Shown: positions 1 to 64,000 of the stretch, piece by piece
Numbering within the stretch: the first letter of the stretch is position 1
How the letters are laid out: each line of letters starts with the position of its first letter
Assembly: GCA_947085635.1 (NCBI GenBank)
Contig: CAMTXC010000006.1
Location: 11,564-75,563, forward strand
Length of the DNA stretch: 64,000 bases
Direction of reading: 5' to 3'
From: an uncultured Actinomycetes bacterium
Lineage (GTDB): Bacteria; Actinomycetota; Thermoleophilia; RBG-16-64-13
Made by a program: the position numbers and the translations under genes
The notes under the pieces: generated by a model
Database searches by the model: none
Told to the model about the DNA's origin: nothing
The model's input: the letters and a program-made list of their open reading frames with translations, nothing else

Positions 1-1
1 G

Positions 2-340
2 GTGGGATACCGCATGCTGCCTCTGCTCACCTACGAGTACGGGCTCATCAAGGCGGCGCACCGAGTGCGTGGTGTTCGGGAAGGCGGCGGACCGGTGGCG
101 GCGGCGCGGCGCACGTGGCGCTATGCCATCCCCCTGCTGGCCGGGGCGGTGCGTCGGGCGGGGCGGGTGGCGATCGCCATGGACGCGCGCGCGTTCGGCG
201 CCGGCCCGCGCACCTACCGTAGACGGTCGCGGGTGGTGGCCGCCGACTGGGTGTTCCTGGTGCTGGGCGTCGCCGTGCCCGCCGGGCTGATCCTGGTGCT
301 GCGGCTGGCCGGGGTGACCCGGTTCGGCATCGGGGTGTAG
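2..340 (+). CDS. ECF transporter T component (EcfT/CbiQ family), 3' fragment; gene begins left of the window
   Basis: Reading frame is open to the window edge. C-terminal AMDARAFG-type motif and terminal TM helix are typical of CbiQ/EcfT. Confidence 0.55.
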   Translation: MGYRMLPLLTYEYGLIKAAHRVRGVREGGGPVAAARRTWRYAIPLLAGAVRRAGRVAIAMDARAFGAGPRTYRRRSRVVAADWVFLVLGVAVPAGLILVLRLAGVTRFGIGV

Positions 341-368
341 GCGCGGCTCCGGCGCGGCGGCGCCCCGG

Positions 369-2312
369 CTACACAGTCTTCAAGGAACGCTCGAGCCGGC
401 GTACCACTTCGCGGTCCGCCGGTCGCCCTCCATAGCGGGCGTCGAGGTAGACGACGGTGATCTCCTCGATCGAGCGGGCGCCGGAGGGAACGGCCTCGGC
501 GGCCCGTGCCGCGAAGTCCAGCGGCCCCTCCGCGGGCTCCCGTTCGAGGCCCCGCCGGCGCAGCCGTCGCAGGAGTCTACTGTAGAGTGCCGCCTCCTCT
601 CCTTCCCTCGAACCCCGGGGCCACAGGAGGGCGGCGGTCAGAAGGGCGGCGACGAGCAGCAGGAGGACGGCCGCGTCGCCGAGGCCGTCCACGTCGAGAC
701 GCATCTTGAGTGGAGTCGCAAGCGCCGCGGCCACCGAAGCGAAGAGCGCGGTCTGCATGTCGAGGTCGTAGCCGAGGACGAGGGCCTGCCAGCGCAACCG
801 CACCCAGTCCAGAAGCATGAAGGCGTTCGAAGGGGTCTCGACGACCCCCGGGGCCGCCGGGCCTTGGCCCGGCGGCGTCGGATCAACGCGGAGCCAGCCC
901 TTCCCGGGTATGTATGCCTCCACCCAGGTGTGGGCGGAGAGCTGCCGCACCAGGTAGTAGTCGCCCGTGGAGTTGTAGTCGCCCCCGAGGTATCCCGCTA
1001 CCAGCCGCGCCGGGACACCTTCCACGCGGAGCATCAGCGCCATCGTCGAGGCAAAGTACTCGCAATACCCCACCTTCTGCTCCAGGAACAGCTTCAGAGG
1101 GTGTCCCTCTCCCTCGGGGCTGCGCAGCGCATAGGTGTAGTCGCCTTGGGCGAAGTGCTCGAGCAGTAATTGGGTGATGCGATATGGGTCGCGCTCGTCG
1201 CCCACCGCGTCACGGGCGGTCTGGGCCACGATGGGGGGGAGTCCGGAGGGAATCGTGAGGTTGGCGGCCAGGGTCACCGAGCCGGGTTCCACGGCGAAGT
1301 ACGGCGACGGGTCCGATGACACTCGGTAGAGCAGGCGGCGGGTGACGGCGCGTGTCGCCTGTACCGCTCCGTCGCGCACGAGTTCCGGCCCCGAGATGCC
1401 GTCGTCGGCGAGCGCGATCCGGTCGAGGCCGAACAGCGTCTTCTGCCCGTGGGGCTCGAGGTAGATGAGCTGCTCGATGAGGGAGACGGCCCCGGTCGAG
1501 GAGAGCCCCCGCGGGAGGGTCTCCTCCGGGAGCGGCTCGCGCCGTGTCCAGGTAAAGCCGTCGGCGTTCTCCAGCACCAACCCGCGCCAATACGGCGCGG
1601 GGAGCAGTGGGCCATCATATGCGGGGAGCTCGGCCCGGAACGCGATCGCGGGGCTCTGCGCGATCCGACTCACGGAACCGAGGCTCACGCTGTCGGAGAA
1701 CCCGGTCACCTCGGCCGCCATGCTCACTGCCCCACGCCACAGTGGGGCCTGCGTGCGGGGGAGCGCGAGGAAGAAGAGCAGCACGAAGGGCAGGCTCCCC
1801 ACCATGAGCCCGAGCCCGACGCTCCCCACCCTCTTGAGCGTGGCACGCGGGACGAGACGACGACCGAGCGTCGTGCCGAACGGCAGCCAGAGTAGGGTCA
1901 GCGTGCACAGCACCAGGTATCCCATGAACAGCGGCCCGAAGGTGGCGCTCACCGAGATCATGGCCGAGCCGATGAGCAGCACGAGGCTGAGCAGCATCAC
2001 CTGGAGCATGTCACGGGCGGTCTTGGGAGCGAGGAGCTTGGCTCCCATCAGCACCACCGATCCGGAGAGGAGTCTGCCGATCGCGCCCCCGGCGCTGGGC
2101 ATCCCCAAGGCCACGAGGAGTCCGACCAGCACGAGCAGGTTGATCAGCCAACTGGAGAGCGGGTGGCGCTCGGTGAGATCCCACCAGAGTCCTACTCCCA
2201 CCAGTGTCGCCAGCACCAGGGCGTAGACGGGCGACACGTAGAGAAGTACGGGCACCACGCCGAGGGCGGCCATCGCATACGTCAGGAAGATGCTGAGGCG
2301 GTCGGCGCGCAT
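369..2312 (-). CDS. Transglutaminase-like multi-pass membrane protein
   Basis: The long ORF 369..2657 has an Arg-rich N-terminus that overlaps the upstream gene. The internal ATG at 2312 (MRADRLSIFLTY...) lies 8 nt after the DUF58 stop. N-terminal TM bundle plus a TGase core (GYCEYFASTMALMLR, HTWVEAY). Confidence 0.8.
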   Translation of the reverse strand: MRADRLSIFLTYAMAALGVVPVLLYVSPVYALVLATLVGVGLWWDLTERHPLSSWLINLLVLVGLLVALGMPSAGGAIGRLLSGSVVLMGAKLLAPKTARDMLQVMLLSLVLLIGSAMISVSATFGPLFMGYLVLCTLTLLWLPFGTTLGRRLVPRATLKRVGSVGLGLMVGSLPFVLLFFLALPRTQAPLWRGAVSMAAEVTGFSDSVSLGSVSRIAQSPAIAFRAELPAYDGPLLPAPYWRGLVLENADGFTWTRREPLPEETLPRGLSSTGAVSLIEQLIYLEPHGQKTLFGLDRIALADDGISGPELVRDGAVQATRAVTRRLLYRVSSDPSPYFAVEPGSVTLAANLTIPSGLPPIVAQTARDAVGDERDPYRITQLLLEHFAQGDYTYALRSPEGEGHPLKLFLEQKVGYCEYFASTMALMLRVEGVPARLVAGYLGGDYNSTGDYYLVRQLSAHTWVEAYIPGKGWLRVDPTPPGQGPAAPGVVETPSNAFMLLDWVRLRWQALVLGYDLDMQTALFASVAAALATPLKMRLDVDGLGDAAVLLLLVAALLTAALLWPRGSREGEEAALYSRLLRRLRRRGLEREPAEGPLDFAARAAEAVPSGARSIEEITVVYLDARYGGRPADREVVRRLERSLKTV

Positions 2313-2320
2313 GCGGCTCG

Positions 2321-3217
2321 TCAGTTCTCGAAGAGCGCCAGAGCGCTTAGCTGGCGCTGCCTGTGCTTGATGCCGGACCCGGGCTCGATGGTCTGCCCGG
2401 GGAGACTGAGACCCACCCGCCGGCCGTAACGGTGGGCTTCGAGCACGAGTCCGGTCAGTTGGCTCAGGCGGTGCTCGATCGTCGGCCCAGGGACGCTGTC
2501 GAGCGAGAGGAGGAGCGGGGGAGCGCTCTCCTCCTCGAACTCGTTCACCACCAGGCCGCCTAGGCGGGCCCAGGCCTTCCAGTTGATGCGGGTGCGCGAG
2601 TCGCCGTCGGCGTAGGGACGGGTACCCCTGAAGTCGCCCCCCACGCCGAGCCGCCAAGAGTCCACCCCCGCCTCAGCGCCCATGTGCGAGTAGAAGTCGG
2701 TGCGATCGGGCACCAGCGGCGCGGGGTACACCACCACGTCGCACGCGAGAGGGAGGGTGCCCCCCCGGTGGAAGAAGGCGAAAGGGAACGACGAGGTGAT
2801 GACGACGTCACCCAGCGGGTGGATGCCGCGGCGCTCGAAGCGGAAGGGGAGGAACCCCTCGGCCTGGTCGCGGGCGGGCACCTCAGGTATGAGGAGCTCT
2901 TCGCCGCCCGCGGCGATGTTGAGGAGGAACGAGGGCAGGTGTCTCCTGGTGTTCGTCACGGTGAGCGTGAGGGCGAGTTGCTGTCCGGCGAACCACTCAC
3001 GGGGGAGAGTCACCCCGAGTTCGAGCCCGCGAAGGGCAAGGTAGGCGATCATCCCCGAGAGCGACATGAGCGCCAGGAGGCCCGCTGTGATCAGGTAGAG
3101 GAGGTTGTTCGCCGAGTTCACGGCGGCGACGCCCACTATCAGGGTCAGGCCGATGTACAGCCACCCCGAGCGGGTGATCCTCACCCGTATGCGCTTGAAG
3201 CGGATCGGTCGTTGCAT
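2321..3217 (-). CDS. DUF58 domain protein (MoxR-associated)
   Basis: Two N-terminal TM helices and a DUF58-like core. Sits between the MoxR and transglutaminase genes, which is the classic operon order. Confidence 0.8.
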   Translation of the reverse strand: MQRPIRFKRIRVRITRSGWLYIGLTLIVGVAAVNSANNLLYLITAGLLALMSLSGMIAYLALRGLELGVTLPREWFAGQQLALTLTVTNTRRHLPSFLLNIAAGGEELLIPEVPARDQAEGFLPFRFERRGIHPLGDVVITSSFPFAFFHRGGTLPLACDVVVYPAPLVPDRTDFYSHMGAEAGVDSWRLGVGGDFRGTRPYADGDSRTRINWKAWARLGGLVVNEFEEESAPPLLLSLDSVPGPTIEHRLSQLTGLVLEAHRYGRRVGLSLPGQTIEPGSGIKHRQRQLSALALFEN

Positions 3218-3245
3218 GATCGGGGTGCCGGCGGCCGGTCCCCGG

Positions 3246-4163
3246 TCAGGGGATCGGCACCGTCTTGATGAGCTCCTCTACCACCTGCTCGCGTCTCACG
3301 TTCGCGAACTCGCCTCGAGTCACCAGGCGGTGGCGCATGACCGCCGGGGCGATTGCCTGTACGTCCTCAGGGATGCAGTAGTCGCGGCCGGCGAGCAACG
3401 CCCAGGCCTTCGCGGCCAGCACCGTGGCTTCGGCCCCGCGCGGGGAGACTCCCATCACCAGCTTCTCCGAGCGGCGGGTGGCCCACACGATGTCCAGCAC
3501 GTACTCGAGCAGGGCGTCGGAGGTCTTGATGAGCCGCACCCGCTCCTGGGCGTCCTGCAGTTCTTGCAGCGAGATGGCGGGCATGAGTGACTGTATGCGC
3601 CTGCGGCTGTCCAACCTGGTGAGCAGTTCCTTCTCGACGCCCCTGGCCGGATAGTCCATGCGGAGCGACATGAAGAACCGGTCGAGCTGCGATTCCGGCA
3701 GAGGGAACGTGCCGTACTGCTCGATGGGGTTCTGGGTCGCCACCACGAGGAAGGGCTCCTTCAGGCGGTACGTGGTGCCCTCCACCGACACCTGCCCCTC
3801 GCCCATGGCTTCCAGCAGGGCGCTCTGCGTCCTGGGGGTGGCTCGGTTCACCTCGTCCGCCAAGACCACCTGCCGGAAGATGGGGCCGGGACGGAACGTG
3901 AAGGTCTGCTCCCGGGTGTCGAAGACCGACGTGCCGGTGATGTCGGCCGGGAGGAGGTCGCTGGTGAACTGGATCCGGCCGAAGTGTAACCCCAGCACGC
4001 GCGCCAAGGTGAGCGCGAGCGTGGTCTTGCCGATGCCCGGGATGTCTTCGAGAAGGAGGTGCCCTTTGGCGAGCACGGTGGTCACCGCCAGGCGGATCAC
4101 CTGCTCCTTTCCGAGCACGACGCGGCCCACGGCTTCGAGGACGCGCTCAAGAGGCTTGTTCAT
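3246..4163 (-). CDS. moxR: MoxR-family AAA+ ATPase
   Basis: Walker A (GIPGIGKT), Walker B (LADEVNRA), and length and motifs typical of MoxR. Confidence 0.9.
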   Translation of the reverse strand: MNKPLERVLEAVGRVVLGKEQVIRLAVTTVLAKGHLLLEDIPGIGKTTLALTLARVLGLHFGRIQFTSDLLPADITGTSVFDTREQTFTFRPGPIFRQVVLADEVNRATPRTQSALLEAMGEGQVSVEGTTYRLKEPFLVVATQNPIEQYGTFPLPESQLDRFFMSLRMDYPARGVEKELLTRLDSRRRIQSLMPAISLQELQDAQERVRLIKTSDALLEYVLDIVWATRRSEKLVMGVSPRGAEATVLAAKAWALLAGRDYCIPEDVQAIAPAVMRHRLVTRGEFANVRREQVVEELIKTVPIP

Positions 4164-4317
4164 ACGGGACTACTCCGCTGCTCGGGGAGTTGGCTGTGCA
4201 TCTTCTTATCGACATGATGTTCCCCGCTCTTAACGGCGATACACTGCGGGGTGCAGGTCGCGACGGGCGTCCGCGACGTTTTCACGGCGGTTTCACGACG
4301 GGGGCGAGATCCAGTCG

Positions 4318-6903
4318 GTGATAGGGAGGGATGGCGTGGAGGACTTCGAGAAGCTCGGTGTGTTCTACCTGGGGCGTGAGTACGATCTTGCGAAAGGCGA
4401 GGTGCAGGACGACCTCTTGCTGTACGACTCCAAGGACCTTGTGACTCACGGAGTCTGCGTGGGCATGACGGGCAGCGGCAAGACCGGCCTCTGCATCAGC
4501 CTGCTCGAAGAGGCCGCCATCGACGGCATACCCGCGATCATCATCGATCCGAAGGGCGATCTACCCAATCTCCTACTGACGTTCCCCGACCTGCAGGCAT
4601 CGGACTTCCGACCCTGGGTGAACGAGGACGACGCCGCCCGCAAGGACCTCACGCCCGACGAGTTCGCCCAGAAGCAGGCTGATCTCTGGACGAAGGGACT
4701 GGCCGACTGGGGTCAGGACGGCGCCCGCATCCGCCGCCTGCGCGAAGCGGCGGAGTTCAGCGTGTACACGCCGGGCAGCAATGCGGGCCTCCCTATCTCG
4801 GTGCTGAAGTCGTTTTCAGCTCCGGGTCCGGCGATCCTCGAAGACGAAGAGTTGCTGCGCGACCGCGTCAGCACGGCGTCCACGAGCCTGCTCGCCCTCC
4901 TCGGCGTTGACGCCGACCCCATCCAGAGCCGCGAACACATCCTGCTCTCCACACTCTTCAGCCAGGCGTGGACCGCAGGTCGCGACCTCGATCTGGGCTC
5001 GTTGATCCACCAGATCCAGAAGCCGCCCTTGACCAAGGTGGGGGTGCTCGACATCGACAACTTCTATCCGCCGAAAGAGCGGAACGAGTTGGCCATGCGG
5101 CTCAACAACCTGCTCGCGGCTCCGGGCTTCCAGGCCTGGCTCGAGGGAGACGCGCTCGACGTGGGCAGGCTGCTGCACACCGCTGAAGGGAAGCCGCGCG
5201 TCTCGATCATCTCCATAGCCCACCTCTCCGATACGGAGCGTATGTTCTTTGTGTCGCTTCTGCTGAACGAGATCCTCGGATGGGTCCGGTCGCAACCGGG
5301 CACGAGCAGTCTCCGGGCGCTCATCTACATGGACGAGATCTTCGGCTACTTCCCGCCGGTGGCGAACCCCCCCTCGAAGAAGCCGCTCCTCACGTTGCTC
5401 AAGCAGGCGCGGGCGTTCGGCGTGGGCGTGGTGCTCGCCACGCAGAACCCGGTGGATCTGGACTACAAAGGTCTCGCCAACACCGGCACGTGGTTCATCG
5501 GTCGCCTCCAGACCGAGCGCGACAAGGCCCGGGTGCTGGAGGGCCTCGAAGGGGCGGCCGCCGGCGCCGGTGGCTTCGACAAGGGTGCCATGGAGCAGAC
5601 CCTTGCCGGCTTGGGCAACCGGGTGTTCCTCATGTACAACGTGCACGAAGACGGGCCTGTGACCTTCCACACACGCTGGGCGATGTCGTACCTGAGGGGA
5701 CCGCTGACGCGCACCCAGATCAAGACGCTCGTCGATCCGATGAGAGACGCCCATGCGGCGGCCTCCGCCGCGACCGCGCAGCCCGCCGCGACCGCGCAGC
5801 CGGTCGCCGTCTCCCAGCCCGCGCCGGCGCCCGTCGCTCAACCCGAGGGGGCCGCGATTGCCGCGGCGCCCCAGCCGGCGCCGACCCCCCTGCCCGCGAC
5901 CCCAGCCTCCGCGGCGGCGGCAGGCTCGGCGGGGCCGGACCCGGCGGCGACAGGCTCGGCGGCGAGACCGCTCCTGCCTCCCGACATCACCGAATTGTTC
6001 GTGCCGGCCCGGGGGGGCGGCGGCGACCTTGTGTACAGGCCGGCGCTTCTCGGGGCCGCCGCCGTGCACTTCGTGGACGACAAGATCGAAGGCGCGTACG
6101 ACAAACCCGTGTCGGTCTTCCTTCCGGTGCGCGACGCGGTCGGGTCGATGGACTGGGCTGCCGCGGAAGTCCTCTCGATCCCGGTGGACGATCTGGAGCG
6201 CGAGCCCGACCCCGCGGCTTTCTTCGCCCCACTGCCCTCTTCGGCGGGCCAAGCCGACAGCTACAAGTCGTGGGGCAAGGAGTTCCACACGTGGCTCTAC
6301 CGGAACGAGGTGCTTGAGCTGCGGAAGAGCGGCGACCTCAAACTCCTCTCCCGGCCCGGGGAGAGCGAGGGCGACTTCCGGGTACGCCTGCAGCAGGCGG
6401 CCAGGGAACGGCGCGACGAGCTCACCGGGGAACTGCGCGGGAGGTACGGCGCGAAACTGACCAGGATCGACGAGAGCATCCGCAAAGCGGAACAGACGGT
6501 CAGTCGCGAGCAGGAGCAGGCTAAAGGCGCCAAACTGCAGACCGTGGTCTCGCTCGGCGCGACCCTGCTCAGCGCGTTCACGGGACGCAAGGCACTGAGC
6601 GCCGGCACACTCGGTCGAGCCACCACGGCTGCCCGTGGAGTCGGACGCAGCCTCGATCAATCCGGCGACGTGAGCCGCGCCCAGGAGACCGTAGAGGCGA
6701 AAGTCCAGGAGAAGCTTGCGCTGAACGCCGCCTTCGAGGAGGAGGTGGCCGCTCTCGAGGCCAGGATGGACAGCATCCACGAGGAACTCGAGACGTTCGC
6801 GGTCAAGCCCCGCAAGAGCGACATCGACGTGAAGCTCGTCGCTCTGGCTTGGATGCCCTATCGGCGCTCGACCGTGGGCGAGTTCACGCCGGCGTGGGAG
6901 TAG
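4318..6903 (+). CDS. Large P-loop NTPase, HerA/FtsK/VirB4-like, with Pro/Ala-rich linker and C-terminal coiled coil
   Basis: Walker A (GMTGSGKTG), Walker B (LIYMDEIFGYFPP), ATQNPVDLDYK motif. The likely true start is GTG 4336, 5 nt after a GGGAGGG Shine-Dalgarno site. Confidence 0.7.
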   Translation: MIGRDGVEDFEKLGVFYLGREYDLAKGEVQDDLLLYDSKDLVTHGVCVGMTGSGKTGLCISLLEEAAIDGIPAIIIDPKGDLPNLLLTFPDLQASDFRPWVNEDDAARKDLTPDEFAQKQADLWTKGLADWGQDGARIRRLREAAEFSVYTPGSNAGLPISVLKSFSAPGPAILEDEELLRDRVSTASTSLLALLGVDADPIQSREHILLSTLFSQAWTAGRDLDLGSLIHQIQKPPLTKVGVLDIDNFYPPKERNELAMRLNNLLAAPGFQAWLEGDALDVGRLLHTAEGKPRVSIISIAHLSDTERMFFVSLLLNEILGWVRSQPGTSSLRALIYMDEIFGYFPPVANPPSKKPLLTLLKQARAFGVGVVLATQNPVDLDYKGLANTGTWFIGRLQTERDKARVLEGLEGAAAGAGGFDKGAMEQTLAGLGNRVFLMYNVHEDGPVTFHTRWAMSYLRGPLTRTQIKTLVDPMRDAHAAASAATAQPAATAQPVAVSQPAPAPVAQPEGAAIAAAPQPAPTPLPATPASAAAAGSAGPDPAATGSAARPLLPPDITELFVPARGGGGDLVYRPALLGAAAVHFVDDKIEGAYDKPVSVFLPVRDAVGSMDWAAAEVLSIPVDDLEREPDPAAFFAPLPSSAGQADSYKSWGKEFHTWLYRNEVLELRKSGDLKLLSRPGESEGDFRVRLQQAARERRDELTGELRGRYGAKLTRIDESIRKAEQTVSREQEQAKGAKLQTVVSLGATLLSAFTGRKALSAGTLGRATTAARGVGRSLDQSGDVSRAQETVEAKVQEKLALNAAFEEEVAALEARMDSIHEELETFAVKPRKSDIDVKLVALAWMPYRRSTVGEFTPAWE

Positions 6904-6906
6904 TCA

Positions 6907-6923
6907 GCTCCGGGCACCGGAGC
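6907..6923. terminator. Hairpin between convergent genes (GCTCCGG-gca-CCGGAGC)
   Basis: Perfect 7-bp stem read directly from the sequence. It sits between the stops at 6903 (+) and 6926 (-). Confidence 0.5.
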
Positions 6924-6925
6924 GA

Positions 6926-8746
6926 TCAGCGGTAGAACCGGATCTCAGAGAGCTGCACCTGGAAGCGATCGCTCTCCCCGGCGGCGAGGCGCGTGATCCA
7001 GATGCGCCCGGAGGAGACGGGCTGGGCGAAAGCGAGCGTCTGACGCTGGAGGCCGTCGAGCGTACCCATCGGCGTGACGGCGCCGTCGCCCGCGACCGCC
7101 TGCACCTCGGCCAACCATCCCGTGCTGTGAGAGAGTACTTCCATCACCGTCGCCGGAGCGTCGAGGACGAAGGTGATCCCGACTCCGGTCTTGGGGAGTC
7201 CGCCGAAGTCCGGGTTGCGGTAGAGCTCGGTGGACCACCCCGTCGTGTCGTTGTCGTCGATCAACTGCTCCAGTAGCTCGGGCCGCTCGGTGTCGTCGCC
7301 CTCCGGGTCGTAGTCATCGACCGTATCGACCTTCACTGGAATCGGTTCCCGAGTCACGGTGAGCTGGATCACGCCTCCGCCTCCACGCTCTCCGGCCGCG
7401 GGCTCCTGTGCGAGTATGGTGCCCGGCTCGTCGTCGAGCGAGAGCACCTGTTCCACCACTTCCACCTTCAGCCCGATGCTCTCCGCCGTCGCGTTGGCCT
7501 TGTCGAGCGAGCCGCCCACGAGATCGGGCGCGACGGGTCCCCGAGCGAGAAGGAGCCACGCTCCTACCAGGCCGACCACGAGAAGACCAACGATCGCCAT
7601 GGTACGTCTTGACAAGCCGTTCCGCCGGCGATTGCGACGCTCGCGCATGACCTCGGCGCGCCGTCGCGTTGAAGACTCCGATCTCGACACGGTGGGCGCG
7701 ATATCGATGAAGGCCACGGACTCCGGCGGTGGCGGCGCCTGGGTCCCGGGGGGCGGTACCCACGCACCACTCTCGCTTCCGGGTTCCTTCGCGCTGCGCT
7801 GTATCCTGCGCAGACCACCGATGAGGCCACCCGCCGCTTTCGCCTGACGGAACACGTCGAGCCCCACCAGCGCCCCCACCAGCTCGTCCGCCGATTGGAA
7901 CCGGTTCTCGGGCAGCTTCTCGAGACAGCGCAGGATCACCCGCTCTACGCCGGGCGACAAGTTCGGGGCCAGTTCGCTCGGAGGCTGTGGTTGCGCCCGC
8001 ACGTGTTGGCGGCCGACTTCCGCAAGCGATTGACCTTGGAAGGGGGGCCCTCCTGTCACCATCTCGTAGAACACGATGCCGAGCGAGTAGATGTCGCTCC
8101 GCCGGTCGACCGGCCGGCCCTGCACCTGCTCCGGCGACATGTAGCGGCTACTCCCGACGATCGACCCCTCCCGAGTGACCCTCGTCCACTCTTCTCCGGT
8201 CGCGATGCCGAAGTCGGTGAGCTTGGCCCTTCCCTCGGCGTCGAGGAGGATGTTCTGCGGCTTCACGTCGCGGTGGACGATGCCGTTCAGGTGGGCGTGC
8301 GCGAGGCCGGAGGCTATCTGGCCGGCGATCTGCCCGGCATCTCGTCCCTCCAAGGGGCCGGTATTCTTGATCAGATCGCGCAGAGACCGTCCCTCGACGT
8401 ACTCGAAGACAAGATAGTCCTCGGTCTCCGACGTGCCTCGATCGATCAGTGTGACGAGGTTCGGGTGGGAGAGTCGTGCGATCGCCCGGCCCTCTCTGTC
8501 GAAGCGGGCACGGGTGTGCTCGTCTTCGCTCATGGGAGGCTCGAGACGCTTGATCGCCACGTGCCGGTGCAGGCGGGGGTCCCACGCCCTGTATACGGCG
8601 CACGTGCCACCGCGACCGAGCACCGGTCCCAGCACGTAGCGACCCACGTAGAGCTCTACCCCTGCGGAAGATCCTGCCGAAGGATTCGCGGAAGGCGAGT
8701 CGCCGCGAGATCGGTCCGTTAGTCCTGGTGGTCGGGGGTCAGGCAT
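6926..8746 (-). CDS. Ser/Thr protein kinase with TM helix, one PASTA domain and a C-terminal galactose-binding/discoidin-like domain
   Basis: Hanks kinase motifs (GRGGTCAVY, VAIK, HRDVKPQNILL, DFG, SPEQ). Start placed at ATG 8746 (MPDPRPPG) instead of the longer ORF start. Confidence 0.85.
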   Translation of the reverse strand: MPDPRPPGLTDRSRGDSPSANPSAGSSAGVELYVGRYVLGPVLGRGGTCAVYRAWDPRLHRHVAIKRLEPPMSEDEHTRARFDREGRAIARLSHPNLVTLIDRGTSETEDYLVFEYVEGRSLRDLIKNTGPLEGRDAGQIAGQIASGLAHAHLNGIVHRDVKPQNILLDAEGRAKLTDFGIATGEEWTRVTREGSIVGSSRYMSPEQVQGRPVDRRSDIYSLGIVFYEMVTGGPPFQGQSLAEVGRQHVRAQPQPPSELAPNLSPGVERVILRCLEKLPENRFQSADELVGALVGLDVFRQAKAAGGLIGGLRRIQRSAKEPGSESGAWVPPPGTQAPPPPESVAFIDIAPTVSRSESSTRRRAEVMRERRNRRRNGLSRRTMAIVGLLVVGLVGAWLLLARGPVAPDLVGGSLDKANATAESIGLKVEVVEQVLSLDDEPGTILAQEPAAGERGGGGVIQLTVTREPIPVKVDTVDDYDPEGDDTERPELLEQLIDDNDTTGWSTELYRNPDFGGLPKTGVGITFVLDAPATVMEVLSHSTGWLAEVQAVAGDGAVTPMGTLDGLQRQTLAFAQPVSSGRIWITRLAAGESDRFQVQLSEIRFYR

Positions 8747-8846
8747 GGCCTCTATCTGAGGATGAGGGTTTGGCCGTGGATGCTCGCGTCTCTTGTTCGC
8801 CGCAGCGCAGACGGTTCCTGCCCTAGAGGGCGGTGGGGAGGGGACT

Positions 8847-10013
8847 TCATCGTCCCGACATCGGCCGTAGACCTGCGGCGATAGCCAGCACTTCGGCCTC
8901 CTCGAGCCCGATGGCAGACACCGCATAAGTCGTTCCCGAAGCGGTCCACACCAACACAACCGAGTGGCCGGAGACTCCCAGGTTCCCGGGTCTGCCGTTC
9001 ACATCGACGGTGGTGGCTTGGTCGAGACCGGGATCGAACCAGTCTCCCTGCATGAGCGAGAAGCTCACCTCGGGGCGCGTAGGATTCACGTAGACCATCT
9101 CGAAGCCCTGGCCGCCGGCCGGGCTCGCTCGGTGGGCAGGGTTGTCGCCGCCGACGACGGGGGCGAGGCCGTCGGGGATCACCGTGGGGTAGAGCACAGG
9201 GAACGTGTAGGTGGAGGCGAGCACCTGGAAAACAGGCGGGGGGGAAGCGCCCGGCGCCTCGCCGTTCGTGCCGGGTTCGGCCGCACCCGAGGACGGTCCG
9301 TTGATCACCGCCACGATCGAGGATCCAGGCGCCATTCGCGCTCCCGCCCGAGGAGATTGCTTGAACACCAGGCCCGGGAGCACTTCGTCGGTGACCTCAC
9401 CCAGGAAGCGGATCGCAAGGTCGGCGGCGGCGGCGGCGGACTCGGCCTCTGCCCTCGTCATGCCGGAGACGTCGGGCACCGTGCTTGTTGCCGCCGCCGC
9501 CACCCACACGTGCACCGAGCCTCCGGAGGGCAGTTCGCTGTCTACCGGGGGCTCCTGGCGGGTCACCGACCCCGGCGTGCCCGCGGAGTCGGGGTCGGAG
9601 CGCACCGCGCCCAGGCGGAGTCCCGCCGACTGGAGAGCGGCCCGCGCCTCCTCGGGCGTCAGCCCCAGGACGCTGGGCACGAGCACGGTCGGGAGAGGCC
9701 CCGCCAGTGCGACGCGGATGACGGTTCCCCGTCGCACCACGGTGCCTGGGCTGGGCTCCTGGCTCACGACGACGATCTCAGGGTCGTCGGCGCCATCGGC
9801 TGCCACCAGCCCGAGACCCGCGGCCTCGGCCTGAGCGGCCGCCTCGGCCCGCGTCGATCCAAGAAGAGATGGCGTGGTCACCTCCCTGGAGCCTGCGGTG
9901 AGCACGAGGAAGACGCCGCCCGCGATTACCAACACCACGGCGATGGCCGCGAACACGAGATAGCCGCTCAGCGGGGGGCGGCGAGGGAGGTCTAGTTCGT
10001 CGGATCCGGGCAC
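8847..10013 (-). CDS. Membrane-anchored protein with three PASTA-like repeats and an uncharacterised C-terminal domain
   Basis: Only the C-terminal 388 codons of the 872-aa ORF look like coding sequence. GTG 10013 is preceded by GGGGAGAG. One TM helix is followed by three repeats of about 65 aa. Confidence 0.6.
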   Translation of the reverse strand: MPGSDELDLPRRPPLSGYLVFAAIAVVLVIAGGVFLVLTAGSREVTTPSLLGSTRAEAAAQAEAAGLGLVAADGADDPEIVVVSQEPSPGTVVRRGTVIRVALAGPLPTVLVPSVLGLTPEEARAALQSAGLRLGAVRSDPDSAGTPGSVTRQEPPVDSELPSGGSVHVWVAAAATSTVPDVSGMTRAEAESAAAAADLAIRFLGEVTDEVLPGLVFKQSPRAGARMAPGSSIVAVINGPSSGAAEPGTNGEAPGASPPPVFQVLASTYTFPVLYPTVIPDGLAPVVGGDNPAHRASPAGGQGFEMVYVNPTRPEVSFSLMQGDWFDPGLDQATTVDVNGRPGNLGVSGHSVVLVWTASGTTYAVSAIGLEEAEVLAIAAGLRPMSGR

Positions 10014-10190
10014 GATCTCTCCCCGGGATGCGTCATGACGTTGGGCTCTCAGCGGCCCAGGGTAGCACACGGTCGGGCCGTGTTGGTCTTCCTCTCGGGG
10101 CGGATAGGCACTATTATTGGCTTGTTCTGTCGCATCGTGTTGGCCGCATCGTGCTCGGCGACCTTGGAGTCGTCGGGCCAGGGGAAGGAC

Positions 10191-10391
10191 ATGATCTACT
10201 ACGTCATTCCACCTGAACTCGCAGAGAGCTACTTCGAAGAGTTCAGGAAGAGATTCGAGAACGTCGAGGGCGTCGAGGTCATCCTCGACCGGCGCACGAG
10301 TGAACGTCGCACAGATCAAGACCACGGCGGCCAACGGGTTCTTCGCGATCGTCGGCGCCGCCGCGCGCCGGGCACCTTCCCGCCTGTCTGA
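10191..10391 (+). CDS. Small hypothetical protein with basic C-terminus
   Basis: ATG 10191 is preceded by GGGGAAGGA. High GC3 in frame. No family recognised. Confidence 0.4.
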   Translation: MIYYVIPPELAESYFEEFRKRFENVEGVEVILDRRTSERRTDQDHGGQRVLRDRRRRRAPGTFPPV

Positions 10392-10406
10392 GCCCGCGAC
10401 AGGGCC

Positions 10407-11198
10407 GTGGCCGCGGGCGGGCTGTGGCCGCAGGCGGGAGCGGTCGTGAGTCGCCCTGCGTCTCCGAGTCGTCCTGTGCTCCTGCTCGACCTTCACAATC
10501 ACACGCATCACTCCCACGACGGCGCTCTCTCGCCCCTTGATCTGCTGGTAACTGCCGTGGGGCGCGGCATAGCGTGTATAGGAGTCACCGACCACGGCAC
10601 GGTACGGGGCGGGTTGGAGTGTGCGGAGCTCGCCGCCCGGGACTCCTCCCTGCCTCGCGTGATCTGCGGGCAGGAGATCTTCACCGAAGAGGGTGAGATC
10701 ATCGGCCTCTACCTCTCCCGAGACATCCCGTCTGGATCGAGTCTGGAGGAGAGCGTGAGCGCCATACGGGAGCAAGGGGGCATCGTGTATCTGCCCCACC
10801 CGTTCGACTCGGTGCGGCGGGCGACCATCCGACCTGAGTCGCGCGAACAGGCGGCGCTTCTCGCCGACGTGATCGAGGTCGCCAACGGCAGGAGCCTGCG
10901 GGCCGATTTCGACGCGAAGGCCGTCCAACTGGCCGCGCGCACGGGCCGCGCCTGGGGAGCCGGCAGCGACGCGCACTATCGGGGAGAAGTGGGACGGGTG
11001 GTCATCGAGGTCGACCGGATGCCCCGTCGAGACGACATCGTAGAGGTACTTCTCCACGGTCGACCGGTGTATGACCGCACCATCCGCGCCGAGCTTCTCA
11101 CGCGTTACTTCCTGGCGCGGTTGACGGTGGACAAGCTGAGAGTCGCTCTCCGAAGACGGGTCGACCCCGCCGACTCGCGCGCGGACCACCTCCGCTGA
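10407..11198 (+). CDS. PHP-family metal-dependent phosphoesterase
   Basis: DLHNHTHHSHDG motif, VTDHG, GSDAH. Confidence 0.75.
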   Translation: MAAGGLWPQAGAVVSRPASPSRPVLLLDLHNHTHHSHDGALSPLDLLVTAVGRGIACIGVTDHGTVRGGLECAELAARDSSLPRVICGQEIFTEEGEIIGLYLSRDIPSGSSLEESVSAIREQGGIVYLPHPFDSVRRATIRPESREQAALLADVIEVANGRSLRADFDAKAVQLAARTGRAWGAGSDAHYRGEVGRVVIEVDRMPRRDDIVEVLLHGRPVYDRTIRAELLTRYFLARLTVDKLRVALRRRVDPADSRADHLR

Positions 11199-11201
11199 AC
11201 C

Positions 11202-11243
11202 GCGCCCGCAGCGCGTCCGCACCCGCCCGCAGCGCGTCCGCAC
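11202..11243. repeat. Tandem duplication, 21-bp unit x2 (gcccgcagcgcgtccgcac core)
   Basis: Read directly from the sequence. Intergenic, immediately after the PHP gene stop. Confidence 0.9.
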
Positions 11244-11300
11244 CGGTTGGAACGAGTCCGCCGCGGGTAGTGTGCTCTTGCCACCTTTCGGGCGAGGGTG

Positions 11301-11358
11301 GTCGCTGCCGAAGTGTCGGTGCAGGGGAGGTCGCTGCCGAAGTGTCGGTGCAGGGGAG
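11301..11358. repeat. Tandem duplication, 29-bp unit x2 plus a partial third copy; each copy carries a GGGGAG Shine-Dalgarno-like element
   Basis: gtcgctgccgaagtgtcggtgcaggggag occurs twice. The third copy is interrupted by the amrS ATG at 11365. Confidence 0.9.
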
Positions 11359-11364
11359 GTCGCG

Positions 11365-12423
11365 ATGACCGAATGCGACGGGAGTTCCGTCCGCGCGGTG
11401 CTGTGGGAGCCGTGGCGGGGGAGTACGTCCGTACACTGCTCCCTCTGCGCCCACCACTGTCGCATAGAGCCGGGCGCCCGAGGACTCTGTGAGGTCCGCG
11501 AGAACCGCGACGGCGAGCTTCACGCGCTCACGTTCGGGTGTGCGATCTCCGCGGCCGTGGACCCGATCGAGAAGAAGCCGCTCTTCCACTTCCTGCCGGC
11601 GAGTACGTCGTTCTCCATCGCCACCGTCGGGTGCAACTTCACGTGTTCGTTCTGCCAGAACTCCGACATCAGCCAGATGCCGCGGGGCGGAGGGCGTATC
11701 AGTGGGAGCCGGTTCCCTCCGGACGAGGTGGTCGAGCAGGCCCTCGAGACCGGCTGCTCCTCGATCTCCTACACGTACACCGAGCCCACGGTCTATCTCG
11801 AGTATGCTCTGGCGTGTGCGGCACCGGCGGTGGATGCCGGGCTCAAGAACGTCTTCGTCACGAACGGCTACATGACGCCCGAGGCGCTCGACCTCATCGG
11901 CCCGTATCTGCATGCGGCCAACGTCGATCTGAAGTCGTTCGACGACGACTTCTACCGAACGTACGTGGGGGCGCGGCTCTCCCCCGTGCTGCGTTCGATC
12001 CGACAGCTTGTGGACATGGGGGTGTGGGTGGAGGTGACCACACTGGTGATCCCGGGTTTGAACGACGGCGAAGACGAGTTGCGCTCTCTTGCCGCATTCC
12101 TCGCCGACCTCGATCCGCACATACCGTGGCATGTCTCCCGCTTCCATCCCTCGTTCCTTCTGCTCGATCGACCTGCTACTCCCGTGGCGACCATCGAGAG
12201 GGCGCTCGCGATCGGGCGGCAAGAGGGTCTGCACTATGTGTATGCCGGCAATGTCCCGGGAGGCCGGTCCGAGTCGACATCGTGCCCGGAGTGTGGCGTG
12301 GTGGTCGTTGAGCGCGCCGGGTTCCGCACCGGTAGGGTGCGGCTCGTGGGCGACTCGTGCGGCGGTTGCGGGGCCCGCATCGCCGGCGTCTTCACGAGGA
12401 CTGAGCACAGGGGGCGCGCGTGA
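11365..12423 (+). CDS. amrS: AmmeMemoRadiSam system radical SAM enzyme
   Basis: CNFTCSFCQN radical-SAM motif and an N-terminal CSLCAHHC cluster. Adjacent to the AMMECR1/Memo-type gene. Confidence 0.9.
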   Translation: MTECDGSSVRAVLWEPWRGSTSVHCSLCAHHCRIEPGARGLCEVRENRDGELHALTFGCAISAAVDPIEKKPLFHFLPASTSFSIATVGCNFTCSFCQNSDISQMPRGGGRISGSRFPPDEVVEQALETGCSSISYTYTEPTVYLEYALACAAPAVDAGLKNVFVTNGYMTPEALDLIGPYLHAANVDLKSFDDDFYRTYVGARLSPVLRSIRQLVDMGVWVEVTTLVIPGLNDGEDELRSLAAFLADLDPHIPWHVSRFHPSFLLLDRPATPVATIERALAIGRQEGLHYVYAGNVPGGRSESTSCPECGVVVVERAGFRTGRVRLVGDSCGGCGARIAGVFTRTEHRGRA

Positions 12424-13859
12424 GCCTCGTCGGCTGTTTCGTGACTCCCCATCCGCCCTTGCTCATCCCCGAGGTGGCCAGCGGGAAGATCGCCGAAGTT
12501 AGAGCGACCGCCGATGCCATGCGTCTGTTGGCGGCAAGGACGGCGTCGCTCGAGCCGGACGTGGTCGTGATCATGTCTCCGCACGCGCCTCTCGACCGGT
12601 CCTTCATGGGCCTGAGCGCCGTCGACGAACACGCGGGCACGTTCCGATCCTTCGGGGCGCCGGACGTCGGTTTCAAGGCAAGCGGCGGGCTCGAGCTTGC
12701 AGGGTCGATCCGGCAGGCCGCCGAGTCGGCCGGGGTCCCGGTTCGCGCGTTCGCGACCGGGCGGCGTGTAGAGCTGGACCACGGCGTGTTGGTGCCACTT
12801 GTGCTGCTCTTCTCGGGTGCGTCCGAGAACCCGAAGCTCGTGGTGCTCAGCTTCAGCTACCTCGAGCCGGAAGCGCACGTGGCGTTCGGGCGCGCGGTCG
12901 CTTTGGCGATCGACGACAGCGATGCGCGAGTGCTCTTCGTGGCAAGCGGCGACCTGAGTCACCGTCTCATCCCCGGCGCCCCGGCCGGGTTCAGCCCCCA
13001 CGGCGCGGAGTTCGACCGCTCTGTGGTCGATGCCGTCGGTTCGGCGGATCTCGGAGCCCTCCTCGCCCTGCCGCGGGACGTGGTGCGGGAGGCCGGCGAG
13101 TGCGGTCTGCGCTCGCTGTTCACCATGTTCGGCGTGCTGGAGGGCCGACGGTTCGATCCCGAGGTGCTGTCGTACGAGGGCCCCTTCGGCGTGGGATACC
13201 TGGTGGCCGACATGCGGCTCCGCGGCGACGACGTGGCCCCCTCCGGCGAAGCGCACGCCGGAAGCGCCTCCGCCGCCGAGAGCGGCGTGCAGAGTGGCGG
13301 CTTGAACAGCGCCGAGAGCGGGGCGGAGAGTGGCGCCGCCGAACATCCGCTGGTGGCTCTGGCGCGTCGAGTGGTGGAGGGTCACGTGCGCGGCGAGGGC
13401 TACGTGGAGCCCTCCTTGCCGCCCGCGGACTCCGGGGAGCGGGCAGGGGTGTTCGTCTCCCTGCACCGGCCGGATGGGAGCTTACGCGGCTGTGTCGGCA
13501 CGGTCGCGCCCACACAACCGTCGCTTGCTGAGGAGGTGGCGCTCAATGCGGTGAGCGCGGCGACGCGCGATCCGCGGTTCCCGCCGCTCGCCTCGGAGGA
13601 GTTGCCGGGCCTCCGCGTGGCGGTGGACGTCCTCAGCGAGCCCGAAGAGGTCGCCGGTTTGGGGGACCTCGACCCCGCCCACTATGGGTTGATCGTGAGG
13701 ACCGACGACGGGCGGCAGGCCCTCCTGCTGCCCGACCTCCCGGGCGTGGACACCGCGGAGCAGCAATTGCGCGTCACGTGTCGCAAAGGTCGCATCGATC
13801 AGAAGGCCGATCGATATCGTCTTTTCCGGTTCCGGGTGACCAGGTACGGCACCCATTGA
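12420..13859 (+). CDS. Fusion of AmrB-type (Memo/class III extradiol dioxygenase-like) and AmrA (AMMECR1) domains
   Basis: The N-terminal 270 aa are LigB/Memo-like. A Gly/Ser/Ala-rich linker follows. The C-terminus has AMMECR1 motifs (GVFVSLH, LRGCVG, DPRFPP). GTGA overlap with amrS. Confidence 0.85.
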   Translation: MSLVGCFVTPHPPLLIPEVASGKIAEVRATADAMRLLAARTASLEPDVVVIMSPHAPLDRSFMGLSAVDEHAGTFRSFGAPDVGFKASGGLELAGSIRQAAESAGVPVRAFATGRRVELDHGVLVPLVLLFSGASENPKLVVLSFSYLEPEAHVAFGRAVALAIDDSDARVLFVASGDLSHRLIPGAPAGFSPHGAEFDRSVVDAVGSADLGALLALPRDVVREAGECGLRSLFTMFGVLEGRRFDPEVLSYEGPFGVGYLVADMRLRGDDVAPSGEAHAGSASAAESGVQSGGLNSAESGAESGAAEHPLVALARRVVEGHVRGEGYVEPSLPPADSGERAGVFVSLHRPDGSLRGCVGTVAPTQPSLAEEVALNAVSAATRDPRFPPLASEELPGLRVAVDVLSEPEEVAGLGDLDPAHYGLIVRTDDGRQALLLPDLPGVDTAEQQLRVTCRKGRIDQKADRYRLFRFRVTRYGTH

Positions 13860-13918
13860 ACCTGCCCCTCGCGCCCCGGAAGGGTCGTGTATCATGTGGT
13901 GGAGGGGAGGTAACCGGC

Positions 13919-14332
13919 ATGGGGTACGGATCGCACAACACCCGCTTTCGCTTGGACGACCTGCGCTACCTCTCGCGCGGCGAGGGTCCCGCGTGGAAGC
14001 GCTTCACGGGTCGGGTCATCGATCTGCGTCACATCGGTTGGGATGTGGCGGTCAAGGCCATGGAACGCGCCGCCGGCCACCGTCGTGGAGCCCGTCCGAA
14101 CTCCCAGTTGCGTGCCTCCACGCGCGACCTGCTCGTGAGTAAGGGCCGCGCCGTTCGTCAGGAAGTTGAGGCTTTGGCCGACGCCGTCATGCAGGCCGGC
14201 CACTACTCCGCGAGGGACGAAGCGACCAGGGCCGTCAAAGCCGTGATGGAAGTGGTGCGCGAACGCGTCCCCCCCGAGTTGTTCTCGAAGCTGAGCGAGC
14301 ACCTTCCCGGCGGCAGGGGCGATACCGCCTGA
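13919..14332 (+). CDS. Hypothetical protein, DUF2267-like C-terminus
   Basis: ATG 13919 follows GGAGGGGAGG. The family assignment is from memory only. Confidence 0.45.
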   Translation: MGYGSHNTRFRLDDLRYLSRGEGPAWKRFTGRVIDLRHIGWDVAVKAMERAAGHRRGARPNSQLRASTRDLLVSKGRAVRQEVEALADAVMQAGHYSARDEATRAVKAVMEVVRERVPPELFSKLSEHLPGGRGDTA

Positions 14333-14380
14333 GTCTCCCTTCGTGGGGCACCGCGCTTCCGGGTCTTCCGGGTCGGTCTT

Positions 14381-14436
14381 CCTGCGTCGATAGTCCTGCG
14401 TCGATAGTCCTGCGCCGATAGTCCTGCGCCGATCGT
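14381..14436. repeat. 14-bp tandem repeat x4 (cctgcg[t/c]cgat[a/c]gt); an adjacent 9-bp x2 repeat lies at 14356-14373
   Basis: Read directly from the sequence. Lies in a convergent intergenic region, and the last copy touches the rtcB stop codon. Confidence 0.9.
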
Positions 14437-15908
14437 CAGCCTTTGACCACGCCCAGCGGCCGTAATCGCGCCACCCGCGGCGATACGCCGGCCCGGTCCA
14501 TGATCCCCACCACGTCGTGGATGTCCTTGTACGCCTCCGGCATCTCCTCCATGAGGGTCTTTCGTCCCTGAGCCCGGACCACGACGCCGGCAGCGGCCAG
14601 CTCCCGGTCGATGGCACGTCCTTTCGCCCGTTTCAGAGCCTGCGTACGACTCAACGCCCTCCCGGCCCCGTGACACGTCGATCCGAAGGTCTGCCGCATG
14701 GCTTCCTCTGTTCCGCGGCAGACGTAGGAGGCGGTGCCCATGTCGCCTGGTATCAGCACGGGTTGCCCCACGGCCCGATAGGCCGAAGGGACCTCGGGGT
14801 GGCCGGGGCCGAACGCCCGCGTCGCGCCCTTGCGGTGCACGCAGAGCTCCAGGCGTCGCCCGCCGGATGCATGTGTTTCGATCTTGGCGATGTTGTGGGC
14901 CACGTCGTAGATCAGGCGCAGGCCGAGAGAGCGCGGCGAGAGGCCGAGGGCTCTCTGTATGGACTCTCCCGTGAGGTGCATGATCATCTGACGGTTCGCC
15001 CACGCGTAGTTGGCCGCGCAGGCCATGGCGCCGAGGTATCGCCGCCCCTCGGGTGAGTCCACCGGCGCGCACGCCAGCTGGCGGTCGGGCAGCTCGATGC
15101 CGTAGCGGGCCGAGGCAGCTCCCATGACCGCGAGGTAGTCGTCGCACACCTGGTAGCCGAACCCCCGGGAGCCGCAGTGAATCATCACGGTCACCTGACC
15201 CTCGCGCAGGCCGTACGCGGTCGCCGCCTCCTGGTCGAACACCTCCTCGACCACCTGGATCTCGAGGAAGTGGTTGCCCGATCCGAGGGTGCCCACCTGA
15301 TCCAGGCCGCGCGCGTATGCGCGCTCGCTCACCGCGTCGGGGTCGGCTCCGGGGAGGGCTCCGCCGGCCTCGGTGTGCTCGAGGTCGACCTGTTCACCGA
15401 AGCCCCGCTCAACGGCCCACGCCGCACCCCGCACCATCAGTCGAGCGAGTGCCGGGCCGGTGAGCCGCTCGATGGCGCCGTGTGAGCCGACGCCCGAGGG
15501 CACGTCGCTGAAGAGCCGGTCCACCAGTCGGCCGGTCTTTCCGGTGACGTCGGCCGCATCCAGGTCGGTGGCCAGCAGGCGGACACCGCAGTTGATGTCG
15601 TAGCCCACGCCACCGGGGGAGACCACCCCGTCTTCCACCCGGAAGGCGCCGACGCCGCCTATGGGGAAGCCGTAGCCGAAGTGCATGTCGGGCATCGCCA
15701 GCGAGTAGCCTTCGATGCCCGGCAGATGGGCCACGTTGCGCACCTGGTCGAGGCTGGGGTCGGAGTCGAGCCGGTCGACCGAGGCCTCGTCGGCGTAGAC
15801 GCGGCCGGGCACGCGCATGCCGCCCGTGGCGGCGATCTCCCAGACGTTCTGCGAGATGCGTGTGAGACGCGCGGGTTCGCGGTCGGGTGGACGCGCCACG
15901 TCGATCAC
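14436..15908 (-). CDS. rtcB: RNA-splicing ligase RtcB
   Basis: Motifs: PDMHFGYGFPIGGV, GYDINCG, GSGNHF, SRGFG, HNIA, HGAGR. Confidence 0.95.
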   Translation of the reverse strand: MIDVARPPDREPARLTRISQNVWEIAATGGMRVPGRVYADEASVDRLDSDPSLDQVRNVAHLPGIEGYSLAMPDMHFGYGFPIGGVGAFRVEDGVVSPGGVGYDINCGVRLLATDLDAADVTGKTGRLVDRLFSDVPSGVGSHGAIERLTGPALARLMVRGAAWAVERGFGEQVDLEHTEAGGALPGADPDAVSERAYARGLDQVGTLGSGNHFLEIQVVEEVFDQEAATAYGLREGQVTVMIHCGSRGFGYQVCDDYLAVMGAASARYGIELPDRQLACAPVDSPEGRRYLGAMACAANYAWANRQMIMHLTGESIQRALGLSPRSLGLRLIYDVAHNIAKIETHASGGRRLELCVHRKGATRAFGPGHPEVPSAYRAVGQPVLIPGDMGTASYVCRGTEEAMRQTFGSTCHGAGRALSRTQALKRAKGRAIDRELAAAGVVVRAQGRKTLMEEMPEAYKDIHDVVGIMDRAGVSPRVARLRPLGVVKG

Positions 15909-16390
15909 ACGTCCAGTAGGACGGACGCCTTGAAGGCGCCGGAGGCCTCACGGGTCACGTCTAACAGGTGGTACGTCACGGCCTTGACCTCTGCCCGCGT
16001 CTCGTGGCGGGTGGTGTCGAGCCTCTCGCCGCGCATCCGTGCCTGGAACCGCACGTCGCCGGAGTCGGGCTCCGTGGATGGGTCGAGTCGTTGCACCTGG
16101 GCCGCGACTCCCACAAAACCCTCCGTCGCGAACAGGAAGAGCGCTTCGGCGAGCAACGTGCGCAGCGCCTCGGCTGCGGACGCGCCCGAAGCGCGCAGCG
16201 TTACCTCTCGACGTTCCTCGACCCGTTCCAGGGAGACCATGCTGTCGTACAGGGCGAAGAGGGCGTTCTCCACCAAGGCCGGGAGGTCAACTCCTCGCAC
16301 CTCAAGCCAGAGGTCGGCCGGGTGGTCGAGTTCCCGGTAGGCCTGTGTTCGCGATTCCGAATCGAAGCGGCGCGGTTCGCTCGTGCTCAA
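15905..16390 (-). CDS. Archease (RtcB activator)
   Basis: DHPADLWLEV and KAVTYH motifs. TTG start overlaps the lon stop, and its own stop overlaps the rtcB GTG. Confidence 0.9.
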   Translation of the reverse strand: MSTSEPRRFDSESRTQAYRELDHPADLWLEVRGVDLPALVENALFALYDSMVSLERVEERREVTLRASGASAAEALRTLLAEALFLFATEGFVGVAAQVQRLDPSTEPDSGDVRFQARMRGERLDTTRHETRAEVKAVTYHLLDVTREASGAFKASVLLDV

Positions 16391-19020
16391 CCTACCTTCC
16401 TGCGGCTCCGGGTGACGGCGGGCTTCGACCCCTTGGCCGCGGTAGCGGGGTTCGACCCCTTCGACGAGGCGGCGCCCTTCGACGAGGCGGCGCCCTTCGA
16501 CGAGGCGGCGCCCTTCGACGAGGCGGCGCCCTTCGACGAGGCGGCGCCCTTCGCTCCGTTACCCGGCCCGATGCCGCCGGCCGGCTTCTCCAGGGCCTCC
16601 GCGAGCACCTCAGACACGTGGTTCACGTAGACGAACTCCATGTCCTTGACCACGTCGTCCTTGATCTCCTCGACGTCGGCCTTGTTGCGGTCGGGCAGGA
16701 AGACCTTCTTGATGCCGGCCTGGCGCGCCGCGATTACCTTCTCCTTGATGCCGCCCACAGGAAGCACCTGCCCCGTGAGGGTCACCTCACCGGTCATGGC
16801 GACGTCGGCGTCGACCGGGCGACCGGTGATCAGGCTGGCGAGAGCCGTGGCCATGGCGACTCCGGCCGAGGGGCCGTCTTTGGGAGTCGCACCGGCGGGC
16901 ACGTGCACGTGCAGGTCGTTCTTCTGGAAAAAGTCGGTGTCTATCCCCATGGTCGGAGCGATACTGCGGATGTGGGTGAGGGCGGCCTGGGCCGATTCCT
17001 TCATCACGTCGCCAAGTTGCCCCGTGAGGGTGAGCTTGCCCGTGCCGTGCATGGCCCTCGCCTCGATAAAGAGGATGTCGCCGCCGGCGGGGGTCCAGGC
17101 CAGCCCCGTCGAGACACCGGGATCGCTCGTGCGCCTCTTCGACTCGCGGAACAACTTCTGATTGCCAAGGAGCTGCCGCACCTCATCGACCCCGACGGTC
17201 ATGTTGTCGCGGGTCTCCTCGGCCACCATGCGCGCGAACTTGCGCGCCACCTTGCCGATCTCGCGCTCCAGGTTCCGTACGCCGGCCTCCCGCGTGTACC
17301 CCTGGATGATCGCGCTGAGGGCCTCGTCGGTGTACTCGAGCTGGTCGGGCTTCAACCCGTGCCGCTCCAGCTGGCGAGGGATGAGGTACTGCCGCGCGAT
17401 GTGGAGCTTCTCTTCCTCCGTGTAGCCCGACATGGTGATGATCTCCATGCGGTCGCGCAGAGGCCCCGGGATGGTGTCGAGCATGTTCGCCGTCGTGATG
17501 AACATCACCCGCGAGAGGTCGTAGGGGAGGTCAAGATAGTGATCGCGGAAGGTGTCGTGCTGCTCGGGGTCCAGTACCTCCAGCATCGCGCTGGAGGGGT
17601 CGCCGCGCCAGTCGGCCCCCATCTTGTCGATCTCGTCGATCATGAACACCGGGTTGTTGCTCTCCGCGTCGCGCAGGGCGCGGATGATGGTGCCCGGCAT
17701 CGCACCTACGTAGGTGCGGCGATGGCCGCGGATCTCGGATTCGTCGCGCACGCCTCCCACGCTGATGCGGATGAACTTGCGACCCAAGGCCCGCGCGATG
17801 CTCTGCCCCAGGCTCGTCTTGCCCACGCCGGGAGGCCCGGCGAAGCAGAGGATCGGGGCGCTGGGCTGCTCCTTCAGCTTCTGCACCGCAAGGAACTCGA
17901 GGATGCGGTCTTTGACGTCTTCGAGGTCGTAGTGGTCCTCGTCGAGCACTTCACGGGCGTGGGCGATGTCAAGGTTGTCGTCGGTCAAGACGTTCCACGG
18001 AAGCGACAGGATCCAGTCGAGGTAGGTGCGGATCACTCCATACTCCGCGGCGGCGGAAGGCAGCTTCGCGAGGCGGTCGAGTTCTCGCCGTGCCTGCTTG
18101 TCCGCGTTCTCGGGCAACTCGGCCTCGTCGATGCTTTTACGCAGTTCGTTCACCTCGGCCATGGTTTCGTCAGATTCGCCGAGCTCCTCCTGGATCGCCT
18201 TCAGCTGCTGGCGCAGGTAGTACTCGCGCTGCGTCTTCTCCATCTCCGAGGTGACCTGGTCCTGGATCTTGGTGCCGAGCTCCAGTACCTCGAGCTCGGC
18301 GCTCATGATCTCGGTCAGACGGCGGAGCCGTTTGGCTACTTCCACCTGCTCGAGGAGCTCCTGTTTGTCCTCGGTCTTGAGCCGCATCGTCGAGGCCATG
18401 AAGTAGCCGAGGGCGGCTGGGTCTTCGATATTGACGGCCGCCATCTCGAGTTCTTCCGGCAGGTAGGGCACCATCTGCACGATCTTCGTATACACCGACA
18501 CGAGGTTCCGCTGGAGCGCGTCCAGTTCTTTCGACTCCTCCAAGACATCCGGAAGATCTACCACGTTCGCCACCAGGTACGGCTCGAGGGCGGTGTAGTC
18601 CTCGATCTTGATGCGGCGCACTCCCTGGACGATGATGCGCAACGTGCCGTCCGGCGCCTTGATCATCTTCTGCACGATAGCGAGCGTGCCCACCGAGTAG
18701 ACGTCGTCGGGCATCGGGTGCTCGACGTCCTCGTCGCGCACGGCGACGAGGCCGACCAGCTTGTCCTTGACCAGCACGTCGTCGATGAGGCGCACCGAGC
18801 GCGGTTGTCCCACCGCGAGCGGCATCATGGTGTCGGGGAACACCACGGTCTCCTTGAGGGGCAGGATCGGGATGGCCAAGGGAGTCTGCGTGGCCTCGGG
18901 TGTGCCGGGCTGCGGCCGCCGGACGGCGGCCTCCTCGGTCTGCTCGACCGTCTCCGTTTCGCTCACTGTGCTTGGGGTGGCCGTCGGATCCATCTCGTTT
19001 CTCCGATCGTCGGAGCTCAT
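16387..19020 (-). CDS. lon: ATP-dependent Lon protease (LonA) with a repetitive basic C-terminal tail
   Basis: Walker A (GPPGVGKT), catalytic PKDGPSAG, N-terminal LON domain. Confidence 0.95.
16457..16546. repeat. 18-bp in-frame tandem repeat x5 encoding (GAASSK)5 in the Lon C-terminal tail
   Basis: cccttcgacgaggcggcg repeated five times exactly. Confidence 0.95.
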
Positions 19021-19547
19021 TCGTCGGCCCCCTCTAGCTCGGTAGACCGGTCGATACGGGGGCGTGCGCCCCCGTGTGCGGCGTCGGCATCGGCGTCGGC
19101 ATCCTTGTTGACGATGGGGATACGCTTGCCGCCCCCTCGCTCCGCCACCGGAAGGGAGATCTCGAGGAACCCGTGATGGTAGTGGGCCGTGGCCCGCGCG
19201 GGATCGACCTCCACCGGCAGCAACACGCGGCGCTCGAACGGACCGTACGCGATCTCCATCTGCTGGTACACCTTGTCCCGGTGTCCGTAGTCGACGCGGT
19301 GCCCCCGTATTCGCAGCACCCGCTCCTCCACCTCGAGGTCGACCGAGGCGGGGTCGACGCCACCGAGTTCGAGGCGCGCGATCATGGCGCCCTCCGACTT
19401 GCAGTAGTACACGTCTACGTTCGGCCTGAACGCGCTCTGCCCGCGTCCGACGATGCGGTTCGCCCCCATGAGTTCCAAGAACATCCGATCCACCTCGTGC
19501 TGGAGTCGACGGAAGCTCGGCGGCTCGTTCTTGTCGCGTGGGTTCAC
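19017..19547 (-). CDS. Hsp20/alpha-crystallin small heat-shock protein
   Basis: ACD core (VDVYY...LELGGV...GFLEISLP). GTG start. ATGA overlap with lon. Confidence 0.9.
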   Translation of the reverse strand: MNPRDKNEPPSFRRLQHEVDRMFLELMGANRIVGRGQSAFRPNVDVYYCKSEGAMIARLELGGVDPASVDLEVEERVLRIRGHRVDYGHRDKVYQQMEIAYGPFERRVLLPVEVDPARATAHYHHGFLEISLPVAERGGGKRIPIVNKDADADADAAHGGARPRIDRSTELEGADE

Positions 19548-19780
19548 GTACGGTTCTCCCTCGATGCGCTTGGTGTGTGGATGTCGATGCGCTTGGCGTG
19601 CAGACGGTCCACGACCGGTCTATTACGGTATTGCCTCAGGGCGCGGAGAGCAAACCGCGTACGGCGTGTTTCGCGACTTCCCCTGGACCTCATGCGGGGC
19701 GCTTCGGGCGTCGTTCCGCGCGACACCCCGCGCGGCCTTCTGTTTGTGGCGGTCGAGCTCGGGGGACTGTGAGGTGGATC

Positions 19781-20926
19781 ATGCGATGGTCCTATCGGAT
19801 ATTCCGCGTCTTCGACATCGACGTGCGGGTGCATGCCACGTTCTTCTTCATCGTGGCCTACTTCGCGTACGCGTGGGGCGCCGCTCGCGAACCGGGAGGG
19901 CTCTACGGAGCCCTCTACGGAGTCGTGCTGGTGCTGCTGCTGTTCGGCCTGGTGGTCATGCACGAGCTCACCCATTCTCTTGTGGCCCGGTCGTTCGGGG
20001 TGGGGGTGCGCGATATAACGCTGCTGCCCATCGGCGGAATGGCCGCGATGGACGAGATGCCCAAGGAGCCGCGCGAGGAACTCCTCGTGGCCGTGGCCGG
20101 GCCGATGTCGAACGTGGTCGTGGGGGTGATCATGGCGGCGCTCGCGCCCCTGCTGATCGACACTTCGCTGTTCGGCGACTTCGGCAGGTTGTCCGACGCC
20201 CTCTTGGCGCCCGGTCTCCAGGGCGCCTACCTCTACCTTCTCTTCGTGAACTTCATGTTGGCCGTCTTCAACCTGCTTCCCGCGTTCCCCATGGACGGGG
20301 GGCGCGTGTTCCGCTCCGTTCTCGCCATGCGCATGGGCCGGGCCAGGGCGACCCGCGTCGCGGTGGGTGTGGGTCAGGTGCTTGCGGTCCTGCTGGGGCT
20401 GCTTGGAGCGTTCGGCGGCGGCATCCTGATGGTGATCGTGGCGGTGTTCATCTTCTTCGGCGCGCAGGCGGAGGGCAGGGGGGACGAGATGAAGGGTGTT
20501 CTGGAGGATCTCCGGGTCGCCCAAGCCGTGAACGTAGAGGTCGAGACCGCACGGCCCGAGCAGAGCATCGGCGAACTGGCGGCCCGCCTCTTCCACACCT
20601 ACCAGGCCGACTTCCCCGTGGTGTCTCACGACGGCTCCGTGCTCGGTGTGGTCACCCGCGACAGACTCATCTCCCTCCTCGGGCAGCATGGGCCCGAGTT
20701 CCCGGTCTCCGAGGCGATGCGCGTCGACGTACCTACAGGCAGCCTCACCGACTCGGTGTACGATGTGTTCCAGCGCATGCAGAGTTCGGGTTCCAGGGTG
20801 ATGCCCATCGTCGAGCAGGGCCGCTTTGTCGGCATGGTCTCGTTGGAGGATATCGGGGAGGCGTTCGCCCTTCTCTCGGCGACCGGACCGGAGTTCGCCG
20901 AGAGAGTGCCCCGGGAGCCCAGGTGA
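19781..20926 (+). CDS. M50 site-2 protease family membrane metalloprotease with C-terminal CBS pair
   Basis: HELTHS zinc motif and NLLPAFPMDGG. ATG 19781 follows GAGGTGG. Confidence 0.85.
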   Translation: MRWSYRIFRVFDIDVRVHATFFFIVAYFAYAWGAAREPGGLYGALYGVVLVLLLFGLVVMHELTHSLVARSFGVGVRDITLLPIGGMAAMDEMPKEPREELLVAVAGPMSNVVVGVIMAALAPLLIDTSLFGDFGRLSDALLAPGLQGAYLYLLFVNFMLAVFNLLPAFPMDGGRVFRSVLAMRMGRARATRVAVGVGQVLAVLLGLLGAFGGGILMVIVAVFIFFGAQAEGRGDEMKGVLEDLRVAQAVNVEVETARPEQSIGELAARLFHTYQADFPVVSHDGSVLGVVTRDRLISLLGQHGPEFPVSEAMRVDVPTGSLTDSVYDVFQRMQSSGSRVMPIVEQGRFVGMVSLEDIGEAFALLSATGPEFAERVPREPR

Positions 20927-21063
20927 ACACCCCCAAGCGGGTTTGTCTTGGCGTCTCCCGGGTACGAACAGCCCGGTCGGCGGCCCGGCGATGCGGTCGT
21001 CATCACTCGATCTGATAGGAGGCGGAAATAGGGTCTGAATCGGATCAGACGACGCGCTGGGCT

Positions 21064-21747
21064 TTGGTGGTAGACCTCGATGTCTGCACGGGCTGTCAGG
21101 CCTGCATGGTGGCCTGCCTTGCCGAGAACAATGTGGGGATCGTGGGCGAGGAAGAGGCGGCCATGGGCCGCGCCCAGCATTGGATCCGTATCGAGCGCTA
21201 CTGGGACGAAGGCGAGTATCCCGAGGCCCGTGCTCAGTTCGTCCCGGTGATGTGTCAGCAATGCGGCAACGCCCCCTGTGAACCGGTGTGCCCGGTCTTT
21301 GCTTCGGTGCACTCCGAGGACGGCCTGAACAGCCAGGTGTACAACCGTTGTATCGGCACCCGTTATTGCGCTCACAACTGCCCCTACAAGGCGAGGGTCT
21401 TCAACTTCTTCGCTCCCCAGTTCCCCTCTCCGCTCGAACAGCAACTGAACCCCGACGTCACGGTGCGCAGCGTGGGCATCATGGAGAAGTGCACGTTCTG
21501 CGTGCAACGGATCAGGCGGGTGCGCGAACAGGCGAGGGTCGAGGACCGGCCCATCGCCGACGGCGAGATCATGCCGGCGTGCGTGCAAACCTGTCCGCCT
21601 GGAGCACTGGTGTTCGGGGATGCCGGAGACCCCGATTCACAAGTGTCGCGCCTGATGGCGAGTCGTCGAGGCATCCGCCTGCTCGAGGCGTTCAACACCG
21701 AGCCGTCGGTGGTCTACCTGAAGCGAGAGGGCGGCTTGGATGTCTGA
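21064..21747 (+). CDS. 4Fe-4S cluster subunit of a molybdopterin-oxidoreductase/ACIII-like complex (ActB2/PsrB-like)
   Basis: Four Cys cluster motifs (CTGCQACMVAC, CQQCGNAPCEPVCP, CIGTRYCAHNCP, CTFC...CVQTCP). The true start is uncertain; see the ATA-start finding. Confidence 0.85.
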   Translation: MVVDLDVCTGCQACMVACLAENNVGIVGEEEAAMGRAQHWIRIERYWDEGEYPEARAQFVPVMCQQCGNAPCEPVCPVFASVHSEDGLNSQVYNRCIGTRYCAHNCPYKARVFNFFAPQFPSPLEQQLNPDVTVRSVGIMEKCTFCVQRIRRVREQARVEDRPIADGEIMPACVQTCPPGALVFGDAGDPDSQVSRLMASRRGIRLLEAFNTEPSVVYLKREGGLDV

Positions 21748-23314
21748 ACGGGGTGGACCGGGGGTGAAGGGAAAGGGCGACGGACCCGAGTCGACGGGAA
21801 CCGGCTCGACCCCGGAAAAGGCCGCGCTGGCCTTCGAGGCGGCCGGGGTCAAGACCATGCCGGCCCTCACCGAGGACGACCTGCGCGCTCTCGATCGAGA
21901 TCTCGACGCACGCGTCTTCGGCGCCATGCAGAGCATCAGCATCCGCTACCTGCTGCTCGTGGGGTTCTTGGGGTCGGTGGTGGCCTTCGGCGCGTTCGCT
22001 TTCGGTTGGCAGATCTACAAGGGCATCGGGGTCGCGGGCATCAACCGCCCGGTCTTCTGGGGCTTCTACATCGCGAGTTTCGTGTTCTGGATCGGCATCA
22101 GCCACGCGGGCACGCTCGTGTCGGCCATCCTGCGGGTGCTGAAGGTCGAATGGCGCATGCCGCTCACCAGGGCGGCGGAGGCCATGACGCTCTTCGCTCT
22201 CATGATCGGCGGGCTGTTCCCGATCATCCACCTGGGTCGGAACTGGCGTTTCTACTGGATGATCCCCGTGCCGAACGAGCGCGGCCTCTGGCCGAACTTC
22301 CGGTCGGCGTTGATGTGGGACCTGCTCGCGATCCTCACCTACATCACGGCGAGTTCCCTCTTCCTCCTGCTCCCGCTGATACCCGATCTGGCCACAGCGC
22401 GCGATCGCACGCGGGGCCTTCGACGCCGCATCTACGGCCTCCTGTCGTTCGGCTGGCGTGGCACGCAACAACAGTGGCATCGTCTGCACGTGGCGATGCG
22501 GGTGTTCACCATCGTGGTCATACCGATCGCAGTGAGCGTGCACACCATCGTCTCGTGGGATTTCGGCATGACGCTTGTGGAGGGGTGGCGCAGCACGGTG
22601 TTCGGCCCCTACTTCGTCATCGGCGCCATCTATTCGGGGATGGCCGCCCTTGTGACCGTGCTGGTGCTCGTGCGCCGTTCGCTCCAACTCGAAGACTACG
22701 TGACGCTGCGGCACTTCGACCGCTTGGGGAAGGTGCTGCTCGCGGTGTCGGTGATCTGGTTCTACATGTTCTGGGCGGGGTTCCTCACCGACTGGTACGG
22801 CGGGAGCACCGTGGCGAAGTTGATCCAGCACGAACACCTGGTGGGCCATTCCGCCGTGCTCTTCTGGACGATGATGGTGGTTAACGTGCTCGTCCCCTTC
22901 CTCTTTCTGTGGTTCCGCAGGGTGCGCACATCGATGACCGCCATGCTGGTCATCAGCCTACTGGTGAACGTGGGCATGTGGATCGAGCGCTTCCTCATCG
23001 TCACGTCACCCGGGATCAACTCGCTCTCGTACAATTGGGGTTCTTACACTCCCCAATGGCCCGAGATCGCCATAGCCACGGCGACCTTCGCCGCCTTCGC
23101 GCTGCTCTACGTCTTGTTCTCGAAGGCGCTGCCGCTGATCTCCCTCTGGGAGGTCAAGGAGGGCTGGCGGGTCGACCGGTGGCGTCGTGAAGGCCTCGTC
23201 GAAGCCGAGAGCGACGTACCGTCCCTCACAACGGGCGCGACGGCGGTGACGGGCGCGACTGCGACTGCGACGACCGCGGCCGCGACTGCCGGCAGCCGAG
23301 GAGGCGCAACGTGA
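21740..23314 (+). CDS. NrfD/PsrC-family quinone-interacting membrane subunit (ActC-like)
   Basis: About 10 TM helices, NrfD-like motifs, start overlaps the upstream stop. Confidence 0.85.
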   Translation: MSERGGPGVKGKGDGPESTGTGSTPEKAALAFEAAGVKTMPALTEDDLRALDRDLDARVFGAMQSISIRYLLLVGFLGSVVAFGAFAFGWQIYKGIGVAGINRPVFWGFYIASFVFWIGISHAGTLVSAILRVLKVEWRMPLTRAAEAMTLFALMIGGLFPIIHLGRNWRFYWMIPVPNERGLWPNFRSALMWDLLAILTYITASSLFLLLPLIPDLATARDRTRGLRRRIYGLLSFGWRGTQQQWHRLHVAMRVFTIVVIPIAVSVHTIVSWDFGMTLVEGWRSTVFGPYFVIGAIYSGMAALVTVLVLVRRSLQLEDYVTLRHFDRLGKVLLAVSVIWFYMFWAGFLTDWYGGSTVAKLIQHEHLVGHSAVLFWTMMVVNVLVPFLFLWFRRVRTSMTAMLVISLLVNVGMWIERFLIVTSPGINSLSYNWGSYTPQWPEIAIATATFAAFALLYVLFSKALPLISLWEVKEGWRVDRWRREGLVEAESDVPSLTTGATAVTGATATATTAAATAGSRGGAT

Positions 23315-23832
23315 GAGGGAACGGGTTCGTCTCTGCGCGGGTCGATGGGGAGCGCGGCGTGGCCTCCGCGCTGAAGGCCCTGCGCGAAGCGGGAGTACCG
23401 CGCGAACGCATCGAGGTGCTCTCCGACCTGCCCCTGCCCGAGAGCGTGCTCGGCGGCCGGATGCGCGCCACGAAGGTGCCGTGGTGGACCGCCACAGGCC
23501 TCGTCATCGGCCTGCTCACGGGTGTGTTCTTCTCGATTGGCACCCTGTTCCTGTACCCCCTGCTCGTGGGCGGCGAGGCTTCGCGCGTCGCGCCGCCGAA
23601 CTTCATCATCATCTACGAGCTCACCATGCTCGGCATCGTCGTGGCCACCGCGCTCGGGTTCTTCCTCGAGACGCGCGGGCGGGGCCCGCGCCGGCCTTAC
23701 TTCGAGGGAGTGAGCGTGGGCGAGATCTTCGTGGTGGTTGATATGCCGCCCGACCTCGTCCCCTCACGCGTGCGGTCGGTTCTCGAGTCGCATGGCGCGG
23801 AACCCCTGCCCGACCAGAGTGAGACTACATGA
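23311..23832 (+). CDS. DUF3341/ActD-like membrane subunit
   Basis: Soluble N-terminal domain followed by two TM helices. GTGA overlap upstream and ATGA overlap downstream. Family assignment by resemblance and gene context. Confidence 0.6.
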   Translation: MRGNGFVSARVDGERGVASALKALREAGVPRERIEVLSDLPLPESVLGGRMRATKVPWWTATGLVIGLLTGVFFSIGTLFLYPLLVGGEASRVAPPNFIIIYELTMLGIVVATALGFFLETRGRGPRRPYFEGVSVGEIFVVVDMPPDLVPSRVRSVLESHGAEPLPDQSETT

Positions 23833-25607
23833 GCGACGAGACCACGCGCACCGAGACATCTGCGGCACCCGATGCCGGAGTGCATGAGGCGGGTGTGTCC
23901 CACGCGCCGCCCGACGCCGGCGTGCCCGAGCGCGCGGGTGTGCCGGGCCAGGAAGCCGGCGCCGCCTCGCGGCGGCAGCGCCGCATCCTGATCGGTCTGC
24001 TCGCTGTCGTCGTCTTAGCGGTGCTGGTCGTGCTGGTGGCCCAGCTGTTCACCGGGTGCTGGGTCGACGTGGGGAACGAGATGGGCCGGCAACCGAATGT
24101 CGGCTATGTGGAACCTCCGCGCGGGTCGGCTCCCGACGAAGCTGTGCCCTTCCAGGGGCCCGACGTCATGCCCGGCCTCGGGTCTCCCGCCAACCCAGTC
24201 ACGCGCACCGCTGAGTCGGTCGAGCGCGGCGGCCGCAGCTACGGCACCTTCTGTCTGCCGTGCCACGGCGAGGTCGCCCCGGGCGGGCAGCCGGGCATGG
24301 TGGGCATGCTCTTCGCCCCGCCTGTGCCGAACCTCGCCGATCGCATCGACTCGCTGATCGACGGCGACGTGTTCCTCGCGGTGACCAAGGGCTTCGGGCG
24401 CATGCCCGCGCTCGCATCAAGGTTGTCGGTGGAGGAGCGCTGGCACCTGGTCAACTACCTGGGTGCTCAGGGTGACGGCGGGCCCGCGCCCGCCGGGGAC
24501 TCCGCCATCCTCCGCGGCGCCCACCTGTTCGGCGTGCAGTGTGCGTCGTGTCACGGGCCCTCCGGTCAGGGGGCCTTGGGCTCGTCTCTCCACCCGTCGA
24601 GTCTGATGGCCGAGGCCTCGCTCGACGAGATCAAGTCTCTACTCCGGGCGGGTCGCCCCGGTCTCGGCATGCCCTCGTTCGGAGGCCGCCTTTCCGAGCA
24701 AGACCTCGACGACCTGGCTGTGTTGTTGAAGCAACTCCAAGCGCAGGGGCCGTCGGCGCTCGAGGATCCCACCAGTCGGCTTCGGGAGACCACGACCACA
24801 GTCCCGGACACCACCGTCACCACGGGTACCGGAAGGACCGGCACCACACTCCCCGCGACCACCACTACCACGGTCCCGGGCACTACCACGACCACCTCGG
24901 GCGGCGGGGTGGCGGCGAGGGCGCTGGGGCAGAAGGTCTACACCGCCAACTGCCTAGGCTGCCACGGGGTCGACGGGTCGGGTGGTCTTGGCCCACGTTT
25001 GAAGCCGAGCCCATTCGTCGCCGGCTCCAGTGACGACGTGGTACGTGGGGTCATCGAGAACGGTGTGGCGGGAACGGCGATGCCCAATTGGGGCGGGCGC
25101 CTGTCGGCCGACGAGATCTCCGCGCTGGTCGACCTCCTGCGCATCTGGCAGGAGCCTTCGCCGTCGGGGGCCACCGCCACAGGCGGGCCCCCCGAGACCG
25201 TCCCCTTCTCGCACAAGGCGCACGTGGCAAAGGGCGTCACCTGTCTATTCTGCCACAGCTCGGCTGCGCGTGGCCCGGCCGCCGACCTGCCGGCCCTCGA
25301 GTTGTGTGTGGGGTGCCATCGATGGATATCCACACAGACGCCCGACACCCAGGCGGTGCTCGACGCCTTCGACGAAGGCAGGGTCGTGTCGTGGGCGCGG
25401 GTCTACAACCTGCCCGATTTCGTGTTCTTCAGCCATCAGCCTCACGTGGTCGTGGCCAAGGTCGACTGTGCCACGTGCCATGGCGACGTGGGTTCCATGA
25501 CGCTCGCTAAGCGGGCCGTGCGCCACACCATGGGCTTCTGTCTCGGGTGTCACAAGCAGCAGGCCGACAATCAGCGGCTGATCGACTGCCAGATCTGCCA
25601 CAAGTAG
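23829..25607 (+). CDS. Membrane-anchored octaheme cytochrome c: three class-I-like domains plus a pentaheme ActA-like module
   Basis: Eight CxxCH motifs: CLPCH, CASCH, CLGCH, CLFCH, CVGCH, CATCH, CLGCH, CQICH. N-terminal TM helix and a Thr-rich linker. Confidence 0.85.
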   Translation: MSDETTRTETSAAPDAGVHEAGVSHAPPDAGVPERAGVPGQEAGAASRRQRRILIGLLAVVVLAVLVVLVAQLFTGCWVDVGNEMGRQPNVGYVEPPRGSAPDEAVPFQGPDVMPGLGSPANPVTRTAESVERGGRSYGTFCLPCHGEVAPGGQPGMVGMLFAPPVPNLADRIDSLIDGDVFLAVTKGFGRMPALASRLSVEERWHLVNYLGAQGDGGPAPAGDSAILRGAHLFGVQCASCHGPSGQGALGSSLHPSSLMAEASLDEIKSLLRAGRPGLGMPSFGGRLSEQDLDDLAVLLKQLQAQGPSALEDPTSRLRETTTTVPDTTVTTGTGRTGTTLPATTTTTVPGTTTTTSGGGVAARALGQKVYTANCLGCHGVDGSGGLGPRLKPSPFVAGSSDDVVRGVIENGVAGTAMPNWGGRLSADEISALVDLLRIWQEPSPSGATATGGPPETVPFSHKAHVAKGVTCLFCHSSAARGPAADLPALELCVGCHRWISTQTPDTQAVLDAFDEGRVVSWARVYNLPDFVFFSHQPHVVVAKVDCATCHGDVGSMTLAKRAVRHTMGFCLGCHKQQADNQRLIDCQICHK

Positions 25608-25629
25608 GCGAAGAGACGAGGGAGACGGC

Positions 25630-27891
25630 GTGTTCACGGAGATGAGCAGAAGGGATTTTTTCAAGAAGGCGGGCGTGCTCTCCGCTGCCCTGGCCCTGAG
25701 CGGCTGCGGGGGCGACCGCGCCGAAGAGAGGTTGGTGCCGTTCCTTCGGTCTCCGGAGGAAGAGCTGGCCGGCGTCTTCACGCACTACGCCAGCCTGTGT
25801 CGGCAGTGCCCCGCGGGGTGCGGCATCCTGGTGACCACCATGGGAGGCCGCGCCCACAAGCTCGAAGGCAACCCCCGTCACCCGCTGAACCAAGGAAAGC
25901 TCTGTGCGCGCGGGCAGGCCGGGCTGCAGGCCCTCTACAATCCCGATCGCCTTGTCGGTCCACAGGGGCGCGCGGGCTCAGCCGACGGGTTCCAGTCGAT
26001 CACCTGGGACGCCGGGCTCGGGCGCCTGACCAAGGCGCTGAAGGCGGCGGCGTCCCGTCCGGGGTCCGGGGCGGTACGGGCGTACGGTGGCCGGCTTCCC
26101 GACCACACGTACGGTGTGGCGGCGCGTCTTCTTGCCGGGCTCGAGGGCGGCGCCCCGGATACCGATCCTGCGGAGAGCGGCACCCGGCCGCTGGTGTGGG
26201 ATCTACACCGGGCGCTCGACGGAGTGGGACTTCTCGACTCCATCACCCGCGAGATGTACGGCTCGCAGGCCGAGGGTCTGCCGTTCTTCGATCTCGCCTC
26301 CGCCGAGGTCGCGATCTCGTTCTCGGCCGACCTCTTCGGCACGTGGCTCTCTCCGGTGTACTACGGCAGGGCGTATGGCGAGATGCGGCGTGGCCGCGGA
26401 GTTACCCGCGGGTACCTTGCGCAGGTGGAGCCACGACTCTCGGCCACAGGTGTCAGCGCTGACGAATGGTTGGCGGTCGCGGCCGGGCGCGAGGCGTATG
26501 TGGCGCTCTGCCTGGGACGGGTGATCCTCGACGAAGGGCTCGCGGCCGGCCCGCGGCCCGCGGGTGTGGATGCGGTGTTCCAGGGTGTGGACGCTCGTGG
26601 CCTCGCCGCCGGCCTCGGGCTCTCCTTCGAGAGGCTTGTGCGTCTCGCCCGTATCTTCGGGAGCTCGCGGGCTCCTCTGGCGATCCCCGGCGGCGGCCTC
26701 GGGGCGGCCCGGAACGGCGCCGACGCCGTGCGCACCGTCATGGCGCTCAACCTACTGGTGGGGGCGCACGAGAGCACCCTCGGCGCGTCGTCGGCCAAGC
26801 CCGCCGACACGATCCTCGCTACCGAGACGGTCTCTTCGTTCGCCGAGGTGCGCCGGGCGATCGAGGACATGCGGTCGGGCTCTGTCGACGTGTTCCTGGT
26901 TCTCGACGGAGATCCCGTGCACGACCTCCCCTCTTCGCTGGGGTTCTCGGAGGCAGCCGCCAACGTGGGTCTGATCGTTGACTTCTCGCCGTTTCCCACC
27001 GACACCGGCGAGGCACTGGCGCATCTCCGTCTCCCCGCACCCACGTACCTCGAGACCTGGGGTTACCACGTGCCTCAGCCCGGGGCTGGGTTGGCCATCG
27101 TGGGCGCCCAACAGCCGGTGGTGCGGCAACTGCACGACACCCGCTCACCCGTGGACGTGCTCCTCGCGGCCGCCAAGGGCGTGGGCGGCCGTGTCGCCGA
27201 GGCGCTCCCGTGGGAGAACGAGGTGGCGTGCCTGAAGGACGTCGTGGACGGCCTACGCGAACGGACCGACGCCTCCATAACCTCTGGGGACCCCGAAGTC
27301 TTCTGGGTGCGCTGGCAACAGTACGGCGGTTGGTGGGCCACGCAGCCCGACGCGGACCCTCCGACCCCGCGGGCGGTGAGGCCGGGATTGGCCACGTCCG
27401 CGGCCGCGAACGTGGCGGACCCCGTCGAGGACGGGAGTGCGTTTCTGTTGCGGCCGTACGTGTCGCTCACGCTCGGTGACGGTCGTCACGCGAACCAACC
27501 TTGGCTGCATGAGACGCCCGACCCCATGACCTCGGTGATGTGGGACACCTGGGTCGAGATCGCTCCTTCCTCGGCCGCGCGACTGGGTGTCTCTACAGGC
27601 GACATGGTCAAGGTGACATCGTCGGTGGGGTCGGTCGAGGCGCCCGTCTACGTGTACCGGGGCATCGGCCCCGATGTCGTCGCGATGCCCCTGGGCGGGG
27701 GTCACCGTGCATACGGCCGCTACGCGGCGGGGCGCGGGGCGAGCGTGGGCGATCTCATCGAGCCGGTGGCCGGCGCCGAAGGTGAGCTGGCTTGGGGCGC
27801 GACTCGCGTGACCCTCGAGCCTACCGGTGAGTCGAAAGCCCTGGCTACTCTCGAAGGCTCCGAGTCGACGGTGGTTCCGGAAGGCCTGTAA
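25630..27891 (+). CDS. Tat-exported molybdopterin-oxidoreductase family subunit (ActB1/PsrA-like)
   Basis: SRRDFFKKAG twin-arginine signal. N-terminal CRQCPAGC...C FeS motif. GTG start lies 5 nt after GAGGGAG. Confidence 0.85.
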   Translation: MFTEMSRRDFFKKAGVLSAALALSGCGGDRAEERLVPFLRSPEEELAGVFTHYASLCRQCPAGCGILVTTMGGRAHKLEGNPRHPLNQGKLCARGQAGLQALYNPDRLVGPQGRAGSADGFQSITWDAGLGRLTKALKAAASRPGSGAVRAYGGRLPDHTYGVAARLLAGLEGGAPDTDPAESGTRPLVWDLHRALDGVGLLDSITREMYGSQAEGLPFFDLASAEVAISFSADLFGTWLSPVYYGRAYGEMRRGRGVTRGYLAQVEPRLSATGVSADEWLAVAAGREAYVALCLGRVILDEGLAAGPRPAGVDAVFQGVDARGLAAGLGLSFERLVRLARIFGSSRAPLAIPGGGLGAARNGADAVRTVMALNLLVGAHESTLGASSAKPADTILATETVSSFAEVRRAIEDMRSGSVDVFLVLDGDPVHDLPSSLGFSEAAANVGLIVDFSPFPTDTGEALAHLRLPAPTYLETWGYHVPQPGAGLAIVGAQQPVVRQLHDTRSPVDVLLAAAKGVGGRVAEALPWENEVACLKDVVDGLRERTDASITSGDPEVFWVRWQQYGGWWATQPDADPPTPRAVRPGLATSAAANVADPVEDGSAFLLRPYVSLTLGDGRHANQPWLHETPDPMTSVMWDTWVEIAPSSAARLGVSTGDMVKVTSSVGSVEAPVYVYRGIGPDVVAMPLGGGHRAYGRYAAGRGASVGDLIEPVAGAEGELAWGATRVTLEPTGESKALATLEGSESTVVPEGL

Positions 27892-27938
27892 CAGGCGGGC
27901 TTGTTATGCGGCGAACCGTCTCGGCGAACCGTTCTTGG

Positions 27939-27970
27939 GGCGGGCGCGCCCGGGTTCGGTCGCGCCCGCC
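27939..27970. terminator. 10-bp perfect GC hairpin between convergent genes
   Basis: GGCGGGCGCG, 12-nt loop, CGCGCCCGCC. No obvious T-tract. Confidence 0.45.
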
Positions 27971-27999
27971 GCCACAAAGGCATCTGCCCCTATCTGCCC

Positions 28000-30891
28000 C
28001 TACTGTGAGCCGGTGCCGCCCTCGAGGGCGCTGAGCACGCGGCCCAGCTCCTCGATCATCCTGCCATACTCGGCCCAGTCTCCGCCGCGTTGCGCGGCGA
28101 GGGCGGCCTCGTAATACTGCTGCGCGAGCGCCGCGAGCTGAGCCGGGTCGGTGGGCAAGGCCGCCCCCGGGTCGGGCGCTGTGCCGGGAAGGGTCGTGGT
28201 CGTCGTACCGGTCGCCGGAGGCGTGGTGATGGTCGTCGTTCCGCCGGGTACCGTGGTCGTGGTGCCCGCTGTGGTGGTCGTGGCGCCGGTGCCCCCGAAG
28301 AGCTCGGCGAGGCCGTCGGCCAGAGTCTCGCTCATCACCGTGCGGTTCTCGTAGCTCACAATCACCCGGGTGAGTTCGGGGATGGGGTTAGTGCCGGAGG
28401 CCTGCAGGTACAGCGGTTCCACGTAGAGCAGTGAGTCCTCTACCGGCACGACGAGCAGGTTGCCCCTGATCACCTGGCTGCCCGCTTGATCCCACAGGGT
28501 GAGTTGCTCCGAGATGCGCGGGTCGTTCGAGATGCGCTTCTCGATCTGGGCCGGTCCGAAGAAGATCCTGTCCTTCGGGAACTCGAACACCACGAGCTCT
28601 CCGTATGCATCGCCGTCCATGCGGGCCGCCACCCAGGAGATCATGTTCTCCTTGCCTGCCGGCGTGAACGGTTGGAGAAGGAGGAACTCCTCCTTCTGCT
28701 CGCCGGGGAGCGCCATGATCACGTAGTACGGCACCATGGTGATCTGCTCGCCGGCGTAAAGCTCGGTGGGTACCACCCGCACGTCTTCCTTGTTGTAGAA
28801 CACCTGCGGGTCCTGCATGTGGTAGACGCCCAGCACCGCGGTCTGGATGGTGAAGAGGTCCTCCGGATAGCGCAGGTGCCTTCGCAGATCGTCGGGCATC
28901 TGGTCGCCGGGGGTGAAGAGGCCGGGGTAGACCCGACCGAGCGTCTTGGCGATCGCGTCGTCGGGGTCTATTTGGTAGAAGGTCACCGTGCCGTCGTAGG
29001 CGTCCACGACCACCTTCACGGAGTTCCGCAGGTAGTTCAGCGCGCCGTGGGGCTGGGAGTAGGGGAAGCGGTCGGTCGACGTATATGCATCCCAGATCCA
29101 TACCAGAGTGCCATCGTCTCTGATCACAAGGTAGGGGTCGCGGTCGTACCCGAGGAACGGCGCGATCGCGCGCACACGCTCGGCGATGGTGCGCTTGAAC
29201 ATGATCCTTGAGTCCGGGGTGAACTGCCCGCTGAGCAGGAATTTCGGCGTGCCCATGCGGATGCTGAAAGCCGCACGACGCCAGAATGTGCCCACGCCGA
29301 CGCCGCCCTTGCCGTCGTACACCGTGAACACGTTCTCGTTGCCGCGCCCGTAGTCGAATTCCTTGGCCGTCGTCCCTACGAGTACGTACTCGTTGCCGGC
29401 CTCGCCGTAGTAGATGCCCGGTCGGGTGATAGTGAGGTCCGGGTAGCGGCTTTGGGGCGGTATGTCCTGCACGAAGAAGTCGGGCAGTCCCTCGGGCGTC
29501 GCTCCGTTCACGCGGCTCACCACCGCGCCGTAACCGTGGGTGTAGGTGAGATGCTCGTTCACCCATGTGCGCGCTCGAGCGTCAAGCTTCCCCACCTCGA
29601 ACTCGCGGGCCGCGAGCGTGACCTGCCGATAGACGCCGTCCACCTCGTATCTGTCGATGTCGACATCGCGAAAGCCGTAGTAGGGGCGCAGCTCCTGGAG
29701 CTGCTTGTAGGCGTCGAGGAGCGGCCGCGGATCCCAGAGGCGGATGTTGTCGATGGTGTTGGAGTTGCGCTCGATGTCTTCCATCGTCAACTGTTGTTGG
29801 GCCGGGAAGGGCAGGGTCTCTACGCCTTCCAAGTCGAACGCCCATCGCGTCGCCTTGATGTTCTCCTCGATGTACGGGGTCTCGGCTTCGAGCTCGTTCG
29901 GAGAGACGCGCCACTGTTGGATCACCGAAGGGAGGATCTGTCCCGCGAGCAACCACACGACCGCCAGGAGGCCGACTGCCACGATGGGGAGTCTCCAGCC
30001 TCGGTAGTGGATGTTCACGAGGAGGATCGCGGCGGCGATCAATGAGACGATCGTCAGTATCCTCAGAACGGGCAACTCTGCGATCACATCGGTATAGGTG
30101 GCCCCGAACACCACGCCGCGAGGCGAGAGCACCAGTCCCCAGGCGGATAGGGCATAGTCGGCAGCCTTGAGTAGCAGGGCGATCGCCGCAAGCGAAGACA
30201 GGTGGCCCTTGACGTGCGGCGCGAGGCTGAATCCTCTCTTCTCGTCGGCCACGACGGCCCGATCGAACACGTAGACGCCTATGGTCCCGGCCAGCGTCAA
30301 GAAGAGAGCGAAACTCAGGAAGGCCAGCGTGCGCTCCAGTAGGGGCAACGTGAACACGAAGAACGAGGCGTCCTTGCCGAACACGGGATCGGTGAAGTCG
30401 AAAGGCGTCCGGTTGAGGAACATGAGGGTCTCTTGCCACAGGCCACCCGCTCCCACGGCGAAGAAGAAGCCGAGCGCGAGGGAGGCCGCAAGGATCACCT
30501 TCGTCACGGAGCGGTCCCGCGTGGGGATGAGCTCGAGCACGTCGTCGCGTCCCTGCACGCCGGCAAGGCGGATACGCGGAGATAGGCGGCGGGCCAAGTA
30601 GAGGTTCGAGAAGAAGATCGCCACGAACGTCACCCACCCTACGGCTCCCAGCGCGAGACGAGCCCAGATGCGGGTGAGGAACACACCCTCGAACGCGACC
30701 TCGCGGTACCAGAGCAGCTCAGTGTAGATGGTCACCGCGAGGATCACGAGTAGCAGGAAGGCCGGCACGGCGAAGGCCAGCACCTTAGGCAGCCGACCTT
30801 TCAATCCGCGGCGGCCTGTCTTCTTGGCGTCTCCCTGTGCTCCGCTCCCCCCCGAGCCCTGGCCCCTTTCGGTGAACCAGCGTATCGCCAT
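28000..30891 (-). CDS. UPF0182 family large membrane protein
   Basis: About 960 aa. Seven N-terminal TM helices and a large extracytoplasmic domain. YTELLWYREV-type N-terminus recalls UPF0182. Confidence 0.8.
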   Translation of the reverse strand: MAIRWFTERGQGSGGSGAQGDAKKTGRRGLKGRLPKVLAFAVPAFLLLVILAVTIYTELLWYREVAFEGVFLTRIWARLALGAVGWVTFVAIFFSNLYLARRLSPRIRLAGVQGRDDVLELIPTRDRSVTKVILAASLALGFFFAVGAGGLWQETLMFLNRTPFDFTDPVFGKDASFFVFTLPLLERTLAFLSFALFLTLAGTIGVYVFDRAVVADEKRGFSLAPHVKGHLSSLAAIALLLKAADYALSAWGLVLSPRGVVFGATYTDVIAELPVLRILTIVSLIAAAILLVNIHYRGWRLPIVAVGLLAVVWLLAGQILPSVIQQWRVSPNELEAETPYIEENIKATRWAFDLEGVETLPFPAQQQLTMEDIERNSNTIDNIRLWDPRPLLDAYKQLQELRPYYGFRDVDIDRYEVDGVYRQVTLAAREFEVGKLDARARTWVNEHLTYTHGYGAVVSRVNGATPEGLPDFFVQDIPPQSRYPDLTITRPGIYYGEAGNEYVLVGTTAKEFDYGRGNENVFTVYDGKGGVGVGTFWRRAAFSIRMGTPKFLLSGQFTPDSRIMFKRTIAERVRAIAPFLGYDRDPYLVIRDDGTLVWIWDAYTSTDRFPYSQPHGALNYLRNSVKVVVDAYDGTVTFYQIDPDDAIAKTLGRVYPGLFTPGDQMPDDLRRHLRYPEDLFTIQTAVLGVYHMQDPQVFYNKEDVRVVPTELYAGEQITMVPYYVIMALPGEQKEEFLLLQPFTPAGKENMISWVAARMDGDAYGELVVFEFPKDRIFFGPAQIEKRISNDPRISEQLTLWDQAGSQVIRGNLLVVPVEDSLLYVEPLYLQASGTNPIPELTRVIVSYENRTVMSETLADGLAELFGGTGATTTTAGTTTTVPGGTTTITTPPATGTTTTTLPGTAPDPGAALPTDPAQLAALAQQYYEAALAAQRGGDWAEYGRMIEELGRVLSALEGGTGSQ

Positions 30892-30990
30892 GGTCAGCGC
30901 CTCGAAGCCGTTCCTGGGGAGTTTGGGCCCGTTCGACGGCCCTTCGTCGAATCCACCTGTTGGGCCTATGATGGCCTCCTTGAATCGTAC

Positions 30991-31014
30991 GGGTGTCCCG
31001 CGCGCGGGACACCC
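30991..31014. repeat. Perfect 24-bp palindrome gggtgtcccgcgcgcgggacaccc
   Basis: Self-complementary over all 24 nt. Lies about 100 nt upstream of the UPF0182 start. Confidence 0.9.
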
Positions 31015-31221
31015 GGCGCGGGCTGCTATCCGCCGCCCATTCTATCTTATTCGAGGTCGCATCGTGGTAGGTCGCTTTTCGAGACCGAGGTCGCGGACCT
31101 CGCGCTTTCGCAGCGCCCTTCGCCACGAGCGAGGGCGGCCCCGGGGGGCCGCCCTCCAAGATTCTCTACGTGCGCGCTCTACGCGCGTGGCCGAGCCGTC
31201 CGCGCGTGGGGATGGGCCGTC

Positions 31222-31356
31222 TCAGACCGCGTAGGCCCACATCGCGAGCACGAGCAGCACGACCGCGACCACGGTGACGCTTAACATCACGAAACCGAAG
31301 GACCTCGGCACGGCAGTCTCGACCGCAACAACGGGAATGTGCCTTTGCGCTTTCAT
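31222..31356 (-). CDS. Candidate 44-aa hydrophobic small protein (MKAQRHIPVVAVETAVPRSFGFVMLSVTVVAVVLLVLAMWAYAV)
   Basis: Below the ORF-track size cutoff. The ATG lies 4 nt after an AGGGGGGG Shine-Dalgarno site. One predicted TM helix. A 10-bp hairpin (31131-31156) lies downstream. Confidence 0.3.
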   Translation of the reverse strand: MKAQRHIPVVAVETAVPRSFGFVMLSVTVVAVVLLVLAMWAYAV

Positions 31357-31574
31357 AGTCCCCCCTATCGGTACCCGCACTGACTTCCGGGCCCCTCGCC
31401 ACGTGATGGCGTACTCCGGATGCCGTGTCTATCGGTCGAGAGCGAGCCGACCTTGAGTGCGATCCACGCAGCGCTCTTGTCGCGATGCCCGCTGGTATAC
31501 TTCTGTGGACGATCGGTGTCGCCTGCCCCCACGCGTCGCCAGCGTGGGTCGCCACCCGAGGAGGAAGCCGACCC

Positions 31575-32264
31575 GTGACCACCCAGGCCATCGAGGAGTA
31601 CCTCGAGTCCATCTACAAGCTCAATCTCCGCGGAGGCAGGGTGATCGCCGCGAGACTGGCCGAAGACCTCGGTGTGTCGGCTCCCACAGTCACCGAGATG
31701 TTGCGCCGCCTGCGCAAAGCCGAACTCGTGATCACCGTTGCGGATAAAGAGATCGTGCTCACCGACTCAGGGCGAGCGGCGGCTGAGGTGCTCATCAGGC
31801 GTCACCGTCTCTCCGAACGGCTGCTCACCGACATCCTGGGCATGCCGTGGTCTCAAGCGCATGAGGAAGCGTGCAAGTTCGAGCACGTGATCTCACCCGC
31901 GGTCGAGGCGCGGCTGGCGAAGGTGCTCGACTACCCTTCGACGTGTCCTCACGGAAACCCCATCCCCGGCATGGGCACCGAAGGAGACGACCTCGTGCGT
32001 CTCAGCGACACCCCCGTGGGCTCTCGGGCCGTGCTCAGGTGTGTCGAGGCCGAAGACGAGGAGCTCCTCACGTATGTGGAGGGGCTGGGGTTGGTGCCGG
32101 GGGCCGAGATCGACGTGCTGGGCTATGCTCCGCTCGAGGGCCCGGTGGAGACCCTGGTGGGGGGAGTCCGCGTCTCGGTGGGGTTGGCGGCCGCGGAGCG
32201 TCTTCTCGTGAGGGTCGCCGACTCCGAGGAGAGGAGCCGGGGGGACGGGCGCACCAAGAGATAG
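31575..32264 (+). CDS. DtxR/IdeR/MntR-family metal-dependent repressor with C-terminal FeoA/SH3-like domain
   Basis: EEYLESIYKL, HTH region, metal-site residues (HEEACKFEH). GTG 31575 follows GAGGAGGAAG. Confidence 0.85.
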   Translation: MTTQAIEEYLESIYKLNLRGGRVIAARLAEDLGVSAPTVTEMLRRLRKAELVITVADKEIVLTDSGRAAAEVLIRRHRLSERLLTDILGMPWSQAHEEACKFEHVISPAVEARLAKVLDYPSTCPHGNPIPGMGTEGDDLVRLSDTPVGSRAVLRCVEAEDEELLTYVEGLGLVPGAEIDVLGYAPLEGPVETLVGGVRVSVGLAAAERLLVRVADSEERSRGDGRTKR

Positions 32265-32303
32265 ACTCGCGGTGCGCGGGCGCTCGTCAAGCGGGCTCGC
32301 TCG

Positions 32304-32615
32304 TCAAGCGGGTTCTATTTCGTGCCGCGCTACCGGCCCCGTCTTCACGAACCGTTGGAGTACGTCGATCAGCTCGGCGACTGCCGCGTCCGCGTTCTCG
32401 CCCTCCGTGATGGCGTCCCTCACGCACCCTTGGACGTGATCCTCCAGCACGATCAGCCCGACCCCCTGCAGCGCGGCCATGACGGAGGAGACCTGAGTGA
32501 GTACATCGACGCAGTACTTCTCTTCGTCGATCATCCTCTGGAGCCCGCGCACCTGGCCTTCGATCCGCCGCAGGCGTGCCAGCAGCTTAGGCTTGTCGTC
32601 AATGTAGGATGCCAT
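32304..32615 (-). CDS. csoR: CsoR-family metal-sensing transcriptional repressor
   Basis: RLRRIEGQVRGLQRMIDE..YCVDVLTQ...H..GC signature. ATG at 32615. Confidence 0.85.
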   Translation of the reverse strand: MASYIDDKPKLLARLRRIEGQVRGLQRMIDEEKYCVDVLTQVSSVMAALQGVGLIVLEDHVQGCVRDAITEGENADAAVAELIDVLQRFVKTGPVARHEIEPA

Positions 32616-32688
32616 GTTCCGCTCGCCTCCCGCACATGTATCGAGCCGGCCGGAGCAAGCCCGATCCGGTCCCGGTCGCCGCCGCCGC

Positions 32689-32717
32689 ATAGGGATAGGG
32701 GGTATCGGGTACTATAC
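32689..32717. promoter_or_regulatory. Candidate CsoR operator (ATA-GGGGG-TAT core) in the divergent csoR/copZ promoter region
   Basis: A G5 tract flanked by inverted ATA/TAT (32695-32705) resembles known CsoR operator architecture. Confidence 0.4.
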
Positions 32718-32790
32718 AGCATCCAGTTCCGCGAAGTAAGCGCGGCACCGGTAGTTGTCGATTCCCGACGTTGCGAAGCGAGGTTCACCC

Positions 32791-33000
32791 ATGATCGCGA
32801 AGACCTACTCCGTCCCCGACGTCAGCTGCGAGCACTGCAAACGCGCCATCGAGGGAGCGCTCGGCCCGATGAAGGGCGTCTCACGAGTGCTCGTGGACAT
32901 CGATCGGAAGTCGGTGGACGTCGACTTCGACGAGTCCGTCACGCCGGAGGCTGAGGTGCTCGCGCGACTCGATGAGGAGGGCTACCCCGTCGCCGGTTGA
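32791..33000 (+). CDS. copZ: Heavy-metal-associated (HMA) copper chaperone CopZ-like
   Basis: 69 aa with CEHC metal-binding motif in a ferredoxin-like HMA layout. Divergent from csoR. Confidence 0.8.
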   Translation: MIAKTYSVPDVSCEHCKRAIEGALGPMKGVSRVLVDIDRKSVDVDFDESVTPEAEVLARLDEEGYPVAG

Positions 33001-33061
33001 GTCCGCGGCCCCGTGACGGCGGCCCCGTGACGGCTCGTTGCCGGCTGAGGTCCGCGGAGGG

Positions 33062-33859
33062 CTACCCGGATGCGGCGGTCTCTCCGCGGTAGGCTCGCAC
33101 GAAACACCACAGCACGAGGACGACGGTGGATCCCACCGCGAACGCCGTGATGAGTTCGATGTCCTGGGGGTTGGGTACGCGTGGGTGGTTACCGAACCCG
33201 TAGTCGGCGAGGTCGTTGATGCCGTACCACACGGCCACGAGCAGCGCGTGGTGGAGCCGTGGGCGAAGGAGGGGCACCAACAGGAGCCCTTCGAGCACCA
33301 TGCCGAAGTGGTTCGCGCTGAGGACGACGGCTTCGATCGAGTAGCGTCCACCCGAGAGCGCGTTGGTGAACCACACCCAATCGGTCCACAGCCCGTACTT
33401 GACGCACCCGGTGACGGCCAACAACCCGAGGAACTCCCAGCGTTTGCCGTAGTGGAAGGCGAGTAGGGCGAACGCCCAGAGGGTGGCGGAGAGCGGGCTG
33501 TCGGGCACGAACGGCCAAAGGTAGAGCGGTGCGGCCAAGATGTCCGAGCCATACCAGTAGATGTAGCCTGAGACCGCACTGAGCAGGTTGATCGCGACGA
33601 GCGTCCACACGATCCACGGTGTTCCCACCACTCGGTACGAGAGTCTCCGCCACAGGCTCGCGGCCCCCGCCCGGGGCGCGCCTGTCGGATCGGGCGACGG
33701 GCCGGCAGTGGGGGCGGGTTCCCGGGGGACGGATGGCGTCGGCTCGGTGGTCACGTCGGCAGTATACCGAACCGCATTCGCGAACCACGAGTCGCCCTGC
33801 TTCGGGACGCTGCGCCCGGCGTCGGAAGCCGCGTTACGGTCACCGAGCGTTACGGTCAC
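33062..33859 (-). CDS. DUF1405 family membrane protein
   Basis: YIYWYG...PFVPDSP motifs. The Pro-rich N-terminal 76 aa may not be translated; the alternative start is GTG 33631. Confidence 0.7.
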   Translation of the reverse strand: MTVTLGDRNAASDAGRSVPKQGDSWFANAVRYTADVTTEPTPSVPREPAPTAGPSPDPTGAPRAGAASLWRRLSYRVVGTPWIVWTLVAINLLSAVSGYIYWYGSDILAAPLYLWPFVPDSPLSATLWAFALLAFHYGKRWEFLGLLAVTGCVKYGLWTDWVWFTNALSGGRYSIEAVVLSANHFGMVLEGLLLVPLLRPRLHHALLVAVWYGINDLADYGFGNHPRVPNPQDIELITAFAVGSTVVLVLWCFVRAYRGETAASG

Positions 33860-34101
33860 CGGAAACGCGGGTACAGAGAGTGCGTCCCATCAGGGAACAC
33901 CCTCTCGCACGCCGGGGAATCCTTGTCGGTGGTTGGTCCGCCTGCTAATATACCCCTCTGGGTATATGGCGGACCGGAAGCTCCATACGCGGGCGAGGTT
34001 CGAGAGTCGGGTACTGGGTCGCCTCTGGTCACCTTCGCATCGCGGTGTACAGCAGGGGAGGGGTCGGCCGGACGCAACGAGAGAAGGAGAGGTCGAGAGA
34101 C

Positions 34102-34428
34102 ATGGGTAGTGGTATCGTCGAGGATCTGAACGCCGAATCGTTCGACACCGTCGTACTGGCAGCGGACGGCTCGGTGATCGTGGATTTCTGGGCTCCGTGG
34201 TGCGGGCCGTGCAAGATGGTCGGGCCGGTGCTCGAGAAACTCGCCGCCGACCACGAAGGCAAGGCGAAAGTCGTCAAGGTGAATGTTGACGAGAACCAGG
34301 AGCTCGCCGCCAAGTTCGGCATAATGAGCATCCCGACCGTGATCCTGTTCGAGGGCGGGAAGGTCAAACAGCAACTCATCGGCGCGCGCAGTCAGAAGGA
34401 CTACGAGCGCGAGTTCGGCCTCGCCTGA
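34102..34428 (+). CDS. trxA: Thioredoxin
   Basis: WAPWCGPCK active site, 108 aa. ATG follows GAAGGAGAGG. Confidence 0.9.
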   Translation: MGSGIVEDLNAESFDTVVLAADGSVIVDFWAPWCGPCKMVGPVLEKLAADHEGKAKVVKVNVDENQELAAKFGIMSIPTVILFEGGKVKQQLIGARSQKDYEREFGLA

Positions 34429-34454
34429 GAGGTCCGAGGAGGTCAATAGATTAG

Positions 34455-34781
34455 ATGAATACCGTCAAGACGGGTGAGATGATCGTCGTGGGCTCGCGCA
34501 TGTTCGACGCGTGCCGCGGAGGTGGTTGAGCGCCTCCTCTGTCTCTGGAAGAGACGGTCGGCTACATCAATCGCTACCTGCAGCAAGACTACGGTGACCA
34601 CGTCAACGTGGGCTACATCGACGTCGATAGTCCAGCCATGAAGGAGTATCCTGCCTTAGCGGAGGCGGTGGAGCTCGGTCGCGGCGTCCCGCTCGTCCTG
34701 GTGGGCGACACGGTGAAATCTCCGGCGGCTCTGTCGTTCGCGTGGATCGTCAACGAGTTCAAGGCTCTGGGGGTACTGTAG
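34455..34781 (+). CDS. Candidate selenoprotein: 108-codon thioredoxin-fold-like ORF with in-frame TGA at 34527-34529 (..FDACRGGG-U-APPLSLEET..)
   Basis: Absent from the ORF track. One frame stays open from ATG 34455 to TAG 34781 except for a single TGA. High GC3 on both sides of the TGA. A hairpin starts 9 nt after it. Confidence 0.5.
34539..34557 (+). other. SECIS-like hairpin (CUGUCUC-UGGAA-GAGACGG)
   Basis: 7-bp stem including one G-U pair. Starts 9 nt downstream of UGA 34527-34529. Confidence 0.4.
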
Positions 34782-34783
34782 AC

Positions 34784-35002
34784 ATGGCTTCGTATGACCT
34801 CAAGTGCTCCGGGTGCGGGCGGCAGTTCGAAGTGTTCGTGCAGGGCTTCCTGAAAGACCAGCACCGTGCGTGCCCGGACTGCGGCAGCTCGGAAGTCGAG
34901 CAGCTGTTCACCGGGTTCATGATGGGTTCCATGGGGGCCCGCGACTCGGTCGCGTGCGCCTCGGCGCCGCCCTCCGGCTGTTCGCATGCCGGCTTCGGCT
35001 GA
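34784..35002 (+). CDS. FmdB-family zinc-ribbon protein
   Basis: MASYDLKCSGCG..FEV....CPDCGS pattern. Confidence 0.7.
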   Translation: MASYDLKCSGCGRQFEVFVQGFLKDQHRACPDCGSSEVEQLFTGFMMGSMGARDSVACASAPPSGCSHAGFG

Positions 35003-35124
35003 GCGCACTGAATGATGGGGGCCCGTGGGGCCCCCGACTGTTCTTACTCGGCCCACACCGGGCCATGGCGGACGTTGCGGAGGTGGCTGAGGTGAGTGGT
35101 GCGATCGGAGAAACGGCGGAGCGA

Positions 35125-35637
35125 ATGACCCGCAGGTGGGTCGCGTTCCTTGTCATCTCGTCCGTGGTGCTGGTGTTCGCTCTGTGCGCGGCCGCGCCGG
35201 CATCCGCCGCGAGTCTGACTCCGGATCAGGAGGCGCTCGCGTCTGACCTCGACGGCAGGCTCATCTCTCCTTGTTGTTGGACTCAGACGATCGCCGTGCA
35301 CGATAGCCAGATAGCCGAGGAGCTGAGGGCGCAGGTGCGCCTGCTCGTGGCTCAAGGCCTGACCGAGGACGACATTCTCGACGCGCTCGTCGCGCAGTAC
35401 GGCGAGGAGATCCTCGCGGCTCCCCGGGCGGCCGGGTTCAACCTGCTCGCCTACGCCCTCCCGGCTCTCATCATCATTCTGGGGGTCGTGGGCATCGCCC
35501 TGCTCGCCTTGAGGTGGCGTGACGGTGGCGCCGAGGTCGCGCCCGCGGCGGCCGCAGTGGGCGACCGGGGCGTATCCGCAGAGCGGGATCCCCTCCGCTC
35601 CCGCCTCGACGAGGAGCTTTCCCGCTTCGATTCCTGA
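35125..35637 (+). CDS. CcmH/NrfF-like cytochrome c maturation protein, variant with vicinal Cys pair
   Basis: Signal peptide, LISPCCWTQTIAVHDSQIAEELR in place of the LRCxxC motif, C-terminal TM helix. Alternative start at ATG 35065. Confidence 0.6.
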   Translation: MTRRWVAFLVISSVVLVFALCAAAPASAASLTPDQEALASDLDGRLISPCCWTQTIAVHDSQIAEELRAQVRLLVAQGLTEDDILDALVAQYGEEILAAPRAAGFNLLAYALPALIIILGVVGIALLALRWRDGGAEVAPAAAAVGDRGVSAERDPLRSRLDEELSRFDS

Positions 35638-36010
35638 GTCGTAGGCAGCCCGTCTCTCGTGCGGAGTACAGCCGTGTCGTCGATCTGAGACCGTTCGGCG
35701 ACCATGGCGACCGTTGGGCGGTCAAAGCGACCGTTCGCCTGGGGCCCACCCTACGCTCGTCGACCAGCCCTATCTCGTGAGGCCTGCGGGCCCTACAATC
35801 CTCCAAGGCTAGGCGCGGGGGGCGTTGCCGGCCAATCTCCATTATCTTCACGGTTGTGTACTCCCGCGCTTGCTTCGGTTCGGAGTCGGGCAAAGAGAGA
35901 GGTCGCGCCTTGGGAATCACCCGCTTAGAGTTCTTCAAATCACTGTACGGCAGTGCCGCGGGGTGGTCTGTGGTCGCCTTCGTACGGGCCATGTTCAGGG
36001 GGGGAGCGTC

Positions 36011-37117
36011 GTGACGGACATCCTTGCCGCACGCGGCCTCACCCGTCGCGATTTCCTCAAAGTCTGCGGCGGCTTGGCGGCGGCCATGGGATTGGGCCAG
36101 GCGGCCGTTCCCGGCATCGCCAAGGCCTTGGAGGCGGCGGCGAAGAGGCCGCCCGTCATCTGGCTCGACTTCCAGGAGTGCCTGGGTTGCACTGAATCCC
36201 TCTCGAAGAGCCGCTATCCCGATTTCCTGAACATCGTCCTCGACATGATCAGCCTCGAGTACCATGAGGCTCTCATGGCCGGCGCCGGACATCAGGCGGA
36301 GGCGAAGCTCAAGCAGTCGATGGCCGACAACAAGGGCGCCTACGTGCTGGTGGTCGAGGGTTCGGTTGCCACCAAGATCCCGAGCGCCATGACCATCGCC
36401 GGTCGTACTTCGGTTGACATCGCGCGAGAAGCTCTTACCGATGCCGCACTCGTGATCGCCGTGGGCAACTGCGCCTCGTTCGGCAACGTGCAGGCCGCCC
36501 ACCCCAACCCCACCGGGGCTATGGGGATGCTGGCCTTCATGGAGCAGGAGGGCATCGACACGGGCAAGCTGGTGCAGTTGCCCACCTGCCCGGTCAACCC
36601 TATCCACGTCACCAGCACCGTGAGCTACTTCCTCACCTACGGGAAGCTGCCCGAGGTCGACCAGTACCGTCGACCCAAGATCTTTTTCGGGCGCAAGGTG
36701 CATGACGAATGTCCTCGCCGCGCGCATTTTGACGAGGGGCGGTTCGTGGAGGTCTTGGGCAGCCCCGAGGAGTTCGAACGCTATTGCCTTTACAAGATGG
36801 GGTGTCGCGGCCCGCACGCGTACGCGGACTGCGCGACAGTCCTCTGGAACAACAAAGCCAACTGGTGCATCGGTACCGGTTCATGCATTGGCTGCAGTGA
36901 GAAAGACTTCTGGGACGAACTAACGGACTTCTACGCCCCCATGCCCGGGGTGGCTGTGCCGGGCTTCGGCGGGATCCGTGTAGGCGCCGACAGCGTGGGC
37001 ATCGGGTTGGCGGCCGCAACCGGCGGCGCCATCGTCGCCCATCTGGCCGTCAGCGCGGTGAAAGGCCGTATCGGCAGGAACTCCGACGGCACGGTCGCGG
37101 AAGAGAAGGAGGAGTAG
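36011..37117 (+). CDS. [NiFe]-hydrogenase small subunit, Tat-exported, with C-terminal TM anchor
   Basis: TRRDFLK Tat motif, CLGCTES proximal cluster motif, further Cys clusters, hydrophobic C-terminus. Confidence 0.9.
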   Translation: MTDILAARGLTRRDFLKVCGGLAAAMGLGQAAVPGIAKALEAAAKRPPVIWLDFQECLGCTESLSKSRYPDFLNIVLDMISLEYHEALMAGAGHQAEAKLKQSMADNKGAYVLVVEGSVATKIPSAMTIAGRTSVDIAREALTDAALVIAVGNCASFGNVQAAHPNPTGAMGMLAFMEQEGIDTGKLVQLPTCPVNPIHVTSTVSYFLTYGKLPEVDQYRRPKIFFGRKVHDECPRRAHFDEGRFVEVLGSPEEFERYCLYKMGCRGPHAYADCATVLWNNKANWCIGTGSCIGCSEKDFWDELTDFYAPMPGVAVPGFGGIRVGADSVGIGLAAATGGAIVAHLAVSAVKGRIGRNSDGTVAEEKEE

Positions 37118-38755
37118 ATGGCCAAGGTCGTCATCGATCCGGTCACACGTATAGAGGGTCACCTTCGCGTCGAGGTGGAGGTGGAGAACGGCAAGGTCGT
37201 CGATGCGTGGGCTTCGAGCACCATGTTCCGCGGCCTCGAGATGATCGTGGAGAACCGGCCCTGGATGGACGCGTGGCACTACACGCACAGGGTATGCGGC
37301 GTGTGCCCCACCCCGCACGGTCACAACTCCGCCATGTCGCTCGAGAACGCGGCGGGTGTCTCTCCACCGCCGAACGGGCGTCTCATGCGCAACCTGCTGG
37401 AGTGCGCCCAGCTCCTGCACGACCACGTGCTGTGGTTCTACATCTTGAACGGGCTCGACTACGTGAACGTGGTGAGCGCGCTCTCGGCCAAGGCGTCCTC
37501 GCCTCAACTGCAGGCTGTGCAGACACGGCTCAAGGCCTTCGTCGACTCAGGGCAGCTCGGCTTCCTCGAGAGCGGCTACTGGGATCATCCGGCCTACGCC
37601 CTCGACCCTGAACTCAACCTGCAACTTGCCGCCCACTACCTCGAGTCGATCAAGGTGCAGGCGGTCGCCTCGGAGGCCTCGGCCCTGTTCGGCGGCAAGT
37701 TCCCGTACCATATGTCCACTCCGCCGGGCGGGTTCTCCTCGGTGCCGCACCAGGACCAGATCGACCGCTTCGAAGCCAAGGTGCGTGAGGTCAAGGCTTG
37801 GATCGACGGCACCCTGGTGCCCGATCTCCTGGCGATCGCCCCCTTCTATCTCGACCAGGCCGGCATCGGTCAAGGTCATGGCAACTACTTCAGCTGGGGC
37901 GTCATCGACGAGGACCTCGAGGGTGGCGACCCCTACAAGCGGCTCTTCCCGCGGGGGGGCATCTTCGGAGCCTTCGACGGCAACCTCACCGTGCAGCAGG
38001 TGGACCACGAGGCCGACGTGCGCGAGTGGGTCACGAGCTCCTGGAACACCCAGTACGAAGGAGCCCTGCATCCCTGGGAGGGCATCACCGGCCCGGACTT
38101 CACCGGGAAAGAGGGCATCGGCGAGATCGACCGTGAGGGTCGCTACGCCTGGGAGAAGAGCGCGCACCTGAAGGGCGGCCCCGTGGAAGTGGGCCCGCTC
38201 GCCCAGATGCTCATGGCCTATCTCGGCGGACCGGCCGATCATCCCGCCAAGAAGCTCATCGACAACACGCTGGCCGCCGTCGGCCAGGCCGGCAACCCGG
38301 CGGTGCTCCTCTCGAACCTCGGCCGCATCGCGGCGCGGGTTCTCAAGGTGAAGATCATCGGCGACAAGACCCTGGACTACATCGCGCAGTTGCGGGCCAA
38401 CATGGCTGCAGGCGACATGAACTTCTACACGCCTGTGCCCAAGAACCCCACCGGCCGTGGCTTCAGTGGTTGGGACGCCCCGCGCGGCTCGCTGTCCCAC
38501 TGGGCCACCCTGGAGGACGGCCTGGTGAAGCATTACCAGATCATCACGCCGTCGGGCTGGAACTTTGCGCCGCGGGCCGGTGACGGTCGCGTGCGAGGCC
38601 CGGTGGAACAAGCACTCGTGGGCACGCCGGTCGCAGACCCGGAGCGCCCCTTGGAGGTGTTACGGACCTTACACTCCTTCGACCCCTGAATGGCCTGCTC
38701 GGTTCACGTGATTGAACCGAAGAGCAACAAGATCCTCAAGTTCCGCGTCAAGTAG
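37118..38755 (+). CDS. [NiFeSe]-hydrogenase large subunit with selenocysteine at TGA 38687-38689
   Basis: N-terminal RVCGVCPTPHG. The ORF track stops at ..HSFDP, but the same frame continues as U-MACSVH-VIEPKSNKILKFRVK, which gives DPUxxCxxH plus a cleavable tail. Confidence 0.85.
38699..38720 (+). other. SECIS-like hairpin (UCGGUUCA-CGUGAU-UGAACCGA)
   Basis: Perfect 8-bp stem starting 9 nt after UGA 38687-38689. Confidence 0.5.
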
Positions 38756-38765
38756 GCCGGTGATC

Positions 38766-39362
38766 ATGGCGAAGCTGCAGCTCATACGGAAGCACGACAT
38801 CATCGAGCGGTTCATGCACTGGGTACACCTGGTGAACATGATCCTGCTCGTGTTGTCGGGCCTGCAGATCCACTTCCCGGCGTTCAACATCTTCGGCAGC
38901 ATGAGCACGGCTCGATTCGTGCATTTCGTCGACATGTACGTGTTCTTCTTCGTCGGCGTGTTTCACGTGTACCAGTTCTTCGCAACAGGCAAGTGGAACG
39001 TGGCCGGGCCAACGCCGCGCAACATGGCCGGCACCGGAGCGGTCATCAAGTACTATCTGTTCATGGCCGACACGAAGCCGGAATACGGCAAGTACAACCC
39101 CTTGCAGATCATCACCTACTTCCTGCTGTTCGGCATCTCCGCCGTCATGGCGGTCGTGGGCTTCGCGCTCTACTGGCCGGTGCAGCTGGCGGTGGTGGTG
39201 AACGCCTTCGGAGGCATCATGACCCTGCGACAGGTGCACTACATCCTGGCGTGGGTGTTCATCGCGTTCAGCATCGTACATGTCTATCTGATCCTGACCC
39301 AGCCGCTCAAGTACACCAGGGCAATGGTCACGGGGCACTACTGGAAGCGTGCCGGCGGGTAG
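38766..39362 (+). CDS. Ni/Fe-hydrogenase b-type cytochrome subunit (HyaC-like)
   Basis: Four TM helices with conserved His residues (HWVH, HFVD, H..). Immediately downstream of the large subunit. Confidence 0.85.
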   Translation: MAKLQLIRKHDIIERFMHWVHLVNMILLVLSGLQIHFPAFNIFGSMSTARFVHFVDMYVFFFVGVFHVYQFFATGKWNVAGPTPRNMAGTGAVIKYYLFMADTKPEYGKYNPLQIITYFLLFGISAVMAVVGFALYWPVQLAVVVNAFGGIMTLRQVHYILAWVFIAFSIVHVYLILTQPLKYTRAMVTGHYWKRAGG

Positions 39363-39383
39363 CTCTTCTGCATAGTCCGCAGC

Positions 39384-39416
39384 GCACCGGCGGCGCCCCT
39401 CGGCGCCGGCCGGTGC
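39384..39416 (+). terminator. GC-rich hairpin (7+7 bp with one bulge) after the hydrogenase operon
   Basis: GCACCGGCGGCGCC-cctc-GGCGCCGGCCGGTGC. No clear U-tract. Confidence 0.45.
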
Positions 39417-39557
39417 GGTCGGCCCTCGAGACGCCGTCACCCCCCAGGCGGCGTCTCGCCCTTTCCGGTTCGGAGCCCTCCGTGCATGGGGGCAGGGTCG
39501 TTTCCGGGACACCCTTCAACGGGTACATTCACATGAACACCGCCCTTGGAGGAATCC

Positions 39558-40499
39558 GTGCCTGCAGACCTACAGAGATCCGTTCACTACGACGTAGTCG
39601 TGGTCGGCGCCGGGCCGGCCGGCATCACGGCCGCCATCAACATCGCCAACCGCAAGCGCACGGTGCTGGTGCTCGACTCCCAGTCCCCGTTCTCGAAGGC
39701 GGGCAAAGCGCCCGCCGTGCCCAACTACCCGGGGTTCGCCTACGCCACCGGTGAGCAGCTCGGCGAGGCGTTCCTCCAGCACCTCGACCGCTTCGAGGTG
39801 CCCATCGTGCGCGAGAAGGCCTCGAAGATCATGGCCGACGACGACGGGTTCCTCGTGTTTACCGACCGTGAGATGTACCGGGTGAAGGCGGTGATCCTCG
39901 CCACCGGGGTGCATCGGTTGACCGATCTCGAGGGCGAGGATGCCCTGGTCGGGCGGGGGGTGAGCTACTGCGCCAACTGCGACGGCCGTCTGTTCGGCGG
40001 GCGGGAGGTGGTCTACATCGCCTACAGCCCGGATGGGGAGGAGGAAGCCTCCGTCCTCTCCGAGGAACTCGGCGTCTCCGTGACCTACCTGCCGCTGTAC
40101 GCCGAGGAGCCGAACCTGCCCGAGAGCGTGAAGGTGTTGCCGCGGGAGCGCCCCGACCGGCTGTACTCCCGCGACGGCAAGGTGGCGGTCGAGTTGAAGA
40201 GCGGCCCCCTCGTGGTCGACGGGGTGTTCGTGCACAAGCCGAGCGTCGCTCCCGGCGATCTGGTCGAAGGCATCCAGGTGGAAGATGGGCACGTGGTGGT
40301 CGACCGGCGTATGGCGGCCGGAGTGCCCGGCGTGTTCGCGGCGGGGGACGCGACGGGCGAGCCGTACCAGATCGCGAAGGCCGTGGGCGAAGGCCAGGTG
40401 GCGGCCCTGCATGCTCTACGGTACCTGCGCGAGCGTGCACGTCCACCCACCCCGGAGGAGCCGCCGGCGCTTGCGGCGGCCGACTGCGTACCGCGATAG
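39558..40499 (+). CDS. Thioredoxin-reductase-like flavoprotein lacking canonical NADPH-binding motifs
   Basis: GAGPAG FAD motif, CANCDG redox motif, GDATG. AYSPDG replaces GGGNSA. GTG 39558 follows GGAGGA. Confidence 0.8.
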   Translation: MPADLQRSVHYDVVVVGAGPAGITAAINIANRKRTVLVLDSQSPFSKAGKAPAVPNYPGFAYATGEQLGEAFLQHLDRFEVPIVREKASKIMADDDGFLVFTDREMYRVKAVILATGVHRLTDLEGEDALVGRGVSYCANCDGRLFGGREVVYIAYSPDGEEEASVLSEELGVSVTYLPLYAEEPNLPESVKVLPRERPDRLYSRDGKVAVELKSGPLVVDGVFVHKPSVAPGDLVEGIQVEDGHVVVDRRMAAGVPGVFAAGDATGEPYQIAKAVGEGQVAALHALRYLRERARPPTPEEPPALAAADCVPR

Positions 40500-40608
40500 A
40501 TCTTGAACGGCGTGCAGGTAGCGGACGAAGCCGGCGAGGGACCCCTTACAGAGGATCGCCTACTCCGCCTCGTGCTCGGCACGGCCGCATCGTGCGCGCA
40601 GCAGCGCC

Positions 40609-41007
40609 CTAGCGCTCTATGGCTCCCCTCCACGCCTGGATGCCCTGGGCCATGTCGAACACGTCTTTGTAGCCCGCCGCGCTGAGCATCGCCGCCGCCT
40701 CGGCGCTTCGGCTCGCTGTGAGACAGTAGACGATGATCGGGCGGTCGCCGGGCACCTCGGCCATGCGCGACTTGAGTTGTTGCACGGGTATGAGGACTGC
40801 GCCGGGGATGTGGCCCGCGTCGAACTCGCTTTGGGTTCGAACGTCGAGCAGGAAGACCTGTTCTCCCGAGTCGAGTCGCTCCCTCACCGTCTCCGGGCTG
40901 ATCGAGGTGTATGTGCCCGCGCACCCCGAGAGTACTGCGATCGCTCCCACTATCGCCGCCGCCGCGAGTGCCGCGAGGGCGCGGCGTGCGGTGTCTTGGC
41001 GACTCAT
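40609..41007 (-). CDS. Rhodanese-domain sulfurtransferase, lipoprotein
   Basis: LSGC lipobox. Active-site loop CLTASRS. Confidence 0.8.
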   Translation of the reverse strand: MSRQDTARRALAALAAAAIVGAIAVLSGCAGTYTSISPETVRERLDSGEQVFLLDVRTQSEFDAGHIPGAVLIPVQQLKSRMAEVPGDRPIIVYCLTASRSAEAAAMLSAAGYKDVFDMAQGIQAWRGAIER

Positions 41008-41339
41008 CGCTTCACGTCGAAGGGCCAGCGGCTGATACCGCCCTCCATGTTGTACACGTTCTCGTACCCGAGTTCCACCAGGAGTCGCGCCCCACGCTTG
41101 CTTCGGGCGGCGCTCAGGCAGTAGAGGATGATGTCGCCGCCGGTCTTCAGTTCTTGGTGTCTGCGGGGCAGGTCGTTCAGAGGCATCAACTTGGCCTTGG
41201 GGATATGACCCTGCGAGAACTCACCGGGGGAGCGGACGTCGATCAGTTGCACCCGGTCTCCTGCACTCAAGCGCGCCTTGACATCGGCCGGAGAAAGGTT
41301 GGTGTATCCCTGCGGTTCGCGATTGAACAACTTGAACAT
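41004..41339 (-). CDS. Single-domain rhodanese sulfurtransferase
   Basis: Active-site loop CLSAARS. ATG 41339 follows AAGAGGAG. Its stop overlaps the downstream start. Confidence 0.8.
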   Translation of the reverse strand: MFKLFNREPQGYTNLSPADVKARLSAGDRVQLIDVRSPGEFSQGHIPKAKLMPLNDLPRRHQELKTGGDIILYCLSAARSKRGARLLVELGYENVYNMEGGISRWPFDVKR

Positions 41340-41383
41340 TGATCCAACTCCTCTTTGCGATGTGCCCCTCCGGGCGATACCGG

Positions 41384-41578
41384 TCAGGACTCCTTCATGG
41401 AAACGGCTTCGTACGGGCACTCCTCGACGCAATCGCCGCATCCCATGCAGTCCGACGGCTTGACGATCGCCTCCTCGTGGGGACCCATCTTGACGATCGC
41501 CTTGGTGCGGCAGGCCTTGCGTGCCGGGCACGGATAACAGGCCTCGCAGCGCGCGTAGTCGATTTGGGCGAGTCTCAC
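41384..41578 (-). CDS. Small 4Fe-4S ferredoxin-like protein
   Basis: CEACYPC...C and CMGCGDCVEECP motifs. GTG 41578 lies 8 nt after GGAG. Confidence 0.6.
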   Translation of the reverse strand: MRLAQIDYARCEACYPCPARKACRTKAIVKMGPHEEAIVKPSDCMGCGDCVEECPYEAVSMKES

Positions 41579-41744
41579 CTGCCCCACTCCTCGGTCAGAT
41601 ACCCATGGGGGTATGCGATGCATCATGGTAGACGACGCGGCCGGGCTTTTCAAGGAACGAGGAGTGGAATGCGGGAGGAACCTGCTCGCGGCGGACGCGA
41701 TCTACTCAGCGTGGAGCACTTGGAGCGGCGCACTGGGTTCTCGT

Positions 41745-41761
41745 CACTACATCGTGTAGTA
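41745..41761. promoter_or_regulatory. Operator-like inverted repeat CACTAC-N5-GTAGTA
   Basis: One mismatch to the TACTAC-N5-GTAGTA motif seen at three other promoters. Lies 67 nt upstream of the TPR gene. Confidence 0.45.
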
Positions 41762-41827
41762 TCCCGTTTCGACGTTCTCCAGTGACGGGCACAGCGGAAT
41801 ATCGGACGGTCGAAAGGAAGCGCACGG

Positions 41828-42514
41828 ATGAATAGGAACTACCTTGTCGCCATCATCGTGGCGGCCGTCGTCGTGGTCGGCCTCATCGTGGTGGTACCCA
41901 ACCTCGATGGCGGGAACACCGGCGGAACCAGCGGAACCACTCTTGGATCCGCGCCGCCCATCCCTGAGGACGCCACCATGCCCGAAGGTCATCCCGACTT
42001 GGGGGAAGGCTCAGATGCGACCGGGACGGAAGCCTCCCTCGAGGCCCTCGTGGCCGAAGCCGAGGCCGCATATGAGGCCGACAAGACCGACCTGGTAGCA
42101 GTCCTGGCGCTCGGAGACGCGTATCTTCAGGCGAACCGAGTCGACGATGCTACCCGCGTGCTGAACGAAGCATTGGCAATCGATGCAGGGAACGCCGAAG
42201 CCAAGGCCGGTCTGGCCATGGTCGACTTCGTGAACGGCGATACCGCGGCCGCGCAGAGCAAGCTCGAAGCCGTCATCGCTGAGTCCCCCGACTCGCAGAG
42301 GGCCTTGTACGATCTCGCCGTGGTCTACTTCTCGACGGATCAGCGCGACAAGGCGAAGGACACCTGGGCGAAGGTGGTCGAGGTCAACCCGCTCAGCGAG
42401 CTGGGCGAGATGGCCAAGCAGTTCATCGATCTCATGGGTCAAACGGAGACCTCGGGCGGCAGCCCGCACGGCGCCGATGGGTCAACGGGGACCACGGCTA
42501 CCACGAGCCAGTGA
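41828..42514 (+). CDS. Membrane-anchored TPR-repeat protein (CcmI/NrfG-like TPR module?)
   Basis: N-terminal TM helix, acidic linker, three or four TPR-like repeats. Confidence 0.65.
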   Translation: MNRNYLVAIIVAAVVVVGLIVVVPNLDGGNTGGTSGTTLGSAPPIPEDATMPEGHPDLGEGSDATGTEASLEALVAEAEAAYEADKTDLVAVLALGDAYLQANRVDDATRVLNEALAIDAGNAEAKAGLAMVDFVNGDTAAAQSKLEAVIAESPDSQRALYDLAVVYFSTDQRDKAKDTWAKVVEVNPLSELGEMAKQFIDLMGQTETSGGSPHGADGSTGTTATTSQ

Positions 42515-42589
42515 TCGGGTTCGACCAGCCGGCCCTCGTGGGCCTCACCGGCCTCGTAGGCCTCGCGTGCCTCACCGGGAGAGTCACGC

Positions 42590-43477
42590 TTGTATCCTGA
42601 GCTCTTCAGCATAGGCCCGGTAACCATCCACTCCTTCGGGGTGATGATGTCGCTGGCCTTCCTGGTCTCGGGGGCGGTGGCCGCGTGGCAGCTCAAGCGT
42701 CGGGGGATAGACCCGGAGCTCGCGTACTCGCTGCTCATCGCCGCCATCGTCGGCGGCGTGTTGGGCGCCAAGGTGCACTATCTGCTCGTGCACCCCGATC
42801 AGTTCCGCGAAGCGGCGTTCAGCGGCTCGGGCTTGATCTGGTACGGCGGACTGTTCGGAGGCGTGATCGCCTGCACGGTGGTCGCCGCGCTGTCGAAGCC
42901 GCGCACGGCGCTCGTAGCCGACGCGATTGCTCCGGCCCTCGCGGCCGGCTATGCCGTCGGCCGGGTGGGGTGCCTGTTGAACGGCGACGACTACGGTGTC
43001 CCCACAAGCCTGCCCTGGGCGATGTCGTTCCCCCAGGGCTCTCCGCCGACGGATCTTCTGGTGCATCCCACCCAGATATACGAGAGCCTCATGTCGCTCG
43101 TCATCCTGGGTGTTCTGCTGTGGGTGCTCGCCCCTCGCCTCAAGCGGGCCGGCGCCTTGTTCTGGTCGTATGTGGGCTTGGCCGGCGTCGAGCGGTTCAT
43201 CGTGGAGTTCGTGCGCACGAACGACGACGTCCTCTTGGGCCTCACGCAGGCCCAGGTGATCAGCGTGGTCCTCATGGTGGCCGGCGTCGCCGGCGTGTGG
43301 TGGCTCGAGTCGCGCCCCGCCGGTCTTGCGGCCGCCGGCGGTGGCTCCGCGGGAGGTCACCCAGGGGCCCAGCGGGTGCGGTCCTCCTCCTCGCCGCGAG
43401 TCTCTACCGGCGGCTCGAAGGCGGGCGGCTCGAAGGCGGACGGCTCGAAGGGTCAAAGAAAGCACACGCGGGCGTGA
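42590..43477 (+). CDS. lgt: Prolipoprotein diacylglyceryl transferase
   Basis: HSFGVMM, GGLFGG, GRVGCLLNGDDYG and HPTQIYES motifs. TTG start. The C-terminal tail contains a 15-bp x3 repeat (GGSKA). Confidence 0.9.
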   Translation: MYPELFSIGPVTIHSFGVMMSLAFLVSGAVAAWQLKRRGIDPELAYSLLIAAIVGGVLGAKVHYLLVHPDQFREAAFSGSGLIWYGGLFGGVIACTVVAALSKPRTALVADAIAPALAAGYAVGRVGCLLNGDDYGVPTSLPWAMSFPQGSPPTDLLVHPTQIYESLMSLVILGVLLWVLAPRLKRAGALFWSYVGLAGVERFIVEFVRTNDDVLLGLTQAQVISVVLMVAGVAGVWWLESRPAGLAAAGGGSAGGHPGAQRVRSSSSPRVSTGGSKAGGSKADGSKGQRKHTRA

Positions 43478-43547
43478 GGGTTGGCCCCTCCGCAGACTCA
43501 CCGACTTGCGCATAAAATAGGAGAAACCGACTTCAGGAGTGGTCTCG

Positions 43548-44693
43548 ATGGTCTTCGGCATGATTTCACGGATCCGGCTACGCGCCGTCCTCTACATCGC
43601 GGTGCTCGTGACGACCTCGCTGATCCTGGCCGCATTCGTCGCAGCCCAGCCGGTCGCAGCCGAGGAGCACACGACCACGTCGACCACGTCCGGCACGACC
43701 GACGAAACGACCTCGGTCACGACGGGCGGTACGACCAGCGAGACGACCACAGCCGTGGTCGCTCGACCCGGCGTCACCCCTGCCCCAGAGGGCTACGAAC
43801 CGGTGAACCCCGGCTTGGTGGCCGCGCAGATGGGGGTGCAGATCTGGCCGGAGTACGACACCAAGGACGTGCTGGTGCTTCTCGACGTCACCCTGCCGGC
43901 TACCACCGTGTTCCCCTACTCCTTCAGCTTCTACGTGCCGAAGGGGGCGAGGCTCGCCGGCTTGGCGGAGATCACCGAGGCCGGCGGCTTCGACTACACG
44001 CTCGGCGTCCCCGTCCAGGTCCCCGGCGAGGTGATGGACCTCGTCACCGTCACGGTGCCCAAGCGCCCGGTGCTTCGACTTGAGTACTACTACGATCCAG
44101 GCGTCGGCGTTCCGGGTCAGAAGTCGTTCCCGATCCTCTTCCAGGCTCCCGCCGACGTGGGTTCACTGTCCTTCGGCGTGCAGCAACCATCGGACGCTAC
44201 GGGTTTCTCGACTGAACCGGCCTTGCCCCAGACGTCCACCGACTCTGAAGGCTTCACCTACTTCTTCACGAACTTCTCCGCCATCAAGGCGGGCGAGATG
44301 GTCGAGGTGCAGGTTTCATACACCAAGACCAGTGCCGATCCATCGTTCTCTTCCGGTTCGACCGGCGGCGATCCGGTACAGGCGACGAACAGCAACCTAC
44401 TGTTGCTGATGCTTGCTGCCATCGTTCTCGTTATCGGGGGGATGGTCGCGTATCGTCTGTTGGGCCGCCGTGAGCCTGCGCCCGCCGGCAGGGGCGCCGC
44501 TTCGCGGGCGGGTGGAAGTGCGGCCGGTCGGCCGGGTTCGCGATCCGATAGTCGATCGAAATCGCGCGCCTCCGGCGGTCAGGGCTCGAGTGAGGACGCG
44601 GGCGGGCCCGCACGGTTCTGCACGCAATGCGGAGGCCGCCTGCAGAAGAAAGATCGTTTCTGTCCGGCCTGCGGGCACCCGCGGGAATCTTGA
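43548..44693 (+). CDS. Secreted-domain / single-TM / cytoplasmic zinc-ribbon protein, paralog 1
   Basis: Signal peptide, Thr-rich linker, IWPEYD...YYYD...SY.K domain, TM helix, C-terminal FCTQCG..RFCPACG. Confidence 0.7.
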   Translation: MVFGMISRIRLRAVLYIAVLVTTSLILAAFVAAQPVAAEEHTTTSTTSGTTDETTSVTTGGTTSETTTAVVARPGVTPAPEGYEPVNPGLVAAQMGVQIWPEYDTKDVLVLLDVTLPATTVFPYSFSFYVPKGARLAGLAEITEAGGFDYTLGVPVQVPGEVMDLVTVTVPKRPVLRLEYYYDPGVGVPGQKSFPILFQAPADVGSLSFGVQQPSDATGFSTEPALPQTSTDSEGFTYFFTNFSAIKAGEMVEVQVSYTKTSADPSFSSGSTGGDPVQATNSNLLLLMLAAIVLVIGGMVAYRLLGRREPAPAGRGAASRAGGSAAGRPGSRSDSRSKSRASGGQGSSEDAGGPARFCTQCGGRLQKKDRFCPACGHPRES

Positions 44694-44760
44694 TGGAGAA
44701 TCTTGATGGTCTGAAGGCTCCGGCCGGTCAAGACGGACGCCCGGTTGAGATCCCCGCGTC

Positions 44761-44800
44761 TACTATGAGACGTAGTTGATTCCTACTACACTGCGTAGTA
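44761..44800. promoter_or_regulatory. Two adjacent operator-like repeats: TACTAT-N5-GTAGTT and TACTAC-N5-GTAGTA
   Basis: Positions 44761-44777 and 44784-44800, about 100 nt upstream of paralog 2. Confidence 0.5.
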
Positions 44801-44900
44801 TGATGCCGCAGAAGTAAGCGCCGGCGTTCACAAGCTTGGTGGTTGGCGGATCCATATGCCGGCGTACGGACCGTATACCAGCGGCACGAGGGGATCTAGC

Positions 44901-45857
44901 ATGAGTAGTTCTGGCGGAAGACGGTATGTGAGGGCGGCGCTTGTGGTACTGACCTCCTTGGCGTTGGTGCTCCTGCTCAGTCCGGCAGCGTTGGCCGCCG
45001 GGATGTCGGCTTCATCGATGAAGGTATCGATTTGGCCCGAGTATGACGACCCCCGCGTGTTGGTGATATACCAGGCGGAACTCGATGAATCGGTGCAGCT
45101 TCCCGTGGACGTGACGTTCAATGTGCCGAAGGGAGCCGAAGTCGCGATGGCGTGCGAGGTCGACCCATCGGACGGACATTCCTGCAAGCCTTTCGAACTC
45201 GTCGACCAAGGCGACTATCAGAGCCTCACCTACAAGGTGGAGACCCAGCGGAAGGTCTTCTTCGAGTACTACTACGATGCCTTCCCGGTCGGGCAGACGC
45301 TGCGCGAGTTCGATGTGCCTCTTCGCCTCACCTTTCCGGTGACCGAGCTGACCGTCGAGGTGCAGGAACCCGCACGATCGAGCGGGTTCGTTCTGAACCC
45401 CGACTTCCCCCGGCAGACGCAGGATTCCAAGGGGATCACGTACCATCTCCAGACAATCGCGTCTCCCGCTCTTGATGAGCCTGTGACGGTTGGTATCTCG
45501 TACAGCAAGCAGGACTCCGATCCGTCGGTGGCGCCTTCGTCTGATGGTTCCGCACCGACCCCGGCCGCCGCCGGTGGAAGCGTTGGTTTTTCCAACGGTA
45601 AGACCTTCGCCTTCCTCGTGGTGATCGTGGGTATCGGCGCGCTCGGCCTGGGGGGCTACAGTGTGCTCCGGCCCCGCCCAGCGGTGGCCCGGAGCCGAGC
45701 TGCGACCCCGAATAGGAGAACCTCGAGGCCGGTGCGCGAGGTCCAAGGCGGCGACGTCAGGTCGGCTCGTGGGCAAGGCAAGTTCTGCACTCATTGCGGC
45801 GAGAAGATAGGTGGGCGCGACCGCTTCTGCCCCGACTGTGGCAACGAGCAAGGCTGA
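44901..45857 (+). CDS. Secreted-domain / single-TM / cytoplasmic zinc-ribbon protein, paralog 2
   Basis: Same architecture and shared motifs (IWPEYDD, FEYYYD, ISYSK, FCTHCG..RFCPDCG). ATG 44901 follows GAGGGGA. The ORF-track start is 44856. Confidence 0.7.
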   Translation: MSSSGGRRYVRAALVVLTSLALVLLLSPAALAAGMSASSMKVSIWPEYDDPRVLVIYQAELDESVQLPVDVTFNVPKGAEVAMACEVDPSDGHSCKPFELVDQGDYQSLTYKVETQRKVFFEYYYDAFPVGQTLREFDVPLRLTFPVTELTVEVQEPARSSGFVLNPDFPRQTQDSKGITYHLQTIASPALDEPVTVGISYSKQDSDPSVAPSSDGSAPTPAAAGGSVGFSNGKTFAFLVVIVGIGALGLGGYSVLRPRPAVARSRAATPNRRTSRPVREVQGGDVRSARGQGKFCTHCGEKIGGRDRFCPDCGNEQG

Positions 45858-45893
45858 TCAGGTGCGTGCACGCGACCTCGACGGGCTGCCGGC

Positions 45894-46478
45894 ATGAAGA
45901 TGCGCCCCCTGATTACCGCTTTAGTGCTTGCCGTGGTGGGCGCTTTGGCCGTGTGGTCCTTCTGGGCCAACGTGCTGGACCCGCACCCCGCGGGTGCCCC
46001 GAGCGCTGCGGCGCCTAGCTCCGCGCCCCCGAGCTCGGCGCCCCCCGCGGAGAGCTCGCCGCTGCCGCCGGCGCTCGCCGGCCTGCTTCTCGTAGCCGAG
46101 TTGAGCGGAGAGCAGGGCCTCGCCTCCGTTGAGCAGCTTCACGGCAAGGCGCTCGGCAAGGGCTTGGACGCGGCGTGGGTGGGTGAGTACGAGAGCCAAC
46201 AAGGTCGTGCCACCCTGTGGGTGAGTAGGTCTGTGCGTGAGATAGACGCAGAGGACCTGCTGGTACGCATGACCGATCGAATCATGGAGGGAGGCTCACC
46301 TTTTTCCCAGCCGGTGCCGATTGAAATGCAGGGCGTGCCGGCATACCGGCTGGAAGGTATGGGCCAGGTGCACTACTACTTTCGGTCGGACGGCTACGTC
46401 TATTGGCTGGGAATCGACGCCCCGTTGGCCGAGGGCGGCCTCGGCGAGTTGGTCGCCGCTGCCAAGGCGGTGAAGTGA
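45894..46478 (+). CDS. Hypothetical membrane-anchored/secreted protein
   Basis: N-terminal TM or signal sequence, Pro/Ser/Ala linker, globular domain. No family recognised. Confidence 0.55.
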   Translation: MKMRPLITALVLAVVGALAVWSFWANVLDPHPAGAPSAAAPSSAPPSSAPPAESSPLPPALAGLLLVAELSGEQGLASVEQLHGKALGKGLDAAWVGEYESQQGRATLWVSRSVREIDAEDLLVRMTDRIMEGGSPFSQPVPIEMQGVPAYRLEGMGQVHYYFRSDGYVYWLGIDAPLAEGGLGELVAAAKAVK

Positions 46479-46543
46479 GATATGGACGGCGTGAAACGTA
46501 AACTGCGAGATGCGGTGGTCGTCGAGCGAAGGAGCGGGTCGCG

Positions 46544-47005
46544 GTGACGGAATCGAATGCGGCGCCCGTGGCGGTGGGCGGTTCGAGGCGCAGGTGGAAG
46601 ATGATCGCGGGCGCGGTCGTGCTCGCGCTTGCCGCGGGCTGGTTGTTGCTCTACGTGACGGTGGGAGGCGACTTCTACATGACCGTGGGCGAACTCGAGG
46701 AAGCCGGCGACGCCGCCAACGTGCGAGTGGGCGGGCAGGTTGTGCCGGATAGCGTCACCCAAATGGGAGATACGGCTACCTTCACGATACGGGATGATTC
46801 GGGCGCTGCTCTCGACGTGATCTACACCGGAGCCTTCCCCGAGCGTTTGCGGTCGTACGAATACGTCGTGGCCACGGGTTCTGTGCAGCCCGGCGGTCCC
46901 TTCGAGGCTGTGGAGGTTCTGGTAAAATGCCCCGACAAGCTCTTTGCTGAGAAACTCACCAATGGCGTCCTCGGTGGAGTGGGTCTCGAAAGGGTCCTCT
47001 ATTGA
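46544..47005 (+). CDS. ccmE: CcmE heme chaperone paralog 1 (Cys variant, KCPDKLF)
   Basis: N-terminal TM helix, OB-fold-like core (VRVGGQV...). Cys sits at the position of the heme-binding His. Confidence 0.75.
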   Translation: MTESNAAPVAVGGSRRRWKMIAGAVVLALAAGWLLLYVTVGGDFYMTVGELEEAGDAANVRVGGQVVPDSVTQMGDTATFTIRDDSGAALDVIYTGAFPERLRSYEYVVATGSVQPGGPFEAVEVLVKCPDKLFAEKLTNGVLGGVGLERVLY

Positions 47006-47081
47006 GCACTCCATCTCTCATTCCCGCTGTGCCTCACGAGATCACCGGCCGGTCGTTGTCGTTCCCGGAAGGGGTAGTCGC

Positions 47082-47504
47082 ATGGAGTCAAAGAAGCTGA
47101 AGTTTCTGGTGGGCGGTGTTGTGATCATAGGAGCGATCGCTACGCTGGCCTTCTTCGCGGTCCGCGAGAACATGGTGTACTACTACACGGTCACGGAGAT
47201 GCTCGACAAGGGCCGGTCGGCGAACGTGCGCGTGGCGGGCGACTTGGTCAGCGGAACCCTTGTCAAGGGCGGAGTGGGCGAGCCCATCGAGTTCGAGATC
47301 TACGACAAGGAAGCCACGGAGAACACGCTGTTCATCAAGTACACGGGCGCTGTGCCCGACACGTTCGTGGACGATCCGAACCAGCCGGTGGAGGTCGTCG
47401 TAGAAGGGGACTATCTTTCGGACGGTACCTTCGCTGCAGACTTCCTCATGGCGAAGTGCCCGAGCAAGTACGAGAGTGCGGAGAGCGCGGCCGCGGGGAA
47501 GTAA
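47082..47504 (+). CDS. ccmE: CcmE heme chaperone paralog 2 (CxxxY variant, KCPSKY)
   Basis: N-terminal TM helix, VRVAGDLV core, C-P-S-K-Y motif. Confidence 0.8.
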   Translation: MESKKLKFLVGGVVIIGAIATLAFFAVRENMVYYYTVTEMLDKGRSANVRVAGDLVSGTLVKGGVGEPIEFEIYDKEATENTLFIKYTGAVPDTFVDDPNQPVEVVVEGDYLSDGTFAADFLMAKCPSKYESAESAAAGK

Positions 47505-47629
47505 CCGGTCGGACGGGTGCGCCTCGACCATGGGGGCGCATCGTATTCTCGGGACGATGGACAAGTGGAGTCGCTGGCTGACGCCGTCGTACGTCGACGG
47601 CACATGAAAGGCACGGAGGATCAACCTAT

Positions 47630-49633
47630 ATGAATCAGATCGGCTATTCGGCGCTGTTGCTGGCGGTTCTCACCTCGGCCTTCGGGTTGATCGCGCCGCT
47701 GGTCGCGGTGCGCACCGGGAGTCGGGGTTGGTTGAAGAGCGCCGAAAGGAGCGTGTACGGACTGTGCGCGGTCTCGTTGGTCGCGTCGGCCGCGCTCGTA
47801 TACGCGCTCATGACGCGTGACTACACGAACGAGTACGTCTATAACTACACGTCGAACGAGCTCTCGTGGTTCTACACCCTCTCGGCCTTCTGGGCCGGGA
47901 ACTCCGGTTCGATGCTGCTGTGGCTGGTGATTCTCGCCGTCTTCGCGGCTGTGGTCGTATGGCAGAACCAGGCCAAGAACAGGGAGATCCTGCCGTACGT
48001 GATCTCGATCCTGATGTCCATCGCACTCTTCTTCTCCCTCATGATGACGGCTTCCCGGGGGTCGAACCCCTTCGCGATGGTGCCTGCGGGCGTCTTCCCG
48101 GCCAACGGTTCGGGCCTGAACCCCATGCTGGAGAACCCGGGTATGGTGGCGCACCCCATCACCCTCTTCCTGGGCTATGTGGGCTTCGCGGTTCCATACG
48201 CCTTCGCGATGGCCGCTCTTATTACAAGGAGGCTCGGCGACTTCTGGATCCGCTCTACGCGACGCTGGACCGTCTTCGCCTGGATATTCCTTACGATCGG
48301 CAACATCGTGGGCGCGTGGTGGGCTTACGTGACGCTCGGCTGGGGCGGATACTGGGCGTGGGATCCCGTGGAGAACGCCTCCTTCATGCCGTGGGTCACC
48401 GGCACAGCCTTCCTTCACTCTGTGATGATCCAGGAGAAGAAGGACATGCTGAAGGTGTGGAACATCGTGCTCATAGTGCTCACCTTCTCGCTGACCATCT
48501 TCGGCACGTTCCTCGTCAGGTCAGGCGTCGTAAGCTCGGTTCACAGCTTCGGCCAGAGCAGCCTGGGTTTCTTCTTCCTGGGCTTCCTGGGGCTGATTCT
48601 CGTGTTCTCGCTGAACCTGCTGTTTAGCCGCCTCGACATGCTCAAATCTCGCAACGAGTTGGATAGTTTCGTGTCGCGTGAATCGAGCTTCCTGCTCAAC
48701 AACCTGCTCCTAGTGGGCATAGCGATGACCGTGCTTTGGGGCGTGCTCTTCCCGATCATCAGCGAAGCCGTCACCGGCAACAAGGTGACGGTGGGCCCTC
48801 CGTTCTTCGATCAGGTGATCGCGCCCATCGGCTTGGTTCTCATGTTCGTTACCGGCATATGCCCCCTGATCGCCTGGCGCCGCGCAACCTTGGCCAACCT
48901 CCGCAAGAACCTCATGGTCCCCGGTGTCACGGCGATCGTGGTCCTGGTGGCCCTCATCGCGACAGGGATGCGCCACACGTACGCGATCATCAGCTTCACT
49001 CTCTGCGCCTTCGTGGTTACCACCGTGCTCATGGAGTTCGCCCGCGGTGCGTGGGTGCGGCGGGAGATGTCGGGGGAGAACCTCGCCAAGGCGCTCGTGT
49101 CGCTCACGTGGCGCAACAAACGGCGTTACGGCGGCTACATCGTGCACATCGGGGTCATCTTGTTTCTTTTCGGAGTCACCGGCTCGTATGCGTTCAAACA
49201 GCAGGAATCGCGCACGATCACCAAGGGTGAGTCCATCTCGGTGGGAGGGTACGAGGTTACTTACGATAGCTTCGACTCGTACGACACCACCGAGAAGCGT
49301 GTGGGTACCGTCACGTTCACGGTGGCCGAGAACGGGCGGTTCCTTGGGACAGTGGCTCCGCGCAAGGAGTATTACTTCGCGAAGGATCAGCCGTGGACGC
49401 GGATCGACCGCAACGTCACTCTGACGCGCGACGTGTACGTGTCCCTACTCGACTACTCGGCCGAGACCGGCGAGGCCAACGTCGAGGTTCGCATCAATCC
49501 TCTGGTGAGCTGGTTGTGGATCGGGGGGATCGTGATGGTGCTTGGCGGTATTGTCGCCATTTGGCCTGACAAGCGCGACGCCCAACGTCTGGCGGCTCGC
49601 TATGAAAGACAAGTGAGGCTCCATGAGATCTAA
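47630..49633 (+). CDS. ccmF: Cytochrome c-type biogenesis protein CcmF (heme lyase)
   Basis: WGGYWAWDPVEN WWD motif and about 15 TM helices. Confidence 0.9.
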   Translation: MNQIGYSALLLAVLTSAFGLIAPLVAVRTGSRGWLKSAERSVYGLCAVSLVASAALVYALMTRDYTNEYVYNYTSNELSWFYTLSAFWAGNSGSMLLWLVILAVFAAVVVWQNQAKNREILPYVISILMSIALFFSLMMTASRGSNPFAMVPAGVFPANGSGLNPMLENPGMVAHPITLFLGYVGFAVPYAFAMAALITRRLGDFWIRSTRRWTVFAWIFLTIGNIVGAWWAYVTLGWGGYWAWDPVENASFMPWVTGTAFLHSVMIQEKKDMLKVWNIVLIVLTFSLTIFGTFLVRSGVVSSVHSFGQSSLGFFFLGFLGLILVFSLNLLFSRLDMLKSRNELDSFVSRESSFLLNNLLLVGIAMTVLWGVLFPIISEAVTGNKVTVGPPFFDQVIAPIGLVLMFVTGICPLIAWRRATLANLRKNLMVPGVTAIVVLVALIATGMRHTYAIISFTLCAFVVTTVLMEFARGAWVRREMSGENLAKALVSLTWRNKRRYGGYIVHIGVILFLFGVTGSYAFKQQESRTITKGESISVGGYEVTYDSFDSYDTTEKRVGTVTFTVAENGRFLGTVAPRKEYYFAKDQPWTRIDRNVTLTRDVYVSLLDYSAETGEANVEVRINPLVSWLWIGGIVMVLGGIVAIWPDKRDAQRLAARYERQVRLHEI

Positions 49634-50192
49634 CATGCATGCCGGGCGCCGAATGGTTCGCGCCACAGCCAAGGTGGCTACTGCCAAGGTAGCCGCACGG
49701 CCGGCGTTCGCCCGGCTCACAGCGCTGCTGGGGGCCGTAGTCATCGCCGTCGCCGCGTTACTGTTCATCGCAGCGCCCGCCTTTGCAGTACCGCCGGTAT
49801 CGAGTGTGGCCGACCAGCTCATCTGCCAGTGTGGGTGCGCCGCGGTGCTCACTGATTGCCCACACCAGGAGTGCGGCTGGGGTATCCCGGCCAAGCAGTA
49901 CATCGGCCAGCAGCTGGAGGCCGGCCGGTCGCCGGAGGCCCTCGTGCAATACTACGTGGAGGAATACGGCGAACAGGTGCTCGCCGCTCCCACGAAGCGG
50001 GGCTTCAACATGGTGGCGTGGGTGGCACCCTTCGCCGCGCTCATCATCGGAGCCGTGGCCGTGTACTTCCTAATCGGTATGTGGGCGCGGCGTAACGGCT
50101 CAGATGTGGAGGAGGTGCCGTTTCGTGAGGTCGGCCTCGCTCCTGAAGATCTGGAACGCAGGCTCGATAATGAGCTGCGGGAGTTCGATTGA
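49623..50192 (+). CDS. ccmH: CcmH/NrfF-like protein, Cys-rich variant
   Basis: Signal peptide, LICQCGCAAVLTDCPHQEC, C-terminal TM helix. Overlaps the end of ccmF. Confidence 0.65.
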   Translation: MRSNMHAGRRMVRATAKVATAKVAARPAFARLTALLGAVVIAVAALLFIAAPAFAVPPVSSVADQLICQCGCAAVLTDCPHQECGWGIPAKQYIGQQLEAGRSPEALVQYYVEEYGEQVLAAPTKRGFNMVAWVAPFAALIIGAVAVYFLIGMWARRNGSDVEEVPFREVGLAPEDLERRLDNELREFD

Positions 50193-50253
50193 GCGGCGGC
50201 CTGTGTGTCCGGTGCGTTAGGCGGGTCGCGTCGATTGTCGGCAGCGCGAAGGA

Positions 50254-50874
50254 GTGATGCTGAAGGTGTTCGAGATGCTGATTCAGGTGATACTGGCTTT
50301 GTCGGTCGTGGCCTTCATCGGCTACCCGCTCCTCAGGGCCGCGCAGACGGGCGAGGCCGAAGCACAGCCACTCTCCGAGGAGTTGGAGGACCTTCTCAGC
50401 AAGAAGGAGTCCACGTACTCCGCTTTGAAGGAACTCGAGTTCGATTTCAAGATGGGCAAGCTGTCCGAGAAAGACTACGTGGAGATCGACGCGCGCTATC
50501 GCGATGATGCCCTGGAGATACTCGGGGCGATTGAGGAGGCGGAGAAGGGATCACCCTCAGATGGTTCTGGCGCCCCTCGCCGCACCAAGAAAGCCCGACC
50601 ACAGGTGGAAAGCCGCCCACCGACGATCGCGAGGCCGAAGCCCGCGAAGGCGACCACCATCGGAAAGACGGCAGCGACTGTCACCTGCGCCGACTGCGGT
50701 CGCGAGAACCCGCCGGGTTCCCGCTTCTGCGCCTCGTGTGGTGTGGATCTCGAGGAGGCTTCGGCGAATGCAGACGCGGGCGGCTCCGACGAGCTCGTCT
50801 GCGACGAGTGCGGGCGTGACGTGGCAGCCGATCACCGGTTCTGCGCCGGCTGTGGCGCGGAGGTGGAGGCCTGA
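50254..50874 (+). CDS. CcmI-like N-terminal TM segment fused to a coiled-coil region and a double zinc ribbon
   Basis: ILALSVVAFIGYPLLR resembles the CcmI N-terminus. The C-terminus has CADCG..RFCASCG and CDECG..RFCAGCG. Confidence 0.6.
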   Translation: MMLKVFEMLIQVILALSVVAFIGYPLLRAAQTGEAEAQPLSEELEDLLSKKESTYSALKELEFDFKMGKLSEKDYVEIDARYRDDALEILGAIEEAEKGSPSDGSGAPRRTKKARPQVESRPPTIARPKPAKATTIGKTAATVTCADCGRENPPGSRFCASCGVDLEEASANADAGGSDELVCDECGRDVAADHRFCAGCGAEVEA

Positions 50875-50942
50875 GATCACCGGTCGTCGAGGAGACGGGT
50901 GGGGACCGGGCCATCCTGGGCGGCACGTCCGGGGGCCGGGAC

Positions 50943-51662
50943 TTGGCCATTCGCGTGAAGGGTCTGTGGAAGTACTTCGATCACTTCCCGGCGATCCGCG
51001 GGCTCGACGTGGAGTTGGAGCTCGGGCGGTTCCTCACGGTGTTCGGACCCAACGGGGCCGGCAAGACCACCCTCATCAAGGTGCTCTCCACCCAGATCGG
51101 GCCGTCGCAGGGCCAGGTCGAGGTGGGGGGGTGCGTGCTTCCCGGTCAGGCGGACCGCCTGCGCCGGCGTGTGGGAGTGATCTCGCACAACACCTACCTC
51201 TACCCGAACTTGACGGCGCGGGAGAACCTGACGTTCTTCGGGCGCATGTACCGGGTGCCCGATCTCGAGGAACGCATCAAGATGCTCCTGGAAGAGGTCG
51301 GCCTGAGCGGCCGCCGCGACGACCTCGTGCGCACCTACTCGAGGGGCATGCAACAGCGGCTCTCCATCGCGAGGGCGCTTCTGCACGACCCCGATATCAT
51401 GTTCCTCGATGAGCCCTACACGGGGCTCGACCAGCATGCCTCGAGGATGTTGCGCGACGTTCTGAAGACGCTCCATACCGGCGAACGCACACTCGTGATG
51501 ACTACCCACAACATCGAGCAGGGTCTCGAGATGTGCGACGAGGTGGCCATCCAGGTGCGGGGGCGCCTTGTCTTCAGAGAGAACGTGGCCGCCATCGACA
51601 GGGCGGCCTTCGAACAGACCTATTTCGATCACGTGGGCAAGGACTTCCGTTGGGATTCCTGA
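50943..51662 (+). CDS. ccmA: Heme exporter ABC ATPase CcmA
   Basis: Walker A (GPNGAGKT), signature YSRGMQQR, Walker B (MFLDEP). Start is uncertain (TTG 50943 or GTG 50955). Confidence 0.85.
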   Translation: MAIRVKGLWKYFDHFPAIRGLDVELELGRFLTVFGPNGAGKTTLIKVLSTQIGPSQGQVEVGGCVLPGQADRLRRRVGVISHNTYLYPNLTARENLTFFGRMYRVPDLEERIKMLLEEVGLSGRRDDLVRTYSRGMQQRLSIARALLHDPDIMFLDEPYTGLDQHASRMLRDVLKTLHTGERTLVMTTHNIEQGLEMCDEVAIQVRGRLVFRENVAAIDRAAFEQTYFDHVGKDFRWDS

Positions 51663-52327
51663 GCCAAGCCTGGATCATCGCCCGCAAGGACATCATCGGG
51701 GAGCTCCGCACTCGGGAGACGATCCTCTCCATGCTGCTCTTCGGCTTCCTGGTGATCCTGATCTTCAACTTCGGCATCGAGCCGGGGCTGCGGGAAGAGA
51801 ACCTCGTGAAACCCGGTGTGCTCTGGGCGGCGTTCACCTTTGCCGGCATCCTCGGCCTCAACCGAAGCTTCATAGCCGAGAAAGAGAACGACTGCCTGCA
51901 GGGCCTGCTGCTCTGCCCGGTGGACCGCTCAGTCATCTACCTCGGCAAGTTCTTCGGGAACTTCATCTTCACCCTGAGCATGGGCCTGGTGGTGTTCCTG
52001 TTTTTCTCGGTGCTTTACAACGTGAACCTGGCGCAGGTGGCACTGCCTCTAGGCGCCATCCTCGTGCTCGCGACCATCGGCTTCGCCGCGGTCGGCACGC
52101 TATTCGCGGCGGTATCGGTGGGCCTGAAGACGCGCGACGTGATCCTCTCGATCCTCCTCTTCCCGGTGATGGTGCCCGTGGTGCTCGCCGCCGCGAAGTC
52201 GTCGGGGCGGGTGCTCGACGGCGTTCCGCTGGCCGGCGCCGGTCTGTGGCTCGCCTTGCTGGTGGTCTATGATGTGATATTCCTGACGGTGTCCATCATG
52301 CTGTTCGACTATGCGGTGGAAGAATGA
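51650..52327 (+). CDS. ccmB: Heme exporter membrane protein CcmB
   Basis: Six TM helices with CcmB-like motifs (FNFG, LLCPV). TTG start overlaps the end of ccmA. Confidence 0.8.
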   Translation: MGFLSQAWIIARKDIIGELRTRETILSMLLFGFLVILIFNFGIEPGLREENLVKPGVLWAAFTFAGILGLNRSFIAEKENDCLQGLLLCPVDRSVIYLGKFFGNFIFTLSMGLVVFLFFSVLYNVNLAQVALPLGAILVLATIGFAAVGTLFAAVSVGLKTRDVILSILLFPVMVPVVLAAAKSSGRVLDGVPLAGAGLWLALLVVYDVIFLTVSIMLFDYAVEE

Positions 52328-53124
52328 TGACGACCGTGTCTGGAGGGATTACCGTGGAGCACGACACGCAGGCGGCCGTCGCGGGTGGAGGATCCTCCGG
52401 CGGCGGTGTGACCACTGCAACGACCCCCCCTCTGCCTGACTCGGGGCGCACCCTCTGGTTCGACATCCTGGGCGTGGCGGCCATTGTCTCGGTGCTCGTG
52501 GCGCTCTACGGCGCCATCGTCTGGGCCCCTACCGAGGCGGTCATGGGCCACGTGCAGCGCATCTTCTACTTCCACATGCCGAGCGCCTGGGTGGCGTTGG
52601 GGCCCGCGTTCACCATCGTCTTCATCTGCAGCATCGTGTACCTCGTGAAGAAAGACCTGCGCTACGACCGGATAGCGGGGGCTTCCGCGGAGCTGGGAGT
52701 GCTCTTCACCACGATCACTCTTCTCACCGGACCCCTGTGGGCCAAGCCCATTTGGGGCGCCTACTGGACCTGGGATCCGCGTCTCACCACCACGCTGGTC
52801 CTGTGGTTCATCTACGTGGCCTACCTCATGCTCCGGTCCTCTATCACCGAGGGACACAGGCGCGCCCGACTCTCGGCTGTGTTCGGCATCGTCGGGTGGA
52901 TCGACGTGCCGATCGTCTTCATGTCGATCCGGTGGTGGCGAACGATCCACCCCACCTTGGTCACCGGGGAAGGCATGAACCTCGACAGCTCGATGCAGGC
53001 CGTGCTCCTATTCTCCCTAGGCGCCATCACTCTCCTGTATGTGTTCCTTCTCGTCGTGCGGGTCCGTCAGCTTGACATGGGCTCGCGCATCGATCGTCTT
53101 CGTCAACAATTCCACCTGCGCTAG
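52324..53124 (+). CDS. ccmC: Heme exporter protein CcmC
   Basis: WGAYWTWDPRL WWD motif. ATGA overlap with ccmB. Confidence 0.9.
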   Translation: MMTTVSGGITVEHDTQAAVAGGGSSGGGVTTATTPPLPDSGRTLWFDILGVAAIVSVLVALYGAIVWAPTEAVMGHVQRIFYFHMPSAWVALGPAFTIVFICSIVYLVKKDLRYDRIAGASAELGVLFTTITLLTGPLWAKPIWGAYWTWDPRLTTTLVLWFIYVAYLMLRSSITEGHRRARLSAVFGIVGWIDVPIVFMSIRWWRTIHPTLVTGEGMNLDSSMQAVLLFSLGAITLLYVFLLVVRVRQLDMGSRIDRLRQQFHLR

Positions 53125-53135
53125 GAGTCTTCTGC

Positions 53136-53279
53136 ATGAGTGAGCTAGGTTTCCTGTTCGCCGGTTACGCCGTGGTGTGGGTCGCTCTCGGAGGGTACAT
53201 GCTCGCTGTCGGCCGTCGCCAGTCCACGCTGCGGCGTGAGATCGCCCGGCTCGAACAGGAGTTCAACAGCGGGGAGTGA
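53136..53279 (+). CDS. ccmD: CcmD-family small membrane protein (47 aa)
   Basis: Below the ORF-track cutoff. TAGGAG Shine-Dalgarno site, a single TM helix (FAGYAVVWVALGGYML), then a basic and coiled tail. Confidence 0.65.
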   Translation: MSELGFLFAGYAVVWVALGGYMLAVGRRQSTLRREIARLEQEFNSGE

Positions 53280-53348
53280 GCCGGTACGAACCGTCGGTCC
53301 TGTCTTCTCCCCGGACGATCGCGAGGCCGCGGGGCTCTTGCTGTGCCC

Positions 53349-53365
53349 TACTACGACTGGTAGTA
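53349..53365. promoter_or_regulatory. Operator-like inverted repeat TACTAC-N5-GTAGTA (putative autoregulatory site)
   Basis: Perfect 6-5-6 inverted repeat 33 nt upstream of the BlaI-like gene. Confidence 0.55.
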
Positions 53366-53397
53366 TTCGAGCACATCGGGGAGGAAGGTGGTTGCCC

Positions 53398-53835
53398 ATG
53401 GACGGAGCGGTGAATCTCAACACGGGTCAAGAAGGTCTGCGTCAGGTACTCGGCGAGCTCGAGGCCGAGATCATGGAGCGCATGTGGGATCGCGGCTCTT
53501 CGTCGGTGCGCGATATCTACGAATGTCTCGCCGAGAGGCGTGAGATCGCATACACCACGGTCATGACGGTGATGGGCAGGCTGGCCGACAAGGGCCTGCT
53601 CAGCCGCAGGCAGCAGGGCCGGGCCTATCTGTACAGCCCATCGGAGACGCGTGGTTCGTTCTGCGCCGGAGTCGTGCGGAGTGTGGTGGAGGGTCTCTTC
53701 GGGGGCGCGAACCGCCCCGTGCTCGCCCACTTCGTGGAGCAGCTGTCGGAGGAGGACGGAGCCGATCTCGACATGCTTGCCGCCATCATCGATGAGAAGC
53801 GCCGGGAGCGGCGATCATCGACACCTTTGGCCTGA
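53398..53835 (+). CDS. BlaI/MecI/CopY-family winged-helix transcriptional repressor
   Basis: E.EIM..W, Y.TV.T...RL..KG motifs. ATG follows GGGGAGGAAGG. Confidence 0.85.
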   Translation: MDGAVNLNTGQEGLRQVLGELEAEIMERMWDRGSSSVRDIYECLAERREIAYTTVMTVMGRLADKGLLSRRQQGRAYLYSPSETRGSFCAGVVRSVVEGLFGGANRPVLAHFVEQLSEEDGADLDMLAAIIDEKRRERRSSTPLA

Positions 53836-53870
53836 CAGTCACCTACGCGCTCATCCTGGCCGGGCCTTGG

Positions 53871-54896
53871 TTGGTCCGCCGCTTTCTCGAGGGACGCGCG
53901 CGGCCGCGCACGCTGGCCTACACCTACCTCGCCACTCTTCTCGCCGCCGCGGGCGCTACGCTCGCCCTGCTCGTATCCCTCTTGCTGCGCTATCTGCCGC
54001 ACGGCCTGCTCACTCGGGCGGGACTGGCGTGCGACATGGAAGTAGCCTGTGCGTCGCCCCTACCGCCCTGGGCGGGCTCCACATTCTCCTTCCTCATCGG
54101 CGGAGTGATCGTGGGGCTTGTGCTGTTCGCCGGGGTCGCGATATATGGGCAGACTAGTTGCTCCACGCGTAGACGACTCGACGTGGTGAGTTCGGCGATG
54201 GAGTTCCCCTGTGCGGTCCCGTCGGGCCTGCGCGGGCGGGTGTACCTCGTCGACGACCCCGCGCCCGTCTCCTACACCATCGGCTTCTGGCGTCCTCAAG
54301 TCATCGTATCTTCGGGTCTCCTTGCCACCCTCGACGAGGACGAGCTCCGTGCGGCCCTCGCGCACGAGGAGGGCCACGTGGTCGCGGGTGACAACCTCAT
54401 GGTGCTCGTGGCGCGCACGCTTGCCCTGACCTTCGCTCTGGTGCCCGGCGTCGGCATGGCCTACGCCCGGTTGCGCAAGGCGCAGGAGCGGGCGGCCGAC
54501 GAGTTCGCCCGCGATCGCACCGGCGACGGCCTTCTGGTGGCCGCCAGTCTCACGAAGTTCGCACGTTCACTGCTCGCGCCGGCGCCTTCCCGGCGGGTCG
54601 AGATCGCGACCACGTCTTTCGCCGAAGAGGGAGATGTGAGCGAACGTGTCCGCGGCCTCCTCTCCAACAGCCGTGTCGCCACCTCGAAGCGCCGACTGGC
54701 AGCGGTAGCCCTCGCTTTCGTGGTGCTCGTGGCCACGTTCTCCGGCAGCGCCCTGGCGTTCACCGGCGTCACGTTGGCCTCTCGGTCCGACTGCTCGACG
54801 TGTCATGAGCTGCGGGTGGTGTCGGCCGGCGCTGCCACGATGCACGAGAACCCGAGCCTGCACGCGGAGTGCGTGGATACCTTCGTTCAGCACTGA
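53871..54896 (+). CDS. BlaR1-like M56/M48 zinc metalloprotease sensor with C-terminal CxxCH motif
   Basis: HEEGH motif, multiple TM helices, final TM helix followed by SDCSTCHE. Start is uncertain because the upstream in-frame sequence looks like another TM helix but has no canonical start codon. Confidence 0.75.
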   Translation: MVRRFLEGRARPRTLAYTYLATLLAAAGATLALLVSLLLRYLPHGLLTRAGLACDMEVACASPLPPWAGSTFSFLIGGVIVGLVLFAGVAIYGQTSCSTRRRLDVVSSAMEFPCAVPSGLRGRVYLVDDPAPVSYTIGFWRPQVIVSSGLLATLDEDELRAALAHEEGHVVAGDNLMVLVARTLALTFALVPGVGMAYARLRKAQERAADEFARDRTGDGLLVAASLTKFARSLLAPAPSRRVEIATTSFAEEGDVSERVRGLLSNSRVATSKRRLAAVALAFVVLVATFSGSALAFTGVTLASRSDCSTCHELRVVSAGAATMHENPSLHAECVDTFVQH

Positions 54897-54981
54897 TCGC
54901 GTAGCCCGGCGCCCCGCCCCGCCGCCTCCCTTCGCCCCGCAGGAAAATAACACCCGTCTCGGTCGCGGGGCCTTGTTCACC

Positions 54982-54998
54982 TACTACGCTCTGTAGTA
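54982..54998. promoter_or_regulatory. Operator-like inverted repeat TACTAC-N5-GTAGTA
   Basis: Perfect repeat 44 nt upstream of the DUF2318 gene. Confidence 0.55.
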
Positions 54999-55041
54999 CT
55001 ATGGCTGCAGCCGATACACCCTGTGAGAGGGAGATGGAGAC

Positions 55042-55674
55042 GTGTCGAAGAAACAGACGGCCCGGAAGGGCGATCTGAAGGCAAAGCGGGAGCGTTTCGA
55101 AGAGGCCGGGAAGTTCCCCGTGGGGAAGCTGATCGCGGTGAGTGTCATCGTGCTCGGGCTCGCGTTCGGCGGCTTCGCGGCGTACCAGTACTTCGTGGCA
55201 CCGCAGGCGGTGGGCGGCGCGACCGTGGACTCCGGCGTCTCGTATCCGGCGGGTCAGGTGCCCATGGTGCCGCTCGACGCGCAGCAGACCGCCGAAGGCC
55301 TTTCCTTCCCGGTGCAGGGTCTGAAGGACAACCTCATCGTGGGGCTCACGTACGAGCGCTCGCAACCCATGCCGGCCGGATACCAAGCCGCGACGGGTGG
55401 AAGCAGCCTGCCGCTTCTCAGCTACATCTCCCCGAAGGGGAACCTGGTGGTGGCGACTTCGTTCTGCGAACCGTGCCGCGGTGACAGCTTCCACATCGAC
55501 GGCAACGCCTTGGTGTGCGACGTCTGTTTCACTCGTTGGGACCTCGACACGCTTGAAGGCCTGTCGGGCGGGTGCATGGCGTATCCTCCTGAAGAAGTGG
55601 CCGCGGAACTAGTAGGCGACACCGTGTTCATCCCCAAAGCCGATCTCGAGGCGTGGGTGCCGAGGGCATTCTAG
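55042..55674 (+). CDS. DUF2318-like membrane-anchored Cys4 protein (FetA/Cj1660-like)
   Basis: N-terminal TM helix. C-terminal CEPC...CDVC...GGC pattern. Confidence 0.65.
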   Translation: MSKKQTARKGDLKAKRERFEEAGKFPVGKLIAVSVIVLGLAFGGFAAYQYFVAPQAVGGATVDSGVSYPAGQVPMVPLDAQQTAEGLSFPVQGLKDNLIVGLTYERSQPMPAGYQAATGGSSLPLLSYISPKGNLVVATSFCEPCRGDSFHIDGNALVCDVCFTRWDLDTLEGLSGGCMAYPPEEVAAELVGDTVFIPKADLEAWVPRAF

Positions 55675-55733
55675 GTGCTGGTCTTTCAAGAGTCGCGGGG
55701 TAGGCTGGGCCGCCTCAGAGTACGACGGCGGCC

Positions 55734-56891
55734 GTGAGGCTCTCCTCGATAGCGTTCCGCAACGTGCGGCGCCACCTCTGGCGGAGTGCGCTGGTGTTCG
55801 TGGTCATCGCCGCGTCGGTGGCGGTGGTCACCAGTCTCTACCTTGTGACCCGCAGCGCCGAGCGCGACCTGGAGAACAAGGTCGATGAGTACGGCGCCAA
55901 CATCGTCGTCGTGCCTCGCAGCGAGGAGTTGCCACTGTCGTACGGGGGCGTGCAGGTGGGCGGGCTCACCTACGACGTAGAGCCTCTGCACATGGACGAC
56001 ATCGCGGTCATCAGGGGCATCGAGGAAGGCGAGAACATCAATCTCGTGGCTCCGAAGCTCGTGGATTCGGCCGAGGTCGGGGGCGTGCGGGTGTTGACTG
56101 TGGGAGTCGACTGGGCCTCCGAGCTCAGTCTGAAGAGGTGGTGGACCGTCGTGGGGACGTCACCATCCGGCGCCGGTGACGTGCTTTTGGGCGACCGGGC
56201 GGCGCGGCACCTTGGCCTGGGTCCAGGCGATCCCGTCGAGTTGCGCGGGGAGCAGCTCACGGTCGTGGCCGTGTTGGAGCCCACCGGCACCCAGGAGGAC
56301 GACCTGCTCTTTCTCGACCTCGGCGTGGCTCAGCGTCTGTGGGATCGCCCCGACGAGGTGAGTTTCTTCGAGGTGGCCGCGTGGTGCGCGACCTGCCCGA
56401 TCGAAGTCATCAACGCTCAGATCTCGGCCGAGATGCCCTATGCCCGGGTGTCCGCCATCCTGAAGGCGGCGGAATCGCGAAGGATCCTCATCGGCCAGTT
56501 CCGTCTGTTCACGTTGGTACTCTCCGTGCTCATGGTCCTGGTGGGGTGCCTGATAGTTCTCGTATCGACCCTCTCGTCCGTACGGGCTCGTCGCGGCGAG
56601 ATCGGCATCTTCCGGTCGGTGGGTTACCGGCGGCAGCACATCTTCAAGATCATCCTGCTCGAGAACCTCGCGTTGGCCCTGTTTGGGGGGGTGGCGGGTC
56701 TGCTCGTGGCCGCGGTGGTGCACGCGCCCATGGCCCGGGCGGTCGCCCAGGTGCGCGACACGATGCCCCTTTCCCCCACCGACCTGGCCCTCGCTCTGCT
56801 CGCTTCTTTGCTCGTGGTGCTGGTGGCGAGCCTTTATCCGGCGGGTCGGGCCGCGGCTCTCAGCCCGACACTGGCCATGAAGAGGGTGTGA
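55734..56891 (+). CDS. FtsX/MacB-type ABC transporter permease 1
   Basis: TM1, large periplasmic domain, then three TM helices with the FtsX motif. Confidence 0.8.
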   Translation: MRLSSIAFRNVRRHLWRSALVFVVIAASVAVVTSLYLVTRSAERDLENKVDEYGANIVVVPRSEELPLSYGGVQVGGLTYDVEPLHMDDIAVIRGIEEGENINLVAPKLVDSAEVGGVRVLTVGVDWASELSLKRWWTVVGTSPSGAGDVLLGDRAARHLGLGPGDPVELRGEQLTVVAVLEPTGTQEDDLLFLDLGVAQRLWDRPDEVSFFEVAAWCATCPIEVINAQISAEMPYARVSAILKAAESRRILIGQFRLFTLVLSVLMVLVGCLIVLVSTLSSVRARRGEIGIFRSVGYRRQHIFKIILLENLALALFGGVAGLLVAAVVHAPMARAVAQVRDTMPLSPTDLALALLASLLVVLVASLYPAGRAAALSPTLAMKRV

Positions 56892-56895
56892 CGTC

Positions 56896-58053
56896 GTGGA
56901 GCTTCGGCACATCGCCCTCGGCAATCTTCGACGCCGGAAAGGCAAGGCGGCCCTCATCACCTTCGGACTCGCGGTGGCGGTGGCGGCTTTCGTGCTCGTG
57001 CTCTCGCTGATACTCTCTCTGCGCGCCACGATGGACGACAGGCTCTCTCGCTACGGCTCGAACCTCCTTGTGACTCCGCCGCGCACCGATCTCGACCTCT
57101 CCTACGGCGGCGTGAGTGTGTCTGGCGCAGGCAGCGGCGAGGTGCTCTATCTTGACGAGGTCGATCTGGCGGCCATCCAGGCACTCGGCGAAGCTGGGCG
57201 ATCGGCGGCCGTCATCCCTGTGAGGCTCGAACCCTTGAGTCTCGAGGGCCGGCCGGTCCTTGCCATGGGCACCGACCTCGCCGAGAGCGCGAAAGTGAAG
57301 CTCTGGTGGAGGGTCGAGGGTAGCCTTCCGGACTCCCCCGACGAGATCCTGCTCGGCCTCAATGTGAGGAACGAGTTCGGGTTGGACCGTGGCGACACGG
57401 TCGAGATGGGGGGGCGGCCGTTTACCGTGTCCGGTGTGTTGTGGGAGACGGGCGACGAAGAGGACAACCTGGTCATTGTGGGGCGGGAGGCCCTGACTTC
57501 ACTCACCGGCGAAGGCGGTCGCATCAACCTCATCGAAGTGACGGCGGCCTCCACCTCCGATGTCGAAGCGCTTGTCGCGGACATTGAGCGGGCGCTTCCC
57601 GATGCGGACGTCACCTCGGTCAAGCAGAGTATCGAGTTCAACAATCAGGCCGACTCCTCGTTGGCGCGCTTCGGCCTGGCGGTGATGCTTCTCATCGTGG
57701 TGATCTCAGGTCTTGTGGTCACGATCACCATGTTGACCGCGGTGCAGGAACGTCAGAAGGAGATCGGCATCTTCCGGGCGGTGGGTTTCAAGCAGCGCCA
57801 CATCGCCACGCTCATCGTCCTGGAATCGGCCATGCTGAGTTCTTCCGCGGCTGTGATCGGAGTCGTGGGGGGTCTGGGCGCCGCTTCGCTGGCGCCCCGC
57901 CTGGTGCGCGAGTCGGAGTTGGGTTTCCACTTCGATCCGCTCCTCATCGCGGCGGGTGTGGCGGTAGCGTTCCTCGTGGGGTTGTCGGCCGCGGTCTACC
58001 CGGCGTGGCGGGCCGCGCAGATGGATCCGGCGACGGCTTTGAAGTACGTGTGA
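56896..58053 (+). CDS. FtsX/MacB-type ABC transporter permease 2
   Basis: Same architecture as permease 1. KEIGIFRAVGF motif. Confidence 0.8.
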   Translation: MELRHIALGNLRRRKGKAALITFGLAVAVAAFVLVLSLILSLRATMDDRLSRYGSNLLVTPPRTDLDLSYGGVSVSGAGSGEVLYLDEVDLAAIQALGEAGRSAAVIPVRLEPLSLEGRPVLAMGTDLAESAKVKLWWRVEGSLPDSPDEILLGLNVRNEFGLDRGDTVEMGGRPFTVSGVLWETGDEEDNLVIVGREALTSLTGEGGRINLIEVTAASTSDVEALVADIERALPDADVTSVKQSIEFNNQADSSLARFGLAVMLLIVVISGLVVTITMLTAVQERQKEIGIFRAVGFKQRHIATLIVLESAMLSSSAAVIGVVGGLGAASLAPRLVRESELGFHFDPLLIAAGVAVAFLVGLSAAVYPAWRAAQMDPATALKYV

Positions 58054-58124
58054 TGAAGACGGCCGCGCGCACCCCGGGGTGACGCGCGGCTCCGAATGGA
58101 GACGAGAGCGACGGGAGTGGGAAC

Positions 58125-58823
58125 ATGGCCCTCATAGAAGTCGACGGCGTTCGGAAGGAGTACGGCGACGCCGAGTGCCGGGTGGTCGCCCTGCACGAGG
58201 TGTCTCTAGAGGTGGAGGCCGGCGAGTACGCGGCTATCATGGGCCCTTCGGGCTCGGGCAAGACCACGCTGCTCTCCATACTCGGCGCGATGAACCCACC
58301 CACGTCGGGCTCGCTGCGCATCGACGGCATCGACGTCTACGACCTCTCCCAGGAGCGCCAGGCCGACCTACGCCGGGAGTACATCGGCTTCGTCTTCCAG
58401 CAGCTCGAGCTTGTGCCCTACCTCAGCGCACTGGAGAACGTCATGCTGCCCCTCGCCATCTTGAAAGAGCGTGGGAAGAGACAGCGTGCTCTCGAAGCGC
58501 TCGCGCGGGTAGGTATCGACGAGCAGAAGGGGCGACGTCTTCCTTCAGAGCTCTCCGGAGGCGAGCAGGGGAGAGTGGCGATTGCCCGGGCCGTCGTGAA
58601 CGACCCACCCATCATCCTCGCGGACGAACCGGTGGGCAGTCTGGACACATCGACGGGGCGGCAGATCCTCGATCAGCTGCGGGCCCTGGCGGACGGCGGC
58701 CACGCGGTCGTCATGGTCACGCACAATCCGGACTCCACGGCTGATGTCGATCGGGTCATCCAGATCCTCGACGGGAGCGTATCTTGCGACGACGGTCCCA
58801 AGATCTGCGTGATCCCGAGCTGA
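58125..58823 (+). CDS. ABC transporter ATP-binding protein (MacB/LolD-type)
   Basis: [29 protein letters not shown]. Confidence 0.9.
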
Positions 58824-58940
58824 TGTCGGTGCGGGGGAGGTGCGGCGGCGGCGCGGTGGCCATATACCACTGGGGGTATCGGGAAAGGTTTGCTAGAATC
58901 CGTGAGACGACGCTGCTATCCGACTTGACCGAGAAGTCGG

Positions 58941-59045
58941 TGAGAGGAAGGCCGATGAGAGGAAGGCCGATGAGAGGAAGGCCGATGAGAGGAAGGCCGA
59001 TGAGAGGAAGGCCGATGAGAGGAAGGCCGATGAGAAGAAGGCCGA
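58941..59045. repeat. 15-bp tandem repeat x7 (tgagaggaaggccga); each copy carries AGGAAGG followed by ATG
   Basis: Six perfect copies and one variant, read directly from the sequence. In frame it encodes (MRGRP)n. Confidence 0.95.
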
Positions 59046-59587
59046 TGAGAAGACCGACCTCGCGCGTGGCCCTGGTGGCCGCGTTCGCTCTGCTGCTGGG
59101 ACTCATAGGGGTCCTCGGGTGCGGTGGGCAGGCGGTCACGAGTGGATCAGGCGTGGCCGCGGCGCCCGACTCGACCGATTCCCGCAAGCCGGCCCCCGCC
59201 TTCAGCGGCGTTACGATGGACGGCGCCGAGGTGTCTCTGGCCACGTTCGAAGGAAAGCCGCTCGCGCTCATCTTCTGGGCCACCTGGTGACCTTCTTGCA
59301 GGGCGGAGACGCCCGAACTCGATAGGTTCTATCGAGAGAACAAAGACGACATCGGGTTCCTCGTTATCGCGATCCAGGACGCTGAAGCCGATGTGCGGGC
59401 CTTCATGCAACAGGGCGGATACGACCTCCCCGTGCTCCTCGACCCGCCGGGCGCTATCGCCAACGCCTACCGGGTATCGGCGGTGCCTACGGCCGTCTTC
59501 ATCGATCCGGAGGGTAATATCGCGAGCATCAAGGTGGGTCAGACCACGGCCGCTCAACTCGAGGAGATCACCTCGGCGTTGCGATGA
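59045..59587 (+). CDS. TlpA/ResA-like thiol:disulfide oxidoreductase lipoprotein with selenocysteine (FWATW-U-PS-C) at TGA 59288-59290
   Basis: The ORF track splits it into 58784..59290 and 59393..59587, which are in the same frame. LGC lipobox. Any repeat ATG from 58955 to 59045 could be the start. Confidence 0.8.
59293..59317 (+). other. SECIS-like hairpin (upper stem GGGCG-GAGA-CGCCC at 59301-59314)
   Basis: The upper stem starts 10 nt after the UGA. A lower 3-bp stem forms across a 5-nt internal loop. Confidence 0.4.
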
Positions 59588-60306
59588 GCATCGAGCAGCT
59601 GAACCTGGCAGCCTTCGGACTAGCTCTGGTGGCCGGCGCCGCCAGCTTCCTCAGCCCGTGCGTTCTGCCCCTTCTGCCCGGCTATCTCTCGTTCGTGTCG
59701 GGGGTGTCGCTGGATCGCCTGCACGTGGACACCCGGCGCGTCTTCTTCGCCACCCTGGCCTTCGTGGCGGGGTTCTCGCTCGTGTTCACTCTCGCGGGAG
59801 CGGGCGCGGGGTTCGTGGGCGACATCCTGCTGGCGCACAGACGGACGCTGCAGATCGCATCCGGTGTGATGCTGGTGCTGCTGGGGGTGCTGGTCTCTGG
59901 CCTGCTCCCCCTGAGCGCGTTCCAGCGCGAGCGCCGGTTGTTGCCCTACCGAGTGCCCGGAGGATTGGTGGGGGCGGGGTTGGCGGGCGTGGCCTTCTCT
60001 ATCGGGTGGACGCCATGCGTCGGGCCCATCCTTGCCTCGATCCTGACTCTGGCCGCTTCAGGCCGGAGCCCCCTCGGCGGCGCAGCGCTGCTCGCGACCT
60101 ACTCGCTGGGGCTCGCCGTGCCGTTCGTGTTCTCCGGGCTGTTCTTCGCCCGAGCCATGGGCGCCTTCTCCTGGGTCAAACGTCACTTCGGCGTGATCAA
60201 GATGGCCTCGGGCGTCCTGCTCGTGGCCTACGGTCTGCTCATGATCGGCGGTCAGTTCACCTGGCTCACCGCACGGCTCGCGGGCTACCAGCTGTTCGAG
60301 TTCTAG
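59584..60306 (+). CDS. ccdA: CcdA/DsbD-family cytochrome c biogenesis thiol-reductant transporter
   Basis: FLSPCVLPLLPGY and TPCVGPIL motifs. ATGA overlap with the TlpA-like gene. Confidence 0.9.
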   Translation: MSIEQLNLAAFGLALVAGAASFLSPCVLPLLPGYLSFVSGVSLDRLHVDTRRVFFATLAFVAGFSLVFTLAGAGAGFVGDILLAHRRTLQIASGVMLVLLGVLVSGLLPLSAFQRERRLLPYRVPGGLVGAGLAGVAFSIGWTPCVGPILASILTLAASGRSPLGGAALLATYSLGLAVPFVFSGLFFARAMGAFSWVKRHFGVIKMASGVLLVAYGLLMIGGQFTWLTARLAGYQLFEF

Positions 60307-60439
60307 GCGGTTCGCTCGGTTAGAGGGCGCGCGAGGCCGGCGCGCGTGGCCTGCCGGCGCGGCCGGCGCGCGCCGGGGCGTTTACCGGCGGCGGAGGGGG
60401 CGGTATACTCGCTGACACGTCGTGAGGAGGTGGTCTTCG

Positions 60440-60565
60440 ATGGCCGAGTGTGTGAACTGCCGCCGGCAGGTGGACGATGACGCCGAGGCCTGTCCGCATT
60501 GCGGTCAGAACCTCAGCGAGCCCATGGTGCAGCAAAAACCGCACTGCGGGACACCGCACGCATAG
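60440..60565 (+). CDS. Candidate 41-aa zinc-ribbon protein (MAECVNCRRQV...CPHCGQ)
   Basis: GAGGAGG lies 9 nt upstream of the ATG. CxxC...CxxC pattern. A terminator-like hairpin with a T-tract follows. Confidence 0.45.
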   Translation: MAECVNCRRQVDDDAEACPHCGQNLSEPMVQQKPHCGTPHA

Positions 60566-60592
60566 AGTCCCACCGGTAGGTACTGGGCGCAT

Positions 60593-60624
60593 GAGGGGGG
60601 CGGGCGCCGGCCGGCCCTCTTTTG
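60593..60624 (+). terminator. GC-rich hairpin followed by TCTTTTG
   Basis: GAGGG...CCCTC stem flanking a GC-rich interior, then a T-tract. Confidence 0.5.
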
Positions 60625-60676
60625 CTGCGAGGCGCGCGAACTACGCGCGCAAAGTGCGGCGCGCGCGAATCGAGAT

Positions 60677-60706
60677 CACGCACGGTGCGCGCACGCACGG
60701 TGCGCG
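60677..60706. repeat. 15-bp tandem duplication x2 (cacgcacggtgcgcg)
   Basis: Read directly from the sequence, upstream of fdhD. Confidence 0.9.
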
Positions 60707-60741
60707 GAGCATCTGACCTGAGCGGACAAGGTGGCGAGCAC

Positions 60742-61671
60742 GTGACGACTGACCGACCCATGAAGGAGAATGCACCGTCCGCGGCGCGCAGCGCGAGAGA
60801 GACCCGCTTCGGCGCGTCGATTGCCGCCGTGAACCAGGAACCGGTCCGGGCTGATCCCGTGAGCACTGATGCCTTGCGGACAGACCCCGTGGAGGCGGTG
60901 AGCGCCCACGTGTGGGAAGACGGGTCGTGGAGCGAAACACCGGTCGAGGTGCCGCGGGAAGAGCCCATGACCATCACCTTGAACGGGCGCGAGTTCATTA
61001 CCATGCTCGCCACTCCCGGCGACGCTCCCGCATTGGCGGTGGGGTTCCTCTTCAGCGAGGGCATCATCGACCGGGCCGACCAGGTCGAGTCCCTGGAGGA
61101 GACACCGCAGGGCGTGAGCGTGCAGGCCCGCGGCGTGGATCTCGGCGCTCGTCTGTTCGAGCAACGGGTGCTCACGTCGGGTTGCGGCCGAGCCTTCACC
61201 TTCGGGAACGTTCTCGATGCCTTCGCCGCCGGATCTCGGCGCCCTCCCGAGCCGCAGCCCTGGGTTCGTGCTTCCGTCCTGCGTCAGGCAGTGGGCGAGG
61301 TCTATCGGGGAGGCGATCTGTACCGCAGGACGCGGGGCACCCATGCCGCGGCGCTTGTCGACACCACCGGCTCCCTGGTCGCCATGACGGAAGACATCGG
61401 GCGGCACAACGCGGTCGACAAAGCGATCGGTCGTCGTCTCTTGACGGGCGCGTCGTTCGAAGGCCTGTTCATGGTGGTCACCGGGCGCATCTCCTCCGAG
61501 ATGGTGAGTAAGATCGCGAAGACGCCGATCCCGTTGGTGGTCTCGAAGAGCGCTCCCACCGGTCTGGCCCTCGAGCACGCGGAGCGCGTCTCTCTGTGCG
61601 TGGTGGGACGGGCGCGTGGGCGCACGCTGACCGTTTTCACGTTCCCCGAGTGGGTAGATCTGGAGGGGTAG
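60742..61671 (+). CDS. fdhD: Formate dehydrogenase accessory sulfurtransferase FdhD
   Basis: SGCG, GTHAAAL, DIGRHNAVDK and VSKSAPT motifs. Start is GTG 60742 or ATG 60760. Confidence 0.85.
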   Translation: MTTDRPMKENAPSAARSARETRFGASIAAVNQEPVRADPVSTDALRTDPVEAVSAHVWEDGSWSETPVEVPREEPMTITLNGREFITMLATPGDAPALAVGFLFSEGIIDRADQVESLEETPQGVSVQARGVDLGARLFEQRVLTSGCGRAFTFGNVLDAFAAGSRRPPEPQPWVRASVLRQAVGEVYRGGDLYRRTRGTHAAALVDTTGSLVAMTEDIGRHNAVDKAIGRRLLTGASFEGLFMVVTGRISSEMVSKIAKTPIPLVVSKSAPTGLALEHAERVSLCVVGRARGRTLTVFTFPEWVDLEG

Positions 61672-61675
61672 GGCC

Positions 61676-62809
61676 GTGCGGGTACTCGTCGTCGACGTGG
61701 GCATGGGCACCTCCGATATCCTGCTGCACGACGATTCGCGCCGGGGCGAGAACCAGACCCACCTTGTAGTGCCTTCTGCGACCCGCGTGGTGGCGGCGGA
61801 GATCCGCGCCGCGACGCGGCGCGGCCTACCTGTGGTCCTGCGTGGTCGGCTCATGGGCGGCGGGCCGTCGACGTCGGCCATGGACGCGCACATAGCCGAA
61901 GGCCTCGCCTTCTATGCCGAGCCCGACGCCGCCCGCACCTTCAGCGACGATCTGAGCGAGGTCGCGTCCATGGGTGTGTCCCTCGTGGGGGAAGACGAGG
62001 CGGAGTCCCTTGCCGCCGGCGGGGCCGCGGTGGTGCGCTCGGGTGATGTCCGGCTGGACGATCTCACGCGTGCTCTGGCCCTCTTGGGCGAGACGGAGCC
62101 GCTCGACGGGCTGGGTGTCGCGGTGCAGGACCACGGAGAGGCTCCCGCCGGCGTGAGCGACCGCGTGTTCCGCTTCGAGAGGCTCGTGGAGAGCCTGGAG
62201 AGCTCACGGAGGCTCACCGATCTGTTCTACGTCCTCGGATCGATCCCGGCACATTTCACCCGTCTGGAGGCGGCCGGTCGTTGCATGGCGGCAGGCCTCG
62301 GGGAGTCTCCCGCGCTCGGGCTCGGCGACACCGTCCCCGTGGTGGTTGGCGACACCGTCCCCGTGGTGGTTGGCGACACCGTCCCCGTGGTGGTTGGCGA
62401 CACCGGTCCGGCGGCGCTGTTGGGCGCCGCCCTCTCCCGTGGGGCGCCGTGCGTGGTCATCAACTACGGCAACGGTCACACGCTCATGGCCGTGGTGCGC
62501 GACGGCGAGATCGATGGTCTGTTCGAGCACCACACCGGGAGACTGGATCGGACCTCGATGGCCGCCTACGTAACGGAGTTCCTCGCCGGACGGTTGGAGT
62601 CGGCCCAGGTGCTCGCCGACGGAGGCCACGGCGTGCTGCCCGTGTCCGCGGCGGTGGAACCAGGCTCGCTCGACGTGCTGGTGACAGGGCCGAACCGGGC
62701 GAGATTCGCCGGTGTGACGGAGCGGGAGGTCGAGACTTCGATCCACGGCTCCATGATGATCACGGGCTGCTACGGTCTGCTTGAGGGGTTCCGAGCCCGG
62801 GTGCCTTGA
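61676..62809 (+). CDS. DUF1786-like (ASKHA-fold-like) protein
   Basis: VVDVGMGTSDILL N-terminus. Family recalled from memory. Contains an in-frame 24-bp x3 repeat. Confidence 0.5.
   Translation: MRVLVVDVGMGTSDILLHDDSRRGENQTHLVVPSATRVVAAEIRAATRRGLPVVLRGRLMGGGPSTSAMDAHIAEGLAFYAEPDAARTFSDDLSEVASMGVSLVGEDEAESLAAGGAAVVRSGDVRLDDLTRALALLGETEPLDGLGVAVQDHGEAPAGVSDRVFRFERLVESLESSRRLTDLFYVLGSIPAHFTRLEAAGRCMAAGLGESPALGLGDTVPVVVGDTVPVVVGDTVPVVVGDTGPAALLGAALSRGAPCVVINYGNGHTLMAVVRDGEIDGLFEHHTGRLDRTSMAAYVTEFLAGRLESAQVLADGGHGVLPVSAAVEPGSLDVLVTGPNRARFAGVTEREVETSIHGSMMITGCYGLLEGFRARVP
62324..62404. repeat. 24-bp in-frame tandem repeat x3.4 encoding (GDTVPVVV)3
   Basis: ggcgacaccgtccccgtggtggtt repeated exactly three times, plus a partial copy. 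Confidence 0.95.
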
Positions 62810-62894
62810 GCCCGGGCGGTCGTCGGCGCGCGTTGCGAGCGGTTCGGTTGTCGAACCGGTTCGGTCGTCAAAGCGCCTCGGCCGTCGCTATCGA

Positions 62895-64000
62895 TCACCC
62901 TACGGCGATCACTCGGTTCTTCCCTGTGCGCTTGGCCTGATACATGCGGCGGTCCGCTGCGTCGATGAGCTCGGCGGCGGATTCGCCATCGACGGGGAAC
63001 GTGGCGATGCCCAGGCTCACCGTCACGGGCGCGCCCCATTCTCGGGGCCGCTCCTCCTCGATCCAACAGCGCAGTTTCTCGGCTGCGGTCTCTGCCTGCT
63101 CTTGTGTCGTGTCCGACATGATTATGGCGAACTCCTCGCCCCCGTACCTGGCAACCGTGTCCGCCCGGCGGGTGTTCGTGAGTAAGGCTCGGCCCAGCCA
63201 GCGCAACACCTTGTCACCCGACGGGTGGCCGTAGAGGTCGTTGTGGTGCTTGAAGTCGTCGACATCGAGAAGGATCAGCGAGACTTCTCTGGCGTACCGC
63301 TCTGCGCGGTCGAGTTCCTCGACCAAGGATTCCTGGAAGTACGAGTGGTTGTAGAGGCCCGTGAGGCCGTCGCGTATGGCCGTCTGCTCGACGGTGGCGT
63401 ACAGCCGGGCATTCTTCACCGCGATGGCCGTGGATTCGGCGAGAGCGGCGATGAACTGCACGTCTGCGGGGGAGTATGTGTTCGGATTGAGACTCTCCAG
63501 GTTGATCATGCCTCCCACGCGGCCGTCCACCAGGATCGGCACGCAGAGCATCGCCCGGACCTCGGGGCGCTCGCCGAGTGAGTCGTACTCGTCATGCACA
63601 TCGTTCGTCACCACCGCCTTACCGCTGCGGAGTGCGCGACTGTGAGGGCCGGAGGACCCGAGCCACATCTTCGCCCGGAGGCGGATCATGGTGGCCTCGT
63701 CGTAGTTGAGGAACACTGAGATGTCCTCGTCGGCCTCGATCGCCCGCAAGGCGACGTAGCCGGAATCCGATTGGGTCACGCTCTTGGCGGTCTCCAGCAG
63801 GTTCCGGGCGATGGTATTCAGGTCGAAGGTGGAACTCACGGTCTTGGTGAACGTGTTGAGAGCGGCGAGCTCGGCCGTCGCCCGGCTCAGGTCGGCGTTG
63901 GTCTGCTCGTAGGCGCCGGCGGCGCGCACGGTTGTGGCCAGCTCGGAGGCGATCGTCTCGAGCAGGGCCAGCTTCGAGCTGTTGAAAGTGCGTCCCGGGC
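62895..64000 (-). CDS. GAF-domain diguanylate cyclase (GGDEF), 5' end beyond the window
   Basis: GGEEF active site and RxxD-like I-site region, with a GAF domain upstream. The frame stays open to position 64000. Confidence 0.85.
   Translation of the reverse strand, partial: PGRTFNSSKLALLETIASELATTVRAAGAYEQTNADLSRATAELAALNTFTKTVSSTFDLNTIARNLLETAKSVTQSDSGYVALRAIEADEDISVFLNYDEATMIRLRAKMWLGSSGPHSRALRSGKAVVTNDVHDEYDSLGERPEVRAMLCVPILVDGRVGGMINLESLNPNTYSPADVQFIAALAESTAIAVKNARLYATVEQTAIRDGLTGLYNHSYFQESLVEELDRAERYAREVSLILLDVDDFKHHNDLYGHPSGDKVLRWLGRALLTNTRRADTVARYGGEEFAIIMSDTTQEQAETAAEKLRCWIEEERPREWGAPVTVSLGIATFPVDGESAAELIDAADRRMYQAKRTGKNRVIAVG

What the first reader, a model, noticed from the sequence alone, without database searches (positions are those of the whole stretch)
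53871..54896. BlaR1-like protease sensor ends in an extracytoplasmic CxxCH heme-c attachment motif
The HEEGH metalloprotease has no penicillin-binding sensor domain. After its last TM helix (LAAVALAFVVLVATFSGSALAF) it carries a 45-aa tail that contains SDCSTCHE plus further His and Cys residues (MHENPSLHAECVDTFVQH). CxxCH is the covalent heme-attachment signature. The gene sits directly after the ccmABCD genes and before a CcdA/TlpA module. A c-heme or thiol/redox sensing tail on a BlaR1-type anti-repressor would be an undescribed signalling input. The annotated TTG start also looks too short, because the in-frame upstream sequence FGLTVTYALILAGPW resembles a missing TM helix but has no ATG, GTG or TTG.
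Basis: inference. Interest (0 to 1): 0.65.

Follow-up and report, generated by a model that had tools for sequence, protein, structure and literature searches.

The report
Cytochrome-maturation switch with CxxCH bait tail
A membrane protease of the antibiotic-sensing BlaR1 type has lost its penicillin sensor, carries a short outward-facing tail with a haem-attachment motif, and together with its repressor appears to control the whole gene cluster that attaches haem to cytochromes, which suggests a self-monitoring circuit not described before.

Summary
ORF 53871-54896 is an HEEGH M56/M48 metalloprotease with no penicillin-binding domain. Its 43-aa tail after the last TM helix contains CSTCH and is predicted to face outward.

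- **Motif conservation:** CxxCH is kept in about 14 orthologous lineages (47-93% identity). About 7 lineages have single-Cys variants (SxxCH, TxxCH, CxxSH, CxxGH). The His and at least one Cys are always kept.
- **Wider family:** a loop Cys plus a tail Cys is the ancestral feature of a large short-tail M56 family. CxxCH occurs only in the clade embedded in ccm clusters.
- **Regulon:** a BlaI operator, TACTAC-N5-GTAGTA, overlaps the -10 element of four promoters. These drive a CcmI-like gene, ccmEEFH-ABCD, blaI-blaR, and a FetA-like/ABC/TlpA/CcdA operon.
- **Start codon:** The gene starts at a conserved AUC/AUA codon (53817), 8 nt after GGAG, giving 359 aa and four TM helices.

Best reading: a Cys/His bait whose redox or haem state gates BlaI cleavage. 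Covalent haem is plausible (about 0.3) but unproven. This is a new variant of a known kind.

The parts
53817..54896 (+). Revised blaR-like M56/M48 metalloprotease gene: 359 aa, AUC start, overlapping the blaI 3' end by 19 nt. Predicted layout: TM1 3-24, TM2 36-59, outside loop 60-88, TM3 89-111, cytoplasmic protease 112-293, TM4 294-316, outside tail 317-359.
   Evidence: Pfam. AF2 model with mean pLDDT 71.6. Foldseek top hits are BlaR1 8EXS/8EXP. Topology and charge counts. Start-codon comparison.
53817..53819 (+). Proposed non-canonical start codon ATC. It is an invariant ATC/ATA in all relatives examined and lies 8 nt downstream of GGAG (53805-53808).
   Evidence: The distant homologs P0026 (GTG), P0032 and P0050 (ATG) start at the aligned position.
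53871..53873 (+). TTG start codon chosen by ORF callers, probably internal (Leu19).
   Evidence: It is TTG in only 5 of 16 lineages and CTG/CTC in 11. The upstream 54 nt show a coding substitution pattern.
54030..54050 (+). Extracytoplasmic loop cysteines: C54 and C60 in the 341-aa numbering, C72 and C78 in the 359-aa numbering.
   Evidence: C72 is conserved in 85/88 family representatives. C78 is conserved in the closer relatives only. Both are nearly invariant in orthologs.
54363..54377 (+). HEEGH zinc-binding motif. A downstream invariant Glu in QERAAD is the likely third ligand.
   Evidence: The His residues are invariant in 88/88. Invariant columns are listed.
54765..54893 (+). 43-aa extracytoplasmic Cys/His tail.
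   Evidence: AF2 pLDDT is below 50, so the tail is predicted flexible.
54792..54806 (+). C-S-T-C-H motif.
   Evidence: Read directly from the sequence. Conservation table.
53398..53835 (+). blaI: BlaI/MecI/CopY-family winged-helix repressor, 145 aa.
   Evidence: Penicillinase_R, E = 1e-29. NCBIfam CopY/BlaI hits fall below their cut-offs.
53349..53365 (.). BlaI operator TACTACGACTGGTAGTA overlapping the -10 element (TAGTAT) of the blaI-blaR promoter.
   Evidence: Exact palindrome. Conserved upstream of blaI in orthologs.
54982..54998 (.). BlaI operator TACTACGCTCTGTAGTA between blaR and the fetA-like gene.
   Evidence: It is also present in L122, a relative that is not in a ccm cluster.
44761..44800 (.). 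Tandem BlaI operators (44761-44777 with 2 mismatches, 44784-44800 exact) on a TTGATT-17-TATGAT promoter in front of the ccm operon.
   Evidence: An operator occupies the same relative position in L001, L011, L012, L013 and L014.
41745..41761 (.). BlaI operator with one mismatch (CACTACATCGTGTAGTA) upstream of the TPR/CcmI-like gene.
41828..42514 (+). Membrane-anchored TPR protein, CcmI/CycH-like.
   Evidence: TPR_19, E = 5e-17. TPR_CcmH_CycH scores 36.5 bits, below its cut-off of 42.
44856..53279 (+). ccm operon: a 333-aa zinc-ribbon membrane protein, a 194-aa unknown, ccmE x2, ccmF, ccmH, a double-zinc-ribbon protein, ccmA, ccmB, ccmC, ccmD.
   Evidence: The order is conserved in all orthologous loci.
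55042..58823 (+). FetA-like (PF10080) gene, two FtsX/MacB-type permeases and an ABC ATPase (FetABCD-like).
   Evidence: The C. jejuni FetABCDEF paper is PMC10783030.
59030..59587 (+). TlpA/ResA-like lipoprotein thiol-disulfide oxidoreductase with an in-frame TGA (59288-59290) at the first active-site Cys, a putative selenocysteine.
59584..60306 (+). ccdA (DsbD_TM), a transmembrane reductant conduit.

Best explanation
The gene encodes a 359-aa, four-TM, BlaR1-type (M56) zinc protease. With the adjacent BlaI repressor it forms a proteolytic switch for the whole System I cytochrome c maturation and thiol-reduction supercluster.

**Regulon (inferred from sequence)**
BlaI dimers would sit on TACTAC-N5-GTAGTA operators that overlap the -10 element of four promoters:
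- the ccmI-like gene;
- ccmEEFH-ccmABCD;
- blaI-blaR;
- fetA-like/ABC/Sec-tlpA/ccdA.

**Sensor input**
- The only extracytoplasmic parts of the sensor are a loop carrying Cys72 and Cys78 and the 43-aa C-terminal tail.
- Across the wider family the input is cysteine-based: a conserved loop Cys plus a conserved tail Cys.
- In the ccm-embedded clade the tail has been remodelled into an apocytochrome-like peptide, CxxCH...HxxC.

**Proposed mechanism (inference)**
- The tail acts as a bait for the machinery the switch regulates.
- Its state may be disulfide-bonded to the loop, reduced by TlpA/CcdA, or haem-ligated by CcmF/H.
- That state would be transmitted through TM4 to the cytoplasmic protease.
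- The protease then cleaves BlaI (an AHF site is conserved) and de-represses the cluster when maturation or reducing capacity is insufficient.

**Shown versus inferred**
- Shown: gene anatomy, conservation, operators, synteny.
- Inferred: topology, BlaI cleavage, the chemical state that is sensed, and the sign of the response.

The weak AUC/AUA start probably keeps the sensor sub-stoichiometric to BlaI.
For: **Family, fold and topology**
- M56/M48 domain with an adjacent BlaI gene.
- Foldseek best hits are BlaR1 cryo-EM structures.
- Positive-inside topology: 24 K+R in the protease domain against 2 in the tail.

**Operators**
- There are three exact operator copies and two near copies, all on the + strand and in intergenic promoter positions. 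Chance expectation is 0.16.
- The positions are conserved in orthologs.
- A 6-N5-6 inverted repeat is typical of BlaI repressors (PMC8457756).

**Conservation**
- Synteny with ccm holds in every ortholog.
- Within the variable tail, only C308, C311, H312 and C334 are conserved.
- The loop Cys is present in 124/133 family representatives and a tail Cys in 109/133. Tail Cys frequency is twice the protein average.

**Link between motif and context**
- CxxCH or xxxCH with His is seen only in ccm-context members. A non-ccm relative (P0027/L122) has a lone Cys and no His.
- Distant BlaI-M56 loci carry CcdA nearby in 13/94 cases.

**Biochemical plausibility**
- System I attaches haem to minimal CXXCH peptides and to C-terminal 'haem tags' (PMC3884852, PMC6962350).
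- Haem attachment and oxidation of apocytochrome are competing processes (PMC3420020 abstract).
Against: - There is no experimental data of any kind. All members come from uncultured MAGs.
- About 7 of about 21 ccm-linked lineages lack one Cys of the motif. From my own knowledge, E. coli System I does not detectably attach haem to single-Cys variants (Allen et al. 2002, JBC).
- AF2 gives no structure for the tail or the loop.
- The sign of regulation is unknown, and whether the protease cleaves BlaI is unknown.
- The ancestral BlaI-M56-FetA module exists without ccm, so the primary signal may concern the Fet-like module rather than cytochrome maturation.
Confidence: 0.5

Rival explanations
1. 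A pure thiol-disulfide switch with no haem. The conserved loop Cys and tail Cys form or exchange a disulfide that reports the extracytoplasmic redox poise. CxxC plus the extra Cys only tune this, and the His modulates thiol pKa. Oxidation would activate the protease and induce the reductant pathway (CcdA, Sec-TlpA, Fet-like module) together with ccm.
For: - The loop-Cys/tail-Cys pair is conserved across a large family in which CxxCH is absent.
- Single-Cys variants persist in a full ccm context.
- CcdA/TlpA recur next to distant BlaI-M56 pairs.
- The operator-controlled Fet-like redox module is the ancestral partner.
Against: - The His at the end of the motif is invariant in all ccm-linked lineages, yet absent in the non-ccm relative. 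A disulfide switch does not require it.
- With a promiscuous System I present, an exposed reduced CxxCH would be expected to receive haem.
Confidence: 0.28
2. A metal-binding tail. The C-x-x-C-H...H-x-x-C ligands bind Fe, Cu or Zn outside the cell, and metal occupancy gates the protease. This would fit the homology of the downstream module to the iron-uptake-associated FetABCDEF.
For: - The tail is rich in Cys and His, with two conserved His/Cys clusters.
- The FetA-like/ABC/thioredoxin module resembles the C. jejuni iron-linked cluster.
- The BlaI family includes the copper repressor CopY.
Against: - No metal transporter, chaperone, FetM/FetP, Sco or CopA gene is present in the regulon.
- The ligand set is not constant: L011 and L059 keep one Cys.
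- BlaI lacks CopY's C-terminal Cys motif (sequence).
Confidence: 0.1
3. The tail is not the sensor. Its cysteines merely staple TM4 to the loop, and the signal is received through a partner: the co-regulated FetA-like protein or the FtsX-type ABC transporter. This would resemble the sensor-less kinase BceS, which relies on the BceAB transporter.
For: - The M56-FetA-like adjacency is conserved even in 36-40% identical relatives and outside ccm.
- Lineages with CxxSH or CxxGH tails have lost FetA and the permeases.
- The extracytoplasmic part is very small.
Against: - L011 and L059 keep BlaI, M56 and the operators without FetA and the permeases, so the switch works without them.
- Selection on His and on extra Cys in the tail is unexplained by a purely structural role.
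Confidence: 0.12

Closest known systems
BlaR1/BlaI and MecR1/MecI of Staphylococcus aureus and Bacillus licheniformis
   Same: - Four TM helices with a cytoplasmic HEXXH gluzincin domain between TM3 and TM4. The fold matches 8EXP/8EXS.
- An adjacent autoregulated BlaI-family repressor with inverted-repeat operators on promoters.
- The C-terminal input lies outside the membrane, after TM4.
   Different: - There is no ~250-aa penicillin-binding sensor domain. A 43-aa Cys/His tail takes its place.
- The regulon is cytochrome c maturation and thiol reduction, not a beta-lactamase or PBP2a.
- The start codon is AUC/AUA and overlaps blaI.
Sensor-less actinobacterial M56 proteases, e.g. Mycobacterium tuberculosis BlaR/BlaI (Rv1845c/Rv1846c; Sala et al. 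2009, own knowledge, cited)
   Same: A short M56 protein without a PBP domain, paired with BlaI, in Actinomycetota.
   Different: - The Mtb pair has no CxxCH tail and no ccm regulon.
- The signal for these proteins is unknown. The loop-Cys/tail-Cys pair seen here has not, to my knowledge, been pointed out.
Extracytoplasmic c-haem sensor domains: Geobacter GSU0582/GSU0935 PAS-like domains and Desulfovibrio DcrA (own knowledge); c-haem Cache domain (PMC12889525)
   Same: A CxxCH motif in the outward-facing input part of a signalling protein, matured by the cell's own cytochrome c machinery.
   Different: - Those are folded domains feeding chemoreceptors, kinases or cyclases.
- This is a short, probably disordered tail feeding a protease/repressor switch.
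- That switch regulates the maturation machinery itself.
Engineered C-terminal 'haem tag' and microperoxidase peptides matured by E. coli Ccm (Braun & Thony-Meyer 2004; Braun et al. 2005; cited in PMC3884852 and PMC6962350)
   Same: A flexible C-terminal CxxCH peptide exposed outside the membrane. System I needs little more than the motif.
   Different: Those are synthetic constructs. They show feasibility, not that this tail is haem-loaded.
Sentinel or bait sensors of envelope biogenesis machines, e.g. NlpE monitoring DsbA and Lol for Cpx, RcsF monitoring Bam (own knowledge)
   Same: A substrate-like element whose processing state reports the capacity of the machinery.
   Different: The proteins, the outputs (two-component or phosphorelay) and the lack of any haem or Ccm link all differ. 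The analogy is one of logic only.
Campylobacter jejuni FetMP-FetABCDEF cluster (PMC10783030)
   Same: The downstream operon has the same parts: a DUF2318/FtrD-like membrane protein, two FtsX-type permeases, an ATPase and a thioredoxin-like protein.
   Different: - There is no FetM or FetP.
- The FetA-like protein is short (210 aa).
- The module is embedded in a ccm cluster with CcdA and sits under a BlaI operator.

Membership tests
Peptidase M56 (BlaR1-type signal-transducing metalloprotease) | HEXXH zinc motif plus a downstream Glu ligand; Pfam PF05569 above its gathering score | tested here: met
   HEEGH is invariant in 88/88. E206 in QERAAD is invariant. PF05569 scores 34.5 bits against a cut-off of 31. 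The related PF01435 (M48) scores 47.2 bits.
Peptidase M56 (BlaR1-type signal-transducing metalloprotease) | Polytopic membrane topology: three N-terminal TM helices, a cytoplasmic protease domain, then TM4 | tested here: met
   This is a prediction only. With the AUC start, AF2 helices are 3-24, 30-59, 84-126 and 291-321. Foldseek best hits are BlaR1 8EXS/8EXP, probability 1.0, but TM-scores are only 0.38-0.42. TM1 is weakly hydrophobic and did not reach the 1.5 threshold of the hydropathy scan (mean Kyte-Doolittle value over a 19-residue window).
Peptidase M56 (BlaR1-type signal-transducing metalloprotease) | Genetic pairing with a BlaI/MecI-family repressor that has its own operator | tested here: met
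   blaI lies immediately upstream and overlaps by 19 nt. The palindromic operator is conserved.
BlaR1/MecR1 sensu stricto (beta-lactam sensor) | C-terminal extracellular penicillin-binding (class D beta-lactamase-like) sensor domain | tested here: not met
   There is no such Pfam or NCBIfam domain. Only 43 residues follow TM4.
BlaR1-type switch | Signal-dependent proteolysis of the repressor | not testable with these tools
   Only a conserved LAHFVE segment in BlaI is seen. It corresponds to the S. aureus N101-F102 cleavage region (own knowledge).
c-type cytochrome / haem c protein | CXXCH motif | tested here: met
   CSTCH is at 54792-54806.
c-type cytochrome / haem c protein | Motif located on the extracytoplasmic side, with a maturation system present | tested here: met
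   The predicted topology places the tail outside. A complete System I is adjacent, and an octahaem cytochrome lies in the window.
c-type cytochrome / haem c protein | Motif conserved among orthologs | tested here: inconclusive
   About 14 lineages have CxxCH. About 7 have SxxCH, TxxCH, CxxSH, CxxGH, CxxAH or CxxCxH. The His and at least one Cys are always kept.
c-type cytochrome / haem c protein | Covalently bound haem | not testable with these tools
   This needs haem staining, mass spectrometry or spectroscopy.
BlaI regulon | Inverted-repeat operator overlapping target promoters, including autoregulation | tested here: met
   TACTAC-N5-GTAGTA is found exactly at 44784, 53349 and 54982, with a 1-mismatch copy at 41745 and a 2-mismatch copy at 44761. 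Chance expectation is 0.16. The sites are conserved in orthologs. Binding was not tested.

The most novel reading that the evidence does not exclude
The tail is a genuine System I substrate. CcmF/H ligates haem covalently to CxxCH, with the conserved downstream His, or Cys, as the distal ligand. The apo versus holo state of this built-in 'mini-apocytochrome' would set BlaR protease activity. The cell would then measure the spare capacity of its own cytochrome c maturation line with a decoy substrate and adjust ccm, CcdA and Sec-TlpA expression accordingly. This would be the first dedicated regulator of a Ccm system and the first haem-c input to a BlaR1-type protease.
Probability: 0.3. Interest if true: 0.85.

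Novelty: new variant of a known kind. Interest (0 to 1): 0.6.

Why it matters
- **Signal for sensor-less M56 proteases.** BlaR1-type proteases without a penicillin sensor are very numerous: the profile search found 34,538 relatives at E<=1e-3. Their signals are unknown. This locus offers a concrete, testable input, extracytoplasmic Cys/His chemistry.
- **A defined regulon.** The output is a clear regulon: the complete cytochrome c maturation and thiol-reduction cluster.
- **Regulation of Ccm.** Dedicated regulation of Ccm systems has hardly been described. A decoy-substrate feedback sensor would be a new control principle for a cofactor-attachment pathway.
- **Annotation errors.** The locus exposes two systematic errors. 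One is an M56 start codon (AUC/AUA) missed in every database entry, which removes TM1. The other is a selenocysteine TlpA/CcmG split into two ORFs.
- **Caveat.** If the tail proves to be only a disulfide staple, the finding reduces to a new BlaI regulon in an uncultured lineage.

Tried and rejected
1. **Chance occurrence of CxxCH: rejected.** The expectation is about 0.006 per tail, and the motif is conserved against a variable background.
2. **TTG 53871 as the true start, with the upstream helix a relic: rejected.**
   - The 54 nt upstream evolve as coding sequence. Pairwise differences at codon positions 1/2/3 are 702/648/1063, and 522 differing codon pairs are synonymous.
   - The TTG is CTG/CTC in 11/16 lineages.
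3. **Programmed -1 frameshift fusing BlaI to the protease: rejected.**
   - No conserved slippery heptamer exists (window A-CCT-TTG, L001 A-CCG-CCG).
   - An SD-like GGAG sits at a fixed 8 nt from the invariant ATH codon.
4. **Invariance of the ATH codon imposed by the overlapping blaI frame: rejected.** The BlaI residues there vary (SS, SY, RS, NR).
5. **Pfam M56 model on the extended protein.** The match did not extend into TM1, so it is uninformative.
6. **Kyte-Doolittle scan.** It did not flag TM1 at threshold 1.5. TM1 rests on AF2, homology and the BlaR1 architecture.
7. **AF2.** It gave no confident structure for the tail or the loop, so no loop-tail contact could be assessed.
8. **Copper-sensor idea (CopY relation): set aside.** The regulon has no Cu genes, and BlaI lacks the CopY Cys motif.
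9. **Literature.** Searches for BlaR1 with CXXCH, haem, CcdA or ccm found nothing relevant.
10. **Correlation between tail motif and presence of FetA/ABC.** It is suggestive (L011 and L059 lost both) but broken by L118/L122, which have a single-Cys tail with FetA. It is not used as evidence.
11. **Ungapped alignment fold of the putative SECIS.** It gave only weak covariation.
12. **P0012/L005 and L014 as counter-examples: discounted.** Their contigs show many fragmented genes, probably from assembly errors.
Full report
**1. Observation**

ORF 53871-54896 (+, TTG, 341 aa) exists as described. It has these features:
- HEEGH at 54363-54377.
- A final hydrophobic helix, LAAVALAFVVLVATFSGSALAF.
- A 43-aa tail (54765-54893) containing CSTCH at 54792-54806, three further His and one further Cys.

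Pfam finds only Peptidase_M48 (47.2 bits) and Peptidase_M56 (34.5 bits, cut-off 31), with no penicillin-binding domain. NCBIfam has no model that captures the protein.

Neighbouring genes:

| Position relative to the ORF | Genes, in order |
|---|---|
| Upstream | two ccmE, ccmF, ccmH, a double-zinc-ribbon protein, ccmA, ccmB, ccmC, a 47-aa ccmD, then blaI (Penicillinase_R, 1e-29) |
| Downstream | a FetA/FtrD-like PF10080 protein, two FtsX/MacB-type permeases, an ABC ATPase, a TlpA/ResA-like oxidoreductase, ccdA |

So the CcdA/TlpA module does not follow directly.

CxxCH is rare in the window. Apart from an octahaem cytochrome (23829-25607) and one other ORF, this is the only instance. The expectation for a 43-aa stretch is about 0.006.

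**2. Orthologs and conservation of the tail**

- The protein search gave 13 orthologs at 55-93% identity.
- GTDB genomes gave 9 species-level loci, all Actinomycetota/Thermoleophilia MAGs.
- Metagenomes and representative clusters added more.

In the ortholog alignment the tail is otherwise variable. C308 is invariant, and C311, H312 and C334 are nearly invariant.

Motif counts among lineages shown to sit in a ccm cluster:

| Motif | Lineages |
|---|---|
| CxxCH (CSTCH, CSACH, CSSCH, CAACH, CEICH, CTACH, CSGCH, CGGCH; down to 47% identity) | about 14 |
| S-P-x-C-H | one clade (L012, L013, L056, L061) |
| THTCH | L120 |
| TAGCH | L121 |
| CALSH | L011 |
| CGAGH | L059 |

Two further relatives show CSAAH and CSACTH, but their ccm context is not established.

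The His and at least one Cys are always present. A second cluster, H-x-x-C, follows 12-20 residues later in most members. Two apparent exceptions (L005/P0012 and L014) come from contigs full of broken genes and are not interpretable.

**3. Topology**

- The protease domain carries 24 Lys+Arg. It is flanked by CSTRRR after TM3 and SKRR before TM4.
- The tail has 2 Lys+Arg and 5 Asp+Glu.
- An AlphaFold2 model (mean pLDDT 71.6) gives helices at 3-24, 30-59, 84-126 and 291-321. The 69-82 loop and the tail 318-359 have low confidence.
- Its best structural matches in the PDB are the S. aureus BlaR1 cryo-EM structures: 8EXS and 8EXP, probability 1.0, E about 5e-3, TM-score 0.38-0.42.
- In BlaR1 the segment after TM4 is the extracellular sensor.

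The tail is therefore predicted to be outside, where the Ccm and TlpA active sites are. This is a prediction, not a measurement.

**4. The start codon**

- The 54 nt upstream of the TTG encode IDTFGLTVTYALILAGPW in frame. This segment is conserved as a hydrophobic helix in all 16 lineages compared.
- It shows a coding substitution pattern. Pairwise differences at codon positions 1/2/3 are 702/648/1063, and 522 differing codon pairs are synonymous.
- The annotated TTG is CTG or CTC in 11 of 16 lineages.
- No ATG, GTG or TTG precedes the helix in 14 of 18 loci. In the other four the only in-frame canonical codon is a TTG inside the helix.
- Every locus instead has an ATC (14 of 16) or ATA codon at the same position, about 8 nt downstream of a GGAG core.
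- The overlapping BlaI residues at that point vary, so blaI does not impose the invariance.
- More distant homologs start at the aligned position with GTG (P0026) or ATG (P0032, P0050).

I conclude that the gene starts at 53817 (AUC), overlaps blaI by 19 nt and encodes 359 aa with the three-plus-one TM architecture of BlaR1. A -1 frameshift fusion with BlaI was considered and rejected, because there is no conserved slippery site. A weak start probably keeps the sensor scarce relative to BlaI (inference).

**5. The regulon**

- Upstream of blaI all but one of the 13 orthologous loci compared (L009) share CTACTAC-N5-G(G/A)TAGTAT, a 6-N5-6 palindrome whose right half contains a TAGTAT -10 element.
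- Searching TACTAC-N5-GTAGTA in the window gives three exact hits: 44784, 53349 and 54982. There is a one-mismatch hit at 41745 and an adjacent two-mismatch hit at 44761.
- Nine hits with at most 2 mismatches were found, against 0.16 expected.
- The five sites named here (three exact, two near) are intergenic and on the coding strand. They lie before the TPR/CcmI-like gene, before the ccm operon (on a TTGATT-17-TATGAT promoter), before blaI, and between blaR and the fetA-like gene.
- A terminator-like hairpin follows ccmD.
- The same sites recur at the same relative positions in the orthologous loci.
- The 6-N5-6 inverted-repeat architecture matches BlaI operators determined in Clostridium thermocellum (PMC8457756).

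The BlaI/BlaR pair is thus predicted to control about 19 kb of cytochrome c maturation and thiol-reduction genes. I found no paper describing such a circuit.

**6. The wider family**

- A profile search of 1.84 billion representatives found 34,538 relatives, of which 27 have E<=1e-30.
- Among 133 full-length representatives, 124 have a Cys in the TM2-TM3 loop and 109 have a Cys in the last 40 residues. Cys frequency there is twice the protein average.
- Only one additional cluster (P0022) has CxxCH.
- In an alignment of 88 of these proteins, the loop Cys (C72) is present in 85 and the Cys aligned with C329 in 75.
- Relatives at 36-40% identity keep the arrangement blaI-M56-operator-FetA-like-FtsX.
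- One of these relatives (P0027/L122) is not in a ccm cluster. Its tail has a lone Cys without His.
- Among 94 distant BlaI-M56 loci, 13 (about 9 distinct) have a CcdA homolog within a few kb.

The ancestral unit therefore looks like a cysteine-based extracytoplasmic sensor controlling a Fet-like redox module. CxxCH or xxxCH-with-His is an elaboration seen only where the unit sits inside a ccm cluster.

**7. Mechanism**

Best explanation (confidence about 0.5): the loop and tail cysteines form the input of a BlaR-type protease. In this clade the tail mimics an apocytochrome. Its state (oxidised, reduced or haem-loaded) depends on the very machinery under BlaI control, which closes a feedback loop.

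Plausibility of haem loading:
- System I accepts minimal CXXCH peptides and C-terminal haem tags (PMC3884852, PMC6962350).
- Oxidation and haem attachment compete (PMC3420020).
- Against this stand the single-Cys lineages and the absence of any experiment.

Rivals:
- A disulfide switch without haem (0.28).
- A metal site (0.10).
- A structural staple, with sensing through FetA or the ABC transporter (0.12).

**8. Comparison and novelty**

- It is a member of peptidase family M56 and works like BlaR1/BlaI.
- It fails the defining sensor-domain test for BlaR1/MecR1 proper.
- It resembles sensor-less actinobacterial BlaR proteins. It differs in its tail, its regulon and its start codon.
- Haem-c sensor domains exist in chemoreceptors and Cache proteins (PMC12889525), but not in protease switches.

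I rate it a new variant of a known kind, with interest 0.6. The decoy-substrate reading has probability about 0.3 and would deserve about 0.85.

Noticed in passing
window 59030-59587 (TGA at 59288-59290): The TlpA/ResA-like lipoprotein gene is split into two ORFs by an in-frame TGA exactly at the first Cys of the WCxxC active site (FWATW-TGA-PSC). The same TGA is present in all 11 orthologs examined. It is followed by two hairpins (59301-59314 and 59318-59337). The second hairpin is almost invariant at the nucleotide level, including rare AGG/CGA codons. This is probably a selenocysteine CcmG/ResA-type reductase (UxxC) that gene callers miss.
   Followed up: partly
window 58941-59050: A 15-nt tandem repeat, 7.3 copies at 98% identity, lies just upstream of the TlpA-like lipobox. 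Each unit carries an SD-like GAGAGGAAGG followed by ATG, in frame. This gives up to eight alternative SD-ATG starts and an (MRGRP)n N-terminal extension. The close relative L006 seems to have fewer copies.
   Followed up: partly
window 46544-47005 and 47082-47504: There are two tandem CcmE paralogs. Both have Cys where the haem-binding His normally sits (KCPDKL and KCPSKY). This is the CXXXY-type variant known from Desulfovibrio and archaea (PMC3884852). The tandem pair is conserved in all orthologous loci.
   Followed up: partly
window 55042-58823; loci L117, L118, L121, L122: A FetABCD-like module is placed under a BlaI operator. It comprises a short DUF2318/FtrD-like protein, two FtsX/MacB permeases and an ATPase, without FetM/FetP. 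The blaI-M56-operator-FetA arrangement also exists outside ccm clusters (L122), so it looks like an ancestral regulatory unit of unknown function.
   Followed up: partly
protein family (P0020-P0168); loci L015-L116: Short-tail M56 proteases share a conserved Cys in the TM2-TM3 loop (124/133) and a Cys near the C-terminus (109/133). About 10% of distant BlaI-M56 loci have a CcdA gene within a few kb. This suggests a widespread, undescribed thiol-based input for 'sensor-less' BlaR-like proteins.
   Followed up: partly
window 43539-44693, 44856-45857, 50254-50874 (and a 41-aa ORF after ccdA in L001/L004): Several membrane proteins with C-terminal cytoplasmic zinc ribbons are conserved inside the ccm cluster. 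They include two paralogs flanking the tandem operator. No family match was found beyond the zinc ribbon, and their function is unknown.
   Followed up: no
window 21740-27891: An alternative-complex-III-like cluster is present: NrfD/ActC-like, ActD, an octahaem cytochrome c (8 CxxCH, 23829-25607) and a molybdopterin oxidoreductase. This shows the organism has real Ccm clients. No BlaI operator was found there.
   Followed up: partly
window 53280-53298: A terminator-like hairpin lies right after ccmD and before the blaI promoter and operator. This marks an operon boundary inside what looks like one long co-directional cluster.
   Followed up: no
loci L011, L059, L013, L056: Lineages with degenerate tail motifs have lost parts of the downstream module. 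L011 (CxxSH) lacks FetA, both permeases and the ATPase. L059 (CxxGH) lacks FetA and the permeases. L013 and L056 (SxxCH) lack FetA. There are too few events to call this a correlation.
   Followed up: partly

Follow-up and report, generated by a model that had tools for sequence, protein, structure and literature searches.

The tlpA/resA-like gene considered here lies on the plus strand of the stretch of DNA that was analysed as a whole (64 kb, hereafter the window) and is directly followed by ccdA, which encodes a DsbD-type transmembrane electron carrier. By translation, the gene is a single frame of 211 codons whose sole internal stop is a TGA codon at the position of an active-site residue. 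The original prediction had described two ORFs in one common frame (58784..59290 and 59393..59587) that are parted only by this TGA, as well as an ATGA overlap between the gene and ccdA, and both descriptions agree with what we find, the overlap being located at 59584-59587. The coordinates of the features discussed below are collected in Table 1.

Table 1. Features of the tlpA/resA-like selenoprotein gene candidate and of related genes in the window, with the basis of each assignment.
Feature	Coordinates	Strand	Basis
Putative tlpA/resA-like selenoprotein gene	58955..59587	+	Stop TGA 59585-59587; frame, domain and structure matches
CsoR-family-type operator box ATACCACTGGGGGTAT, overlapping the -35 of a putative promoter	58864..58879	+	Pattern ATACC-N6-GGTAT
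Putative extended -10 element TGcTAGAAT	58891..58899	+	Read by eye; conserved in L003 and L007
15-bp tandem repeat TGAGAGGAAGGCCGA, 7.3 copies	58941..59050	+	TRF: 98% matches, score 213
Predicted lipobox Cys codon (VLG-C-GGQ), lipid attachment site	59120..59122	+	Signal peptide read from the translation
UGA, very probably read as selenocysteine, nucleophilic residue of UxxC	59288..59290	+	Conservation; ResA/Etrx alignment
TGC, resolving Cys of UxxC	59297..59299	+	Invariant column C49, alignment A5
Putative SECIS hairpin 1, GGGCG-GAGA-CGCCC	59301..59314	+	Paired, covarying; +14 to +27 from the UGA
Nearly invariant 26-nt block CCNGAACUCGAUAGGUUCUAUCGAGA	59312..59337	+	Alignment A4, columns 28-53; 75-sequence consensus
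Putative SECIS hairpin 2, CUCGAUAG-GUU-CUAUCGAG, presumed SelB-binding core	59318..59336	+	Pairing; +31 to +49 from the UGA
Pro codon of the conserved VPT motif	59486..59488	+	Invariant P66/T67 in alignment A3, P112 in A5
ccdA (DsbD-type transmembrane electron carrier)	59584..60306	+	Pfam DsbD_TM, E = 8e-18; ATGA overlap
trxA (cytoplasmic thioredoxin, WCGPC), presumed electron donor of CcdA	34102..34428	+	TIGR01068, 121 bits vs 96.8
Second in-frame UGA, in the hydrogenase large subunit gene	38687..38689	+	DP-U-MACSVH motif

The start of the gene is ambiguous. Each 15-bp unit of the tandem repeat contains both a Shine-Dalgarno sequence and an ATG, and its in-frame translation is MRGRP; the array multiplies these starts, and its MRGRP units lengthen the n-region of the signal peptide. 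The sole start of the relative L007 corresponds by homology to the first ATG of the array (58955), and the last in-frame ATG here lies at 59045. Copy number differs among relatives, with two to three copies in L003 and L006 and one in L007, compared with the 7.3 of the window, and the Logan contigs L001 and L002 end within the array.

When the TGA is translated as cysteine, the protein matches the Pfam models Redoxin (PF08534, 85.1 bits against a cut-off of 26.6) and AhpC-TSA (PF00578, 85.2 bits against a cut-off of 26) with E ~ 5e-24, and by these matches the W-U-PS-C protein is assigned to the TlpA-like/Redoxin thioredoxin-fold superfamily. The two active-site positions (C46 and C49) and P112 are invariant in alignment A5, and the proline of the VPT motif (P112) is one which we take to be the cis-proline of thioredoxin-fold proteins. 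Judged from its translation, the product is a lipoprotein, with a signal peptide that ends in a lipobox with its cysteine, and a cysteine in an AGC, LGC or ACG context is retained at this position among relatives. The best match among solved structures is Etrx (PDB 2yp6, E = 2e-21), and ResA (3c71/1st9) and StoA (3erw) were also retrieved. In all three, the U residue falls opposite the N-terminal cysteine of CxxC, in keeping with the original prediction of a TlpA/ResA-like lipoprotein with a UxxC site in which selenocysteine replaces the nucleophilic cysteine.

Assignment to a narrower family is less straightforward. The best NCBIfam match is ResA (NF002854), at 93.5 bits below its cut-off of 170, and the CcmG/DsbE models (TIGR00385, 44.7 bits versus 123; NF011941, 34.1 versus 359) and the rhizobial TlpA model (NF047696, 50.9 bits versus 230) likewise score below theirs; there is no NCBIfam model specific to this actinobacterial selenocysteine (Sec) branch. 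The comparison with ResA, TlpA and CcmG that the original prediction had called for thus holds in that ResA and Etrx match with the U at the first cysteine, but the cut-offs of all three curated families are missed. Because its scores stay under the ResA, DsbE/CcmG and TlpA cut-offs, the protein cannot be assigned to a specific orthologous group by these models, nor can a specific client be derived.

To place the TGA in a wider context, we used 40 related loci that were retrieved when one genome of each GTDB species was scanned for the degenerate peptide pattern ExPELD[RK]FY, which was derived from a six-sequence alignment. A TGA stands at the U position in 33 of the 40, all of them from Actinomycetota metagenome-assembled genomes (MAGs) of the Thermoleophilia, Gaiellales, RBG_16_64_13 and others. 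The other seven (L042-L045 and L047-L049) have TGT or TGC at this position, and all belong to other phyla or lineages outside the Actinomycetota, namely Nitrospinaceae, Nitrospirae, Silvanigrellales, Coxiellaceae, another gammaproteobacterium, Caldimonas and Armatimonadota. Together with four full-length proteins (P0039, P0041, P0052 and P0059), these seven loci supply Cys-containing homologues, in answer to the search for Cys-containing orthologs that the original prediction had proposed. The relatives L003-L009, whose CcdA proteins are 94-96% identical, retain the TGA, and gene callers cut the gene identically in them. In metagenomes, the TGA is present in 57 of 57 contigs bearing the downstream RNA motif described below, and the same sequence including the TGA was recovered from Logan assemblies of two further sequencing runs. 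A sequencing error is ruled out, since the TGA recurs at this codon in independent assemblies as well as in 33 of the 40 loci and in all 57 contigs.

The protein alignment runs unbroken across the TGA in 90 sequences, with the second cysteine three residues on; orthologs that end at the TGA and restart downstream, the pattern which the original prediction had set against its own reading, are therefore not what the alignment contains. An exhaustive HMMER search with the 98 residues that follow the UGA gave, among its best hits, many proteins of 73-96 residues that begin just past the active site, a pattern characteristic of split Sec homologues, and also full-length Cys homologues at 46-48% identity. 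A word-index protein search with the full U-to-C sequence retrieved only 12 distant matches and missed the split relatives, and a profile search of 5.8 billion protein clusters yielded fragments only and no full-length member. Gene callers split or truncate the Sec gene on all public contigs examined. Taken together, the conservation and the alignments indicate that the TGA at 59288-59290 very probably encodes selenocysteine rather than a stop.

Downstream of the TGA, the coding sequence contains two predicted hairpins separated by a three-nucleotide spacer (GAA). The original prediction had pointed to the hairpin GGGCG-GAGA-CGCCC, which begins 10 nt past the UGA, and we found it at 59301-59314 (hairpin 1). 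The 61-nt stretch containing it folds at -20.2 kcal/mol (z = -2.4). In the hairpin itself, 80% of the cells are paired with three covarying pairs in 34 sequences, and over 75 unique sequences its mean dG is -8.7 kcal/mol compared with -3.7 for shuffled sequences; its sequence is variable, and it is weak or absent in the Cys homologues. As a recoding element, hairpin 1 is thus conserved in structure, but it forms the less conserved half of the element, the near-invariant part being hairpin 2 (59318-59336). Hairpin 2 has 99% of its cells paired, shows one compensatory change from C-G to U-A (in L032) and two changes from U-A to U-G, and folds by itself at -9.5 kcal/mol (z = -3.2). It is also written as the GAUAGGUUCUAUC hairpin.

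The 26-nt block that contains hairpin 2 is nearly invariant in 34 Sec sequences, whose proteins, closest relatives aside, are only 34-50% identical. The hairpin 2 region uses codons that are rare in a high-G+C genome (GAU, AGG, UAU and CGA), and Cys homologues with the same ELDRFY peptide use other codons and have no such hairpins. Synonymous changes between the window and L007 are common along the gene but drop to near zero in a stretch that reaches from about 5 codons ahead of the TGA to about 25 codons past it. An exact search of JGI metagenomes with a 22-nt core retrieved 57 contigs, all with a TGA 27 nt upstream and the same protein context. We would like to note that the invariance of hairpin 2 in these 57 contigs is circular, because they were retrieved with the hairpin 2 sequence, and that it is the 33 genome loci, found by the peptide pattern, on which this invariance rests. 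Within the window, the core occurs at one locus, the other match within three mismatches being the antisense image of the same palindromic site. Rfam yielded no match at gathering score in the 64 kb, and in E-value mode on 59230-59420 gave two sub-threshold chance matches. The apical loops (GGUC) of the SelB-bound SECIS elements of E. coli fdhF and Moorella expose a G-U, and because the loop of hairpin 2 presents a G-U in the same manner, we infer that hairpin 2 is the SelB-binding part and hairpin 1 a structured spacer.

Whether the organism decodes Sec at all can be approached through a second gene of the window. In a screen of the window for in-frame TGA codons with high GC3 to either side, many off-frame artefacts appeared, and just two cases were credible, those at 38687 and 59288. 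The former lies in the gene for a hydrogenase large subunit (37118-38755), in the motif HSFDP-U-MACSVH, and from this motif is the canonical Sec position of [NiFeSe] hydrogenases. In the 90% cluster of this hydrogenase, at least eight other members of 522-523 aa end at the TGA codon, and the other members listed are partial fragments. The SECIS-like hairpin of the hydrogenase gene has its loop at +21 to +26, nearer the position of hairpin 1 than that of hairpin 2. Given the DP-U-xxC TGA of the hydrogenase in the same window, the source organism very probably decodes Sec. Searches for selA, selB, selD and tRNA-Sec found none of them in the 64-kb window or the fetched loci (tRNA scans covered the window and 52 loci).

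Two explanations that dispense with selenocysteine were weighed against these observations. If the TGA were a true stop, the locus would hold a pseudogene, or else an N-terminal lipopeptide of 81-111 residues and a C-terminal fragment of 60-64 residues starting from GTG 59393. This is how gene callers split all public contigs, and a collection of 15 billion proteins contains no full-length protein of the clade. Against this, the TGA codon and the frame are retained in 90 sequences whose proteins are only 34-50% identical, and homologues from other phyla have a cysteine at exactly the TGA codon. Conservation in the protein is moreover highest over the 34 codons from the TGA to the called start, which hold the second active-site cysteine, with no conserved start or ribosome-binding site among them, and neither half alone could form a thioredoxin fold. 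For the conservation of frame and TGA and for the Cys homologues at the same codon, both the pseudogene and the split gene are rejected, and we regard a true stop as hardly credible.

Alternatively, the UGA might be read without selenium, as Trp or Cys through a near-cognate tRNA or a reassigned code, with the hairpins acting as a read-through stimulator or belonging to an unrelated regulatory RNA. That the Sec machinery genes were not seen in the window or the fetched loci is in line with such a reading, as is the distance from the UGA to the loop of hairpin 2 (+39), which is long for a bacterial SECIS. It is nevertheless very improbable. TGA ends 27 of the 43 confident genes of the window, including tlpA(Sec) itself, and as the commonest ordinary stop of this 66% G+C sequence it excludes a reassignment of the code, so a genetic-code change was rejected. 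The position is that of the catalytic cysteine of CxxC, a standard site of Sec/Cys exchange, a textbook hydrogenase Sec position occurs in the same window, and the GGUUC loop of hairpin 2 resembles what we take to be the GGUC loops of known SelB-binding hairpins.

The genes around tlpA(Sec) bear on what the protein would do. Of the 33 Sec loci, 24 have ccdA directly downstream, as against 0 of 7 Cys loci, and this linkage most likely places the protein in a CcdA-dependent reductive pathway, as judged from gene order. The commonest order is box, trxA, fmdB-like gene, lgt, tlpA(Sec) and ccdA, then DUF1786 or rpsF-ssb, and in 22 loci a trxA orthologue precedes tlpA(Sec) by 1.5-2.5 kb. In the window's lineage this unit is dispersed, with trxA at 34102, lgt at 42590 and tlpA(Sec)-ccdA at 58955. 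A Ccm system I follows lgt (46544-53124; two ccmE, ccmF, ccmH, ccmA, ccmB and ccmC), and tlpA(Sec) lies 6.5 kb from ccmC with unrelated genes between. Besides the cytoplasmic TrxA, the 64-kb window contains no other W-C/U-xx-C thioredoxin and no further CcmG-like thioredoxin; it also encodes multihaem cytochromes, a Qrc-like complex and a periplasmic hydrogenase. The Cys homologues L042-L044 adjoin ccmH or ccmC, and at most Sec loci the operon has no neighbouring cytochrome c biogenesis gene.

The original prediction had suggested that a Sec-containing relay may feed cytochrome c maturation or the adjacent transporter module. The former destination is made plausible by the gene context, but the latter does not hold beyond the nearest relatives: the upstream MacB-type ABC transporter accompanies the gene in L010, L011, L020 and L022 only, and coupling to it was rejected as a feature of the family.

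A possible mode of regulation is suggested by the box upstream of the gene. The pattern ATACC-N6-GGTAT occurs three times in the window, where 0.32 occurrences would be expected, namely upstream of trxA (33950-33965), upstream of the lgt/ccm block or of a divergent rhodanese gene (41599), and upstream of tlpA(Sec) (58864). Of the 40 related loci, 21 have it, without exception heading the trxA...tlpA unit or directly before tlpA, and it is identical in L003 and L007 despite diverged flanks. The box resembles the Streptomyces CsoR consensus ATATACCCCTNAGGGGTATAT (PMC3902906), from which it differs by one base fewer between TAC and GTA. The window also carries a gene (32304-32615) for a CsoR-family protein with the Cu-type C-H-C fingerprint; together with a CopZ-like neighbour, it occupies 32304-33000. 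A simple promoter/terminator scan did not call the extended -10 element listed in Table 1. Conservation of the CsoR-type box suggests a copper link to extracytoplasmic thiol reduction.

With good confidence, we propose that the gene encodes a lipid-anchored extracytoplasmic disulfide reductase with a W-U-P-S-C active site, translated through a two-hairpin SECIS and recharged by CcdA, with cytochrome c as a plausible client. The product would be a protein of about 180-210 residues of the TlpA/ResA/Etrx group, with selenocysteine as the attacking active-site residue. The UGA would be recoded by the two-hairpin SECIS within the coding sequence, with the G-U loop nucleotides of hairpin 2 as the likely SelB contact. 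Electrons would pass from NADPH to a TrxB-like reductase (39546-40499), from there to TrxA and on to CcdA in the membrane, and CcdA would pass them to the selenylsulfide of the lipoprotein, which in turn would reduce oxidised Cys pairs of exported proteins. The CxxCH sites of apocytochrome c appear to be the most plausible client in this genome, because the window has a complete Ccm system I and multihaem cytochromes and no other CcmG-like thioredoxin; from the gene context, cytochrome c maturation is accordingly a plausible but not an exclusive role. Because the start of ccdA and the stop codon of tlpA(Sec) overlap, production of CcdA is probably coupled to successful Sec insertion. The CsoR-family operator box in front of the unit makes derepression by Cu(I) or a related signal probable. 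What we observe are the conservation of the UGA and of the RNA element, the Cys homologues, the domain family, the linkage to ccdA and the box, whereas the binding of SelB to hairpin 2, the path of the electrons, the clients, the effect of the coupling and the regulation are steps that we infer.

The client is the point at which another explanation competes most closely. The protein may be a genuine selenoprotein and yet act as a general or copper-linked extracytoplasmic reductase and be no cytochrome c maturation factor, in the manner of S. pneumoniae Etrx, which feeds MsrAB, or of Bradyrhizobium TlpA, which reduces Sco and CuA sites. In accord with this, the best PDB match is Etrx rather than CcmG, most loci lie beside trxA, lgt and rpsF/ssb without ccm or ccs genes, and the copper-linked version draws on the CsoR-type box that heads the unit and on the Cu-type CsoR with its CopZ-like neighbour in the window. 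On the other hand, ResA, a cytochrome c factor which works with CcdA, scores almost equal to Etrx, and the window combines a full Ccm system and multihaem cytochromes with no other CcmG candidate within 64 kb. We consider a purely general or copper-linked role quite possible, if not the reading that we favour, and would like to note that the general reductase and cytochrome c roles are not mutually exclusive.

Beyond the window, a broader picture would be an Actinomycetota-wide, apparently Sec-only ResA/TlpA-like branch in which TrxA, CcdA and Tlp(Sec) form one pathway with a rigid SECIS, Sec-dependent translation of CcdA and membership in a copper-sensing CsoR regulon. This picture we put forward tentatively, and as a whole it is rather doubtful. 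If it were true, the reducing power at the disposal of cytochrome c and other exported proteins would be determined by the supply of selenium and by copper stress together.

Thioredoxin-fold selenoproteins with a UxxC site have been known for some twenty years, so that the chemistry proposed here is no surprise. The Sec branch itself is widespread in Actinomycetota and consistently split by gene callers, and as a result of these split or truncated gene calls, affected MAGs appear to have no CcdA partner or CcmG/ResA equivalent. In the literature, we found no description of the actinobacterial Sec branch, its ccdA operon or its rigid SECIS. The 26-nt element is an unusually constrained bacterial SECIS, as far as its predicted structure and conservation indicate, and is usable for studies of SelB recognition in Actinomycetota; because it found only this selenoprotein family in the scanned collections, it should also serve as a specific search tag. 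With a probable Sec lipoprotein and a Sec hydrogenase in one window, the periplasmic redox metabolism of these uncultured Thermoleophilia would be marked as dependent on selenium.

Selenoproteins of the UxxC redoxin kind form established families (PMC13188914 Table 1; PMC1088965). Published representatives are Prx-like and thiol-disulfide isomerase-like selenoproteins (WP_010940744.1, MGB1650493.1). The protein described here resembles them in its AhpC-TSA/Redoxin thioredoxin fold, in having Sec first in UxxC, in its abundant Cys homologues and in an in-frame UGA followed by a hairpin in the coding region. Compared by description, it differs from them in being restricted here to Actinomycetota (Thermoleophilia, Gaiellales and unnamed MAG lineages), in being a predicted lipoprotein in an operon with ccdA, and in having a nearly invariant 26-nt two-hairpin element.

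Among the Cys-containing reductases, B. subtilis ResA (system II) is similarly a membrane-anchored extracytoplasmic reductase recharged by CcdA; its structures (3c71/1st9) match with E about 5e-20, and our protein has retained both the VPT motif and the Glu that follows the active site. In contrast to ResA, Sec replaces the first cysteine and the family cut-off is missed (93.5 versus 170), and in contrast to the setting of ResA, the genome uses Ccm system I rather than ResBC, with no adjacent resB or resC. With CcmG/DsbE (system I), the protein shares the otherwise vacant role that it would fill beside ccmABCEFH in the window, and its Cys homologues L042-L044, which share ELDRFY, lie beside ccmH or ccmC. 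The motif typical of CcmG is GxPETF, whereas our protein has a ResA-like AVPTAVF in its place and scores 44.7 bits with TIGR00385 versus the cut-off of 123. The closest parallel in solved structures is provided by S. pneumoniae Etrx1 and Etrx2 (2yp6 and 4hqz), which are surface lipoproteins paired with CcdA1 and CcdA2. Etrx carries cysteine and feeds MsrAB2, whereas the protein of the window would carry Sec at this position, and no msrAB was seen beside its gene.

With regard to the RNA, the SECIS elements of E. coli fdhF and Moorella are likewise hairpins in the coding sequence just past the UGA with a G-U in the apical loop (GGUC there, GGUUC here). Unlike them, the element described here is predicted to form two hairpins and has its conserved loop farther from the UGA (about 39 nt, compared with about 23 nt), and unlike usual bacterial SECIS elements, it shows far stronger sequence conservation in hairpin 2.

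The window contains three copies of the CsoR-family-type operator box ATACC-N6-GGTAT, where 0.32 would be expected; the box is retained in 21 of the 40 related genome loci (all within L010-L041), where it heads the unit running from trxA to tlpA(Sec)-ccdA, tlpA(Sec) being the gene for the TlpA/ResA-like selenoprotein lipoprotein. Both its recurrence in the window and its conservation in these loci suggest that the genes of the proposed thiol-reducing pathway (TrxA to CcdA to Tlp(Sec)) form a copper-responsive (or related) regulon. The window also encodes a CsoR-family repressor and a CopZ-like protein, which are divergently transcribed.

Coordinates of features in the window
Feature	Position	Strand	Remarks
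CsoR-type box 1	33950-33965		heads trxA
CsoR-type box 2	41599-41614		heads lgt/ccm block or divergent rhodanese gene
CsoR-type box 3	58864-58879		heads tlpA(Sec)
CsoR-family repressor gene	32304-32615	-	Cu(I)-type Cys-His-Cys fingerprint
CopZ-like HMA protein gene	32755-33000	+	CEHC motif
Qrc/ACIII-like module	21064-27891	+	4Fe-4S protein, NrfD-like membrane subunit, ActD-like protein, multihaem cytochrome c, QrcB-like molybdopterin-family subunit
Zinc-ribbon protein	60422-60565	+	41-47 residues; 3' of ccdA
FdhD	60622-61671	+	3' of ccdA
DUF1786 protein	61676-62809	+	3' of ccdA

At the start of tlpA(Sec), an in-frame tandem repeat (58941-59050; 15 bp, 7.3 copies) multiplies the ribosome-binding site and ATG, so that the signal peptide begins with (MRGRP)n. 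Close relatives differ in copy number (7, 2-3 and 1), and assemblies built from short reads are interrupted within the repeat, which could tune initiation or else represent an assembly-sensitive region.

DUF1786 also lies 3' of ccdA in several distant loci with the in-frame TGA (L014-L016, L019, L023, L029), and this recurrence hints at a functional link. In the two closest relatives, a Se_S_carrier-domain (PF11823) gene is found approximately 10 kb 3' of ccdA, immediately 5' of rpsF-ssb (L003, 19984-20331; L007, 19807-20154); the window ends before the equivalent position.

Some genomes carry two Sec paralogues, namely the MAGs MFD00032.bin.1.257 and MFD00032.bin.2.39 (L018/L021 and L024/L046). 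One copy of the pair has W-U-G(A/S)C with ccdA downstream; the other has SG-U-GPC without ccdA. The C-terminal part appears frameshifted in L046 and L041.

In the window, two successive, partly overlapping ORFs (46544-47504, +) each contain a CcmE domain, and two genes contain a CcmH domain (34804-35637 and 49623-50192). The QrcB-like subunit of the Qrc/ACIII-like module matched NF041783 at 210 bits, under the cut-off. This module shares the window with the genes of a periplasmic hydrogenase at 35825-39362, which comprises a small subunit, a large subunit and a cytochrome b. The large subunit (37118-38755, +) has Sec at DP-U-MACSVH (TGA 38687-38689) and is cut at 523 residues by gene callers. 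A hairpin, UCGGUUCA-CGUGAU-UGAACCGA, lies at +13 to +34, 3' of this TGA. In sequence, the large subunit stands nearer to periplasmic [NiFe] hydrogenases, with 430 bits for 1h2a_L against 255 bits for 5jsu_B of the canonical [NiFeSe] type; this may point to a separate Cys-to-Sec switch.
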